Assembly: GCA_002269645.1 (NCBI GenBank)
Contig: NIVC01000987.1
Location: 32,496 to 96,495, forward strand
DNA from: Macrostomum lignano
Lineage: Eukaryota
Length of the DNA: 64,000 nucleotides
Reading direction: 5' to 3'
This document shows, one piece after another, positions 1-64,000 of this stretch. Position 1 is the first letter of the stretch. The number at the start of each line of letters is the position of its first letter. The position numbers were made by a program, and so were the translations under genes. The notes under the pieces were generated by a model, which worked only from the letters and a program-made list of their open reading frames with translations, had not been told where the DNA came from and did no database searches.

Positions 1-3000
1 CAGGAAGTTTTCCCGCCGAGGTTTGCCATAGCTTCCCGCAGCGAGGTTTTCCGCAGCGCGGTTTTGGACTACATGTCAAAGGTCTTGTCATTATTTCAAA
101 CGTTTTTCCAAACGTTTTTTTCCAATAAGATCAATTTAACATGAAAAATCGATCAATGCGTCGTTAGAGCAGCATGTGAGGCACAAAATAGTGTGCAGAT
201 TAGAACTTTCTCTGACACTGTTAAGAGACTCAATCACTGTTTTAGTGTTGAAAATCGTGAAATTTCCTATCCGTAAGTGTATTTTCCTGTCTTACTATTT
301 CTGAACGAAAAGCTTTATGAATATCGATAGAGCAATAATAAAGGCACGACATATCAAAAGATGAACACTGGATCTTCCTCCTATCAAAAGCAATAACAAT
401 TTTTGTCTGAAAAAAATTAAAACCTCCTATCTCTGTAGTGTATTTTCGGCGAAAAGTTGCCTTCAAAACATTACCATAAGATTTCGAGTGTTGCGTCCTA
501 TATGTTACTTGAGTAGTCCTTGTTACAGCCTATTCCAAGGCTAATTAATTATGCTGGTAAATAAGTTAGTAAATAAAAAGATAATAATATTAATATTACT
601 ATTACTATTACAAATTACAAGTGAGAGACACAGCGCTTTCCAATTACTTTATCTTCCAAAGTCGTTACTACATTGGACTCAATAATTATCGTGCTTTTTT
701 GCTTTTAGTAAGCAAAAATGCATACAGGTACACTTATTTTTAAAAATAAGTTGCTTAACTTAAACAATTACGCATTGTATCCCCACACTTAGGATAAAAA
801 CAATATCGATGGTTTAATGCATATAGTTCTTAGAAAGTCGCGTAGGTACAAAGCGTCGTCTGGATTTCCTAGAAATGCCCATGCCTGCCCTGTCTGCAGT
901 CTGCATCATGCATTCTGCGTTTCTTGAATCTTAAAATTCATTTATTGCCATGACAGGCTTTTAAAAAATACGGCGTGTGGGAATTGATCATTGATGAACT
1001 GACTGAAATTGCTAGCTATCAATCAGATCATATCAGATATCATCCACTCTCTAAAAGTGGTGTTTTTAAATAATGCATTGGTGAATGACATAAGGCTTTA
1101 AGTCTATCTAGACCCATATTATTGCTTATGCTAATTGAAGGCCTATAACATAGCTACACTATTTCTATAGCCATAGATGATAGCTAAGCTATGCCTATAC
1201 AGCACAGACTGCACAGGCCTATACTATAGATAGAAAGTACAACAAGAGCAGAGCACAAATGACAAATATAGTACTTACTCATGACCTCATGGGTTTGTGC
1301 TGGCTATCTTATATTTTTTAATGTTGAATTTTTTGTGTCATGTCATTAAAAGTTATTTTTTAGGTTAAAAACAATTGTTAGGCCTACTGTTATATTGAAT
1401 TGACTTTTTTGTTTGTAGTAGTAGGCCAGGCCTATTGGACTATGCTATGGAGTATTTTTTTGCATAATTGCATATGATAGAATATAAATATATGCTTTAT
1501 AGGTTTATAAAAATTAAGCTTAAAAAATAAATAAAAATTAATTAACTTTTAAACTTTAACTTTAACCTATGATAATTGCATACCAAAAATTTTTGAGTAT
1601 ATGCTCATACTCTCAAATCTATGCTAGTGTTGCAACAATATATGATATTTTTCTATGCTGCAACAATAAAAGACTTTTTTGGGTTGTGTAAGGGACCCCT
1701 TTTGGCAAATAATTTATTTGATTTTTTGCTTTTTTTGCTTCTACTATTTATTATGCTTATACTATTTATATTATTTATCAATAATTAAAAATTAATACAT
1801 ACAAAGATTTGTTTAAATGCCTTATTACAAGCTTTAAAAACCTGGAAAGCTTGAAATTTATGCTTAAAATGAACTTTTTATATCTTTTTCAATGAACACT
1901 AACTTTTTGATGTGATTCTTTAAGGTACATGCCAAGCCAAGTATGCACTCATACTATTTTCTTAAGAGTGATAACACACCAACTGTGCATGCCTACTTTT
2001 GGTCTAAATTTTAGGCATATACTATATGATTGAGAGTGTGGTATTCATATACTAAGTTATGAATAGTATACTATCTATAGTATTATAGATATAAAAATAA
2101 GTATTTTGAAACCTTAAGTTTTTTATTCTTGGATATTTAAAATATTACAAGTTTTAAAACCCCTATTAGAATAAGTATAAAAAAACCTGTAGATGCACAA
2201 CATTGGGTCTAAAGTTATAGCTAAAAAATGCAATGCAACACAGAATATGTTAATTTTTGCATCAAAAACGGGTGTAGTACTAATTAGATAATGAGGCATT
2301 TAGCCTTAAAAAGACAGTAATAGTTACTCTTGCCATTTACCTAAAAGTCTAAAACTACACCACACTGCAACACTACCTGCATTGACTCTAGCTGCAATGC
2401 AACACTGTGACAGATGGTTAGACACCTTTTGTCCACTTATTCCAATAGGGTTTGAAATGTTAAACTAATTTTACCTAAAGCAATTAACTATATAAAAAAC
2501 AGAAAGCAATAAAAATATTGCTTAATAGCAATAAAAGCTAATGACAATAATAAGAATAAAAGTTCCATGTTGCAGAAATAATTTTTTGGTCTCTATGCTT
2601 TTAAGATAATTGAGATTTGATCAAGATTCAAGATTAAGCCAAATAGCATCTAGTAGGTCTATTTATACTATTCTATCTATCAGTAATAATAGTAATATTG
2701 TTATTTGTTAAATGTGTTTAATGCTGACAATAGAAGGAAAAAGCAATTATTGTTGAGCTTGTTAGTTACTTGATATATATCAAATATAATGATGATAATA
2801 TCATAGTCACCAATAGTGACTTAGTCACAAATCTTGACTTTTTTCAAGATCTTAAAACCAAGATCAAGATTGAGAAAAAAGTACTAAGTTATTGACAATC
2901 AAGATAGAGATCTTGAAGATCTTGTCCAACTCTTATCATAGCCTAGCTGTCTGATATATAGCATTATTATGCTAGTAGCCTTAGCTTAATCTTATGCTTG

Positions 3001-4149
3001 TGCTTATGAGTAGGCCTAAATAGGTATCAATATGCTTGATTGCCTACTCAAGGGGTTGGTAAAACAGGCCATTATGCCTTTTGCTAGTTGTGATAATGTT
3101 AGTTAAAGTGTATAAAGGTGAACATAGACTTTTTGCAAGTCTTGTCTTGAATAAAAAACAATAAAATACTATATAAGAACTACTAGGTATAGTAATAATA
3201 GGTATATATATGTGGTAGCTAAAATATGCTTATAAGATTACTTTAGAAATTTGACAATGCTAACACTATTAATATTGACCTAAAAATCATATTATGACCA
3301 AAGCTTAGATATCTAATAATGATTAAATTGGTAACAAAAATGAGCAATAGATTACCTAAGTAAATGCAATGGACTATATGCTCCCTACGACCCTAACCCT
3401 AGTATACTTTAACTAGCTAGCAAGAGACATTGGTTGGCATGCAAGCACAGAAATATAGAAACAATAGCAGAATACCTTTATTTTATGTTAGGTATGTATA
3501 TATTTTGCTCTGCCTTGCAGGTTGGCCCTTAGGGACAAGAACAAGGGACAATGACATTAAATGCATAAGCAAAGCCAAGCCCAGATTTCAATTTAGGCTT
3601 GTTATTTATTCGAAGGAATCAAGTCGAATTACTGCATTACTACTTAAAAGTAGAAGTGCTAGGATTTTTATTGTTTCTCGATTCTTATCTTTCTGAGTCT
3701 ACGAGTATGCAAGATCTATTTTTGAAGCCTCGGCTTGCACATACTGTTGCGTACAACCAATGTACAATGTAAAGTCTTCCCTAGTTTTTTCTTACCTTCC
3801 CTCTCTATGTACACTTCACCGGTATAAAAGCGAGGGTGTCCCACGACAAAATCAGGCCCCTCTCTCTGCTCTCGGACTTTTTCTCATCGCCTGCAGAGCT
3901 GAGTCCTGAAAAGAGTTTTCTCTATTTTTAGTCTAGCTTCTCTCTCATTGGTTGGCCAATAAGCTTCTATCAGCGCTCATGCTGAACTGTCTGTCTCTCG
4001 TCTTCTAGAGCTGGCTGAAGTGGACAGCACAAGAGTGAGCTGGATCGAACCAGCGTGTCACGTGGCGTATAATCCTGATATAAACCTATTAGTTAGCTTA
4101 AACAATATATTTGATATACGTTAATGTGAGATAGATTAATTGAAATTTG

Positions 4150-4620
4150 AAAGGAAAGGTAATTTGTCTCACTGTCTCTCTCATTTATCCCACTGTCTCT
4201 CGTATTTATCTCACAGTCTCTCATTTATCTCAATGTCTCTCTTAGTTATCTGACAGTCTCACTCATTTATCTCACAGTCTCTCTTAGTTATCTGACAGTC
4301 TCACTCATTTATCTCACAGTCTCTCGTATTTATCTCACTGTCTCTCTTAGTTATCTCACAGTCTCTCATATTTATCTCACTGTCTCTCTTAGTTATCTCA
4401 CAGTCTCTCATATTTATCTCACAGTCTTTCGTATTTATCTCAATGTCTCTCTTAGTTATCTCACAGTCTCTCTTAGTTATCTCACAGTCTCTCTTATTTA
4501 TCTCACAGTCTTTCGTATTTATCTCACAGTCTCTCTTATTTATCTCACAGTCTTTCGTATTTATCTCACACCTCTCTCATTTTTTCACAGTCTCTTGGTT
4601 TTCTCAATGTCTCTCTAATT
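4150..4620. repeat. Minisatellite, ~22-25 bp unit (TATCTCACAGTCTCTCTTAGT-like)
   Basis: Direct tandem repetition; explains spurious ORF 4443-4772. Confidence 0.9.
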
Positions 4621-4949
4621 TATCTTACTTTCTCTCCTTCGTTACATGTGCCACTTTATCTCCTACATTATCTGCGCAGCTGTCTGCATTTTATTTTAGT
4701 CTGTGTACAGTTATAATAAGTTCTAAAGTTCTTTCTGTCCTTGGAATTTCGGTTTCTTTCTACAGCAATTAATTTCTTGAACTAGCTTTTAAGCTTAAGA
4801 TTTAAAGTTTCTAAGAGTAATCAGTACGTTTGTATGGCAGTTTAGTTACTTTAAGTCTGCTGTGTTTTTTATAATTGAAATTGCAAATTAGTACTCGACA
4901 TTCGTATTGTCAAGGACTAGTAACAGTTGTTATTCGGAATAGTTATTTG

Positions 4950-5194
4950 GTTGATTGATTACACCTGCCCCAATGGGCAGCTGAAGGCTGCGTACGGCTG
5001 TTCAGTCCAAGGACTTGGGGGGGGGGTCAATTACCCCCGATAATGCTGGCACCCATTTTACAGCTGGGGTGAACTGAAGCAATATAGAGTTAAATGTCTT
5101 GCTCAAGGACACATATTATTTCAGTGGAGTCAGGAATCGAACCCCCGACCTTCAAGTCGTGAGTCCAACGCTCTGACCACTAGGCTACAGCCCT
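4950..5194 (-). mobile_element. tRNA-derived CORE-type SINE
   Basis: Minus strand: tRNA-like head GGGCTGTAGCCTAGTGG (A box) ... GGTTCGATTCC (B box), then TGTGTCCTTGAGCAAGACATTTAACTCT..TTGCTTCAGTTCACCCCAGCTGTAAAATGGG, matching the MIR/CORE domain pattern, and an (AATC)n-like tail. Confidence 0.8.
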
Positions 5195-5719
5195 CTCAGC
5201 TCAGAACTCATGCTTTGTTTTTGTGAGTTTATTATTAATTCAAATTTTGATTACATTATTTGGATAATAATATCTATGTACTTAGCACAATATTTGCAAA
5301 CACAATTATATGGTTTTTGAATGATAGTGTTTATATAATTGGGAACAATTATCCTTATTGAGTTTTTGGATGATTGCGTTTATATGATTTAGGATCCTTG
5401 TGTTTATATTGTGACACTACAGCCAGATCGCAACTACAGAACACGAGATAACTGAGCCTTGAAGGTCGCATCTAGAGACGTGATCAGGCCGTCCCTAATT
5501 TCCTCAGACCCTGTGTCCACACAGAGGAATACTCACTAATTGCTGTCTTGAGCCAGTGCTTCGTTTGATAACTGGGGCAGTGCAAGGCTGGGCCCACCGC
5601 CAATTTATTTCTACATTATTTCATTCTCATAACCCCAAATCCCTAGGGTACACAGACTGGGGTTATTAACTCACTTCTGAGTGTAGAGGTAATTCCAATC
5701 AGGACTGGATACGCGACAT

Positions 5720-6345
5720 TGTGTTTATTGTATTTGGGGTCATTGTGTTTAAAATGATAAGGGATCATTGTGTTTATATGATTAGGGTTCATTGTGTTTA
5801 TATGATTAGGGGATCATTGTGTTTATATGATTAGGGTTCATTGTTTTTATGATTGGGGATCATTGTGTTTATATGATTAGGGTTCATTGTTTTTATGATT
5901 GGGGATCATTGTGTTTATATGATTGGGCGATCATTGTGTTATATGATTGAGGGATCATTGTGTTTATATGATTAGGGATCATTGTGTTTATATGATTGAG
6001 GGATCATTGTGTTTATATGATTAGGGATCATTGTGTTTATATTATTGGGGGATCATTGTGTTTTGTAGGGTTAGTAGTGTTTATTGGGTTTGGGAATCAT
6101 TGTGTTTATTGGGTTTAGGAATCATTCTGTTTATTGGGTTTAGGAATCATTGTGTTTATTTGGGTTTAGGAATCATTGTGTTTATTGGGTTTAGGAATCA
6201 TTGTGTTTATTGGGTTTAGGAATCATTCTGTTTATTGGGTTTAGGAATCATTGTGTTTATTGGGTTTAGGAATCATTGTGTTTATTGGGTTTAGGAATCA
6301 TTGTGTTTATTGGGTTTAGGAATCATTGTGTTTATTGGGTTTGGG
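5720..6345. repeat. Minisatellite, ~24 bp unit (ATCATTGTGTTTATATGATTAGGG / AATCATTGTGTTTATTGGGTTTAGG)
   Basis: Tandem repetition with two unit variants. Confidence 0.9.
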
Positions 6346-6470
6346 ATCCAATTAAAATAATCAGATTACAGCAATTTATAAACATATGCAATACTTTCGT
6401 AAAATATTTCAGCTTTAATTCCCATAATAAAGTTGTTTAACTAAAAAGCTTAAAAACACAAAAAAGCATC

Positions 6471-7593
6471 ATGGCTACCGTGGTGTTCCACTGGTTGGAC
6501 TATCTGATATTTGCTCTAGTCCTGCTGATATCGGCTAGTATTGGTATTGCATACCACAGGCAGAGGTCATCTAAGGACATATTTCTCGGCTCAAGACAGA
6601 TGACACTGATGCCTGTGACATTCTCAGTCATGGCTTCCTTCATATCGGCGATTTCTATTCTTGGCACTACTGCGGAAGTTTACCAGTCAGGAGTGCAGTA
6701 CATCATATTGGGGATCAGCTATTTTCTAGCTTTCCCAATCACGGCAGAGGTGTACATGCCGGTGCTGTATCGGAATCGAGTGCTCACTGCTCAGCACTAT
6801 CTGGAGTTGAGATTCAGTTCGGCAGTTCGCACCGCAGCTTCCATAGTGTTCTGCATCCAGATGTTCTTCTATCAGGCTGTGGTGCTGTACGCCTCGGCCA
6901 TCACATTTCAACAGGTCACTGGTCTGTCATTCCCGCTCACAATGGTACTCACTGGAGTCGTCTGCACTTTCTACACAGCTCTAGGCGGTATTAAAGCGGT
7001 GATGTGGACCGATCTAGTGCAAATGATCATTGTATTTGTAGCCTTCTGTACTTTAGTTGTCATGGCAACTATGGAAGTTGGCGGTTTCGAACGCGTATTC
7101 GAGATGGCTGCTGCTGGTGACCGTTTGAACTTTTTCAACTTTAATCCCGATCCAACTGTGAGACACAGCTTCTGGACTTTGCTGTTTGGCGGCACCGGGA
7201 TGTGCCTCACTATCTACTCGGCTAATCAGGTAATTAGTTGCGTATTTTGTGAGAAGTTTTTTTCAACTCTATGATTATTAGCATTAGACTTGAATACTAC
7301 CCTGATACGTATTAGCTATTTATAGAATGCATGAATGAATTAATCTATTGATTGATTAATCAACCCAATCATCAATAAGCTTATCGACAAACCAATTAAA
7401 CCAAGAAGTTAATCAATTATTAAATTAAACAACCCAGTCTAAATAGATTTTTTAAATTAACAAAAGGAATAAACTAATTAATCAATTAATCAATTAGACA
7501 AACAATCAATCAATCAATAAATCAATCAAACAAACAACTAATCAATCAATCAATCGATCGATCGATCAATCAAAAAATTATTCAACCAATCAG

Positions 7594-7641
<48 letters not shown>

Positions 7642-7692
7642 GCAATCAATCAATCAATCAATCCATCAATCAATCAATCCATCAACCAATCC

Positions 7693-7750
<58 letters not shown>

Positions 7751-7945
7751 TTATTAAACAATCAATCAGTCAATCAATAAAGCAATCAAATCAATCCATC
7801 AACCAATCCATCAATTAATCAATCCATCAGTCAATCAATCAATTTATCAAACAATCAATCAATCAATAAAGCAATCAATCAATCCATCAACCAATCCATC
7901 AATTAATCAATCTATCAATCAATCCATCAATTAATTAATCCATCA

Positions 7946-8036
<91 letters not shown>

Positions 8037-8037
8037 A

Positions 8038-8072
<35 letters not shown>

Positions 8073-8081
8073 CATCAATCA

Positions 8082-8112
<31 letters not shown>

Positions 8113-9243
8113 AAACAATCAATCAATCAATCGCGCCGCACAAAACTGCAGGCCCAGCTGCAGCGCTACCTGAGCTGCTCAACCGAGTCAGTAGCCAGAC
8201 GAGCCATCTACCTGCAGATGCCGCTCACATTTCTGTTCCTCTGCTTCCTCTGCCTGGCCGGTTTAGTTATCTACGCTTTCTACTCGGACTGCGACCCCCT
8301 GCTGTCAGGGGATATTGTGAAACGCGACCAGCTCCTACCGGCTCTGGTGGTTCGCCTGTTCTCAGCCCGACCCGGTGTCACCGGTTTATTCGTGTCCTGC
8401 ATCTTCTCAGCCTCCCTCAGCACCGTATCGTCCGGTATTAATAGCTTAAGCTCGGTAGTGCTGGAAGATCTAATTAAGCCTTGGCAACCGAATTTAACCG
8501 AACGAGCCGCCGGATGGGCTGCTAGAGTGCTGGCTGTTGTACTCGGCTTGAGCACTGTGGGCATTGGCTTCCTAGCAACTAATCTGCCAGCCACTGTGCT
8601 GCAGATTGTGCTCAGCCTGTTCGGCATTGTTGGCGGCCCACTGTTGGCTGTGTTCAGTCTGGGCATCCTGGTGCCCTGGTGCAATCGCTACGGCGCTCTG
8701 ACCGGGTTGCTAGCCAGCTTAGCAACCACTCTCGGCTTCAGCATTGCCGCCCTGATCGACCCGCCACCCCCGGATCATCGGGTATTCGGCACTGAGGGCT
8801 GCTATAATGGAACAGATGCTAGCAACTACACTATTAGCACCGAGCACTACTCTAACTGGACTGTTACTACCGCTTCCTTGGTTGCTAGGCAACGGCCAGT
8901 TCATTGGCTATCATATTTATACTACACTCCGTTGGCACTGTTGGTTGCTATGGCAACGGGATTAGCTGTTAGCGCTCTGACTGGATTTAATCGCGCTAAA
9001 CCTGTTTCGCTGGAACTGCTGCATCCGCGAGTCTGGCGCCTGGCAGCTGCTGGATCTGTCCAGGTGGCAACCGTTGATGATGAGGCTGCTGCTGCTGAGC
9101 CTGCTGGCGAAGCTGGGACGGCTCAGTCAGAGTCTATCATCCCAACTACAAAGTCTGAGCACACTCCCTTGAATATGGAACTCGAGTTCAGTAGCAGACA
9201 CTCGGCTGTGCACGGAACTGTTGATTTGATGAACCAGAAATAA
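6471..9243 (+). CDS. SLC5 sodium:solute symporter (SMVT/SMCT, SLC5A6/A8-like), 2 exons, ~616 aa
   Basis: Exons 6471-7229 (CAG|gtaatt) and 8152-9243 (ctgcag|GCC), phase 0. SSS motifs LDYLIF, PVTFSVMASFISAISILG, YLELRFS, YTALGGIKAVMWTD, NQ-AQLQRYL, SLSTVSSGINSL, GGPLLAVFSLG. Confidence 0.95.
7490..8130. repeat. (AATC)n/(ATCT)n microsatellite in the SLC5 intron
   Basis: Direct tetranucleotide repeats. Confidence 0.95.
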
Positions 9244-9424
9244 ACTGCTTTTTGTGCTCAGTCTGTTGTGAATTCTCTTTCTGTTTATACTGCCCATCAA
9301 CTAATTGTTGTTTTGTAGGCAAGTGGAAAGGTCATTTCTTTTCTCATTCAAACCAATGGGCTTTTGCCAAGTCTTTGCTGTTGTGCTTCTTCTAAGCTGC
9401 TTTTCTATTTTTTCTCTGTTCATA

Positions 9425-10200
9425 TCCTCCCTTCTCTCCCTTCTCTTCTCCCTTCTCTTTTCCCTTCTCTCCTCCCTTCCCTGCTCCCTTCTCTGCTCCC
9501 TTCTCTGCTCCCTTCTCTGCTCCCTTCTCTGCTCCCTTCTCTGATCCCTTCTCTCCTCCTCTGCTCCCTTCTCTGCTCCCTTCTCTCCCTTCTCTCCTCC
9601 CTTCTCTCCTCCCTTCTCTCCCTTCTCTCTTCCCTTCTCTCCTCCCTTCTCTCCCTTCTCTGCTCCCTTCTCTCTTCCCTTCTCTCCCTTCTCTGCTCCC
9701 TTCTCTCTTCCCTTCTCTCCCTTCTCTGCTCCCTTCTCTCTTCCCTTCTCTCCTCCCTTCTCTCCCTTCTCTGCTCCCTTCTCTCTTCCCTTCTCTCCCT
9801 TCTCTGCTCCCTTCTCTGCTCCCTTCACTTCTCCCTTCTCTCTTCCCTTCTCTCCCTTCTCTGCTCCCTTCTCTCTTCCCTTCTCTCCCTTCTCTGCTCC
9901 CTTCTCTCTTCCCTTCTCTCCCTTCTCTGCTCCCTTCTCTCTTCCCTTCTCTCCTCCCTTCTCTCCCTTCTCTGCTCCCTTCTCTCCCTTCTCTCCTCCC
10001 TTCTCTCCTCCCTTCTCTCCCTTCTCTCCTCCCTTCTCTCCCTTCTCTCCTCCTCTGCTCCCTTCTCTGCTCCCTTCTCTCCCTTCTCTCCTCCCTTCTC
10101 TCCCTTCTCTCCTCCCTTCTCTCCTTTCTCTTCTCTCTTTTTTCCTGCCTTCTCCCCCCTTCCTTCCTTCCTTCTCTCTCTTCTCTCCCCCTTCTCTTTC
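9425..10200. repeat. CT-rich low-complexity tandem array (CTCCCTTCTCT-like)
   Basis: Direct repetition; source of ORFs 9301-10413. Confidence 0.95.
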
Positions 10201-10759
10201 GCTTCTCCACTTCATTTCCCTGCATGGTTTATCATTAACTCGTATTTGCAATGGACCATTTTTATGTCGAGTATAGTTTCAGTTTTGAACTATTCAGGAA
10301 CAACTAATTATACTTCAACCTATAAAAACAATAAAAAGCATAATTTATTTATATTCTTTTTTTATTCAGCGCCTGTTTTTTGTATTTTGTTTCATTGTAT
10401 TGATGTGTATTGATACAGGCCCAAAATATTTAGATGCTGAGGTGCGTCTGTGCTCAGCCCCGGGCCTTGAGAGTTTTGTGTTGTGCAAGCTTCATCTATT
10501 TTGAAATCCTTGTTTTCTCTGCTAACTTTCGACCAACACCTAATTTATAACGTTTCTTTTCCAATTTTATCACATACACCAGTTCCATGCTACTTACAGT
10601 AAGTAGTTTAGCTAGCTGTTTTGTAGGAATCTCTGGAATTCATATTGTTTTTAACGATTAATTTTTAATTGATTGGAGATCAGTGTTTTTATAGTCACCT
10701 CCACCTTGATTTTTCTCGCGCTCTGATAATGTTTTTTGAGATTATAATGTTCTCAGATA

Positions 10760-11600
10760 ATCTAACCCTGAGATTTTTGCATCCTGAGATTTCTTAAAGC
10801 TCTGAAAATTCCTCTCCTGAGATTTCCCTAATCTCGGAGAACCGTCCTCCAGAGATTTCCCTAATCTTGGAGAATCCCTCTCCTGAATTTTCCCTAATCT
10901 CGGAGAATCCCTCTCCTGAGATTTCCCTAACCTTAGAGAATCCCCCTCCTGAGATTTCCCTAATCTCGGAGAATCCCCATCCTGAGATTTCCCTAACCTT
11001 GAAGAATCCCCCTCCTGAGAGTTTCCTAATCTCGGAGAATCCCCCTCTTGAGATTTCCCTAACCTCGGAGAATCTCTACCTGAGATTTCCCTAATCTCGG
11101 AGAATCCCCATCCTGAGATTTCCCTAACCTTGAAGAATCCCCCTCCTGAGAGTTTCCTAATCTCGGAGAATCCCCCTCTTGAGATTTCCCTAACCTCGGA
11201 GAATCTCTACCTGAGATTTCCCTAATCTCGGAGAATCCCCCTCCTGAGATTTCCCTAATCTCGAAGAATTCCTCTCCTGAGATTTCCCTAATCTCGGAGA
11301 ATCCCCCTCCTGAGATTTCCCTAATCTCGGAGAATCCCCCTCCTGAGATTTCCCTAATCTCGAAGAATTCCTCTCCTGAGATTTCCCTAATCTCGGAGAA
11401 TCCCCCTCCTGAGATTTCCCTAATCTCGGAGAATCCCCCTCCTGAGATTTCCCTAATCTCGGAGAATCCCCCTCCTGAGATTTCCCTAATCTCGGAGAAT
11501 CCCCCTCCTGAGATTTCCCTAATCTCGGAGAATCCCCCTCCTGAGATTTCCCTAATCTCGAAGAATTCCTCTCCTGAGATTTCCCTAATGTCGGAGAATC
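10760..11600. repeat. 33-bp minisatellite (CTGAGATTTCCCTAATCTCGGAGAATCCCCCTC)
   Basis: About 25 tandem copies. Confidence 0.95.
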
Positions 11601-12229
11601 TCTTGTCTGAGTTCTGAGGCTAAGAAGATTTTCTAAGAATCTGTTAGCCTAATTTTGCACTTTAATTTTTCTAATAATTTTAATTCTTCGGAACAAACAA
11701 TTGTTTTAAAGCTGCTCAATTAGATAAATTAGTATTTTGTAGTTAGATTTTATTTGCACGTCTTTCTCTGTTGTTCTTATTAATTTCGATTGTTTTGATT
11801 AACTTTGAAATTTAAATTTAAAATCTCACTTAGTTTTGTGTTGAATGAGCAGTCCAAAGACCATGGTAAATATTTTCGAGTAGATCTATTTTTGGTTTCT
11901 TAGAAAGGGTACAAAATTACTTTAGCTACTTAGTAAGTTGTAAGTGAGCATAGTCTTTTGGCTGTTTACCTTTATAAATTTGTGTTGAAAGCTTTCTTAG
12001 AGTTAATTTACTTTGAGAACTTTTGATAAGTTAGCTATTCATCGGCTTGAATCATTGAGCTCATTTTCCACTCATCTTTTATAACTGATTTGAATGGCAA
12101 TATACTATTAACCATCTTTCACACTACTATAAAATTACAACGATTTTTAACTTTGAATTGGTTTTTAATATACAAACATTTCATCGTTTTAATTTTCATC
12201 GAATTGAAATTTTCTTTTACTTATAACAG

Positions 12230-13555
12230 CATTTGGAGCAGGTGATTACCGTGTGTAATTGGTGTGGAATGGTGGGTGGTGTTGCTCAATTGCAGCAGAT
12301 GATTACCGTGTCTAATTGGTGTGGAATGGTGGGTGGTGTTGCTCAATTGCAGCAGGTGATTACCGTGTCTAATTGGTGTGGAATGGTGGGTGGTGTTGCT
12401 CAATTGCAGCAGGTGTTTACCGTGTCTAATTGGTGTGGAATGGTGGGTGGTGTTGCTCAATTGCAGCAGGTACTTACCGTGTGTAATTGGTGTGGAATGG
12501 TGGGTGTTGGTGCCTGAATTGCAGCAGGTGGTTACCGTGTCTAATTGGTGTGGAATGGTGGGTGTTGTTGCCTGAATTGCAGCAGGTACTTACCGTGTCT
12601 AATTGGTGTGGAATGGTGGGTGTTGTTGCCTGAATTGCAGCAGGTGGTTACCGTGTGTAATTGGTGTGGAATGGTGGGTGTTGGTGCCTGAATTGCAGCA
12701 GGTGGTTACCGTGTCTAATTGGTGTGGAATGGTGGGTGGTGTTGCTCAATTGCAGCAGGTGATTACCGTGTCTAATTGGTGTGGAATGGTGGGTGTTGTT
12801 GCCTGAATTGCAGCAGGTACTTACCGTGTGTAATTGGTGTGGAATGGTGGGTGTTGGTGCCTGAATTGCAGCAGGTGGTTACCGTGTCTAATTGGTGTGG
12901 AATGGTGGGTGTTGTTGCCTGAATTGCAGCAGGTACTTACCGTGTCTAATTGGTGTGGAATGGTGGGTGTTGTTGCCTGAATTGCAGCAGGTGGTTACCG
13001 TGTGTAATTGGTGTGGAATGGTGGGTGTTGGTGCCTGAATTGCAGCAGGTGGTTACCGTGTCTAATTGGTGTGGAATGGTGGGTGTTGTTGCCTGAATTG
13101 CAGCAGGTACTTACCGTGTCTAATTGGTGTGGAATGGTGGGTGTTGGTGCCTGAATTGCAGCAGGTGGTTACCGTGTCTAATTGGTGTGGAATGGTGGGT
13201 GTTGTTGCTCAGTTGCATCAGGTGATCCCTCTTTCTCCATTCATAACCGTGTCTAATTGGTGTGGAATGGTGGGTGTTGGTGCCTGAATTGCAGCAGGTG
13301 GTTACCGTGTGTAATTGGTGTGGAATGGTGGGTGTTGGTGCCTGAATTGCAGCAGGTGGTTACCGTGTGTAATTGGTGTGGAATGGTGGGTGTTGGTGCC
13401 TGAATTGCAGCAGGTGGTTACCGTGTCTAATTGGTGTTGAATGGTGGGTGTTGGTGCCTGAATTGCAGCAGGTGGTTACCGTGTGTAATTGGTGTTGAAT
13501 GGTGGGTGGTGTTGCTCAATTGCAGCAGGTGATTACCGTGTGTAATTGGGTGGAA
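12230..13555. repeat. 57/58-bp minisatellite (GCAGCAGGTGGTTACCGTGTCTAATTGGTGTGGAATGGTGGGTGTT...)
   Basis: Tandem copies of two length variants, no unique spacers. Confidence 0.95.
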
Positions 13556-13787
13556 TGGAGGGCGTCAGACGTAATATTACCAAAGATCTCATAAGGCAAA
13601 CAACAAATTTGCTTTCATTTTTGTGACTGAAGTATAAAATTATACGTTATTAATTAACAAAAATGCACTGATAATTGAGTTGAAAATAAAAATGAATAAT
13701 CTGTCAGGCGCTTTATCAATATAAACTTTTAAACAGACGATCTCACTGGACTAATTATAGAATTAGTCTGCTTTGAAGCCGTCAGTT

Positions 13788-16700
13788 TTACAGGGAGACT
13801 TCTTCGAACTGCGTTGGTTGCTTGCAGCGATTTAACAGTCTGTCTATCGGCTGAAGTAACCGAAACTCTTGTCCAGCCATTGTCAGCGTCCTTGATCTGG
13901 CTGGACCTGTATTCTGTAATAGTTTAGATATTGGAAGAATCCGAGGCGTCAAGTCACTAAATGATCTGAGGATTAACAGCCCAGTGAAGGATCTGAGGAT
14001 TACCAGCCCACTGAAGAATCTGAGGATTACCAGCCCACTGAAGAATCTGAGGATTACCAGCCCACTGAAGAATCTGAGGATTACCAGCCCACTGAAGAAT
14101 CTGAGGATTACCAGCCCACTGAAGAATCTGAGGATTAACAGCCCACTGGAGAATCTTAGGATTAACAGCCTACTGGAGAATCTTAGGATTAACAGCCTAC
14201 TGGAGAATCTGAGGATTAACAGCCCACTGAAGAATCTTAGGATTACCAGCCCACTGGAGAATCTTAGGATTAACAGCCTACTGGAGAATCTGAGGATTAA
14301 CAGCCCACTGGAGAATCTTAGGATTAACAGCCTACTGGAGAATCTGAGGATTAACAGCCCACTGGAGAATCTTAGGATTATCAGCCTACTGGAGAATCTG
14401 AGGGTTAGCAGCCCACTGAAGAATCTTAGGATTACCAGCCCACTGGAGAATCTGAGGATTAACAGCCCACTGGAGAATCTTAGGATTAACAGCCTACTGG
14501 AGAATCTGAGGATTAACAGCCCACTGAAGAATCTGAGGATTAACAGCCTACTGGAGAATCTGAGGATTAACAGCCCACTGGAGAATCTTAGGATTAACAG
14601 CCTACTGGAGAATCTGAGGATTAACAGCCCACTGAAGAATCTTAGGATTACCAGCCCACTGAAGAATCTTAGGATTACCAGCCCACTGGAGAATCTTAGG
14701 ATTATCAGCCCACTGGAGAATCTTAGGATTAACAGCCTACTGGAGAATCTGAGGATTAACAGCCCACTGGAGAATCTTAGGATTAACAGCCTACTGGAGA
14801 ATCTGAGGATTAACAGCCCACTGGAGAATCTTAGGATTAACAGCCTACTGGAGAATCTGAGGGTTAGCAGCCCACTGAAGGATCTTAGGATTATCAGCCC
14901 ACTGGAGAATCTTTGGATTAACAGCCCACTGGAGAATCTTTGGATTACCAGCCCACTGGAGAATCTTTGGATTAACAGCCTACTGGAGAATCTGAGGGTT
15001 AGCAGCCCACTGGAGAATCTTTGGATTAACAGCCCACTGGAGAATCTGAGGGTTAGCAGCCCACTGAAGAATCTTAGGATTAACAGCCCACTGGAGAATC
15101 TTAGGATTAACAGCCCACTGGAGAATCTTAGGATTAACAGCCCACTGAAGAATCTTAGGATTAACAGCCCACTGGAGAATCTTTGGATTATCAGCCCACT
15201 GGAGAATCTTAGGATTAACAGCCCACTGGAGAATCTTAGGATTAACAGCCCACTGGAGAATCTTAGGATTAACAGCCCACTGGAGAATCTGAAGCCAATA
15301 GGGCATTAAGGGTAGCAGGTCACTGAAAGACCAGATAAGTTGCAGACCACTGAATGATCTGACAGGGTAAACGGTAATTTATTACTCACCATGAATATCC
15401 AAATTTGACTTTGCATTCTGATCAAAGTTCTCAACCACACATACTGCCGGATAAGTCTGCGAGTTGAAATTGAAACGTAATTTATAATGTAGACATGCAG
15501 TATGAAACAAATTATTCTTGAATTAAAAAAAATGACAATATTTTCAAACCTGTGCAGTCTGGGGAATCAAGAACATGATGATTGCAGCTACAATCGGCAA
15601 CAGACCAGATAGATAGAAAGGTACGTCCCATCGGTTTGTAACGTCGTTTATATAGCCTGAATTTTTTTAGATTGTTTGATGCGTCATTTTGTGGTCGATG
15701 AGGTGTATTAAGCATCGGAAATAATACACATCATCGAACACAAAAGGACACGTCAAACATCGTAAATGACACCTCTCATTAGCCACAAAATGACACGTCA
15801 GACATCGGAAATGACACCTCTCATTAGCCACAAAATGACACGTCAGACATCGGAAATGACACCTCTCATTAACGACAAAATGACACGTCGAACATCGGAA
15901 ATGACACCTCTCATTAGCCACAAAATGACACGTCGAACATCGGAAATGACACCTCTCATTAGCGACAAAATGACACGTCAAACATCGGAAATGACACCTC
16001 TCATTAGCGACAAAATGACACGTCAGACATCGGAAATGACACCTCTCATTAGCCACAAAATGACACGTCGAACATCGGAAATGACACCTCTCATTAGCGA
16101 CAAAATGACACGTCAGACATCGGAAATGACACCTCTCATTAACGACAAAATGACACGTCAGACATCGGAAATGACACCTCTCATTAGCGACAAAATGACA
16201 CGTCGAACATCGTAAATGACACCTCATTAGCCACAAAATGCCACGTCAGACATCGGAAATGACACCTCTCATTAGCCACAAAATGCCACGTCAGACATCG
16301 GAAATGACACCTCTCATTAGCGACAAAATGACACGTCGAACATCGGAAATGACACCTCTCATTAGCGACAAAATGACACGTCAGACATCGGAAATGACAC
16401 GTCGAACATCGGAAATGACACCTCTCATTAGCCACAAAATGCCACGTCAGACATCGGAAATGACACCTCTCATTAGCCACAAAATGCCACGTCAAACATC
16501 GGAAATGGCACCTCTCATTAGCCACAAAATGCCACGTCAAACATCGTAAATGACACCTCTCATTAGCCACAAAATGACACGTCAAACATCGGAAATGACA
16601 GCCAAAACACAAGCCACTGAACAACATGCTGCTGCTGGTGCTCACCCGCCAGCAATGGCCCCACAGTGGTTGGCACAGACATTGCCAACAATAGAAATCC

Positions 16701-19290
16701 AATTGCCTGCGATGCGCCACTCGGTCCAACTAAATCGAACGCAATCGGTCCCATAAGGCACACCACGGCTCCGTCGCATAGGCCAAATAGTAGGGCCAGC
16801 GAGATGAATAAAACCCGATGGTTACTAGGCGGTAATAAAAGAATGCTAAGTCCCAGGGTGGCGTAAGCTGCCTGTTGCAGATGGACTCTGTTCATGCATT
16901 GACTGTCAGCTAATTTCCCAATAACTAATCGCGCAACGCTGCTTGAAATGTTAATGCAGACTAGCATTATTGCCGCGTCGGATTCAGCTGTGGAAATCGA
17001 TAGTTGGATTTGATTATAAACTTCGTTGCTTGTACCGCTGCTATTGTTGTTGCTACTGCCAGAATTTCTAGTCGCTGCAGTGCCGTTGCTTAGAATCTGC
17101 TTCAGTTGTTTGTCCGATGTGATGTTGTATTGTAGGAGAGCTCGCATTTGTAAGAAATTTGGCTGAAAAAAATCGGTAATAGGTCGTACATAACTATGAC
17201 CGTTGGAAGAGGCCATAGACAGCTGAGATAGTGGTTGATAGGATGGCTTTAGACAGCTTAGGTGTAGTGGTTGATAGGATGGCTTTAGACAGCTAAGTAT
17301 AGTGGTTGATAAAATGGCCATAGACAGCTGAGATATTGGTTGATAGAATGGCCATAGACAGCTGACATCTTGGTTGATAGAATGGCCATAGACAGCTGAG
17401 ATATTGGTTGATAGAATGGCCATAGACAGCTGAGATTTTGGTTTATAGAATTGCCATAGACAGCTTAGGCACTGGTTGATAGAATGGTCATAGACAGAGG
17501 AACAGAAAGACAACTTCATGTTGGGTATAAAGGCCATAGACAAACAGAAAAACACTCAGTAACGGGAGCTCATCAGAAAAACGAACGGCACAAAGTAGCC
17601 AAACATGGCGCAAGGACAAGCAACAATCCAAACTAAAAAACCACGACTTCGCCAAATGCTAACGTTGCAAAATTTCGATAGAAACGTGCCAATCCCTGTA
17701 ACGCTCTCTGCTAGAGAATTTCTTGGCGACAAGTAGTGATCAAGTTCAGCGTGACGAGCTGGTCGAGTTTGTCTCCAGGTGAGCGCGTAAAGAACCATCA
17801 GTAGGGACATCCCAGCCAACAGGCGAAACGTGTTGCTAAGCCCGATGCCATCAAGCAGCACGGGTTTCATTATCTTGGTGAGCGGAATTGAGAACACTCC
17901 GCTTCCGAGGGTGACTATGCCGTTAACGAGGCCCATTCGACGCTCAAAATAGTGGCCCAGAATCACCAGGCTCGGCGTGTAGACCAGAGCTGCTCCCGCG
18001 CCGAATAGGAAACTGTGCGTGAACAGCAGCATGGTGATTCGGTCCTGCCTGTCGCAGAAAGAGCTGCCCAGAAGGCCCAGCGCGCAGACTGCGCCACCGA
18101 CTGCGGCTACTGGGCGAATGCCTACCCGGTCGGTGACCACACTGGCTAGAAATGAGAAGAAGAATAAACAGCGAAGGCCGCGGATCCGATCGCGCCTAGG
18201 TGGGGAGGGTCGGTTTGCTAAATTTGAAGTCAGTCAGTCAGTTTGTCAGTTTGTTAGTTTGTTAGTTTGTTAGTTTGTTAGTTTGTTAGTTCGCTACTTA
18301 GTCAGTTAGTTAAACTCACCAGCCAACGACTTGCTGGCGCTGTAATTAGTGATGAGCCACTCGCTAATTATTCCGAAGCTGTTAATCACCGAGAAGATGG
18401 TGCCGTTGGTGCAGAATGAGGTGAAGCAGACCAGCCAAGCGACGCAGCCTCCATCAGCCGGGTGGAACTCCATTGCCAGATCAAGATTCTGTTCATCAGT
18501 TTGGGACAGTCGCTTTCCTAACGAGTCGCGACTTAAACGATCGATGCTTTTGGACGCTGGCTTGTCGTCTAACTCGGCGGACGGATCTCCATGACTGCTG
18601 CTGCTGCCAACTTGAGCCGGGTCGATTTGTTCTTTGCTGTTTTTGTTGCTACAGTGATTGTCGAGCGCGTCAACGGGACTGAGACGCTGAAGTTGTATCT
18701 GAAATTCGAAATGCATTATCGTAACCATGGCCCTCTCAGGTCATGGATATATGCTAGGCATGGCTATCTCCAGGGAATTCCTATTCTGCTTCTCCAGCTA
18801 TCTCTCCGAAGTTTTCGGGCCCAAGAATCTCTGCCAGCTCGTCCCCTACCTAAAGGCTACCGGGTGAGCGACCATCCACCTCCTGGACTCTCCGGAAGGG
18901 ACACCGCAGGACGGTCAAATCGACCTGAGTCAAGTCTTTATGGTCAAGATGACAGTGGACCCGCAACCAGAACGCTTAATAGCGGTGAGCAAGTTCTGCT
19001 CTCGCTTCAGAGCATGCAGCTTTCACAAACTGGAAATTCTACATTTTCGAAGACAGAAAACTCGATAAGCTCGACACTTCGAAAACCGCACAACCGGCTA
19101 GCGAGAGGCATTGCTGCCCATTCCGCCGACACCCCTGAGCAGGCACACAAGCGCGCGGATACGTACGCAGTCATACGCACAGGCACACACTCACACAGGA
19201 GTGTACAGCGGCCCCAAGTTTATCAAGTGTCTTTTTGATGATAGATTTCACAATAATTCAACTCACAGGCTCAGACTTCGATTCCGTCAT
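13788..19290 (-). CDS. Monocarboxylate/aromatic amino acid transporter, MCT8/MCT10-like (SLC16), 7 exons; carries two apparent lesions (possible pseudogene or sequencing errors)
   Basis: Exons 19267-19290 (MTESKSEP), 18320-18698, 17574-18195 (or -18145), 16646-17162, 15550-15656, 15390-15456, 13788-13906. MCT motifs PADGGCVAWLV, VTDRVGIR, LGHYFERRMGLVNG, GYFVPFVFL-PNF, RLVIGKLAD, GPLLAGYINDVTNRWDVPFYLSG. Needs one extra base near 18167, and the donor at 17573 reads AT. Confidence 0.85.
13960..15300. repeat. 27-bp minisatellite in the last MCT intron (CTGGAGAATCTTAGGATTAACAGCCCA)
   Basis: About 49 tandem copies; explains the 441-aa (LRINSPLEN)n ORF. Confidence 0.95.
15760..16600. repeat. 45-bp minisatellite in an MCT intron
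   Basis: Unit AAATGACACCTCTCATTAGCCACAAAATGACACGTCAGACATCGG. Confidence 0.95.
17200..17490. repeat. ~34-bp degenerate minisatellite in an MCT intron
   Basis: Unit GGTTGATAGAATGGCCATAGACAGCTGAGATATT. Confidence 0.85.
19095..19215 (-). mobile_element. Internal fragment of the local tRNA-derived SINE family
   Basis: Near-identical to the body of the copies at 31104-31460 and 32869-33226. Confidence 0.8.
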
Positions 19291-19774
19291 GAAGAAAATT
19301 GACTGTTAACCTTCTTTGTCCCTATCGGAGATCGCCATTCAAAGTTGCTAAAGCGCTGAGGTAGCGAAGACATCCATGCCCATATTAGCTAATATTATTA
19401 ATCAATTTGCTGGGTTAAATTTATGAATAATTATTAGTCTATGAGGAAATTTGAACAACCAATCAAATTAGAATGGGTATATAATAATAATGTATTAAAA
19501 GTAACTGAAGTACATTCGCAACTGTGTATTTTTGGATCTCGATGTAATATTGGATTGTAACGTCAATATTTGCATCACAAAGTTGGCATTAACTATACTT
19601 ATTTGTTAATCAGGTAAATAAATATTTTGATTAAACAGTTGCTGATTCCACGTGTACCAAAGTATGTGACTGAATTTACAATATTCGACAAGATCGAATT
19701 GCTGGGAAAGTTTTGCTTGCGGGAGATTGTCTTTGCTGAGTATCTTCTGGGGGAGGTGCTTGAAGCAAATAATT

Positions 19775-20085
19775 CGCCAGCTACAGAGAGGGGGTTGCCA
19801 GCTACAGAGGGGGCCACTGGCTATTGATGGGGGGTCGCCAGCAACAGAAGAAAGTCACCAGCTACAGAAAGGGGTCACCAGCAACAGAAGGGGTCACCAG
19901 CTACAGAAAGGGGTCACCAGCTACAGAAGGGGTCACCAGCTACAGAGGGGCCACTTGCTATTGATGGGGGTCACCAGCAACAGAAGGGGGTCACCAGTAA
20001 CAGAGGGGGTCACAAGCTACAGAGGGGCACTAGCTACAGAGGGGGTCACTAGCTACAGAGGGGGTCACTAGCTACAGAGATGGGC
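19775..20085. repeat. ~21-22 bp minisatellite (GGGGTCACCAGCTACAGA)
   Basis: Tandem repetition. Confidence 0.85.
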
Positions 20086-20390
20086 ACCCACAAAAATGCA
20101 TTAGCTAGATTTATTCACAATCTGTACTTTTGAAGGTCATTTGAAACTTTATCCGAAGTACATGTGTACTTTTAGCCCAAGGTAGGTTCAATATTTAATC
20201 AAAATTTACGAAACAAGAAAAAAACATAATTTACGAATATTTTCTCTTTAACGAATTGTTTCTTCTAAACACAACTTAAGCGTTTTGGAAGTTCAAGACA
20301 GTTAAATATATTGTCAAACCAGCCTTCAAAAATTGTCACAATGGGATACTGCGCTATGTCGCTTTATTTGCTTTTTTTAACATTTGAAGT

Positions 20391-23300
20391 TCACTTCACA
20401 ATGGCGTACATCACCCAGTAGATGACGTTAAACAGTAAGAAACTGAGCGGAAACAACCGTCTAGCGATTTTATCAATTTTGCTGGCTCGGCTGACCATAA
20501 CGACAGGCGGAATTCTCGAATAGTTTTCGATTCGACCGGACAGTTGCTGTGGTTGACTCAAAATGTCAGTTAACTTTGCTGATCGCTCATTAGTGATTGG
20601 GCACTTGTGATTGAGTGAGTCTGCTCTGCTCATGGGGGACTGGAATTGGGAGGAGGGTTTTGTCAGCATGAAATTTGATCCTGACAGTCCCAATCCCGAT
20701 CCTGATAGTCCCGATCCCGACCCTGACAGTCCTAATCCCGATCCTGACATTCCCGATCCTGATCCTGACAGTCTCGATCCTGACAGTCCCGATCCCGATC
20801 CTGACAGTCCCAATCCCGATCCTAACAGTCCCGATCCTGACAGTCCCGATCCCGATCCTAACAGTCCCAATTCCGGTCCTGACACTTCCGATCCTTCATA
20901 AAGTCCCAGTCCCGATCTTTACAGTCCCGACCCATTTATTTATTTTTTAATTCTGGATCTGACCATTCCTACCTAGACACGAATTTTCATCTGTATTCAT
21001 GCTAAACTATACTCGCGTATACTACTACAACAATTAAATATAAGTAGTCAGAAACGAAAATTTTTACAGAAAAAGAAAACTTACAAAGCCACTAGTGGAG
21101 GCTTCGGGTTCAATGCTGACACTGCAGCAGCTGCTACTTTGATAGAAATTGTCTTGTATCCTTGCAGCCTTCAACACTGACACTGTCGGTTGCTGCTGCT
21201 GCTGCTGTTGCTCATGTAATTTTTGCTGTTCTGTCTGCTTTCGCAACTGCAATCTGCGCTGTTCGTTCGTGTCTTTCCTACTGTAAACATTGACAACGGC
21301 GAATTCTAACAGCGAGGCGAACACAAATATGAGACAGACACTCATCCACACGTCGATGGCCTTGATGTAGGAGACTCTGGGGAGGGATTGACCAGCTCCT
21401 GACGACTGCGTTGTCATGGTGAGCACTGCCAAGGGAAAAGGGATTGTATTTTTAGGATGGGATCATTTCACCTCTATCAGTCGGTTAGAAGACAGGGTGA
21501 CTAGAAGACAGACTGACTAAAAGACAGAGTGACTAGAATTCAGACTGACTAGAATTCAGAGTGGCTTGAAGATAGGGACTAGAATTCAGGGTGACTAGTA
21601 TTCAGAGTGACTAAAAGACAGAGTGACTAGAAGACAGAGTGACTAGAAGACAGTGTGACTAGAATTCAGACTGACTAGAATTCAGAGTGGCTTGAAGATA
21701 GGGACTAGAATTCAGGGTGACTAGTATTCAGAGTGACTAAAAGACAGAGTGACTAGAAGACAGAGTGACTAGAAGACAGTGTGACTAGAAGACAGAGTGA
21801 CTAGAAGACAGAGTGACTAGAAAAAACAGTGACTAGAAGACAGAGTGAATAGACGACAGAGTAACTAGAAGACACAGTGACTAGAAGACCGAGTGACTAG
21901 AAGACAGAGTGACTAGATAACAGAGTGACTAGAATTCAGAGTGACTAGATAAAAGAGTGACTAGAAGCAGAGTGACTAGATAACAGAGTGACTAGAAGGC
22001 ATCTCAGTGCCTAGAAGACAGAGTGACTAGAATTCAGAGTGACTAGAAGGCAGAGTGCCTTGAAGACAGAGTGACTATAATACAGAGTGACTATAATACA
22101 GAGTGACTAGATAACAGTGACTAGAAGGCAGAGTGCCTAGAAGACAGAGTGACTAGAATTCAGAGTGACTAGAAGACAGAATGACTAAAAGTTTCTAAGA
22201 ATGTATTTTACAAAAGTCACATTTTCAAAACTAATTTCCTTTTTCGAAAGATTGAAAAAAGAGCTCAAGCTACAGTTTCTTGAAAAATTTTTGTGCTCAT
22301 AGACTGGGTCATCAGCAGTTCCAGGCCCTCACCTGTGAGCAGTCCAAGACTGACCCTGGCCGGTATCGCTTCGGTGTTAATCCAGAATGCAACCCAGCTG
22401 AGAATGACTATGAGCACAGTTGGTATGTACACCTGTGGGAAATTGAATAAGAGTATATTTTATCATCTAATTATTCTTAATCAAATTTTTCCCCTAGGCT
22501 GCCTCTGAGAGTGTTGCTCACTTGGATAATAAAATAACCGATGTCTCGTCGCAGAATGAAGTCCACCTGCAGGCAGGGATAACTCCCAGTAGTGTAGTTC
22601 TTTGAGCAATCTCTGGTTGGGTAGCCGATGAGTACAAACTGTGGCATGCTGAGTTCGTCAGTAGATTCTACGGACTTGTTCACCAGCCACTTGAATACCA
22701 CCGTTTTCATGGTGTGACCGACTGCCGAGCGGAGGTTTTGGTGGGATGGTTGAGAGTAAGATTTGTGAGGGTGAGATCGGTGAGAGTGAGATAAGTGAGA
22801 TTGAGATGGGTGAGAGTGAGATAGATAAGAGTGAGATGGAAGAGTGGGATGGGTGAGACTGAGATGGGTGAGAGTAGTGAAATGGGAGAGGGTGAGATTG
22901 ATGAGAGTGAGATTTTTAAGGGTTAAGATGGTTGAGAGTGAGATGGGTGAGAGTGATTTGGGTGAGATTGAGATGGGTGAGAGTGAGATTTTTTAGGGTG
23001 AGATAAGCGAGAGTGAGATGGGGGTGAGAGTAGTGAAATGGGTGAGGGTGAGCTGGGCGAGAGTAAGATTTGTGAGGGTGAGATGGGTGAGAGTGAGATG
23101 AAGAGAGTGAGATAGCTGAGAGTGAGATGGGTGCTGAGAGTGAGATTGGTGAGAGTGAGATTTTTGAGGGTGAAATGGGTGAGAGTGATTTGGGTGAGAG
23201 TGAGATTTTTTAGGGTGAGATAAGTGAGTGAGAGGGGCGTGAGAGTAGTGAAATGGGTGAGGGTGAGATGGGCGAGAGTAAGATTTGTGAGGGTGAGATG

Positions 23301-26300
23301 GGTGAGAGTGAGATGAAGAGAGTGAGATAGCTGAGAGTGAGATGGGTGAGAGTGAGATGGGGGAGAATAAGATTGATGAGAGTGTGAGAGATGCCTGAGA
23401 TGGAGTTGGGTGAGCAACTAGTATCAATTAAAAATTCACACCAAGGTCAAACCAGAGCCAATCAATTACGCTCACAGCTCTCCAGCATCATGGGGCAGAT
23501 TTGCGTGTCCAGCGGATATTTCTGCAGCTGCATCATGCAGGACAAGGTGGCTGAGATTCTGCAAATTCAATTTGAAGAATGCTGGAGTGAAGCGGCGTAG
23601 CGTGTGACTGCTCAAGACAAGAGCAGCTTTTGCGGAAGACACTTTACAATACGCAACTAATGAAAACCCGATCGCTTCTGGAGAGAAACTCACTTCATCA
23701 CGTACCACAGCTTCCCGCTCGGGTAGAGATTGATGAAGCGATTCGGAATGGTCACGTGATGAAAGTCGGCTTTCTTCTCGTTTCTGCTTTTTGAAAGGAA
23801 TGATTTTAGGCGATAGCGTTGATTTAGAACTAAGCTGGTTACTAAAACTATTCGTAAATCGTTCAGAAAATGCATTAGCGGGATCGGAAGTCTTCAGTTT
23901 TTTTCAGCAATAAATTCTCAATACTGTCATCCCTGGACTTCCGAATTCCAAATGAAGAAAGTGTGTGTTTACTTCGAGGTGCTGCCAAGAAAGTGTACAT
24001 CTCCTGAAGATTTGAAAGTCAAGGCCGCTGTACACCCTACATGAGAGGGACTAGAAGACAGGGTGACAGTGCTAGTTACCCTGTCTTGTAGTCACTCTGT
24101 CTTGTAGTCACTCTGTCTTGTAGTCACTCTGTCTTGTAGTCACTCTGTCTTTTAGTCACTCTGTCTTGTAGTCACCCTGTCTTCTAGTCACTCTGTCTTG
24201 TAGTCACCCTGTCTTCTAGTCACTGTCTTGTAGTCACTCTGTCTTGTCTTTTTGTCAGGGTGCAGCCCTCCTTTAATAACTTGCTGATATTTGAACAGAA
24301 AACTTAGTTTCATTCACTCAAGCACAATTAGGGTTACTGAAAAGTCCAGAAAGAAAAATATTGCTTTTCTAAATCGTCTAAATCTCCGAAAGATATTTTT
24401 AAACTCCATTTTAGCATTGCTAAGATACAAATGATAAAGCCTCGTTTTCGTATAGCTACCCGGAGGGGGGCGAAATGGCTAGTCCACATGTACTAAAAAG
24501 GTTCAAATCGATGTTTTAAACTGGCGCGACCTGAAAAACACGTCCGGCACCCAGAGCTTCTCCCAGATCTTGTCCTCCAGCTTGACGCAGTCTTTGTTTC
24601 GTCCGATTTCAGACTTGTTGTACTGTAGTCTGGGGTCGAACCACTCCTGACGTAGATAGATGTTCACGGAGTAGTCCTGGAAGTTTTGAGTTTGAGACAG
24701 ATTTTTAAAAGGCCATTTAAAAAGGCGTTAAGCATTGGCTTAATCATTTTTTTTCAAAATGTAAAAATAAGACATTTACCATTGTCTGCTCACTGATAGA
24801 GTAAAAGCTATTGATGTAGATGCCAAGTTGCACTGTTGTTGGCTTGTCTGCAACATAATACATTTTCGTACTAAATATTATCTAATTAATCATTTTAGCA
24901 GGCAAGTGAAAATAAAGATGCTATTATTTGTTCGTTAGTTTCTTGGAACACTTTTTGAAGGCCTGGTTTTTACATGATTGACTACTTATGACTAATTATA
25001 AAACTCGGCTTCAAAATCTTTCCAGGAAACATAGTACTCGCCCTTCTTTGTACTTTTATTAATCCATGATTTTTCAAAGCTTTTGAATGCCAATTAATCA
25101 CAAAAGCGAAGGTGCTTTATGACTTAATCAGTAATCTAAGCTTACAACATAGCGGTACTACCCATAACACAAGTAATCGATGAGATTAATCTATAAAAAA
25201 AGTTCATTAACCAACAACCTCATTCTTTGTCTATACACGTTTATCTAGCATTTTAGCATCTACTAGTAGTGCTTAACCGTTTCCTGTAGTTTGATCCTCG
25301 CTCGAGGATTCTATAAAGCTTGCCAGACAATATCCGGCTTCGCTGAGAGACCTTATATCAACTAATTATAGTACTAAGTATATATATATGGTCGAAGGCA
25401 TTTATAACCCAAGGTGCGTCAGTTAGTGCATAGAGAAATATGGTAATCACATAAATTTTACTGCGGAATTTTCAAGGTATTATAAAATAGGAGTCAATAT
25501 GAAACACATTGGAGCGAATGATATTGGATATAGGTTAATATTTAGAGGGGGGGTTATAGGAAAAAAATAGGGATAAAATGAGGATATTTGGGAAGAGGAA
25601 ATGACGAGAGTTAGAGAGGATTGTAAGAGTATTATAGAAACTGGAGAAGAGAGAGCAGATGGAAGAGGAGATAGAGTAGATGAGAGAGGGGGAGAGAGTA
25701 GATAGAAGAGGGAAGAGAGTAGATTGAAAAGGGGAAGAATAGATGAAAGAGGAGAGAGAGTAGATGTAAGAGGGGAGAGTAGATGAGAGAAGAGAGAGAG
25801 TAGATGCGAGAGGGAGAGAGTAGATGCGAGAGGGAGAGAGTAGATGGGGAGGGAAGGGGGAAGATAGGAAGGGAGAGAGTAGATGGAGAGGGAAGGGAGA
25901 AGATAGGAAGGGAGAGAGTAGATGGAGAGGGGAAAGAGTAGATGCGAGAGGAAGAGAGTAGATGGGAGAGGAAAGAGAGAGTAGATGGGAGAAGGGATCA
26001 AGAGAGTAGATGAGAGAAGGAGAGAGTAGATGAGAGAAGGGAGAGAGTAGATGAGAGAAGAGAGAGAGTAGATGAGAGAAGAGAGAGAGTAGATGAGAGA
26101 AGAGAGAGAGTAAATAGGAGAGGAGATAAGTAGATGGGAGAGAGGAGAAAGTAGTTGCGAGACAGCCGGGGATTCAGGAATAGTGTGAGCAGCTGAAAAT
26201 GAATACCTCCAAGTACACTGATATAAAATTTAAAAAATAGAGATTAAAGTATTGACAGAATTGTAGAATGAGCCTACTGAAACGTAGGGAGAGTGAGAGA

Positions 26301-29300
26301 GAGAGAATTGGGATTATCGCGTCACCAGCAGCCTGGGGGCAAGAAAATGGAAAAGTGGAATGAAGGAAATGAAGGCGGCGGTATAGGCGGGGGGGGGGTC
26401 CAGTACACACTCACACACAAGATCGAGTGGTTCCGTATAACAGACAGGAAGGCTTATTAATAGAAGAAGTATACAGTATACTAGACGTCATGTGATACAT
26501 GTGTGTCATTTGGATCCGCTCCAATCTGCAAATGGGCTCCTCATAACCTTCGCTAAGTAATCCGTTTTGTTCGACATAGGGCTGGGATGAGGACAAGAAC
26601 AAGGAAAGGGCGAATCCAGCTGAGCGTGACGAAAAAATGCTGGCCTGCTGGGTTCGGGATGGAGCGAAGGCCCGGAAACCACTTTTTTTATTTGTCTTTT
26701 CTTATTTTATTTCAGATTTATTATTAAGGCTCTTATCTCGCTGCTTGCCTGTTGTCACTTTCACTCTGCCTTCTAGTCACTCTGTCTTCTAGTCACTCTG
26801 CCTTCTAGTCACTCTGTTTTCTAGTCACTCTGTTTTCTAGTCACTCTGTTTTCTAGTCACTCTGTTTTCTAGTCACTCTGTTTTCTAGTCACTCTGTTTT
26901 CTAGTCACTCTGTTTTCTAGTCACTCTGTTTTCTAGTCACTCTTTCTTCTAGTCACACTTTCTTCTAGTCACTCTGAATTCTAGTCACTCTGAATTCTAG
27001 TCACTCTGAATTCTAGTCACTCTGAATTCTAGTCACTCTTAAGTCTAGTCACTCTTAATTCTAGTCACTCTGAATTCTTGTCACTCTGAATTCTTGTCAC
27101 TCTGAATATTGTCACCCCGTCTCCCTATCGCCGCCTTCCCTTACTTGCATTTCTCTTTCTTCTTCTCTTCTTTCTCTCTCCACTCATCGCCCACACCGGC
27201 CCCCGGCAGAAGCCCCACTGCAGGCAAAGTGTTGACATAAATATGCAAAAAATCGATGAAGGAGGCTGAGGCAAAGACTTCCCTCCCGAAAAAAACGATT
27301 GCAAACTTAAGCGGCTGAAGTTTTTGTGCCGCACAGGCAGACATGCAAATCTCGTCTCAAGGCTGCTGTCGATTTGAAGCCCACATGAGATGGACTAATA
27401 AATAAATAGGGCCTCATCGATTTCCTGGAAAAAATTTGTTCATAAATCTGTTGAGAATTGTTTTGCTTTGATGTTTTTGCGTGTTATTGAGGTGCTTCTA
27501 TCGGTAGATATTGAAGTAGATGTACAGTTCTATTATTAAAAGTACATTTGTCTGTAGATATTGAAGTAGATGTACAGTTCTATTATTAAAAGTACATTTG
27601 TCTGTAGATATTGAAGTTGATATATAATTACCATATAGCTAGTATGTTTATCATAAACAATAGTTCGTATTAGGCCTTTCAGATTTATACTAATTATACA
27701 AGAGACAAACAGTTGTATAGACCATATTGTAATTTATGGTCCGTTAGATGCCCACTCTAATCATCATAGGCAATGTTACAGTGTAAAAATAACCATATCA
27801 TAATGAATAATGAGGTATAGAAAATACATTTGAATAATCCTTCAGTCAGCATTAGCAACAAAAAATATCGTTCACATGAACAACAGAAAGAGGCAGTCTA
27901 GCTGTAAATCTCATGGTTCGCATCGGATGTAAAGGGAATTAGTCTTGTCCTAAGCCATACATACAGGGCGTCAAGGACAAAACAGAAATTATTTACGACG
28001 GCAAAGGAAGTCACTGACTAAGGGATAAACTTTTCAATGAATTTTTCTGCATCGCTAGAATCGCAAGAACTCTAAAACCCTTGCACTTTTCGTCTAGTCA
28101 CTCTGTCTTGTAGTCACTCTGTCTTCTAGTCACTCTATCTTCTAGTCAGTCTGTCTCTTGTCACTCTATCTTCTAGTCACTCTATCTTGTAGTCACTCTG
28201 TCTTCTAGTCAGTCTGTCTCTTGTCACTCTATCTTCTAGTCACTCTGTCTTGTAGTCACTCTGTCTTGTAGTCACTCTGTCTTCTAGTCACTCTGTCTTC
28301 TAGTCACTCTGTCTTCTAGTCACTCTGAATTCTTGTCACTCTGTCTTCTAGTCATTCTGTTTTCTAGTCACTCTGTCTTCTAGTCACTCTATCTTCTAGT
28401 CAGTCTGTCTCTTGTCACTCTATCTTCTAGTCAGTCTGTCTCTTGTCACTCTATCTTCTAGTCACTCTGTCTTGTAGTCACTGTCTTCTAGTCACTCTGT
28501 CTTCTAGTCACTCTGTCTTCTTGTCACTCTTTCTTCTAATCAATCAGTCATTTAGTCACCAACCCCCATGGGCCAACCTCCAAGGCAGAGAGTGTAAAAG
28601 TGCGATTAGAAAGTCAGGAGGCTGCTGTACACCCTGCGTGAGCGTGTGTATGAGTGCTGTGCCTGCGTACAGTATTGGCGCGCTTGCATGGCTCAGGAGT
28701 CTGCGGAATGGCAGAATTGCCGTCAGCCCTGGTTGCGGGAGGATGTCGCCGACGCGGTTGCGCCAGGGCGCCCCAAAGCCCTCCGGCAAATATTTTTTTC
28801 TGGAATAGTGTTTGTCAAGGTTTCAAGTGTTTGACTAGAGCCTGTGGATGCAGAGTGAGAGAGTGAGAGAGAGAGTGAGGGGGGATGTAGTCATCCCTTG
28901 TCTTCAAACACGCAAGGTGTGCTCATGCGGCTCACCTCCGTGAGGACTGTTCTGTCTCGTGTAGTTCTGCAGCAGCCGATCGATAATGTTTTTCCTGCAA
29001 TGAGAATCGGCGGCAGGAATTGGTTTTTGTTTTTTTGGTATCGCCTTTTTTGAATGCTTGTGGAGCGTCGGTGTTTTTTAGCCCTAATCTATGTATTATT
29101 AAGCAGAGATGCTAATTTAGAATGCATTGCACGCCATCAAGACTGCACATTGTAGCATCAACTGTTTCCTTCTTTAAAGGAATAGAGAAGATTCTTGGAG
29201 ACTCTAATCTTCAAAGATGGCATCGAGCCTTCGAGGATGGCATCCATGCTGAAAAATATGGCATCTAGCCTTCAAAGATGGCATCCAAGCTTAAAAAATG

Positions 29301-30469
29301 GCATCGAGCCTTCAAAGATGGCATCCAAGCTTAAAAAATGGCATCTAGCCTTCAAAGATGGCATCCAAGCTTAAAAAATGGCATCGAGCCTTCAAAGATG
29401 GCATCCAAGCTTCAAAGATGGCATCCAAGCTTAAAAAATGGCATCGAGACTTCAAAGATAGCATCAAATCTTCAAAAATGGCATCCAATCTTCAAAGATG
29501 GTATCCAACCTTCAAAGATGGCATCCAACATTCAAAGATGGCATCCAATCTTCAAAAATGACATTCTAACTTCGAAAACTATTTCATGGACTAAAAATGC
29601 ACATGAAAGCTTGTAAACAGCTGCTACCATCTCATATTTAAAATGGCATCTACTTAATATTTAAGATAGACTGTCACTTATACATGAAAATAATACAACA
29701 GACAAAGCAAATCATGACTCACGCTTTGAGTCGCTGTTCAGAATCGGTGTCTGCGTCAGGTTCATCGCCAACCACCATAACGGACTGGCTGCCAGCAATG
29801 TGAATGTGCTGGTCCGAAGATGGGCTTAAATTATGAGTAGATAATACATAGATGTAAATTTTTATAGTACGACCTATTGGTTTAGCCGACAGTTGACCCA
29901 CAAGCCAGAAAGCAAGGCGGCTCTTGGTGGGCGCCCCTGTCTCTTGGTGGGCGCCCCTGTCTCTTGGTGGGCGCCCCTGTCTCTTGGTGGGCGCCCCTGT
30001 CTCTTGGTGGGCGGCCCTGTCTCTTGGTGGGCGCCACTGTCTCTTGGGTGGCGCCCCTGTCTCTTGGTGGGCGCCCCTGTCTCTTGGTGGGCGCCTCTGT
30101 CTCTACTTATCTCCTACTGGCGCTTCTGTCTCTTAGTTGGCGCCCCAGTCTCTTGGGTGGCGCCCCTGTCTTTTGGTAGGCGCCCCTGTTTCTTGGTAGG
30201 CGCCCCTGTCTCTTAGTTGGCGCCCCTGTCTCTTGGGTGGCGCCCCTGTAGCTTGGTAGGCGCCCCTTTCTCCTGGGCCGGTGGACGCCACATCCACGAG
30301 GTGGCGAAATTTGAGCTCCTGTCATTCACGAAGCTTGATTATCTCTCTTTGATAAAACTATTAGTCGAAGTAATCGGACTTACTTAGTATCTGCAACCGA
30401 CCAGACAGTGTTGCACGCCAATATTACAACAAGGATGAAGACTTTACGGGTGATTTTTAAAGATGGCAT
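20391..30469 (-). CDS. Cys-loop ligand-gated chloride channel subunit, glycine-receptor-like, 11 exons, 507 aa
   Basis: Exons 30384-30469, 29723-29824, 28936-28994, 24780-24847, 24531-24676, 23694-23783, 23476-23558, 22522-22721, 22333-22432, 21085-21425, 20391-20639; all GT-AG with consistent phases (1524 nt). Signal peptide, [11 protein letters not shown], Cys-loop [15 protein letters not shown], loop [13 protein letters not shown], anion filter [20 protein letters not shown]4 [21 protein letters not shown]. Confidence 0.95.
20675..20930. repeat. Degenerate 6-bp-based array (GATCCC/GACAGT) in the last channel intron
   Basis: Explains PDPDS/GSGL ORFs. Confidence 0.85.
21487..22190 (+). repeat. 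16-bp minisatellite GAGTGACTAGAAGACA (array 1)
   Basis: Tandem copies in channel intron 9. Confidence 0.95.
22750..23400. repeat. Purine-rich degenerate array (GGGTGAGAGTGAGAT)
   Basis: Tandem repetition with an internal block duplication. Confidence 0.9.
24048..24248 (-). repeat. 16-bp minisatellite, reverse orientation (array 2)
   Basis: TGTCTTCTAGTCACTC copies in channel intron 5. Confidence 0.9.
25600..26160. repeat. GA-rich low-complexity array (GAGAGAGTAGAT)
   Basis: Direct repetition. Confidence 0.85.
26757..27115 (-). repeat. 16-bp minisatellite, reverse orientation (array 3)
   Basis: CTAGTCACTCTGTTTT/CTGAATT copies in channel intron 3. Confidence 0.9.
28090..28535 (-). repeat. 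16-bp minisatellite, reverse orientation (array 4)
   Basis: CTAGTCACTCTGTCTT copies in channel intron 3. Confidence 0.9.
28560..28800 (+). mobile_element. Diverged copy of the local SINE body
   Basis: GGCTGCTGTACACC..GCGCGCTTG..CTCAGGAGTC.GCGGAATGG aligns by eye with 33055-33160. Confidence 0.55.
29210..29570. repeat. ~21-bp minisatellite (TTCAAAGATGGCATCCAAGC)
   Basis: Tandem repetition. Confidence 0.9.
29920..30275. repeat. 20-bp minisatellite (TCTCTTGGTGGGCGCCCCTG)
   Basis: Tandem repetition in channel intron 1. Confidence 0.9.
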
Positions 30470-31103
30470 GGCTGCTCAATGTTGATGCACCGATAATTAG
30501 CTAACGGAGCTGCCAATAAGCTGATCCTTCATCTGTAGGGCTGAGACTACCTTTAGTGTTGCCGAAATGATAGAATGAATGCTCAATGTCAGTGCTTCAA
30601 TTTCTACTCGCAGATATAACTTTAAAAAGACCTTTTTAAAAAGTCTTTCAGAGACGAGCCAATCGGAGACGGGTTTTGACTCAAAGCGACATGAATTTCT
30701 GCACCCAACCTCCCGCCGCGTACAAAATCGAATGTACACCCAGCCCTAATTGCAAATTTGACCAGAATCTAATAGATTTTCTGGCCTAGTGCATTACATA
30801 CTACTCATTTTACATTGGGGTCAGAGTAGTACTGTAGTAGCATGAACACTTGACTATAACTGTAGTGAACAACCCAAGTTTTTTACAGAAATTCGTAGGT
30901 CTGTGGGGTTCGCACAGATACGTGCGGTGAGGATACACTGCGATTCATTCTAAAAACGACTAAATGTTTATGTATTACAAGTGATTAGGTCGAAGAGTTA
31001 TCTGGACTGACCATGGAATTTCCGTGGAGTAAGACCCGTGCAATGTACATTATATTCGATTCTGGACTGAGTTAGTCTTCCGGTTGACCCACCCTCACAC
31101 GTA

Positions 31104-31460
31104 TTTTTTTTTATTAGAGGCAGGGGGGTTGTGTGCACCCTGGCGCACTTTAAGCGACATAGGCACACAACCGGCGAGAGGCATTACTGCCCATTCCACC
31201 GACTCCCCTGAGCAGGCATACAAGCGCGCGGATACGTACGCAGGCACACACTCACACAGGAGTGTACAGCGGCCCTAACTTTATTTTATCGTTAGGCATG
31301 TACACTTCACTGCGCCTTGGGGGGTTTGGCTCTCAAGGCCGTTAATTGCACGAGCAGAGCCAAGCCGAGATTCCAATTCAGCCCAAAATTAATGTGACTG
31401 CACTTGGAATCGAGCCTAAGTCGCTGGCACACCAGACAGCTGCGCTACCGTGGGCCACGG
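31104..31460 (-). mobile_element. tRNA-derived SINE, near full length, head fused to the NHL pseudogene
   Basis: Reverse complement of the 32869-33226 family; poly(A) tail at 31104-31112; head CCGTGGCCCACGGTAG..GGCTCGATTCC. Confidence 0.85.
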
Positions 31461-32635
31461 TGGAGGCTGCAGGCGACATGGCGGAGCTGCTTCGCCTGGT
31501 CCAGTCCATGCACGAATCGCTTGGAGACTTGGAGGCCGACTTTGAGAGGTCAGAGCGCCTGCTCAGAGACCAGAGCGACAATGAGGAGCTGCAGCTGCGG
31601 CTTCTGGGCCAGCTCGAGCGGTTGGTCGGCATTTGTGCGGGACGCAGTGAAGAGGGCGACTGGTCGAGAGACGCTGCGGTGACCGCAACATCCGAGGAGA
31701 TAGACAGAGATATAGCCGCTGAGAGAGAGAGAATGTTGGGGCCGATGGTTTTCAGTCATGAGGTGAAGCTGGATGGCCCTGTTAATTGGCTGGCTGTGTG
31801 CAGCGACACCAGCGGATTCGTTGGTGACCGCTCAGGCCGTGTGGTCCCCGCCGACTCAGTGAGAGAACGCAGAAAAGCACTGCATCATCCCTGCATCTTT
31901 GCATCATTCTATCCGAACAGAGACCACCTACTGGTGCTGTCTGTGGACGGCTCAAAGAAGTTGCGGTGCCAATGCGACATCGACTGGAAGAAGCACATAT
32001 GGAGCCTTCACTGCGACCGTCAGCTGCTGTTCATTGCTCAGCATGACGCAGTGACAGTGACGGATCTGAGCGGTCGCGCGGTGCGTCGTGTCTTCCACCA
32101 CATTGAGGGCTTTTGTGACATCAGGGGAATCGGCAGCAACGTACTTTCCCTGTTTGTGTCCAGTGGAAACAAAATTGCTGCACTCAGCAAAGCGACTTGG
32201 TAGATGGAGACGGTCATCACGCTGTCTCAGCTTCCTGATGCTCGATTGGGCAACTTGGCGACTCACGACAACTGCATTCTGGTGACAGAATTGACGCATA
32301 GTCATGTACACAGAGTGAGCATCGACACCCAACAGCTGGTCGCCTCCTTCCCGACTCAGCGTTCCGGCCTCCACCAGTTTGCTGGTACAGTGGATGTGGC
32401 CGTCGACAGAAGAGGCCGCCTCTTCGTGAGTGATTGGTCGCGTCATTCAGTGCGAGCGGTGGCTGCAAACGACGGGTCGTTGCTGTGGACTCTGGGGACT
32501 CCGGGCGAGAGCGACAGAGGTGACGGAGGATTCACGTATCCATTGGGTCTGGCGATGGTGACGGGAGGTCCGCGTGAGCAGCTGGTGGTGGCTGACAGTT
32601 ACAACAGGAGACTACAGGTGTTCAGTGCATCCTGA
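31453..32635 (+). pseudogene. 5'-deleted coiled-coil/NHL-propeller pseudogene (copy C)
   Basis: Collinear with copies A/B from EAAGDMAELL onward; lacks the Zn finger and first coil; TGG TAG ATG at 32198-32206 where A and B have TGG CAG ATG. Confidence 0.9.
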
Positions 32636-32868
32636 TTTCATTCTCAGGCCGAATAATAATCGAACTGTGGGGTTTCTGGGAGTGGTTGATTTAATTCAAT
32701 TGTAGGCTGAATCTTTCTTTTGGCTCTTTTTCCTATTTTAGATTTCTTCAGATTCAATGGCTGTGCTTGTCCAATAAAGATCGATATTTCTATGGTCAAT
32801 ATATTTAGAATTTGTCATTTATTGAAATGAAGTACATTATAACCTTCAGCTGCATAAGTCGTAGCTAC

Positions 32869-33226
32869 GGGGCCGTAGCCCAGCGGTCTAGCGCAGCGCT
32901 CCGAAGTGCCAGCGGCCCAGGCTCGATTCCAAGTGCAGTCACATTAATTTGGGGCTGAATTGGAATCTCGGCTTGGCTCTGCTCGTGCAATTAACGGCCT
33001 TAAAGGCCAACCCCAAGGCGCAGTGAAGTGTACATGCCTAACGATATAAATAAAGTTAGGGCCGCTGTACACTCCTGTGCGTATGACTGCATACGTATCC
33101 GCGCGCTTGTGTGCCTGCTCAGGGGAGTCGGCGGAATGGGCTGCAATGCCTCTCGCCGGTTGTGTCACAATGTCGCTTAAAGTGCGCCTGGGTGCACACA
33201 GCCCCTATCTCTAATAATCATAAAAA
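32869..33226 (+). mobile_element. tRNA-derived SINE, full length
   Basis: Head GGGGCCGTAGCCCAGCGG (A box)..GGCTCGATTCC (B box), ~350 bp, A-rich tail, probable TSD TCGT(A/T)GCTA. Confidence 0.85.
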
Positions 33227-33384
33227 TTCGTTGCTAAACTTATTACAGCTTTGTCTAAGAACATCAGTTTTCCTGGAAAGTTGCAACCTTCTCGATTAAG
33301 TGTTCATGCAAAACTTTATTACTGTACATCAAAACCCTCTCAAGCATATACTTTGACTTCCGGTTGGGCTAACCTTAAAGTTCT

Positions 33385-33715
33385 GAGAATCTGGGATCGG
33401 GATCTGAGATGTGTATCTGGAATGGGGATCTGAGATGTGTATCTGGAATGGGGATCTGAGATGTGTATCTGGAATGGGGATCTGAGATGTGTATCTGGAA
33501 TGGGGATCTGGGATGGGATCTGAAATGGGGATTCGGAATGGGGATTTGGGATGGGGATCTGGAATGGGGATCTGGGATGGGGATCTGGGATGGGGATCTG
33601 GGATGGGGATCTGGGATGGGGATCTGGGATGGGATCTGAAATGGGGATTCGGAATGGGGATTTGAGATGGGGATCTAGGATGAGGATCTGGGAAGGGGAT
33701 CTTGAATGAGGATTT
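33385..33715. repeat. 13/26-bp minisatellite (GGGATCTGAGATGTGTATCTGGAATG / GGGGATCTGGGAT)
   Basis: Tandem repetition. Confidence 0.9.
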
Positions 33716-34547
33716 AGAATTTCTTTACATAATTGTGCAGTTTTAATTGTGCTTCGGTTTTCCTGAACAAATACTAACAAAAGGAGAACCTCGCGTCAAA
33801 GGACTTTCCACCGGTGGTTCAGTTGTCTCTTGCGATTAGTTCGTCAAGCAATCAGTTAGCTAAGTTTAAGAGTTCTCAGGACAGCCCATGTAATTTCCAT
33901 GAAAGTGAACCTGTACTATGCACATTGCATATAAGACTTTTTTGTGAGCTATCTTCTTTTCACGCGCATTTAACATGGGATTAAGTGAGTTTGAAGTATA
34001 GCAAAGCATCTGAAAGTTGGTTACTAAAATATCTGGAAATGAATAACGGAATAAGCGACGATTCAGTTTACTGTAGGTTCTCAGCATGTATAATTTTTTT
34101 AGCTAATGACAAAAATCTTCGCGAATGAATACAGATCTGCTGTACAGTGGACAGATATTGAAATTAATACAACATTTTCATAACAATTTCCGTCTTTCCG
34201 ATTGTCAATAGACGTCGCTAGCTAATATGTCAGTCTTTTATACTACACTAATATATAAACGCTGTTATACGTCTGCAAAACGTCGGTTAAATATAAAAGT
34301 ACCCATTTCCCAGCGACGCTGTATCGGCTTCAGATAGCTTAGGCTTGAGGGTCTCCAATTATAACGGTCTTGCTATATGCATCTAGCTAGTATCAACAAC
34401 TGAAAACACGCTGAGTACGTAATCGAATGCAGTTGCAAAACGGTATCAGCTCGTGAATTTTGCTGAGAACTTTGAACTGCAGCAGTAAACGTTACAACAG
34501 TTAATTTACTTTACTTTAATTTTCAGAGACATATCCTTCACAATCGC

Positions 34548-35486
34548 TCAGTTGAACAGCCGGTTGATGACGTCGGCGGTCAGGTAGAAGTTGTACACGG
34601 CCAGCATCTTCACGGTGCCGTTTATTTTGAAGTTCGAGCCAGTCAGGTCGCGCCAGCTGATCTTCATGCAGAAGTTGTCTATTTTGGCAAATTTGACGTT
34701 GTAGAGAGACACTTGGTTGCCGGGAATAAAAGAACCGTCAACGAACAGACAGGTCCTGTTCATGATCATTAGCAGCTCCTGGTTAATGGATAACAAGTTC
34801 CGGTGTCCGGTTTGAATGTAGAGCTTGCGAGTCACCTTGGGTAGGTCCCATTCCCAGAATTGAAGCTGCAGTCGGTGAGCTCAATGAAAGCACTTATCTA
34901 CGGCTGCCTCTTCAGCTCCATCAGAAACGTGAAGCTGTTTTCTTAAATTCAAACCCGGCGGTGTCGTCCACCCACATCCTGGATGTCAGGCCGTCCATCT
35001 TGGCGCCCTCGTCAGTCCAAGTCACTCCGGTGTGCTGGACGGCGTTCTTCTGTCCGCCATCGCTGCACACGAGGTTCTCGAGTTGCTCGCCTCTGCCTCC
35101 GAGCCACACGGCGGCAAAGTGCCGATTGGCGGTGAGCACGTCAAGCTCTGAGTCCACAACGAGCTTGAACGAATTGGCCTCGTCTGACGGACCATCAGCG
35201 GGGCTGCTCAGGTTGAACAGGTGGTAGACTCGGCTGAAGAGAAACAGCGAACAGGTGGCAGTTCGCGAGCTGAACTGGGCCACCGATTGGCTGAAAGCTT
35301 CTGCAGACGACTCAGAAAGATGCACTGCAGAATGGAGACGGCCGGCTTAGGGAGGGTCCACTCGGACAAAGACTTGTTGAGGCAGGTGCTCTGGAGGACC
35401 GGGTAGCGATCTCCGGAAATTGAGGCTTCAGAGGTGCAGAGCAGAACGGACGCAAGAGACACCAGTAGAATCTGGTGAAGAGCCAT
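34548..35486 (-). pseudogene. Degraded intronless secreted-protein gene: signal peptide + PAN/apple-like Cys motif + LamG/ConA-like domain
   Basis: MALHQILLVSLASVLLCTSEA signal peptide; SILQC...TATCSLF; C-terminal SFTFLMELK..RKLYIQTGH..TCLFVDG..KMLAVYNFYLTADVINRLFN. Reading it through needs frame changes near 35320, 34940 and 34880 plus an in-frame TAG. Domain names are from motif resemblance only. Confidence 0.55.
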
Positions 35487-35804
35487 TTAATTGTATTGTC
35501 TTTTGTTGAAGTTTATAATTTGCTGAGTTGATTTGTAAGTATCCAATGATTTTCTGCTGATTTATTTGCAAGAGGAGGAGAATTCATCCAGACACTTGCT
35601 CACAATTTATATTTTTTGCTATAGTGCATTTTTCAATGCTTTAATGGGAAGAGAAATGAAAATGAAGACTGTTTTATTGGTCTTGGAATTTCATGGCTTG
35701 GCCTCTCAGCTCATGGACGTTTAAATACTTGTATCCTCATGTGGACAATGCAGCTGCTTAGGGCTAACCTTCAGTGTCCTAGATAGTCCTAAGTGCTTAC
35801 TGAC

Positions 35805-38800
35805 CACACATGTCTTGAAGCCCTTTAAAGGTGAAAATAAAGTCAGCCTGAAATGACAATAATTTACACACTCATCTGGACCTTAGCACAACATATGTGC
35901 AATTTCAAAAAAATCTCCCGAGCTATCTCTGATTTACAGCACTTTATTACCATATGACCTAATTACTATTGGTTTTCAATATGCGTGATGCAAAAAATGA
36001 GTTTCTACAAGAGTTTGTGAAATTTGAAAAAATGATCCTAAAACAAGTCAGAAACTTTTCATTATAATTCATAGGTATGCCATCACCTTACAAAGTCCAA
36101 AGTATAAAGTATAAATTGAAACATCAATGAATAATTGTGACTAAATGTAACAAAAAACAGCATAAACACTCGTACAGTACAGAGAATGCTACATAAAAGT
36201 GGACAAAGAAGCATTGCGCAAAATTGTGCGTGAGTGATGCAAGGCATGGAGAGAATATTATCCCAGATATTTTTCTATCGCTTGCTTTTGAGTTGTAGCT
36301 ATTATTCCCTCCTCATACGTAGCTACCATCTCATTGGCTGTGAGCCTGTAAATTTGCTGCACAGCTCTCGTATTCATGCCATTTTGGCCCTTGGAACCAT
36401 AGGCATATCCTTCTATTAAATACTGCTGAGTTTTCAAAGGAAGCTATTCCCTTTCCATGATGATAGGTAAGAACAAGGACTTCTGCGATATAAGTTTACC
36501 ATAGAAAGAATTAAATTAAGGTTTCCACCAGCTACCTAATGTATTCCTATCATTAATTCAATAATAAATAAAAGAAAAAATAACTTTAGGGTCCTATCGG
36601 GATAAGAGAATAGCTAGCGATCCTCTAGTCTCTTTTAGATTTCATTTTCTAGTCAACTAACTATCTCTATGCATGCATTGCAAAGCTAGAATGGAATTTT
36701 GAAATGCGGACATTGTATTTCGGTGGGTTGAATGGGTAAGATAACACGCTTTTTGAAAGATTCCAATTATTTACTTCCTGTTTATGTTCTGTTTAATTTC
36801 GCTTTCCAGTCTACAGGGTCTGACTAAGAACTATTTGTTCATCCCAATAAAGAGAAATGTATAATCCTAATTCGCAGTCTTGATTGATTTAGCTAGTTCA
36901 CATTTTGTTTAGGCATGACGAGAGCAGTATGCAACAACACACTTGCGCAGTCGATCTGGATACGATGGATGATGAAAATCAATCCGAAAGTCTTGCCACA
37001 TGCTGCTGAAATCGTGGTGTGCAGTCTCAACCACCTGCTCAGACCAGAAACCAAGTCCCTTCTTGGGTTCTCCAGCTAGATTGGACATGTTCAAAAACTG
37101 GACAACGTGGTCAATAACAGCGTGGACTTTCGGGGTGACGCGGATTCCAAGATCGATATAGGCTTGTTCGAATGCCCGGACTCGATTCTCAAAGTCTCCA
37201 CACACACTCATACCAAAGCACGAAGCCTTCACATCGCGGAAGCAGCGTAGGGCATGAGCTACAGGCATTGCCGAAAACACATTGTGCTGAGCCAGCATTG
37301 CAATCAAAATGTCGACGCCATTTAGAAGACACTCGCAGGCGTTTCCGGCAAAGTTCCCACCGTTCTGCAATGGTCGTCGAAGGCCAAGCTGCTGTAGCCA
37401 GTCATCGGTGCTTATCTGACAGTCTTCGAGTCCTCGCAGTTGAGTTTCCAGTTCTTCGAATAGTCGATTGGTCACGCCAAGCAAGAGATGCAGCCCCATT
37501 GGTGGAATGGCCTGGAGCACCATCGTGCTGTCTGGAACTTCGAGCAGAGGAGGACGCACACAGTTTTTGAAAGCAGCAGCAGACACGTTGCGCGGCGCTT
37601 TTTCTTCTACAGTGCGCTGGTACTCAAATGCCTGTAGCCGAATACCGCCGATCGATCTCAACACGTTCGTGCGGTCTGGATTAGAAAAATCGATCCTGGC
37701 AGTCTCACACCAAGGGCAGGGATGGGTGCTGCTGCAGCACTGAAGTCCCAGGATCGCATTCGAAATTTTCATATCAACTGCTGCACAGAATGAAAATCCT
37801 TGCAAATTAAGAAGATTCAGGATCTGCTGCAGATTATCGTAGGACTCGGAAACAGATTCGGCAATGGCAAGCAGGAGCAGTTTACGGACTCCTCCATCCT
37901 CAAAATGGAAACGGCATGCGCCTTCTGCGTACGTGCTGCGACTTCCGGTAGGTTGATCTTTTAAACCTTGAGCAGACACAATGCTAACACAAAACTTCAA
38001 GAAGCCGCCTCCACTGTCGATGCCAACTTTAATCAATGCGCCGTCATCTGCACTGACCTGACGACGTGCCATCACTCTGTCAATCAGAGCCAGAGGATCA
38101 GTGCAGAATACAATGCTGCGCATTTCCCTTTTTCCTTTGGCACAGTCCATCTCTAGGTTAGTCAACTCAAACAAATCATCTAGAGCAGAGTCGATGGCGC
38201 TCAGTTTGCTGCGCAAATTTGGCTCAATGCTCTTGCGTCCTTTCCATGCTCGAAAAAATTGGGCGGCCAACTTAGTTTGCCGACCGCTCAAACACAGCGT
38301 CTGCTGGAATCGGCTGAATTCCTCTGCTGGTACGGCGCAGCCACCTCTCATTGATGTAGAACTACCAGCCCGTTGCCCAACACACACTGTAAGATCACGA
38401 CCTCTAGTTGCCAATTGAAATCTAGAGTTTGAGCCGGTGGAAGCAGCCTTAGCTTTGATCACGTCACTTGCGTGGATTTCGGCACCTCGACGGTCTAGCG
38501 ACAACTTACTGAATAGATTTTCTCGTCGCTGTGTTTGCGTGCAGTAGTGAGGCAAACCTCTGCCAACCATTGAGTGGCAGCGCTGGCAGATGACAACAGG
38601 TTGTGCCGGTGGCAGACCATGATCTGGATCCGAACACGCGGGTCGTCCAAGCGAATGTGGCTCTGGTTTCCATTTTCCCAGTCCTTTCCCAATCGGGTTG
38701 AACCGGGCAGTCTCACATATTTTGCAAGCACAACTGCTGGACTGTCGCGTAATCTTTGTTGGGCTCACCTTTACGACCTCAGAGGAGTTCGGCAAAACAT

Positions 38801-39620
38801 TCGGCGCTTTTATGCCCTTGTCGACGTCAGCCAGAAGCTTGTTGCATCGGGCACAGAGTGCTGCAGGTAGCTGCTCATCATTCGCATTGTAGTTGGGCAA
38901 AAAGTGTGCCTGAATGCGTTTCAGCGAGGCATTACCTATTCGTTGCATTGATGAGCCCTTTTTGTAGCACAACAAGCAGATCTTGAGGCGATTTTCTTCG
39001 TGTGATAGTGCATGCGTTGCATGGCTCATTTCTTTATACATGTATGGCAAGGTGAGTAGAAATATTGAAAGTAGGCTTGATCGAAGCTCACTATGGACTG
39101 CAAGTCAAGTCACTAACAAATACAGGTCGAGCTTGGTTTGTGAAAAGAAATCGTGCCTTGCAGAATTTATTATCAATTGATTTTATTATACAAGTAGGAA
39201 GCATACAACCAACATGCCTATAACAATCTAGAGTCAAGTACACTGGACAGAGCATACTCAAGCTCATGGGCCAGAGGGACCAAATTTGAGTACATTGGCA
39301 AAGCCACACAACCCAAACCCCCGCTGAGTTACATGAAACTTTATATTTGTTGCATCATCTAAGTTGGTTTACTAAAATTGAAATCGGCTATCACTGGTTT
39401 AACTTACATGTACCTTGATCTACGGTTCTACTCATATGTACAATCAATGCAAATCATACATTATCACAAGCTATGGAATGAAGTACTTATGAATGGAGAT
39501 AGCTCGGTAGATTTTTTTAAAATTGCACGTATACCTTGCTAAGGTTCAGGTGAATGCATAAATCACTGTCATTTGAGGCTGACTTTATTTTCACCTTGAG
39601 AAGGCTTCAGGACATGTGTG
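35805..39620 (-). mobile_element. Full-length Chapaev (CMC superfamily) DNA transposon, 3816 bp
   Basis: Ends CACACATGTC...GACATGTGTG; imperfect TIRs 35805-35944 and 39481-39620 (~80-85% identical by my count); identical 4-bp flanks TGAC (35801-35804, 39621-39624); internal transposase ORF. Confidence 0.93.
36909..39041 (-). CDS. Chapaev transposase (~710 aa, uninterrupted)
   Basis: N-terminal H-x7-C-x2-C (HEENRLKICLLC) ... LPAALCARC Chapa-type Zn finger; RNase H-like triad candidates GIDSGGG, AVDMKI, SEQVVE; CPWC, LHLLLG and TPKVH motifs. First ATG at 39041 (the track starts at TTG 39050). Confidence 0.9.
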   Translation of the reverse strand: MYKEMSHATHALSHEENRLKICLLCYKKGSSMQRIGNASLKRIQAHFLPNYNANDEQLPAALCARCNKLLADVDKGIKAPNVLPNSSEVVKVSPTKITRQSSSCACKICETARFNPIGKGLGKWKPEPHSLGRPACSDPDHGLPPAQPVVICQRCHSMVGRGLPHYCTQTQRRENLFSKLSLDRRGAEIHASDVIKAKAASTGSNSRFQLATRGRDLTVCVGQRAGSSTSMRGGCAVPAEEFSRFQQTLCLSGRQTKLAAQFFRAWKGRKSIEPNLRSKLSAIDSALDDLFELTNLEMDCAKGKREMRSIVFCTDPLALIDRVMARRQVSADDGALIKVGIDSGGGFLKFCVSIVSAQGLKDQPTGSRSTYAEGACRFHFEDGGVRKLLLLAIAESVSESYDNLQQILNLLNLQGFSFCAAVDMKISNAILGLQCCSSTHPCPWCETARIDFSNPDRTNVLRSIGGIRLQAFEYQRTVEEKAPRNVSAAAFKNCVRPPLLEVPDSTMVLQAIPPMGLHLLLGVTNRLFEELETQLRGLEDCQISTDDWLQQLGLRRPLQNGGNFAGNACECLLNGVDILIAMLAQHNVFSAMPVAHALRCFRDVKASCFGMSVCGDFENRVRAFEQAYIDLGIRVTPKVHAVIDHVVQFLNMSNLAGEPKKGLGFWSEQVVETAHHDFSSMWQDFRIDFHHPSYPDRLRKCVVAYCSRHA

Positions 39621-40299
39621 TGACCTCTGTCACCCATGAGAGAGCGTCCTCACTTCTGCTCTGGCCACTCAATCCATTATTATAACTAAATGTTAGAGAC
39701 GGGGGGCCAAGGCATTCCTGAGTGATATTGAGCCAAGTTGACTTTTTCACAGCAATAGAGCATTGAGTTCTAGAGATACGCCAAACATTGCAAGTTTTAG
39801 GCGCCCTGTCGTCCGTGTTGAGTACCCGTAAGTTTTTTCAACAATAAAAGGCTTATATAAACAATCAGAAGTTCATCAATTACTTAATTTTCGACTAGCA
39901 ATTAGTCTAAATTATTAAAATTGATTTGTGGTGTAGTGTATGCGAGGTGCGAACACAAATTAAGGTATACATACTATACACAATAGTTTTCACACCGTAT
40001 AAGTCACTTTAATCATTTCAAATCTGCATGAATGGTGAATGTAAGTTTAGCTGTGTGGATTATGTCATATACACTACCTTGATTGCACGTCAGCTGGGCC
40101 CCAATAACTTTAGCGCACCCTCCCTTCTTTCCCTATGATTCCTGTGATGACTCATGCTTATCGCCCACCACATTCCCCCGCGCGCCACCGCACCGATTCT
40201 TTCTTTTTTGAAATCATTCATGCGTGTGACAGTTTTATGACCCCTATTTTCCCTCCTATCTTTCCCAAGCTTTATCCTGCCTGTTACGTTACCACTCAA

Positions 40300-40650
40300 A
40301 TTTCTCGTCCAATCACATCGGGGCTGACGAGTGACGTCATCAGGGTTGCTTGGTACAGCGGAGGTCAAGGACAAGTCACGGCCTTCAATATCACACGCAT
40401 GACGCTCACGTGATCGCATGACGCATGATCTCGGGGCTAGAAATAAGAGTGAATAGGGTGTCTTTCAAACAGCCCGGGCCTGCTGTCCAGATAATGGAAT
40501 CTTTGCCGCAATGTCAGCTACCGCACCATCCAGAGGCGGACAGTCTAGGGACGAGGTCTGGTAGCTATATACATGTAGCTGTACCTTTCAGCGTTGCCCA
40601 GGGGTTGCGCAAGGTGTTTTAATATAGCCCCGGGTGACGTCAACGTGCAT
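40300..40650. promoter_or_regulatory. CpG-rich promoter-like motif cluster with no assigned gene
   Basis: CCAAT 40309, TGACGTCA 40332 and 40635, TCACGTGA 40406. Confidence 0.35.
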
Positions 40651-40959
40651 GTTCGTGGATATTATACGATAGACACTGTTTATGAAAAATAAATGCAATT
40701 ACAAGAGCCTTGTGGGCCAGTAGCTTCGCGAGTGAAAGATTGCTCAAATCAATTCGCATGTACACTAGCATTTGAAAAATTCAGATTCGTCTTCGAACAA
40801 TGACTTATTGTATTTCTGTTGTGCATTTTCATTGTGTGCATATTTCATTAAAAATGCAAGAAGCTTTCATCAACTATATTTTTCAATCATAAACATTTTG
40901 TTTGAAAAAATAAGCTAATAAGAAAATTCGTAGCAAAATACATCCTCACTCTTCTCTTC

Positions 40960-41480
40960 CGCCTTCTCTCTTCTCTTTCCTTTCTCTTTTCTTTTCTCTG
41001 CTCTCTTCTCTTCCCTCTCTACTCTCTCATGTCTCCTCTCTACTCTCTCATATCTGCCACCTCTCTGCGTACTCTCTCTGTTCTCACTTCTCCTCTCTCC
41101 CTTCCCACCTCTCTCCCCTCTCCCCTCGCTTCTCTCCCATCTTCTCTCCTCTCTCCTCTCCTCTCTCCTCTCCTCTGCTCTTCTCTCTGATCTCTCTCCT
41201 CCCCTCTTCTCTTCTCTTCTCTTCTACCTTTTCTCTCATATCGAATCTCTCGCCTCTCCTCTGTTTGCTTGTCTTTAATCTTCTATTCCCTCTCATTCGA
41301 AGTAAGAAAATTTTCCGACATTTTTGCTGAAGATAAGAGAAGAGGGGAGAGAGAAAAGGGGGGAAGAGGGGGAGAGAGGGGAGAGAGAGAAGGGAAAGGG
41401 GAGAGTTAGGAGTGGAAACAAAGATAAAAGAGGGGAGAAAAAAGGCGAGGCAAGAAGGTAGAGCAGAAGGGATAGAGAAG
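40960..41480. repeat. CT-rich then GA-rich low-complexity tracts
   Basis: Direct observation. Confidence 0.8.
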
Positions 41481-41569
41481 AGAGTCGAATTGAGACTGCA
41501 AACCTTGTACATTGAGTGAAGTTTCAAAGAGGGTTGAGAGGGTTGCGGGCCGGAGTTTGCCGACCTCTG
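41480..41569 (-). mobile_element. Possible end of a hAT-like non-autonomous element
   Basis: Minus strand CAGAGGTCGGCAAACTCCGGCCCGC resembles hAT/Charlie termini; related sequence (CCTTTGAAACTTCAC..CAAGGTTTG) recurs at 58391-58480 next to another CT tract. No second terminus or TSD found. Confidence 0.3.
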
Positions 41570-43573
41570 CTCCAGAGTTTCAGAAATCAATGGGAAACTG
41601 TTGGCACCGGCTGCTGCTGATGCTAGTATTGTCAATGATCCTGTCTGTAATTGAAGGCTTCTATTCTGGGTCCGCGCTCTCCTTCTGCCGCTGCATGTCA
41701 TCCCATCAAAGTTTGGCCAGTATAGTTTCAGAGAGATATAAAATTGACAAATAAACGGACAAACATCGCTTGAATTTAAGTATATTGAGAGAGAGTTTAT
41801 ACTCGTATTATATTACATTATATTACTATAGTGAATCATTTTCCTTTCAAGGACACAGTCTGAAGGTGAGATAGTAAGAATTAAGGAGAGAATATGATGA
41901 TGAGTATCTACACGTTAGATCACGAGCATTTAATATAGCGTTGTATATTTATGGTGTTAAAATTTATTTTTTTAAATTGATTTTGAGTTTACAAATAATG
42001 GTATAAAAGTTCTATTCCTTTAGGTGGCAATTATTGTCAGGAGGAGGGGTGGTAGGGTCGGCCGCGGTCCGGCGACAACTCAGATGTTTAATTATTGGTT
42101 GAATACTCGTGCTGTACTGTGTTAATTGCATTGTTTAATTCAATCGATTGCCCAGAACAAATAAATGAAGCATTTACTTACAATCCGACTATGAAAATTA
42201 AACTTGAAGATTGCTTGCAGTGGCGACTGCTTGGCATTTTTACTTGAGTGCTAATGAGATATTAAATATGCTTTTATGTTTCCGGAATCGTTTTTTGGCA
42301 CCGATTTAGTCTTACTTCACACATCGAACGAATTATGATCCATGAAAAGAAAACAAACGTGTAAAGTGTAAACAGCTATACACGCGCACACGCCGGCACT
42401 AGGCCTAATGTAAAAGCATGACACTTGTACAGTTGTACTTTATCAGGTTTTCTCTGGTCTTATCGGGTGTCGAAGTGGCCTTAAGCTTGATATTGACAAA
42501 TTGCTCTGAAATCTGATCTGAGTATTGTCCACTGCATATTGCAAGGAATGCACTGCTGTAATTATAATTAGTCTTTAATTGTACTTAGGGCTTAGGCTGT
42601 TAGGCACAATTCAATTTTTTTGAAAGCCTGATGATATGGTTCATTAGTTGTCTATAAATAAATAAATAAATAAATATATATATATATTAGATATATATAT
42701 ATTTGTCTAAGTCAAGAATATTAGATTAGGTATAAATAATACAATGAGGATTTGACTAGGCCTAGGGGCTAGGGCTTAGGAGTCTAGGACTAGGTAGGCC
42801 TATTCTTGATTATTTAGCTAATACTATAGCTTCCTTTTTCTCAATGCTATTTACACTGGCTGGTACTGACTAGGCAGGGCCTATGGCCTAGGCCTATAGC
42901 TAAACCCCTATCCTAGAAGGCAGAAGCTAGGCCTAGGCATAGTCCTATTGCTTGGCCAGGCCATAACTAGGCCTAGCATAGGCCCCCCTAGCTTATACAT
43001 ATAAATACAAGGCCTAGGCCTACTTAGGCTATTTTGAATTTGAAATACTAGGTCTAAGACTCTAACTTAGCTTAGCTAAAGTATCAATATAGATAGGCAA
43101 ATCTATCTAGCTAGGCCTCCTAGGCCTTTTTAAATCATAGATTAGATCATATCATATAGACTGATAGTAAAGCTAGGCCTATTTTTATAAGTAGGCCCTA
43201 ATTAATCTAGAGTAGGCCTAATTCTAATAGAAAATAAATGAAATTATATCTAGGCTTAATCATTCTAGCTTTTATAAATTATCTATGTAACCTATTTTAT
43301 ATTGATTAAAATAAGCCTTTTATAATTTTAGATCTAGGTTTTTAAATATTAAAATCATGTCATTTAGCTTTATGCCTTTTTAGATTAGGCTAACCTAGGT
43401 GGGTACTAGGCCTAACTAGGATACCAAGTTAAAAAATAATAAGATTCTATAATTTCTAGGCCTAGGCCTAGCTAACATTAGAATTAGAAAAAAAATCTAG
43501 GCCTATGTTTTAGCCTTTTATTCATTGACATTATGATAATAGCCTATCAATGATCTAATTTATAGACATACAT

Positions 43574-43729
43574 GCGCAACTTTGGGAGTCACCCGGCCGT
43601 TTCTATTGGCAACACATACATGTAAGTCGCTATTGGCTGAGAGTAGTCACGTGACTACTATTCCATCCAATAGCGACTTACGTGTGTGTGTTGCCAATAG
43701 AAACGGCCGAGTGAATCCCAAGGTTGTGC
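43574..43729. promoter_or_regulatory. ~150-bp imperfect palindrome with central GTCACGTGAC E-box and symmetric CCAAT boxes; likely SLC18B1 promoter
   Basis: Arms CGGCCGTTTCTATTGGCAACAC..GTAAGTCGCTATTGG / CCAATAGCGACTTAC..GTGTTGCCAATAGAAACGGCCG; centre AGTAGTCACGTGACTACT at 43642-43659; ~440 bp upstream of the ATG. Confidence 0.65.
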
Positions 43730-44170
43730 CCAAGCATGTTTATAGATATAAGCCTAATACAAGTTAGACTTAAGGTCTATTCAAATTTGATAATTAAAAA
43801 CTCATTAAAATCTAATACTTTAAATAATTATATTTTTTTATATTTTGTCTTCAAATAAATATATAATTTAAATATTTTAATGCCAAAATTATAGTTACAT
43901 TATAATTATTAGATTATAATCAATAGCCTAGTCAATATAAAATATTTGATTTTTTATTTAATGTTATATTGATTCTATTATATTTTTCCTTTTTTGCTGC
44001 AACAAATTCTTTGCTTGAACAAATCATTGTTCTATAATTTTAATTAACTAATAATATTTAACTAATTTGTAATAGAATAAAGATCAAGATTAAAAACTTG
44101 CAGCTCAGGTCAGGCAAGCTTTATCTGATAAATTTAATTATACTTTTAACAAGGTCCAAGTTGAAGCAGT

Positions 44171-47100
44171 ATGCATGGCACACAATTTGCCAGTGATGAC
44201 AATTCTAATGACTATAATGGGCTAATAAATGGCAATGTATCTGGTCAAATACTTTTGCCTGTTGCATCTGGATCTCATAGCAATAGGAATGCTTCAACTA
44301 CTAATATATCTGCAAATTTGCCAAGCAGAGCTAGTCCAACTAATAACAATGATGATGTGTTTGTGAAGCATCATAGATCAGTAGTTCAACAAGATGGCAT
44401 TGAGCCAGCTCAAGTTCAGGCTGTTTCAAACCCTATTTATGGTGAGTGTAGAAAGTACATTTAATTGTTTTTAGGTATTGTCTCTGAGAAAACTCTAATT
44501 GGGAAGTATTAGGGAAGATTAGAAAGAATCTGAATGAAAAATGTAAATAATATTGATAAGATTTTGAATGTGAAATGTTAGTGGAATCGGGAAGAATCTA
44601 AATGGGGAATGTTGGTGGGATTGGGAAGAATCTAAATGGGAAATGTTGGTGGAATTGGGAAGAATCTAAATAGGAAATGTTGGTGGAATTGAGAAGAATC
44701 TAAATGGGAAATGTTGGTGGGATTGGGAAGAGTCTAAATGGGAAATGTTAGTGGGAGTGGGATTGGGAAGAATCTATATGGGAAATGTTATTAGAATTGG
44801 GAAGAATCTAAATGGGAAATGTTGGTGAAATCAAGAAGAATCTAAATTGGGAATGTTGGTGGGATTGGGAAGAATCTAAATGGGAAATGTTGGTGGAATT
44901 GGGAAGAATCTAAATAGGAAATGTTGGTGGAATTGAGAAGAATCTAAATGGGAAATGTTGGTGGGATTGGGAAGAGTCTAAATGGGAAATGTTAGTGGGA
45001 GTGGGATTGGGAAGAATCTATATGGGAAATGTTATTAGAATTGGGAAGAATCTAAATGGGAAATGTTGGTGTAATTGGGAAGAATCTAAATGGGGAATGT
45101 TAGTGGGATTGGGAAGAATCTAAATGGGAAATGTTAGTGGGATTGGGAAGAATCTGAATGGCGAATGTTAGTGGAATTGGGAAGAATCTAAATAGAAAAT
45201 GGTGTTGGAATTGGGAAGAATCGGATTCGGAAATGTCAGCCTAAATATCCACTTCGCAATCCCAAATTAATTGCCAACAGTGAATCTGGACATCAAAGTT
45301 GAAGATGCGGATCAAACCGCTGTGGAAAGCGCCTGCGGAAGTTCATCATCAGACGAATCTTCAATTTTTGTGCCATTCTCATTTCGAGCATTGAGTAGAA
45401 AACGAAAACTGCTGCTCGTATCGCTTTGCCTTGGCGAGCTGTGCTCAAATGTTATGTTATCAATTATGGCACCATTTTTTCCTAGCGAAGCTGAGTCCAA
45501 AGGCGTCTCAAGTACGGTTAGCGGATGGATATTTGGTGTTTTACCATTGGCTCAAGTAATATTCAGCCCTATTGTTGGTGAGTGACTCCTGTTAGTTGAC
45601 TGACATTATGTACATCGTAGCTGAGCTAGGGGCTGCCCATTTCACCGACTCCCTTGAGCAGGCACACAAGCGCGCGGATACGTACGCAGTCATACGCACA
45701 GGCACACACTCACACAGGAGTGCACAGCGGCCCTAACTTTATTTATCATTAGGCATGTACACTTCACTGTGCCTTGGGGGTTGGCCTTCAATTGGGAGCT
45801 AATTGCACGAGCAAAGCCAAGCCGAGATTCCAATTTAGCTCCAAACTAGCAATCTGGTGCCCCCTTCGGGCGCCCAAAAAAGCAAGGGACAAAAACATTT
45901 ATATAAATCCTATCTGCCTTGACACCCAAGCAATTCCCCCAGTAAGCCTCGACATCTCAGCGATTCCCCCGAGCAAGCATCTCCTCAGATAGCAAGCATC
46001 CCCCCGATATCAAGCATCCCCCCAGATAGCAAGCATCCCCCCAGATAGCAAGCATCCCCCCAGATAGCAAGCATCCACCCAGATAGCAAGCATCCACCCA
46101 GATAGCATCTCCCGGATTCTCCCCAGATAGCAAGCATCCCCCAGATAGCAAGCATCCCCAGATAGCAAGCATCCCCAGATAGCATCTCCCCAGATAGCAA
46201 GCATCCCCAGATAGCATCTCCCCAGATAGCAAGCATCCCCAGATAGCATCTCCCCAGATAGCAAGCATCCCCAGATAGCAAGCAGATATCAAAGCGCCGC
46301 GCTTAACCACTGGACTGTTCATAAATTTTTTACTACTAACTATAAACTAAAAGTAGAAATCGAAGCAAATTGTTGCCTAAATTAACCAGGGTGTTTTGAT
46401 GGATCAATATTTAAGCACGATCAATAATCGTGCAATTTCTTGAGAGGAGAAGACACAAGAAATAAGAAGATATACGAGATAAGAGATGGCGAGAAGAGAG
46501 CTGAGAAGAGACATTAACCTTAATAACGGGCCGGATTGTTATTGTAAAATTTCAAGAACTTGAGTATATTTTAAAATAAAAAATCCAATTTTTACTAAAC
46601 TACTAGCAGTAGAAAAACAGTAGAAGTAAATTGCTACCCTAATTCAAAAAAAGCAAACAAAACTCATACTGAATCCCATTTTCAGGCGCCATGATGAAGC
46701 CTGCCGGCGTGAAGTTCCTCTTCCTATCTGGCGCTTTCTTGGGCGGTTGCGCCACTATACTATTTGGTGCGTTGGATCATATGCCTAGCCGGGACGGCGG
46801 TCTCATGTTCATTATTTATTGCTTTGCAATACGAATAACTACAGCTTGGGGCTTCGCTTCCTATACAACCGCCGCGTTTGTTATCATAGCGCAAGAGTTT
46901 GGCGACAACGTGTCTCAGGTGTTTGGCATTGCTGAGACTTTCTGCGGCATTGGCGCCGTATTAGGACCGGCTGTTGGCGGCGTTCTTTACGGCTGGGGCG
47001 GCTTCGGCCTGCCTTTCTTTGTGCTGGGCGGCATCTACCTGCTCACTGTGCCGCTCAGCTGGCCGCTCATCCCGTCCGATGCAGAGTCTCATCACGGACA

Positions 47101-50100
47101 GGTGTCCAACTTCACCCTGCTGAGGGTGCCAGGTGAGCTCTCGGATTTTGTGTCTGTCTGTCTGCCTGTCTGTCTGTCTGCCTGTCTGTCTGTCTGTCTG
47201 TCTGCCTGTCTGTCTGTCTGTCTGCCTGTTTTAGTGTCTGTCTGTCCGTCTGTCTGTCTGTCTGTCTTAGTGTCTGTCTGCCTGTCTGTCTGTCTGCAGC
47301 AGCCAGCTTCCCCCACCCCTCCCCATCAGGCATCCTCATGATGTGCTGGACAGTAATAGTGCTGGGAACCGGCTGGTCAATATTCGAGCCGGTGCTGGAG
47401 CCTCGCTTAGGCAGCTACAACTTGAGTCCTCAGCTCATCGGTTTAGTCTTCCTACTGACTGCCTCATCCTACGCTTTATCCGCCCCGTTATTCGGTTGGA
47501 TTACTGAACGGATTGACGATTTAAATCCGTTGATTCTGGCCAGTCTAGCCGGCTGCACCGCCTGTTTAGCCATGCTGGGCCCGTCGCCTTTGTTCACTAA
47601 CAATGCACCGGATAGCGCTACTGGCAGTCTGGCTCTGATCATTGTGTCACTGGCTCTGCTGGGCCTGTTCAACTCTATGGGCATCGTGCCGAGCTATGAG
47701 TATATGCTCGATGCTGCGGAGTGAGTGCAGTTTTCTTTGGGATGTCATTGAAATCTAAATGGGATTTGGTTAGTTCACGAATGGGATTTTGAGATTTCTG
47801 GGATTTCTTAAGATGGGATCTTCTGAGATTTGTAAGGATGGGATCTGGGGATTTCTAAAGATGGGATATTCTGGGGATTTCTAAAGATGGGATCTTCTGG
47901 GGATTTCTAAAGATGGTATCTTCTGGGGATTTCTAAAGATGGTATCTTCTGGGGATTTCTAAAGATGGGATCTTCTGGGGATTTCTAAAGATGGGATCTT
48001 CTGGGGATTTCTAAAGTTGGTATCTTCTGGGGATTTCTAAAGATGGGATCTTCTGGGGATTTCTAAAGATGGGATCTTCTGGGGATTTCTAAAGTTGGTA
48101 TCTTCTGGGGATTTCTAAAGATGGGATCTTCTGGGGATTTCTAAAGATGGGATCTTCTGGGGATTTCTAAAGATGGGATCTTCTGGGGATTTCTAAAGAT
48201 GGGATCTTCTGGAGATTTCTAAAGATGGGATCTTCTGGGGATTTCTAAAGATGGTATCTTCTGGGGATTTCTAAAGATGGGATCTTCTGGGGATTTCTAA
48301 AGATGGTATCTTCTGGGGATTTCTAAAGATAGGATATTCTGGGGATTTCTAAAGATGGGATCTTCTGGGGATTTCTATAGATGGGATCTTCTGGGGATTT
48401 CTAAAGATGGGATCTTCTGGGGATTTCTAAAGATGGTATCTTCTGGGGATTTCTAAAGATGGTATCTTCTGGGGATTTCTAAAGATGGTATCTTCTGGGG
48501 ATTTCTAAAGATGGGATCTTCTGGGGATTTCTAAAGATGGGATCTTCTGGGGATTTCTAAAGATGGTATCTTCTGGGGATTTCTAAAGATGGGATCTTCT
48601 GGGGATTTCTAAATATGGGATCTTGATATTTCTAAAATGGAATCTTGGGATTTCTAAAGATGGGATCTTCTGTCTGGGATTTCTAAAGATGGGATCTTGG
48701 GGTTTCTAAATTTGGGATTTTTTTGGATTTTTAAAGATGTGATTTTTTGGGATTATTTTGGAAATAATATAATTATTATTAACAAATTTTCAGAGAAGCT
48801 GGCCTTCCAGACGACGTGTCCGTTCACGGAGCAATTGGCGGTCTGTGGGGCTCGGCCTACGCGTTCGGGTAAGATTTACAAATCATATTCGCTACTCATT
48901 ACTTATTCAATTTGAGTAGTATTAAATCTATGTATTAGTAATTATCGAATTATAATCTGATTTTCAAAATCTTTTAACAGCGAATTTGTCGGTCCCATTG
49001 CTGGCGGCTTTCTGGTTGACATTTCTTCGTTTGGCTGGGCCACCACCGCAGGCGCTGGCCTCTCTTTGATATCAGTAATGCGTTTTTCACGGCTTGTTTA
49101 TTATTTGTTTTATTGTTCCGAACTTGGACTAATTTCTCGTGACCTTGGATGACCCCTTGGTTCTCTGTTTCTTGGGGCGTGTGCTTGCCACCTTGACCTC
49201 AGTTAACCCGTAGTTTTGTGTTCCCGCACGCACACATAAAGCATGTTATCTCGATCGGATGACCCTGTCCATGGATCCCTTAATCTAAAACCCTAATCTA
49301 CCTACCCTAATCTACTTCCTCCGTGACCTCAGATGACCCTTCTTTGCTCATACATGTACTTCGCTAACCTAAAACCCTCACCCCGTCACCTCAGATGACC
49401 CTGCTCACGCATCGCTAACCTTGTGACCTCAGATGACCCTGCTCACGCATCGTTAACCTACAACCCTCACCCCTGTGACCTCAGATGACCCTGCTCGTGC
49501 ATCGCTAACCTACAACCCTCACCCCCGTCACCTCAGATGACCCTGCTCGCGCATCGCTAACCTACAACCCCTCACCCCGTGACCTCAGATGACCCTGCTC
49601 ACGCATCGCTAAGCCACAAACCTCACCCTGTGACCTCAGATGACCCTATTCCTAGTGTTCGTGCTCATCCAGCGCTACCAGAAGCGATTGCACCGTCGCA
49701 CGGCCGTCAGCGCCGCGGCCGCTGCCACAGTTGACGCCGTTACCGCCGTATCGACAGCCGCAGGCGCCGCCACAGCCGCCGCAACGCTGGTCCAACCGGT
49801 GCCATTCCGACGTCGCTCAGTGTCGTTCCTTCGTGCCACCAGCCTGCTGCAGCTGCAGCGGCAGCGCTCAATGCAGGCCGGAGCCGCCGGCTCTTTTGTC
49901 GACGGTTGTCGGACGCCATCGTCGGATGTCGGAGGCTACCGACACCGGCTGTTGCCCAGGCGTCAGCGTCGCTCTACGTTGGATCCTCGGCGTCGAAGCA
50001 ACGATCGACGTTTTCGCCGCGGCGTCAGCGTCGGCTGCGAAGACGACGACAACAACGACATCGGCAACCTCGGTGGTGAGGCGTCACCGGCCACTTCAAC

Positions 50101-50308
50101 GCCGCCCAGGGCGCCGCCGCCGATGCCAGGTGCGGTGGTGTCACCGCCCACTGACGAGGAGCTGCGAGAGGCAGCGGAGGCGGTTACGGCGGCAGCGGCG
50201 GCGGCGGCGACAAAATGCACGCGTCGACAGAATGTCCACGACAACGAGAAGTCGCCGTTGCTGTCGCCATGCAGCGATCAGATTGATCAGCGGCGCGGCT
50301 CCTGGTGA
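44171..50308 (+). CDS. SLC18B1: MFS-type transporter SLC18B1-like, 7 exons
   Basis: Exons 44171-44441, 45281-45577, 46686-47132, 47330-47720, 48794-48868, 48981-49074, 49640-50308; GT-AG, phases consistent. Motifs LSIMAPFFPSEAESKGVSSTVSGWIFG, GIAETFCGIGAVLGPAVGGVLYGWGGFGLPF, FEPVLEPRL, GEFVGPIAGGFLVD. Confidence 0.9.
44575..45220. repeat. ~34-bp minisatellite (GGGAAGAATCTAAATGGGAAATGTTGGTGGAATT)
   Basis: Tandem copies in SLC18B1 intron 1. Confidence 0.9.
45630..45845 (-). mobile_element. SINE body fragment, antisense in SLC18B1 intron 2
   Basis: Matches 31185-31385. Confidence 0.85.
45950..46285. repeat. ~19-20 bp minisatellite (CCCAGATAGCAAGCATCC)
   Basis: Tandem repetition. Confidence 0.9.
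47150..47297. repeat. (CTGT)n microsatellite in SLC18B1 intron 3
   Basis: Direct repeats. Confidence 0.9.
47800..48700. repeat. 26-bp minisatellite (CTAAAGATGGGATCTTCTGGGGATTT)
   Basis: About 33 copies in SLC18B1 intron 4. Confidence 0.95.
49310..49650 (+). repeat. ~52-bp tandem array that duplicates the branch point/3' splice site of the last SLC18B1 exon
   Basis: CCTCAG|ATGACCCT occurs 7 times (ATG at 49333, 49395, 49433, 49485, 49537, 49589, 49640). Confidence 0.9.
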
Positions 50309-50479
50309 TTCGAATCGAAGGCCATTCTGTATTTATTTTTTTTTCCTCAGCGGATGACCGCCTCCCGAAATTCTATGAATCATTCCTCTGATCCAGAGAT
50401 CTGCATCTATTTAATTGCCTGTTATTTGTTCTTAAATCTTCAGATGTTGTTGTCTATCAATTTGTTGATCCACTTTGAA

Positions 50480-50930
50480 ATTTTAAGATCCCATACTTAA
50501 AATTCCAAGATCCCATTTTTTAACTCCCACAAGATCCTATATCCTATATTTAAAGTCCCAAAATCCCATATTTAAAATCCCAAAATCCCATACTTGAAGT
50601 CCCTATATCCTATATTTGGAATCCAAAGATCCCATATTTAAAATCCCAAGACCCCATATTTAAAATCCCGACCCCATGTTTGAAATCCCACAAGATCCCA
50701 TATTTGAAACCCCACAAGACCCCATATTTGAAACCCCACAAAATCCCATGTTTGAAATCCCACAAGATCCCATATTTGAAACTCCACAAGACCCCATGTT
50801 TGAAATCACACAAGATACCATATTTCAAACCCCACAAAATCCCATGTTTGAAATCCCCCAAGATCCATGTTTGAAATCCCACAAAATCCCATGTTTGAAA
50901 TCCCACAAGATCCCATGTTTGAAAATTTAA
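50480..50930. repeat. 24-bp minisatellite (ATCCCATGTTTGAAATCCCACAAG)
   Basis: Tandem repetition. Confidence 0.9.
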
Positions 50931-51609
50931 ATTCTTAAAATCTCATGATTGAAGTCCCATAATTCCTTTTTCAAATCCATAGATAAGTCCCCATTTCGCT
51001 GTGTCTACAGCTTTTTCTTGATCCTAGATCAATAGCATTTCAATAATAATATTTATTTGATCTAATAATTAGAAAATTATAAACGAATGTATTGTAATTA
51101 CTATCACTAATTCATTATTGTCAATTATTAATCCCAATAAGCAATGCTCAATCAAAGAACAGATCAAATTCTTGTTTTAACTGCTAAATTATTAGTTTGG
51201 TGTGTTTCAACTCTTGCTGGAAATTATAAAATTGTATTTTTACACACAAATTAGATAATGCACTTTTTAACAACCCAGAATTATTGAAATGCGCTTCACC
51301 AGGGAAGCATTTAATTTTCTTGTATTGTATCACCCGATCATGCCCAAGTAATTGCCTTGAGTGAAATAACAATACTCTCAACAATTATAACGGTGCCTTC
51401 TCTGCACACCATCAAAATTGAAACTTTTATTGCCCATTGATCATTGTGTATGAAATATAACATATTGTCAATAAATTAGTCGTTTATAAATATATTGTAG
51501 AACCAATGTTGACGAGCATGATTTTTAATATAATCATTTATTTCATTGTTTACGTTTATTTTTGTTTTATAAATAAGATATCAGTTAGATTTATTATAGT
51601 TGGCACAAA

Positions 51610-52290
51610 TGTGCTGTGCTGTGACCAATCCATCCTTACAGTGTGCTGTGCTGTGACCAATCCATCCTTGCAGTGTGCTGTGCTGTGACCAATCCATCCT
51701 TACAGTGTGCTGTGCTGTGACCAATCCATCCTTACAGTGTGCTGTGCTGTGACCAATCCACCCTTACAGTGTGCTGTGCTGTGACCAATCCATCATTAGT
51801 GTGCTGTGCTGTGCTGTGACCAATCCATCCTTGCAGTGTGCTGTGCTGTGACCAATCCATCCTTACAGTGTGCTGTGCTGTGACCAATCCATCCTTACAG
51901 TGTGCTGTGCTGTGACCAATCCATCCTTGCAGTGTGCTGTGCTGTGACCAATCCATCCTTACAGTGTGCTGTGCTGTGACCAATCCATCCTTACAGTGTG
52001 CTGTGCTGTGACCAATCCATCCTTACAGTGTGCTGTGCTGTGACCAATCCATCATTAGTGTGCTGTGCTGTGCTGTGACCAATCCATCCTTGCAGTGTGC
52101 TGTGCTGTGACCAATCCATCCTTACAGTGTGCTGTGCTGTGACCAATCCATCCTTACAGTGTGCTGTGCTGTGACCAATCCATCATTAGTGTGCTGTGCT
52201 GTGCTGTGACCAATCCATCCTTGCAGTGTGCTGTGCTGTGACAAATCCATCCTTGCAGTGTGCTGTGCTGTGACCAATCCATCCTTACTC
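51610..52290. repeat. 32-bp minisatellite (CAGTGTGCTGTGCTGTGACCAATCCATCCTTA)
   Basis: About 21 copies. Confidence 0.95.
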
Positions 52291-52819
52291 CATCCTTATT
52301 TTTCACTAGGCATGGCGAGACATTGTCCCAAGACATTGCCCCGGGATTCCTTTCTTTAATTATAATATATATACACAGCAGTGGCGTGGAATGACGCGAA
52401 TTCGCAAATTGAGACCCACAAAAGGCGAAAACAAGCAAACCTTTGATTCATTGAATTCAACTGACATGCTGTTTTTGCTTGCAGTGTTCCATTTGTTAGT
52501 TCTATTTGAAGTCCGACTAACATGTGGTCCGTTGTAAGTAGACTATGAGGGGCCGAAAGTGTTTAACTTACAACCGGCCATTTTTTCGTCTACAGTGTGG
52601 TACAGACTAAGAGGCGAAATCTTTTTGGGACGCAAAACTGTCGGCACATGGTCGCCACGGGCACTTTATGTACATTAATATAATTTATTATACAGTATTA
52701 CTGCAGTGTGCAATCGCGAAATTATACCTTTTGTTATTTCATTTTTTGACAAGCGATAAATACGCTTACAATACTTGCTATTATGCTCCCTTTACATACT
52801 TTTTATACGTCTTCTCATA

Positions 52820-53460
52820 TTTCGAGGAAATAAATGGTGTCTCGGGTAATCTCTCGGCATGTCTCGAGGAAATAAATGGTGTCTCGGGTAATGTCTCGGC
52901 ATGTCTCGTGGAAATAAATGATGTGTCGGATAATGTCTCGGCATGTCTCGTGGAAATAAATGATGTGTCGGGTAATGTCTCGGCATGTTTCGTGGAAATG
53001 ATGTGTCGGGTAAATGTCTCGGCATGTCTCGTGGAAATAAATGATGTCTCGGGTAATGTCTCGGCATGTCTCGTGAAAAATGATGTCTCGGGTAATGTCT
53101 CGGCATGACTCGTGGAAATAAATGGTGTCTCGGGTAATGTCTCGGCATGTCTCGTGAAAATGATGTGTCGGGTAATTTCTCGGCATGTTTCGTGGAAATG
53201 ATGTGTCGGGTAAATGTCTCGGCATGTCTCGTGGAAATAAATGATGTCTCGGGTAATGTCTCGGCATGTCTCGTGAAAATAAATGATGTCTCGGGTAATG
53301 TCTCGGCATGTCTCGTGGAAATAAATGATGTGTCGGGTAATGTCTCGGCATGTCTCGTGGAAATAAATGATGTCTCGGGTAATGTCTCGGCATGTCTCGT
53401 GGAAATAAATGATGTGTCGGGTAATGTCTCGGCATGTCTCGTGGAAATAAATGATGTCTC
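52820..53460. repeat. 42-bp minisatellite (GTCTCGGCATGTCTCGTGGAAATAAATGATGTCTCGGGTAAT)
   Basis: About 15 copies; explains six overlapping ORFs. Confidence 0.95.
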
Positions 53461-55039
53461 GGGGCAATACATGTGCAGCAAATTTGCGCCCCCGATGTCT
53501 ACTGGGTAATATCTAGGCCGGACGCTACCATCTGCTGGGCATCCACCGTCTCTCCCTGAGGCAATGCAGTCACTTGTTGGTTGTGAACATGACCATCAGC
53601 AGGGACTTCCGCGCTTCGTCATGGAATTTGGGCTTAGGCGCACCACCTGCTTCCGGGGCTCTCCACTTTCAAGCTAAGTCTTGTCAGTCTTGGTTCCATG
53701 AGCATCCCAGGAACCCATGTCTCGTCTTGCACAGCGTACAAATTGTAACTTTCCTCCTTTATCCCTAGCAGAACCCGTCGCAATTGTGTAGCATAGTTGA
53801 CTCGCATCTGTCTCTGCTCATCCGTGAGGTTGTGGGGTTACCCACACTGAACACAACACGCCCACCTCAGCTGCAGGTCCTCTCGGAGGATGCGAATTAT
53901 TGGGACTTCTTGAGCTTTGGGTACGTAAAAATACTTCTGATTTTTAGATTTTTCTGAAACTTTCGCCAGACTTTCAGTGGGTGTCCAAAATGATAATAAA
54001 GCAAAAAGCTGCACAAAATTAGAATCGGGTTTTAGCAGAGTTATAGCTTAAACAACAAGACTTTTGTTCAACCCGGACCCGTAGTAAAAGATTTTCGTCT
54101 TGAAAAAACGGGTGGCATACACAAATGGCCAGTTAAGTGAACGCGTACAAATGTAAATTAGTAAGTTTTAAATTTAACAAGTAGCTATACATGTAGGTAA
54201 AAATATGATTATGCCTGAAAACCTGCTTTGTTCTTGTAGTGAGCCACTGGATTAATGGTGGTGTCTCACTTTAGTTAGCAGTTTCTCTCGCCCTCGCTCC
54301 TTGTTTCTCTCTCTGTGCAGCGGTCACTACTGGCTTCACTGGTGGGCCGCTTTCCATTCATCGCTTTCCATTTCCAGCCAATCACATGACAAGCTCTGTT
54401 TCCGCAGCAGTCCGAAGTACAGGGAAACCTCCGCGTCAATTGCTAAAAATGGCAGCAACGTTACGCGATCTGGCGCAACGGGGTCTTGCGTGCGATGGTG
54501 CAATAGATCCCTGCCTATAAATGCGAACCCTTTCACCCTTGGTTCTGTCGAAGAGTCTCGAGTCGCTAGTTTCTAAGTTCTTCAATTCTGTCCATTCTAA
54601 TTTCTCCTCGTGTGCATTTATCCCCCTTGCTATTGGCTTGCCTGTCCAAACCTAGACCCTGACCTCTGAGGCTGCTCGGAGGCTGGCATCGCCCTCCCAG
54701 CCGACCCACTGAGCCCAGCAGGATCTGCTGACTATTAGTCTGAAATCGCAAATCCGCGTGAAGTGCTGTGTTCGCTTGTCTTGGTTAGTTCGTTCCGACC
54801 GGATCCTCAACTCACCGACGGCTGAGACCCTAAGGGACCGGTGGCAGCACTACCTACGCTACTAGAAGGCTTCCAATCAGAAAAGACGGAGAGCCACTCA
54901 CACCGTGCAAGCGCAGCTGAGAAGCACAGGCATAACATTCTTATCTTCCAATATGCTAAAAATCATCTCTCCCTTCTGCCTCTCACTGCATTAGTTTTTA
55001 ACTTCATCTGCATTTCAGCTCTTCACAAACAATCCAACA

Positions 55040-56695
55040 ATGAGCCTTGAAGACTTCAGCGACAGCTCGAGTTCGGACGCGCCTCCCGCTTCCCCAACTC
55101 CACTCTGCATCATCTGCGACCAAGCTGCAGTCGGTGTGGCTCCGTTCTCCCGCTGCCACATGTGCAGTCAACACCTCAGTGTCGATGTGGCCAATCTATT
55201 CAAGCTCAAGGAAGAGGTCGAAGAGCTGCTGCTTGCCTACTCACAAGAGTCACAAGACTCACAAGAGTCACAAGGCGCAGCAGGTGCAGCTGGCCGTGCA
55301 GCGCTGCTGCGACACCGACAAGACGCTGAGTCGCTGCGTAGTCTCGCTCTCGACATCCAACAGCAGCTGCAAGAGGTCAATCACAAATTCGATTTGGTAC
55401 AGCAACACATCGATTCGTTCCGTAGCAGGGTGACGGGCCAGCTCTCAGGTGTGCTTGAGGCAGTGCGTGTGTGCGAGCGGGACCTCGAGGACATCTCCAG
55501 CTACAAGCAGGAGGTGGCCACGGCGGAGGCTGCAGGCGACATGGCGGAGCTGCTTCGCCTGGTCCAGTCCATGCACGAATCGCTTGGAGACTTGGAGGCC
55601 GACTTTGAGAGGTCAGAGCGGCTGCTCAGAGACCAGAGCGACAATGAGGAGCTGCAGCTGCGGCTTCTGGGCCAGCTCGAGCGGTTGGTCGGCATTTGTG
55701 CGGGACGCAGTGAAGAGGGCGACTGGTCGAGAGACACTGCAGTGACCGCGACATCCGAGGATATAGACGCTGCTGAGAAAGAGAGACTGCTGTTCGATCC
55801 GATGGTCTTCAGTCACGAGGTGAAGCTGGATGGCAATGTTAAATGGCTGGCTGTGTGCAGCGACACCAGCGGATTCGTTGGTGACCGCTCAGGCCGTGTG
55901 GTTCGCGCCGACTCAGCGAGAGGCGGCAGCGAGGCTCTGCCTCAGCCCTGCATCCTGGCATCATTCTCGATTTTTGATAGGAAGGACCACCTACTGGTGT
56001 TGTCTGTGGACGGCTCACAGAAGCTTCGGTGCCACTGCGATATCGACTGGAAGAATATAATCTGGGGCCTTCACTGCGACCGTCAGCTGCTGTTCATTGC
56101 TCAGCCTGACGCAGTGACAGTGACGGACCTGAGCGGTCGCGCGGTGCGTCGAGTCCGCCCACAGATTGAGGGCTTCGGTGACATCTGTGGAATCGGCGGC
56201 AACACAGCCTCCTTGTTTGTGTCCAGTGGAAACAAAATTGCTGCATTCAGCAAAGCGACTTGGCAGATGGAGACGGTCATCACGCTGTCTCAGCTTCCTG
56301 ATGCTGATCTGCGCAACTTGGCGACTCACGAAAACTGCATTCTGATGAGGGACTGGATTCACAAGCAGGTGCACAGAGTGAGCATCGACACCCAGCAGCT
56401 GGTCGCCTCCTTCCCGAATCAGCGTTCCGGCCTCCACCAGTTTGCTGGTCCAAGCGATGTGGCCGTCGGCAGAAGAGGCCGCCTGTTCGTGAGTGAGTTT
56501 TCGGGTCACTCAGTGCGTGCTGTGGCTGCAGACGATGGGTCGCTGCTGTGGACTCTGGGGACTCCGGGCAAGAGCGGCAGCGGAGACGGCAGATTCAGCA
56601 GGCCGTTGAGTCTGGCGGTGGTGACGGGAGGTCCGCGCGACCAGCTGCTGGTGGCTGACTGTGACAACAGGAGACTGCAGGTGTTCAGCGCTTAG
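55040..56695 (+). CDS. Zn-finger (CxxC..CxxC) + coiled-coil + NHL beta-propeller protein, TRIM-NHL-like, copy A (551 aa, single coding exon)
   Basis: CIICD..CHMCSQH, long heptad-rich region, NHL repeats FAGPSDVAVGRRGRLFVSE and FSRPLSLAV..LLVADCDNRRLQVF. Confidence 0.88.
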   Translation: MSLEDFSDSSSSDAPPASPTPLCIICDQAAVGVAPFSRCHMCSQHLSVDVANLFKLKEEVEELLLAYSQESQDSQESQGAAGAAGRAALLRHRQDAESLRSLALDIQQQLQEVNHKFDLVQQHIDSFRSRVTGQLSGVLEAVRVCERDLEDISSYKQEVATAEAAGDMAELLRLVQSMHESLGDLEADFERSERLLRDQSDNEELQLRLLGQLERLVGICAGRSEEGDWSRDTAVTATSEDIDAAEKERLLFDPMVFSHEVKLDGNVKWLAVCSDTSGFVGDRSGRVVRADSARGGSEALPQPCILASFSIFDRKDHLLVLSVDGSQKLRCHCDIDWKNIIWGLHCDRQLLFIAQPDAVTVTDLSGRAVRRVRPQIEGFGDICGIGGNTASLFVSSGNKIAAFSKATWQMETVITLSQLPDADLRNLATHENCILMRDWIHKQVHRVSIDTQQLVASFPNQRSGLHQFAGPSDVAVGRRGRLFVSEFSGHSVRAVAADDGSLLWTLGTPGKSGSGDGRFSRPLSLAVVTGGPRDQLLVADCDNRRLQVFSA

Positions 56696-56871
56696 AGAAG
56701 GACTTAAAAACCCTTGAAAATGTAGTCGAGTAAATTAAAATGTATTCCTTTTATATTTTGACTATGGCTTAATAACCCTAAGACTCCTAATGCGTATATG
56801 TTATCTACTCAAAGCAGTGGCTACAAATATGAAAATCTGCATGCAATATAATTTTTACTTGTTTAAGTATA

Positions 56872-57142
56872 CTCAGCAGCATTGAAAAGTCGCCACTCTA
56901 TGCGCCAGTGAGCAATTTCTCATTGACTATTCTGAAATAAAAGATACGCGAAAACTGATGGTGTGGCTTTAATCCGTCCAACCCTTGCACACCGCTCCCC
57001 TACTTCGTTCCTCAACTCAAGTCTGCCGCGGCGTAGCCGAGTTGCGCGTCACTCGTAAAGATTGAGAGACTTTGCCTGCACTCTGAAAAGTGGCTACCAC
57101 AGACGGAATCTTCTGTGATGGCGACTTTTCGATGTTGCTGAG
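56872..57142. mobile_element. MITE with ~24-bp TIRs flanked by TA(TA), Tc1/mariner-like
   Basis: TATA|CTCAGCAGCATTGAAAAGTCGCCA ... TGGCGACTTTTCGATGTTGCTGAG|TATA. Confidence 0.7.
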
Positions 57143-59182
57143 TATATATAAGATCATGACTCAATTGTACAAATTTCACAAAAAGTACTCCTAAAACTAA
57201 GAATTGTAAACAGCTTTTGGCGATTAGTTTGTTTTTTAATTTTTTTCCTCGGATACGCGAATAATAGAAAAATTGCGCAGTAAACTGCCATGGCTCATGC
57301 TAGTGCCATTTAACTTTAGCTAGAGAGCTTCATGACTTCTCTGACTCACCTCCCCCATCCTAGAGTTCAGGTGACTGGTCGCTCTCACGTTAGCTCTTAG
57401 GTCTTAGCTAGTAAACCTGCGACTTTAACTGGTAATCATTTGTACATGTAATATTCTGAAATAAGAAATGTATACAGACAAAACATTATTACGTAAGGCC
57501 ATCAATGCTTAAGGGTGCAAAGCAGCTACAGGTGACACTGCTTTAAGGTAAATTATTCCTGTGTACAATGTATGTGTCCTCTGTGTTCTCACAAAGAATC
57601 CTCTGTGTTACGTTGAGACTTGCGGGATCCAGAGGCGGCGTGTGTGGTTGTGGCTGACTGATGAAGGTCTGTCTGTACGAGATCTGACCAATTTTAGTGG
57701 TCATATTCTACATGTATGTACTAGCTTACCTGTCAGTAGCATAATAAACCTGATCTTATTGATGCTTAATTATAGGCTAATTTGTATGAAAAGCATGATT
57801 ATACGAGTAATTGAGGTTTCCTGGAAACTAGGATGATGTCCACGTGTACAAAGTATTAATTCAATTTTAAATTACATGTACATCTAGGTAGGAAGCGATG
57901 CATGTACACTTTCGAGCTACGTGTGATTCGATAGAAGTTGCATCATGACCATATGGCCAGTTGCATTAAGTATGCATAATTTGAACATCGCATATGGATG
58001 AATGAGTTTTACCATGACAGACAAATTGGGTGAAGAAAATTCCGATTGGACGCCATGCTTTGTGCCAGCCTGCTGGAGGGGCCGCGGCTTCCCGTTGCCT
58101 CCTCACCCACAACCCACAATAATTTTTCGAGCAGAAAAGTGGAAATATTAATTTCTGAAAGCAGCTCGTGGTCTTCGTATATGGCTTTCTATGAAAAACT
58201 GTCATTTTACACTAGTTGTGCAGTGAAAGATTCATTTTCGTATTTTTTTGAGCCAAAAGTTGTAACTACTCACAATTGTGACATTGGCTGAAATTTTGTT
58301 TTGTTCCTTAATCAAGTATTATTTGTAATAAAAATGTAGGCTGGGGCCTAGCTTAAAAATTGATAGATTTCAATTTAGACCCACAAAGACATGCGGGCCG
58401 CAAAGCCTCTCTATCCGGCCCTCCGTCCTTTGAAACTTCACAATAGCAATCCGGCCCGCTCAAGGTTTGAGTCTCTTCTCAGCTATTTCCCTAATCTCCT
58501 CTCCCTTTTTATATATCCCCTCTCTCCTCTCTCCTGCCTTCTCATCTCCGGTCTTCTCTCTCTCTCCTACACTCTCCCCTCTCACCTCTCTGCCCTCCTC
58601 TCCACTCCTCTCTTCCCTCTCTCTTCTCTCTCCTCTATCTGGCCCTTCAGTTAAAATAGTTCGCCGACTTCTGATTTAGACAATATGAAAAATGATATTC
58701 GTAAACATTGTCTACATTCAATTATTCAGACTGGTCTAGGAACTACATGTATACCTATAATAGTGGCGTAAATTTTTATTACTTGAAACAAAAAGTTAAT
58801 GTATTCGTAATGCCATATAAAATTTCATAGAACAGATATAACACGCTGCGGATGCTAAATTAAAAAATGGTAACCATTCATTTTGTGATGAAGAAAATGA
58901 TTTTTCTCTAAAAATTGCCAAGACCTTGGATATACAACAGTGGTCCTTAACTGAAGGAAGGCGGTTAAAAGAGAAATGACATCAGATTTATTTGACATCG
59001 GTTCTAACAAAGAAACCAATACGTGAGAAAAAATGATAAATTATCAAAAGTCGTTATGCATTTGAATCAAGTAAGCTGCAGTGCACACTGAGGGGGCGAT
59101 TTGGAGAAAACCGCAGAAGCAAGCGACTGATAAAAATGAATGAGCAGTTAGAGGGTCAAAGCCTGAGTTTGATGAACAGTAG

Positions 59183-59615
59183 AACTACCAAGGGGGGGAT
59201 TAACCCCCCCCCCCCCCCCCGACAATTTTTTTGCTGCGCCGGTGTCCGGCATGTCCGGCAGTTGAGGTTTGCTCATTTTTGAAGCTTGATGAGAAAAATC
59301 TGATAAGTTGCAATAGTGTGTCCATAGTCGCCTGGTGTCATCTGTTCAAGGCCGTGTCCATACTTGGTGCCACCTGTTAAAGGCCCAGAAGCTCCGTCTG
59401 GGTAAAGGCCAGTAACCAAGGAAGTCAGAGCTGATGCAGACACATGTGATCGATGTGCTGATGAAATTTGAAGGCTTGGCAAGGCTGCACTGAGGCGCAG
59501 TGCTGATTGGAGCACAGGGGTGTACTGAATACACTGGCGCTTATGGGAAAGAATCGACCTTCTGGCAGAATCGCAGAATCGGTCAGTATCTCGACGGTCC
59601 CCCCTCTTGGTAGTT
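59183..59615. mobile_element. MITE-like insertion with TIRs AACTACCAAG(G/A)GGGG
   Basis: AACTACCAAGGGGGG ... CCCCTCTTGGTAGTT; absent from the paralogous segment near 61545-61560. Outer limits may be 59177-59640 (CAGTA..TACTG). Confidence 0.65.
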
Positions 59616-60013
59616 AAAACGGGAGAAAACCGGCTTACTGTTAAGAACAGGGTGATTTGGAACTTTCCAGGAAAAGTTGCACAGACACAAAATGGGATTT
59701 TACTGAAACATGAGACATCTAGAAAAAAACCAATAGGAGAGGTGTTGAGGAAAATACAAGTTAAATTTCATTCAATAAATATCAATTCTGAATTTGCTGG
59801 ACATAATAAAATATTATCAAACAAAAAGAATTAAGTTTTATACAATTTTTGAAAATGTGATGAACTTCTTTGTTTTGATAATATTTTTATTATGCCCATT
59901 GCATGTATATTCAGAATTGATATTTATTGAGTTTTTCCGAAAACCCGTCTTCCAATAAATCAATCACTCAAGAAACCCCACATTTCGATAAATATTCGGC
60001 CTGTGAAAAATTT

Positions 60014-60130
60014 TTAGGATGCACTGAATACCTGCAGTCTCATACTGCCACCGTCAGCCACCACCAGCTGCTCGCGCGGACCTCCCGTCACCACCGCCAG
60101 ACACCATGGACTACTGAATCTGCCGTCTCC
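60014..60130 (-). pseudogene. 3' remnant (38 codons + stop) of a fourth NHL paralog (copy D)
   Basis: Translates GDGRFSSPWCLAVVTGGPREQLVVADGGSMRLQVFSAS*; its 3' flank aligns with those of copies B and C. Confidence 0.9.
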
Positions 60131-60199
60131 TTCTGAGAATGAACCATTCTGTCCTTTTCTTGACTGCCAAGATCTCCGTAATCTTCCCCCTTTTCTTTG

Positions 60200-60470
60200 A
60201 TTAAAACCCAGTCACTCCGAACCCCTTTCACTGTGAAACCCAGTCACTCTGAAACCCATTCACTGTGAAACCCAGACACTATGAACCACTTTCACTGTGA
60301 AACCCAGATACTATGAACCACTTTCACTGTGAAACCCAGACAATATGAACCCCTTTCACTGTGAAACCAAGACACTATGAACCCCTTTCACTGTGAAACC
60401 CAGTCACTACGAACCCCTTTCACTGCGAAACCCAGTCACTATAGAACCCCTTTCACTGTGAACCCAGTTG
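60200..60470. repeat. ~32-bp minisatellite (CACTGTGAAACCCAGACACTATGAACCCCTTT)
   Basis: Tandem repetition next to the copy D breakpoint. Confidence 0.9.
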
Positions 60471-61896
60471 CTGTCGCGTGTCACGTGTTACCAAAAAAGG
60501 ATGAGTATTAAATCTACATGAAAATTGACTTTTTGCATGTACACTCAATTGTGCTATCAATTTCAACTGTCCAAAGCACTTATATTTGAACAATTATTTC
60601 CCAGCTAAAAGTACCAGTTCCCATGCATAGAAAACACACAGCAGTGACCCATTGAGGAAAATGCAACACAGAAGCGAGCGCTGAGTCTGCAGCTGTGAGT
60701 GAAATATTTCAATATCTTGGCGTCAGGGACTCTCACTGCAGTGGCTGTCTGTGATTTCTATTCCGAGTGTCAGAGCCAAAATAGCTGAGGCGGCAACTCA
60801 ACTGACTTTTCCTGATGATGCAGTCACACGGGTGACTCGCAGTCTGATGTATTTGATGCTGTCACCGCAGTGATGCCGGCTCTTACAACAGAGAGTGCAG
60901 TGCAAGGGCAGCCACTCCAAGTCAGGAGTTTCCGAATATTTTTGCTCGCTCTGAGGTTCTGCTGTCAGGGCGACCCAGCAGTTCGATCCGGTGTGTGTGG
61001 AGGAGAGGGAGTGCTTTGCTAGGATCAGCTGGGTTAATCTGCTCACTCTGAGTAGTTCGGCTGTCTTCTGAGGCTGCCAGCTCAGGTCGGAGAAAGTTTA
61101 GCGCACGTGCGAGGGAGGGAGGGCGGAGATTCCCGATTGGTTTAAGCTGCGGTTTTACAGCATTTTTCAGTCTTTCGCATTGGGAGATTTACATTGCACC
61201 TTGCTGCTTCCTATTGGGTGAGACTGGGATCGCATCTTCAGCTTCTGCTTTTTTGAGCAGTTTCATTGGCTGGCAATGCACTCACAGCTGGATAACATTA
61301 TGAATTCAGGTGAGGCAGTTAGAAGAGAAATGACATCAGATTTGACATCAGTTCTGACACAGAAAAGATGACGCGCAGAGGCTGCATTAATATCAAAGAA
61401 AAATTGATACAACATCAAAATTGCTTTGCATAATTGTATCAATTAAGTCTGAGTGCAAGCTAAGGGGGTGGTTTGAAGAAAACCGCAAAAGCGAGCGACT
61501 GATAAAAATAAATGAGCAGTTTGAGTGTCAAAAGCTGGAGTTTGACTGAGCACAGGGTGATTGGGAATTTCCAAAAATGATTCACAGGCACAAAATTGGG
61601 TTTTTGGGTCTTTGCTGAAATTCAATTCAACAGTCAAGTCCCATTTTCTGGTGCTGAAACTTCTAGAAAAAGAAAAACTATGAGAGAACTGTTGAGGGCC
61701 AACGTAAGTTTAATTTAATTACTGAATGCAATAAATATCTATTCTGAAGTTAGTGGACATAATAAACAATTATCAGACAAAGGTCATCGCATGTAAAAAT
61801 CCTATAATAAGAAAAACTCGACCAAAACCCGGTTTCCATAAATCAGTCACTTATAGAAACCCCACAGTTCGAGTATTATTCGCCCAGTGAATAAAA

Positions 61897-63561
61897 TTAG
61901 GGTGCACTGAACACCTGCAGTCTCATGTAACAGTCAGCCACCACCAGCTGCTCGCGCGGACCTCCCGTCACCAACGCGAGACCCAATGGACCAATGAATC
62001 TGCCGTCTCCGCTGCCGCTCTCGCCCGGAGTCCCCAGAGTCCACATTGGCGACCCGTCGTCTGCAGCCACCGCTCGCACTGAGGGACCCCATTTTTCACT
62101 CATGAACATGCGGCCTCTGCTGTCGACGGCCACATCCATTGGACCAGCAAACTGTTGGAGGCCGGAACGCTGAATCGGGAAGGAGGCGACCAGCTGCTGG
62201 GTGTCGATGCGCACTCTGTGCACCTGCTTATGCTCCCTGTCGATCACCAGAATGCAGTTTTCGTGAGTCGCCAGGTTGCCCAGTGCAGCATGAGGAAGCT
62301 GAGACAGCGTGATGACCGTCTCCATCTGCCAAGTCGCTTTGCTGAATGCAGCAATTTTGTTTCCACTGGACACAAACACGGAGGCTGCGTTGCCACCGAT
62401 TCCCCAGATACCACAGAAACCCCGAATTTGTGGGCGGAGTCGACGAACCGCGCAGCCGCTCAGGTCCGTCACTGTCACTGCGTCGCGCTGAGCAATGAAC
62501 AGCAGCTGACGGTCGCAGTGAAGGCCACGAATGTCCTTCTCCCAGTCGATGTCGCAGTGGCACCGCAGCTTCTGTGAGCCGTCCACAGAAAGCACCAGTA
62601 GATTGTCTCTGTGATAGAATGATGCAAGGATGCAGGGCTGAGGCAGAGCCTCGCTGCCGTCTCCCGCTGAATCGGCGGGAACCACACGGCCTGAGCGGTC
62701 ACAAACGAATCCGCTGGTGTCGCTGCACACAGCCAGCCATTTAACATTGCCATCCAGCTTCACCTCGTGACTGAAGACCATCGGATCGAACAGCAGTCTC
62801 TTTCTCTCAGCAGCGGCTATGTCCTCCGATGTCGCGGTCACCGCAGCATCTCTCGACCAGTCGCCCTCTTCACTGCGTCCCGCACAAATGCCGACCAGCC
62901 GCTCGAGCTGGCCCAGAAGCCGCAGCTGCAGCTCCTCATTGTCGCTCTGGTCTTTGAGCAGCCGCTCTGACCTCTCAAAGTCGGCCTCCAAGTCTCCAAG
63001 CGATTCGTGCATGGACTGGACCAGGCGAAGCAGCTCCGCCATGTCGCCTGCAGCCTCCGCCGTGGCCACCTCCTGCTTGTAGCTGGAGACGTCCTCGAGG
63101 TCCCGCTCGCACACACGCACTGCCTCAAGCACACCTGAGAGCTGGCCCGTCACCCTGCTACGAAACGAGTCGATGTGTTGCTGTACCAAATCGAATTTGT
63201 GATTGACCTCTTGCAGCTGCTGTTGGATGTCGAGAGCGAGACGACGCAGCGACTCAGCGTCTTGTTTTGGTCGCAGCAGCGCTGCACGGCCAGCTGCACC
63301 TGCTGCGCCTTGTGACTCTTGTGAGTCTTGTGACTCTTGTGGCTCTTGTGGCTCTTGTGAGTAGGCACGCAGCAGCTCTTCGACCTCCTCCTTGAGCTTG
63401 AATAGATTGGCCACATCGACACTGAGGTGTTGACTGCACATGTGGCAGCGGGAGAACGGAGCCACACCGACTGCAGCTTGGTCGCAGATGATGCAGAGAG
63501 GAGTTGGGGTAGCGGGAGGCGCGTCCGAACTCGAGCTGTCGCTGGAGTGTCCAAGGCTCAT
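61897..63561 (-). CDS. Zn-finger + coiled-coil + NHL beta-propeller protein, copy B (554 aa, single coding exon)
   Basis: Same architecture as copy A; N-terminal half nearly identical. An upstream 5'-UTR intron is suggested by a gtaagt donor near 63899 and an acceptor just before the ATG. Confidence 0.88.
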   Translation of the reverse strand: MSLGHSSDSSSSDAPPATPTPLCIICDQAAVGVAPFSRCHMCSQHLSVDVANLFKLKEEVEELLRAYSQEPQEPQESQDSQESQGAAGAAGRAALLRPKQDAESLRRLALDIQQQLQEVNHKFDLVQQHIDSFRSRVTGQLSGVLEAVRVCERDLEDVSSYKQEVATAEAAGDMAELLRLVQSMHESLGDLEADFERSERLLKDQSDNEELQLRLLGQLERLVGICAGRSEEGDWSRDAAVTATSEDIAAAERKRLLFDPMVFSHEVKLDGNVKWLAVCSDTSGFVCDRSGRVVPADSAGDGSEALPQPCILASFYHRDNLLVLSVDGSQKLRCHCDIDWEKDIRGLHCDRQLLFIAQRDAVTVTDLSGCAVRRLRPQIRGFCGIWGIGGNAASVFVSSGNKIAAFSKATWQMETVITLSQLPHAALGNLATHENCILVIDREHKQVHRVRIDTQQLVASFPIQRSGLQQFAGPMDVAVDSRGRMFMSEKWGPSVRAVAADDGSPMWTLGTPGESGSGDGRFIGPLGLALVTGGPREQLVVADCYMRLQVFSAP

Positions 63562-63609
63562 TGTTGGATAGTCTGTGATGAGCAGAAATGCAGAAGTTAA
63601 AACTCAACG

Positions 63610-63875
63610 CAGTGAGAGAAAGATTAAGAGAAGGGGAAGAGACGGGGAAGAGAGGTTCAAGAGAGGGAGAAGAGAGGGGGAAGAGAGGGGGAAGAGAGGG
63701 GGAAGAGAGGGGAAGAGAGGGTGAAGAAAGGTTTAAGAGAGGGGGAAGAGAGGGGGAAGAGAGGGGGAAGAGAGGGGGAAGAGAGGGGGAAGAGAGGGAG
63801 ACGAGAGGGGGAAGAGAGGGGGAAGAGAGGGGGAAGAGAGGGGGAAGAGAGGGGGAAGAGAGGGGGAAGAGAGGC
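63610..63875. repeat. GA-rich array (GAGAGGGGGAA)n
   Basis: Direct repeats. Confidence 0.9.
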
Positions 63876-64000
63876 AGTTCAGTTGAAGCCAAAACTTACT
63901 GATTGTGGATTTCCATCTAGAGAGCTGCCCAGCCCAGTGCTGCAGTGCCAGTGACTGACAGGCGGCCCACACGAGCTGCCTTCATAGCACAGGCACTCAC

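Follow-up and report, generated by a model that had tools for sequence, protein, structure and literature searches.

Positive selection on one face of an NHL-type propeller and gene conversion in the stalk of a multicopy Macrostomum lignano gene family

In a multicopy gene family of the flatworm Macrostomum lignano, gene conversion keeps the 5' half, which encodes the zinc knuckle and the stalk, nearly uniform from copy to copy, and positive selection drives apart two patches on each blade of the C-terminal NHL-type beta-propeller, namely the entry of strand A and the B-C loop. As a result of that selection, each copy carries a unique Trp/Tyr/Arg-rich surface. We consider it probable that the Macrostomum family is an intracellular recognition repertoire with a diversified, ligand-binding top face and a homogenised common stalk.

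The window (the whole 64-kb stretch of DNA that was analysed) contains four copies, A to D (Table 1). Copies A and B are intact and convergently oriented; copy C lies outside the range to which the family had been assigned and is a pseudogene, which the original prediction had not noted, because its 5' codons are missing and it contains an in-frame TAG; and copy D is a fragment only. A and B share 91.3% DNA identity over 1729 nt and 483/547 protein residues (N-half 233/245, propeller 242/292). Their homology stops at the stop codon of copy A, and the 3' flank of copy B, common to copies at loci L001, L003, L004 and L005, does not occur downstream of A. Copy A is not among the called genes of the indexed assemblies. 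An SLC5 open reading frame is also present in the window, without a M. lignano protein match; non-coding matches of the window sequence reach 84-92% identity only, and tRNA and Rfam scans of the full 64 kb were both empty.

Table 1. Family copies and their parts, in window positions.
Feature	Position	Strand	Basis
Copy A, intact single-exon gene, 551 aa	55040..56695	+	ORF list, Pfam NHL, AF2
Copy A zinc knuckle, C23-x2-C26-x15-C42-x2-H45	55106..55174	+	Conservation across superfamily
Copy A helical stalk, aa 43-220	55166..55699	+	AF2
Copy A disordered, indel-rich linker, aa 221-255	55700..55804	+	AF2, alignment
Copy A NHL-type beta-propeller, aa 256-551	55805..56692	+	AF2, Foldseek, profile
Copy A hot codons (starts)	56054, 56057, 56063, 56105, 56186, 56300, 56306, 56348, 56354, 56357, 56447, 56453, 56498, 56501, 56597, 56600, 56660, 56669	+	Site posteriors
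Copy B, intact single-exon gene, 554 aa	61897..63561	-	ORF list
Copy B zinc knuckle	63427-63495	-	
Copy B stalk	62884-63435	-	
Copy B propeller	61903-62778	-	
Copy B conserved 3' flank, probable 3' UTR	61611..61896	-	blastn alignments reach 61611
Copy C, pseudogene, codons 1 to ~159 missing	31453..32693	+	In-frame TAG 32201-32203 (KATW*METV)
Copy C flanks, inverted ~360-bp repeats, one each side	31099-31460 and 32873-33231		
Copy D, last-blade fragment with stop codon and ~80 nt of 3' flank	59936..60154	-	tblastn, blastn, translation

Six further loci are tandem arrays; counted together with the window, they give a family of no fewer than 17 copies (11 intact, 6 disrupted), eight of which sit in a single 54-kb locus (L003). 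The duplication unit measures ~2.0-2.1 kb by blastn. New copies are born through ~2-kb tandem duplication and many decay, which bears out the birth-and-death family originally proposed. The best protein matches all come from M. lignano, as do all close and full-length relatives that were checked, and on these matches the family appears to be a Macrostomum-specific, tandemly arrayed expansion.

Toward the N-terminus, the zinc finger of the original prediction is upheld in part: a zinc-binding element is present, but it is a single CCCH knuckle, and no B-box is demonstrable. C23, C26 and C42 do not vary, and eight of nine superfamily subgroups retain H45. The pattern throughout the superfamily is C-x2/4-C-x15-16-C-x2-H, with only the four ligands conserved, where a B-box would have some eight in two zinc sites; C39 and H40 of copy A are additional residues in its subfamily. 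Pfam searches at E ≤ 1 returned no RING in A, B or 10 relatives and no zf-B_box, and the knuckle stands alone, in keeping with the RING-less architecture that had been predicted. Some relatives bear the database name “RING-type domain-containing”, but their sequences show a single knuckle as in A and B; the UniRef name “B box-type domain-containing” is a source label that the Pfam search did not reproduce. The knuckle is possibly a degenerate half B-box. Beyond it, the AF2 monomer model of copy A places stalk helices at residues 43-76, 83-165, 168-198 and 203-220 (pLDDT 55-78). A profile of the N-half compared with the PDB revealed no TRIM, B-box or RING relationship, and its coiled-coil matches were all non-significant (geminin, E = 0.025). 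The linker that follows is predicted to be disordered (pLDDT <50 for residues 199-249) and has indels at nt 729-750; dN/dS is 1.6 for residues 246-275. The proteins are soluble, with a maximum Kyte-Doolittle score of 1.1 and a polar N-terminus, and their sequences contain neither a signal peptide nor a transmembrane segment. A secreted or membrane receptor was ruled out by the absence of any hydrophobic segment.

The C-terminal NHL-type propeller anticipated for this family is supported by Pfam, profile, AF2 and Foldseek results alike. Copy A reaches 31.8 bits with the Pfam NHL model (cut-off 20; aa 468-493), and copy B has no Pfam NHL match at E ≤ 1; the family profile retrieves the NHL domains of Thin (1.9e-34) and TRIM71 (~3e-33). 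The propeller-only AF2 model (pLDDT 93.7, pTM 0.91) matches the NHL domains of Thin, TRIM71 and TRIM2/3 in Foldseek with TMt 0.75-0.81, TMq 0.68-0.75 and rmsd 3.2-4.0 Å, in contrast to WD40 domains at TM ~0.6 and rmsd 7-9 Å. DSSP assigns 27 strands to the model, with A-B-C(-D) units starting at 267, 304, 343, 384, 424, 471 and 522 and an additional N-terminal closing strand at 256-262, and the Foldseek alignments to NHL domains leave ~40 surplus query columns. The modeled propeller may therefore have seven blades rather than six, a strand count that fits a seventh blade and an extra sheet equally.

Synonymous divergence differs sharply between the two parts of the gene. In the N-half, dS is 0.055 (0.039-0.073) versus 0.142 (0.119-0.168) in the propeller; the stalk value lies 2-2.6 times below that of the propeller and drops to 0.009-0.033 at codons 121-210 (55 pairs). 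Significant identity runs occur in 12/91 pairs and form mosaic tracts. Because low dS is combined with mosaic identity tracts, we conclude that the stalk is homogenised by gene conversion and not merely constrained. The near-identity of copies A and C from which a “frozen stalk” had been proposed is exact (1 difference in 211 nt; nt 486-696 of the copy A coding sequence, window 55525-55735), and the stalk is indeed at least 95% identical between copies; however, synonymous sites are frozen too, which indicates concerted evolution rather than purifying selection alone. The border between the low-dS and high-dS parts coincides with the linker, and the family offers a clean natural case in which a disordered linker parts gene conversion from diversifying selection within one gene.

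Selection tests were restricted to intact open reading frames (11 paralogs, 55 pairs), and site classes were taken from the AlphaFold/DSSP strand map alone, independently of variation. Codon models were run in our own implementation (not PAML/HyPhy) with an NJ tree and F3x4 codon frequencies. For the whole propeller, dN/dS does not exceed 1 (0.80 by NG86, 0.92 under M0), yet the comparison of M2a with M1a gives 2dlnL = 252 and assigns ~10% of sites an omega of 8.9. Recombination is present and may inflate such likelihood ratios, an effect mitigated through tree-free and segment-wise tests: three propeller segments, each with its own tree, return 2dlnL of 55-73 and identical selected sites. In partitioned maximum likelihood, omega reaches 4.24 in the B-C loops (p = 4e-4 versus omega = 1) and 3.18 in the last four residues of the D-A loops (p = 0.004), compared with ~0.6 in strands (dN 0.057) and ~0.4 in bottom loops; positive selection, with omega of 3-4 in the top loops versus 0.4-0.6 elsewhere, thus falls on the surface of the putative recognition domain. 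Pairwise NG86 estimates follow the same order (B-C loops 2.25, with 46/55 pairs above 1; last four D-A residues 1.67; strands 0.57; bottom loops 0.36, tighter than the strands). Synonymous rate scales are 0.88 for the B-C loops and 1.19 for the D-A ends, so the hot loops have no elevated synonymous rate and local hypermutation is excluded.

Within blades III-VII, 13/15 selected sites fall in predicted top-face loops that make up 30% of the region (hypergeometric P = 3e-6), with faces assigned by strand order rather than coordinates and blades I-II ambiguous. All the motif sets on which the original prediction rested align as it claimed (KNIIWG/EKDIRG/KKHIWS, QPD/QRD/QHD, GDICG/CGIWG/CDIRG, DWIHK/DREHK/ELTHS, GPSD/GPMD/GTVD, EFSGH/EKWGP/DWSRH, SRPLS/IGPLG/TYPLG/SSPWC and DCDNR/DCYMR/DSYNR/DGGSMR), and the variable positions, at the entry of strand A and in the B-C loops, correspond to the conventional top face that it had named. 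They are neither scattered nor located in strand cores, so the pattern that was to refute the original prediction did not arise, even though dN/dS over the whole domain is at most 1. The codon models and the loop-class estimates indicate positive selection at them, beyond relaxed constraint. The accompanying statement that strand cores are invariant was too strong: strands do vary, although far less than the hot loops. Clustering is highly significant with the 11 intact paralogs; for the A-B pair alone, top loops have pN 0.173 versus pS 0.183, and dN is not greater than dS. Hot sites are enriched in Trp (7-fold), Tyr (8.5-fold), Cys (3-fold) and Arg (2-fold), and their residue set differs in every copy.

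If these proteins do form an intracellular recognition repertoire, the top face of the propeller would be the ligand-binding site, and the common stalk would serve oligomerisation or coupling to a shared partner. The ligands would be fast-evolving, most likely components of genetic parasites such as viruses or transposable elements. Having no RING, the proteins would not be self-contained E3 ligases but would act by binding or sequestration, or through a partner that the conserved half recruits. Their function may lie in immunity, transposon control or reproduction. A more specific version, which we put forward tentatively, is a repertoire built on a seven-bladed NHL derivative and locked in an arms race against viruses or transposons, with the conversion-homogenised stalk feeding into one effector pathway. 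If true, SPRY-TRIM restriction factors would have a counterpart in an invertebrate, and a diversifying immune-type receptor family would for the first time be built on NHL propellers.

The solved structures nearest to the propeller are TRIM-NHL domains that bind RNA, TRIM71-RNA and Lin41-RNA complexes among them, and those proteins use their top face. The Macrostomum proteins could instead be Brat/LIN-41-like regulators whose top faces read differing RNA motifs, whether for endogenous control or for targeting transposon or viral RNA. Arg and Lys are enriched ~2-fold at the hot sites, as such binding would favor; but net charge among intact copies runs from -4 to +8 for the propeller and from -1 to +5 for the hot sites, a spread that argues against a consistently electropositive face, and the Trp/Tyr/Cys enrichment suits protein or small-epitope interfaces at least equally. 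We regard this reading as unlikely; it overlaps with the recognition repertoire, with RNA as the ligand. Macrostomum is also an outcrossing hermaphrodite, and sexual selection rather than parasites might drive the diversification of proteins for reproduction or self/non-self recognition (gamete or sperm function, sexual conflict, allorecognition). The lineage-specific nature of the family would agree with this, as would the rapid evolution of reproduction-related genes reported for Macrostomum (PMC7336406). However, direct extracellular recognition is made unlikely by the missing signal peptide and transmembrane segment; none of six family gene ids occurs in the expression-related supplements of PMC5816591, PMC5730564 and PMC12896417; and many divergent paralogs per genome are more readily expected of a repertoire than of one co-evolving pair, so we judge a reproductive role quite improbable.

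Relaxed loops, mosaic conversion and decaying copies, or else collapsed haplotypes and assembly artefacts, might also mimic diversification without any adaptive cause. The whole-propeller dN/dS of at most 1, the detected recombination, the one third of copies that are pseudogenes and a genome described as neopolyploid (PMC10733133) all lean that way, but only intact reading frames were analysed, and loop classes set without reference to variation have an omega significantly greater than 1. Moreover, dN exceeds dS in the B-C loops of most pairs, the signal holds when short segments are each given a separate tree, and the bottom loops are tighter (0.36-0.37) than the strands. Near-identical copies of sister subfamilies, at the level of homeologs or alleles, served as a control and differ at only 1-13 scattered residues, which rules out a generic assembly or polyploidy artefact. 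A non-adaptive origin is thus largely refuted and, in our estimation, very remote.

The recognition repertoire that we favor is best compared with proteins of similar layout. TRIM-NHL proteins (Brat, LIN-41/TRIM71, TRIM2, TRIM3, TRIM32/Thin, Mei-P26) share a zinc element, long helices and a C-terminal NHL propeller in the same order, and their propellers are the best structural and sequence-profile matches to the Macrostomum family; their top face is the binding face. Unlike them, the Macrostomum proteins have one CCCH site in place of a RING and a Pfam B-box, an N-half that matches no solved TRIM coil significantly and, as the modeled strand register suggests, seven blade units instead of six. 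The Macrostomum genes are single-exon and lie in multicopy tandem arrays apparently restricted to Macrostomum, and they evolve fast, whereas NHL-type TRIMs form the conserved “group 1” of textbook slow-evolving, developmentally essential regulators (PMC2533329).

Outside the NHL group, fungal NACHT/HET-WD40 genes (nwd/het-e) act in non-self recognition and show hypervariability under positive selection at beta-propeller top-face positions that are the same in each repeat, with concerted evolution or repeat exchange among paralogs. Those genes combine WD40 repeats with a STAND NTPase architecture and diversify by shuffling repeats within and between genes; in contrast, whole-gene paralogs of Macrostomum diverge by point substitution, and conversion is concentrated outside the propeller. 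Nematode MATH-BTB and F-box adaptors are large lineage-specific families with positive selection confined to the substrate-binding domain and conservation of the domain that couples to common machinery (Cullin/Skp1); their fold is unrelated, and the coupling partner of the Macrostomum family is only putative. In group-2 TRIMs with B30.2/SPRY domains (TRIM5alpha, fish finTRIMs), surface loops of SPRY are under positive selection, and a conserved coiled-coil scaffold likewise precedes a C-terminal recognition domain. Group-2 TRIMs form clustered lineage-specific expansions, evolve fast, are linked to antiviral defense and are described as absent from invertebrates (PMC2533329). The Macrostomum family differs from them in that its recognition domain is an NHL-type propeller rather than SPRY and in its lack of a RING, hence of intrinsic E3 activity.

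The recognition repertoires known to evolve fast have been associated with SPRY, LRR, MATH, F-box or WD40 domains. The Macrostomum propeller, which is of NHL type, combines all the hallmarks of a diversifying repertoire: birth-and-death in tandem arrays, omega >> 1 on a single face, a paratope-like composition rich in Trp, Tyr and Arg, and concerted evolution of the scaffold. Literature and supplement searches turned up no mention of these genes, no report joining Macrostomum with NHL and none of positively selected NHL-domain sites or diversifying NHL beta-propeller paralogs, and on TRIM-NHL expansion they returned vertebrate TRIM surveys only; a receptor-repertoire pattern has, in this sense, not previously been reported for NHL domains. 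To our knowledge, little has been established about antiviral and anti-transposon sensing in flatworms, and the family supplies flatworm biology with a specific candidate system for innate recognition. RNAi and transgenesis are established in M. lignano, and because the stalk is nearly identical among copies, one dsRNA could knock down the whole family together.

Proteins of this family are soluble and lack a RING. Neither a signal peptide nor a hydrophobic segment was found, and the N-terminal half has no Pfam match to a RING or B-box and no significant similarity to solved TRIM coiled coils; its one zinc site (C-x2/4-C-x15-16-C-x2-H) is kept across nine subfamilies. Pfam detects the NHL repeat alone in copy A (31.8 bits; cut-off 20) and no NHL repeat in copy B. 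The best low-rmsd Foldseek matches of the modeled propeller are the NHL domains of Thin/TRIM32, TRIM71/LIN-41, TRIM2, TRIM3, and Mei-P26 (TMt 0.75-0.81, rmsd 3.2-4.0 A), with seven-bladed WD40 proteins matching more poorly (TM ~0.6, rmsd 7-9 A); the family profile matches Thin NHL at 1.9e-34. In the AlphaFold2 model, 27 strands form seven A-B-C(-D) units and an N-terminal closing strand, a predicted register that fits seven blades rather than the canonical NHL six. Between zinc knuckle and stalk, both A and B carry a Ser/Gln/Glu/Asp-rich repeat whose length varies among copies in multiples of 9 nt, as a coding microsatellite would.

The intact copies A and B are convergent and share 91.3% DNA identity over 1729 nt and 483 of 547 residues (233/245 in the N-terminal half, 242/292 in the propeller). 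Two further copies were located by tblastn with A: C, which lies outside the range of the original prediction, and D, which consists of the last blade and stop codon and nothing else. Copy C is a pseudogene because it starts only at codon ~160 and contains an in-frame TAG (32201-32203; KATW*METV). In the coil, A and C differ at a single nucleotide out of 211 (55525-55735), exactly as claimed (1 of ~210), and all of the motif variants listed there occur at aligned positions. A repeat of ~360 bp, in which ARAGORN finds no tRNA, flanks C in inverted orientation (87.8% identity), and its left copy stands where the 5' part of C is missing, which suggests truncation or capture of the gene by a small MITE- or SINE-like mobile element. 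Copy A lacks the conserved ~290-nt 3' flank of B and most other copies, its homology stopping exactly at the stop codon; it may therefore use a different 3' UTR or have been recently rearranged. Opposite their propeller-coding part, A, B, and C each have a long antisense ORF (140-164 aa) in a conserved position; codon composition most likely accounts for these ORFs.

Features of the window, the family protein, and related loci
Feature	Position	Strand	Description
Copy A	55040-56695	+	intact intronless ORF, 551 aa
Copy B	61897-63561	-	intact intronless ORF, 554 aa
Copy C	31453-32693	+	pseudogene
Copy D	59936-60154	-	fragment between A and B
Helical region	aa 43-220		long helices (AlphaFold2), pLDDT 55-78
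Linker	aa 199-249		disordered (AlphaFold2), pLDDT <50
Beta-propeller	aa 256-551		AlphaFold2 propeller-only model, pLDDT 93.7, pTM 0.91
Ser/Gln/Glu/Asp-rich repeat of A	55241-55300		SQESQDSQESQ, aa 68-87
Region after A	56696-57100		conserved 3' flank absent
Antisense ORF, A	56015-56509	-	
Antisense ORF, B	62155-62577	+	
Antisense ORF, C	31952-32446	-	
~360-bp repeat	31099-31460; 32873-33231		flanking C
~360-bp repeat	45633-45845; 19101-19223		partial copies
D-B interval	60253-61286		matches L006 20651-21663
Upstream of B	63834-63974		matches L006 9801-9942
L3b; L3f	L003 10001-11665; 34555-36215		NIVC01000200.1
ORF	36909-39050	-	713 aa, intronless
SLC5-type ORFs	6471-9243	+	parts of symporter
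Minisatellite	12233-13562		58-nt unit
Minisatellite	13964-15290		27-nt unit, 49 copies
Minisatellite	47796-48751		26 nt
Minisatellite	51610-52288		32 nt
Minisatellite	52822-53463		42 nt
Repeat	7476-8132		AATC x164
Repeat	9425-10207		CT-rich

The predicted birth-and-death family is evident in the genome, and it is lineage-specific. Close protein matches (73-87% identity), named hypothetical or "B box-type domain-containing" proteins, are all from Macrostomum lignano. Six loci taken from assembly GCA_002269645.1 are tandem arrays, one of which (L003, 54 kb) holds 8 copies; together with the window, they yield 17 copies, comprising 11 intact ORFs and 6 that are truncated, frameshifted, or fragmentary. 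This set is a sample (~160 kb of loci plus the window) rather than a census. The conserved duplication unit of ~2.0-2.1 kb spans the CDS with ~150 nt upstream and ~290 nt downstream. An exhaustive HMMER search recovers more full-length relatives at ~30-56% identity; every one looked up is from M. lignano and sits in an array of neighboring genes with 2-4 near-identical copies each. Outside Macrostomum, matches are limited to the propeller: two short metagenome genes (39-44% identity), prokaryotic multi-NHL proteins, and TRIM-NHL proteins. Two of the six disrupted copies, L3b and L3f, carry one and the same frameshifting insertion of 11 nt and are 99.6-99.9% identical, which implies recent duplication of a block that included a pseudogene; at their locus, public gene models run pieces of separate copies together as a single 34-kb "gene" (P0004). 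Copy A is absent from the called genes of the indexed assemblies, and non-coding window sequence is only 84-92% identical to the fetched loci. Non-coding stretches between D and B and upstream of B are 85-91% identical to sequence flanking copy L6a (scaffold NIVC01001900.1), a match that indicates a paralogous or homeologous segment of an array and not one shared locus.

Taken across the whole domain, propeller dN/dS is unremarkable (mean pairwise NG86 0.80, against 0.49 in the coil; M0 omega 0.92); heterogeneity among sites is extreme. Site models (GY94/F3x4, our own implementation) on the 11 intact copies favor M2a over M1a in the propeller (2dlnL = 252), with 10% of sites at omega 8.9 and 21 sites at posterior >0.9, while the N-terminal half gives 2dlnL = 17 only, limited to residues 4-6. 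Because recombination among copies (significant identity runs in 12/91 pairs) can inflate such tests, we added three controls. In tree-free pairwise comparisons of blades III-VII, with classes defined from the AlphaFold2 strand map alone, dN/dS is 2.25 in B-C loops (46/55 pairs >1) and 1.67 in the last four residues of D-A loops, compared with 0.69 in the remainder of those loops, 0.57 in strands, and 0.36 in bottom loops (A-B and C-D). Partitioned ML on strand-map classes gives omega 4.24 for B-C loops (LRT against omega = 1, p = 4e-4) and 3.18 for D-A ends (p = 0.004). Finally, with the propeller cut into three segments of ~70 codons and a separate tree for each, M1a/M2a recovers the same sites (2dlnL 55, 62, 73). 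Within blades III-VII, 13/15 selected sites fall in top-face loops (30% of the region; P = 3e-6), and the other two directly adjoin them; faces were assigned from strand order in the predicted model, in which blades I-II are ambiguous and contain indels. Overall, the predicted top face of the NHL-type propeller is under strong diversifying selection, as originally proposed. A and B alone do not reach dN > dS, so it is the wider family that carries this conclusion.

Each blade has up to two variable patches. One is formed by the residues that lead into strand A, closest to the central axis, the other by the B-C loop, and propeller convention places both on the predicted top face. A single position can hold as many as 9 different residues among the 11 copies, and every copy has a unique hot-residue combination. 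At the positions inferred to be selected, Tyr (8.5x), Trp (7x), and Cys (3x) are overrepresented, as are Arg, Lys, Asn, and His (~2x each), and Ala, Val, Leu, and Gln are underrepresented, a composition typical of binding interfaces.

The "frozen" stalk of the original prediction is indeed near-identical among copies, but constraint is not the whole explanation, since synonymous divergence is also low: dS is 0.055 in the N-terminal half (bootstrap 0.039-0.073), 0.142 in the propeller (0.119-0.168), and 0.110 in the propeller without hot codons and their neighbors (0.085-0.135). Across the 55 pairs, some of which join copies from different scaffolds, it is 0.009-0.033 at codons 121-210. A copy's nearest neighbor in one half is not its nearest in the other, and there are significant identity tracts; the zinc-knuckle and helical half has thus been homogenized by gene conversion (concerted evolution), not by purifying selection alone. 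The change to high divergence sits in the disordered, indel-rich linker.

The top face may bind ligands that themselves evolve fast, with the shared zinc-knuckle/helical half serving to oligomerize the proteins or to couple them to one common partner. Its members would then act inside the cell as a repertoire of recognition proteins, whose most plausible targets are viruses, transposons, or other genetic parasites. RNA as the ligand of the diversified face is a less probable alternative. With net charges between -4 and +8 among copies, the propellers do not support a uniformly basic, generic RNA-binding face. We consider a reproductive or self/non-self role less probable still. A neutral or artefactual origin of the variation is largely refuted. 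Local hypermutation is excluded because synonymous-rate scales at the hot loops are 0.88 (B-C) and 1.19 (D-A ends); as a control, six other subfamilies were compared, and their near-identical copies show no more than 1-13 scattered differences, so hypervariability is specific to the A/B subfamily and not a by-product of polyploidy or assembly.

By architecture and fold, TRIM-NHL proteins are the nearest relatives of the putative recognition family, which departs from the TRIM definition in having no RING and, as tested, no B-box. NHL-type TRIMs have been described as conserved "group 1" genes, whereas "group 2" TRIMs are fast-evolving, clustered, lineage-specific, SPRY-based, and reported absent from invertebrates (PMC2533329). 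The flatworm family behaves like group 2 but carries an NHL-type domain in place of SPRY. In the literature searched, no NHL domain is reported to be under positive selection. Conceptual analogues are the nematode MATH-BTB and F-box expansions and the fungal NACHT-WD40 non-self recognition genes, in which hypervariable top-face propeller positions go together with concerted evolution.

Among the other features of the window, the 713-aa ORF may be a transposon gene, either domesticated or active; it carries Cys-rich motifs in its N-terminal part, and its best Pfam match is a weak zf-AD at E = 0.04. The SLC5-type ORFs, which cover portions of a sodium/solute symporter related to PF00474, have their best matches in molluscs and cestodes (38-41% identity), with no M. 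lignano protein among them; the gene may lack an annotation in M. lignano, or the window may derive from a related species or another assembly. The window is also unusually rich in minisatellites (>20 arrays scoring >=400 in TRF), several of which yield long spurious ORFs on both strands.
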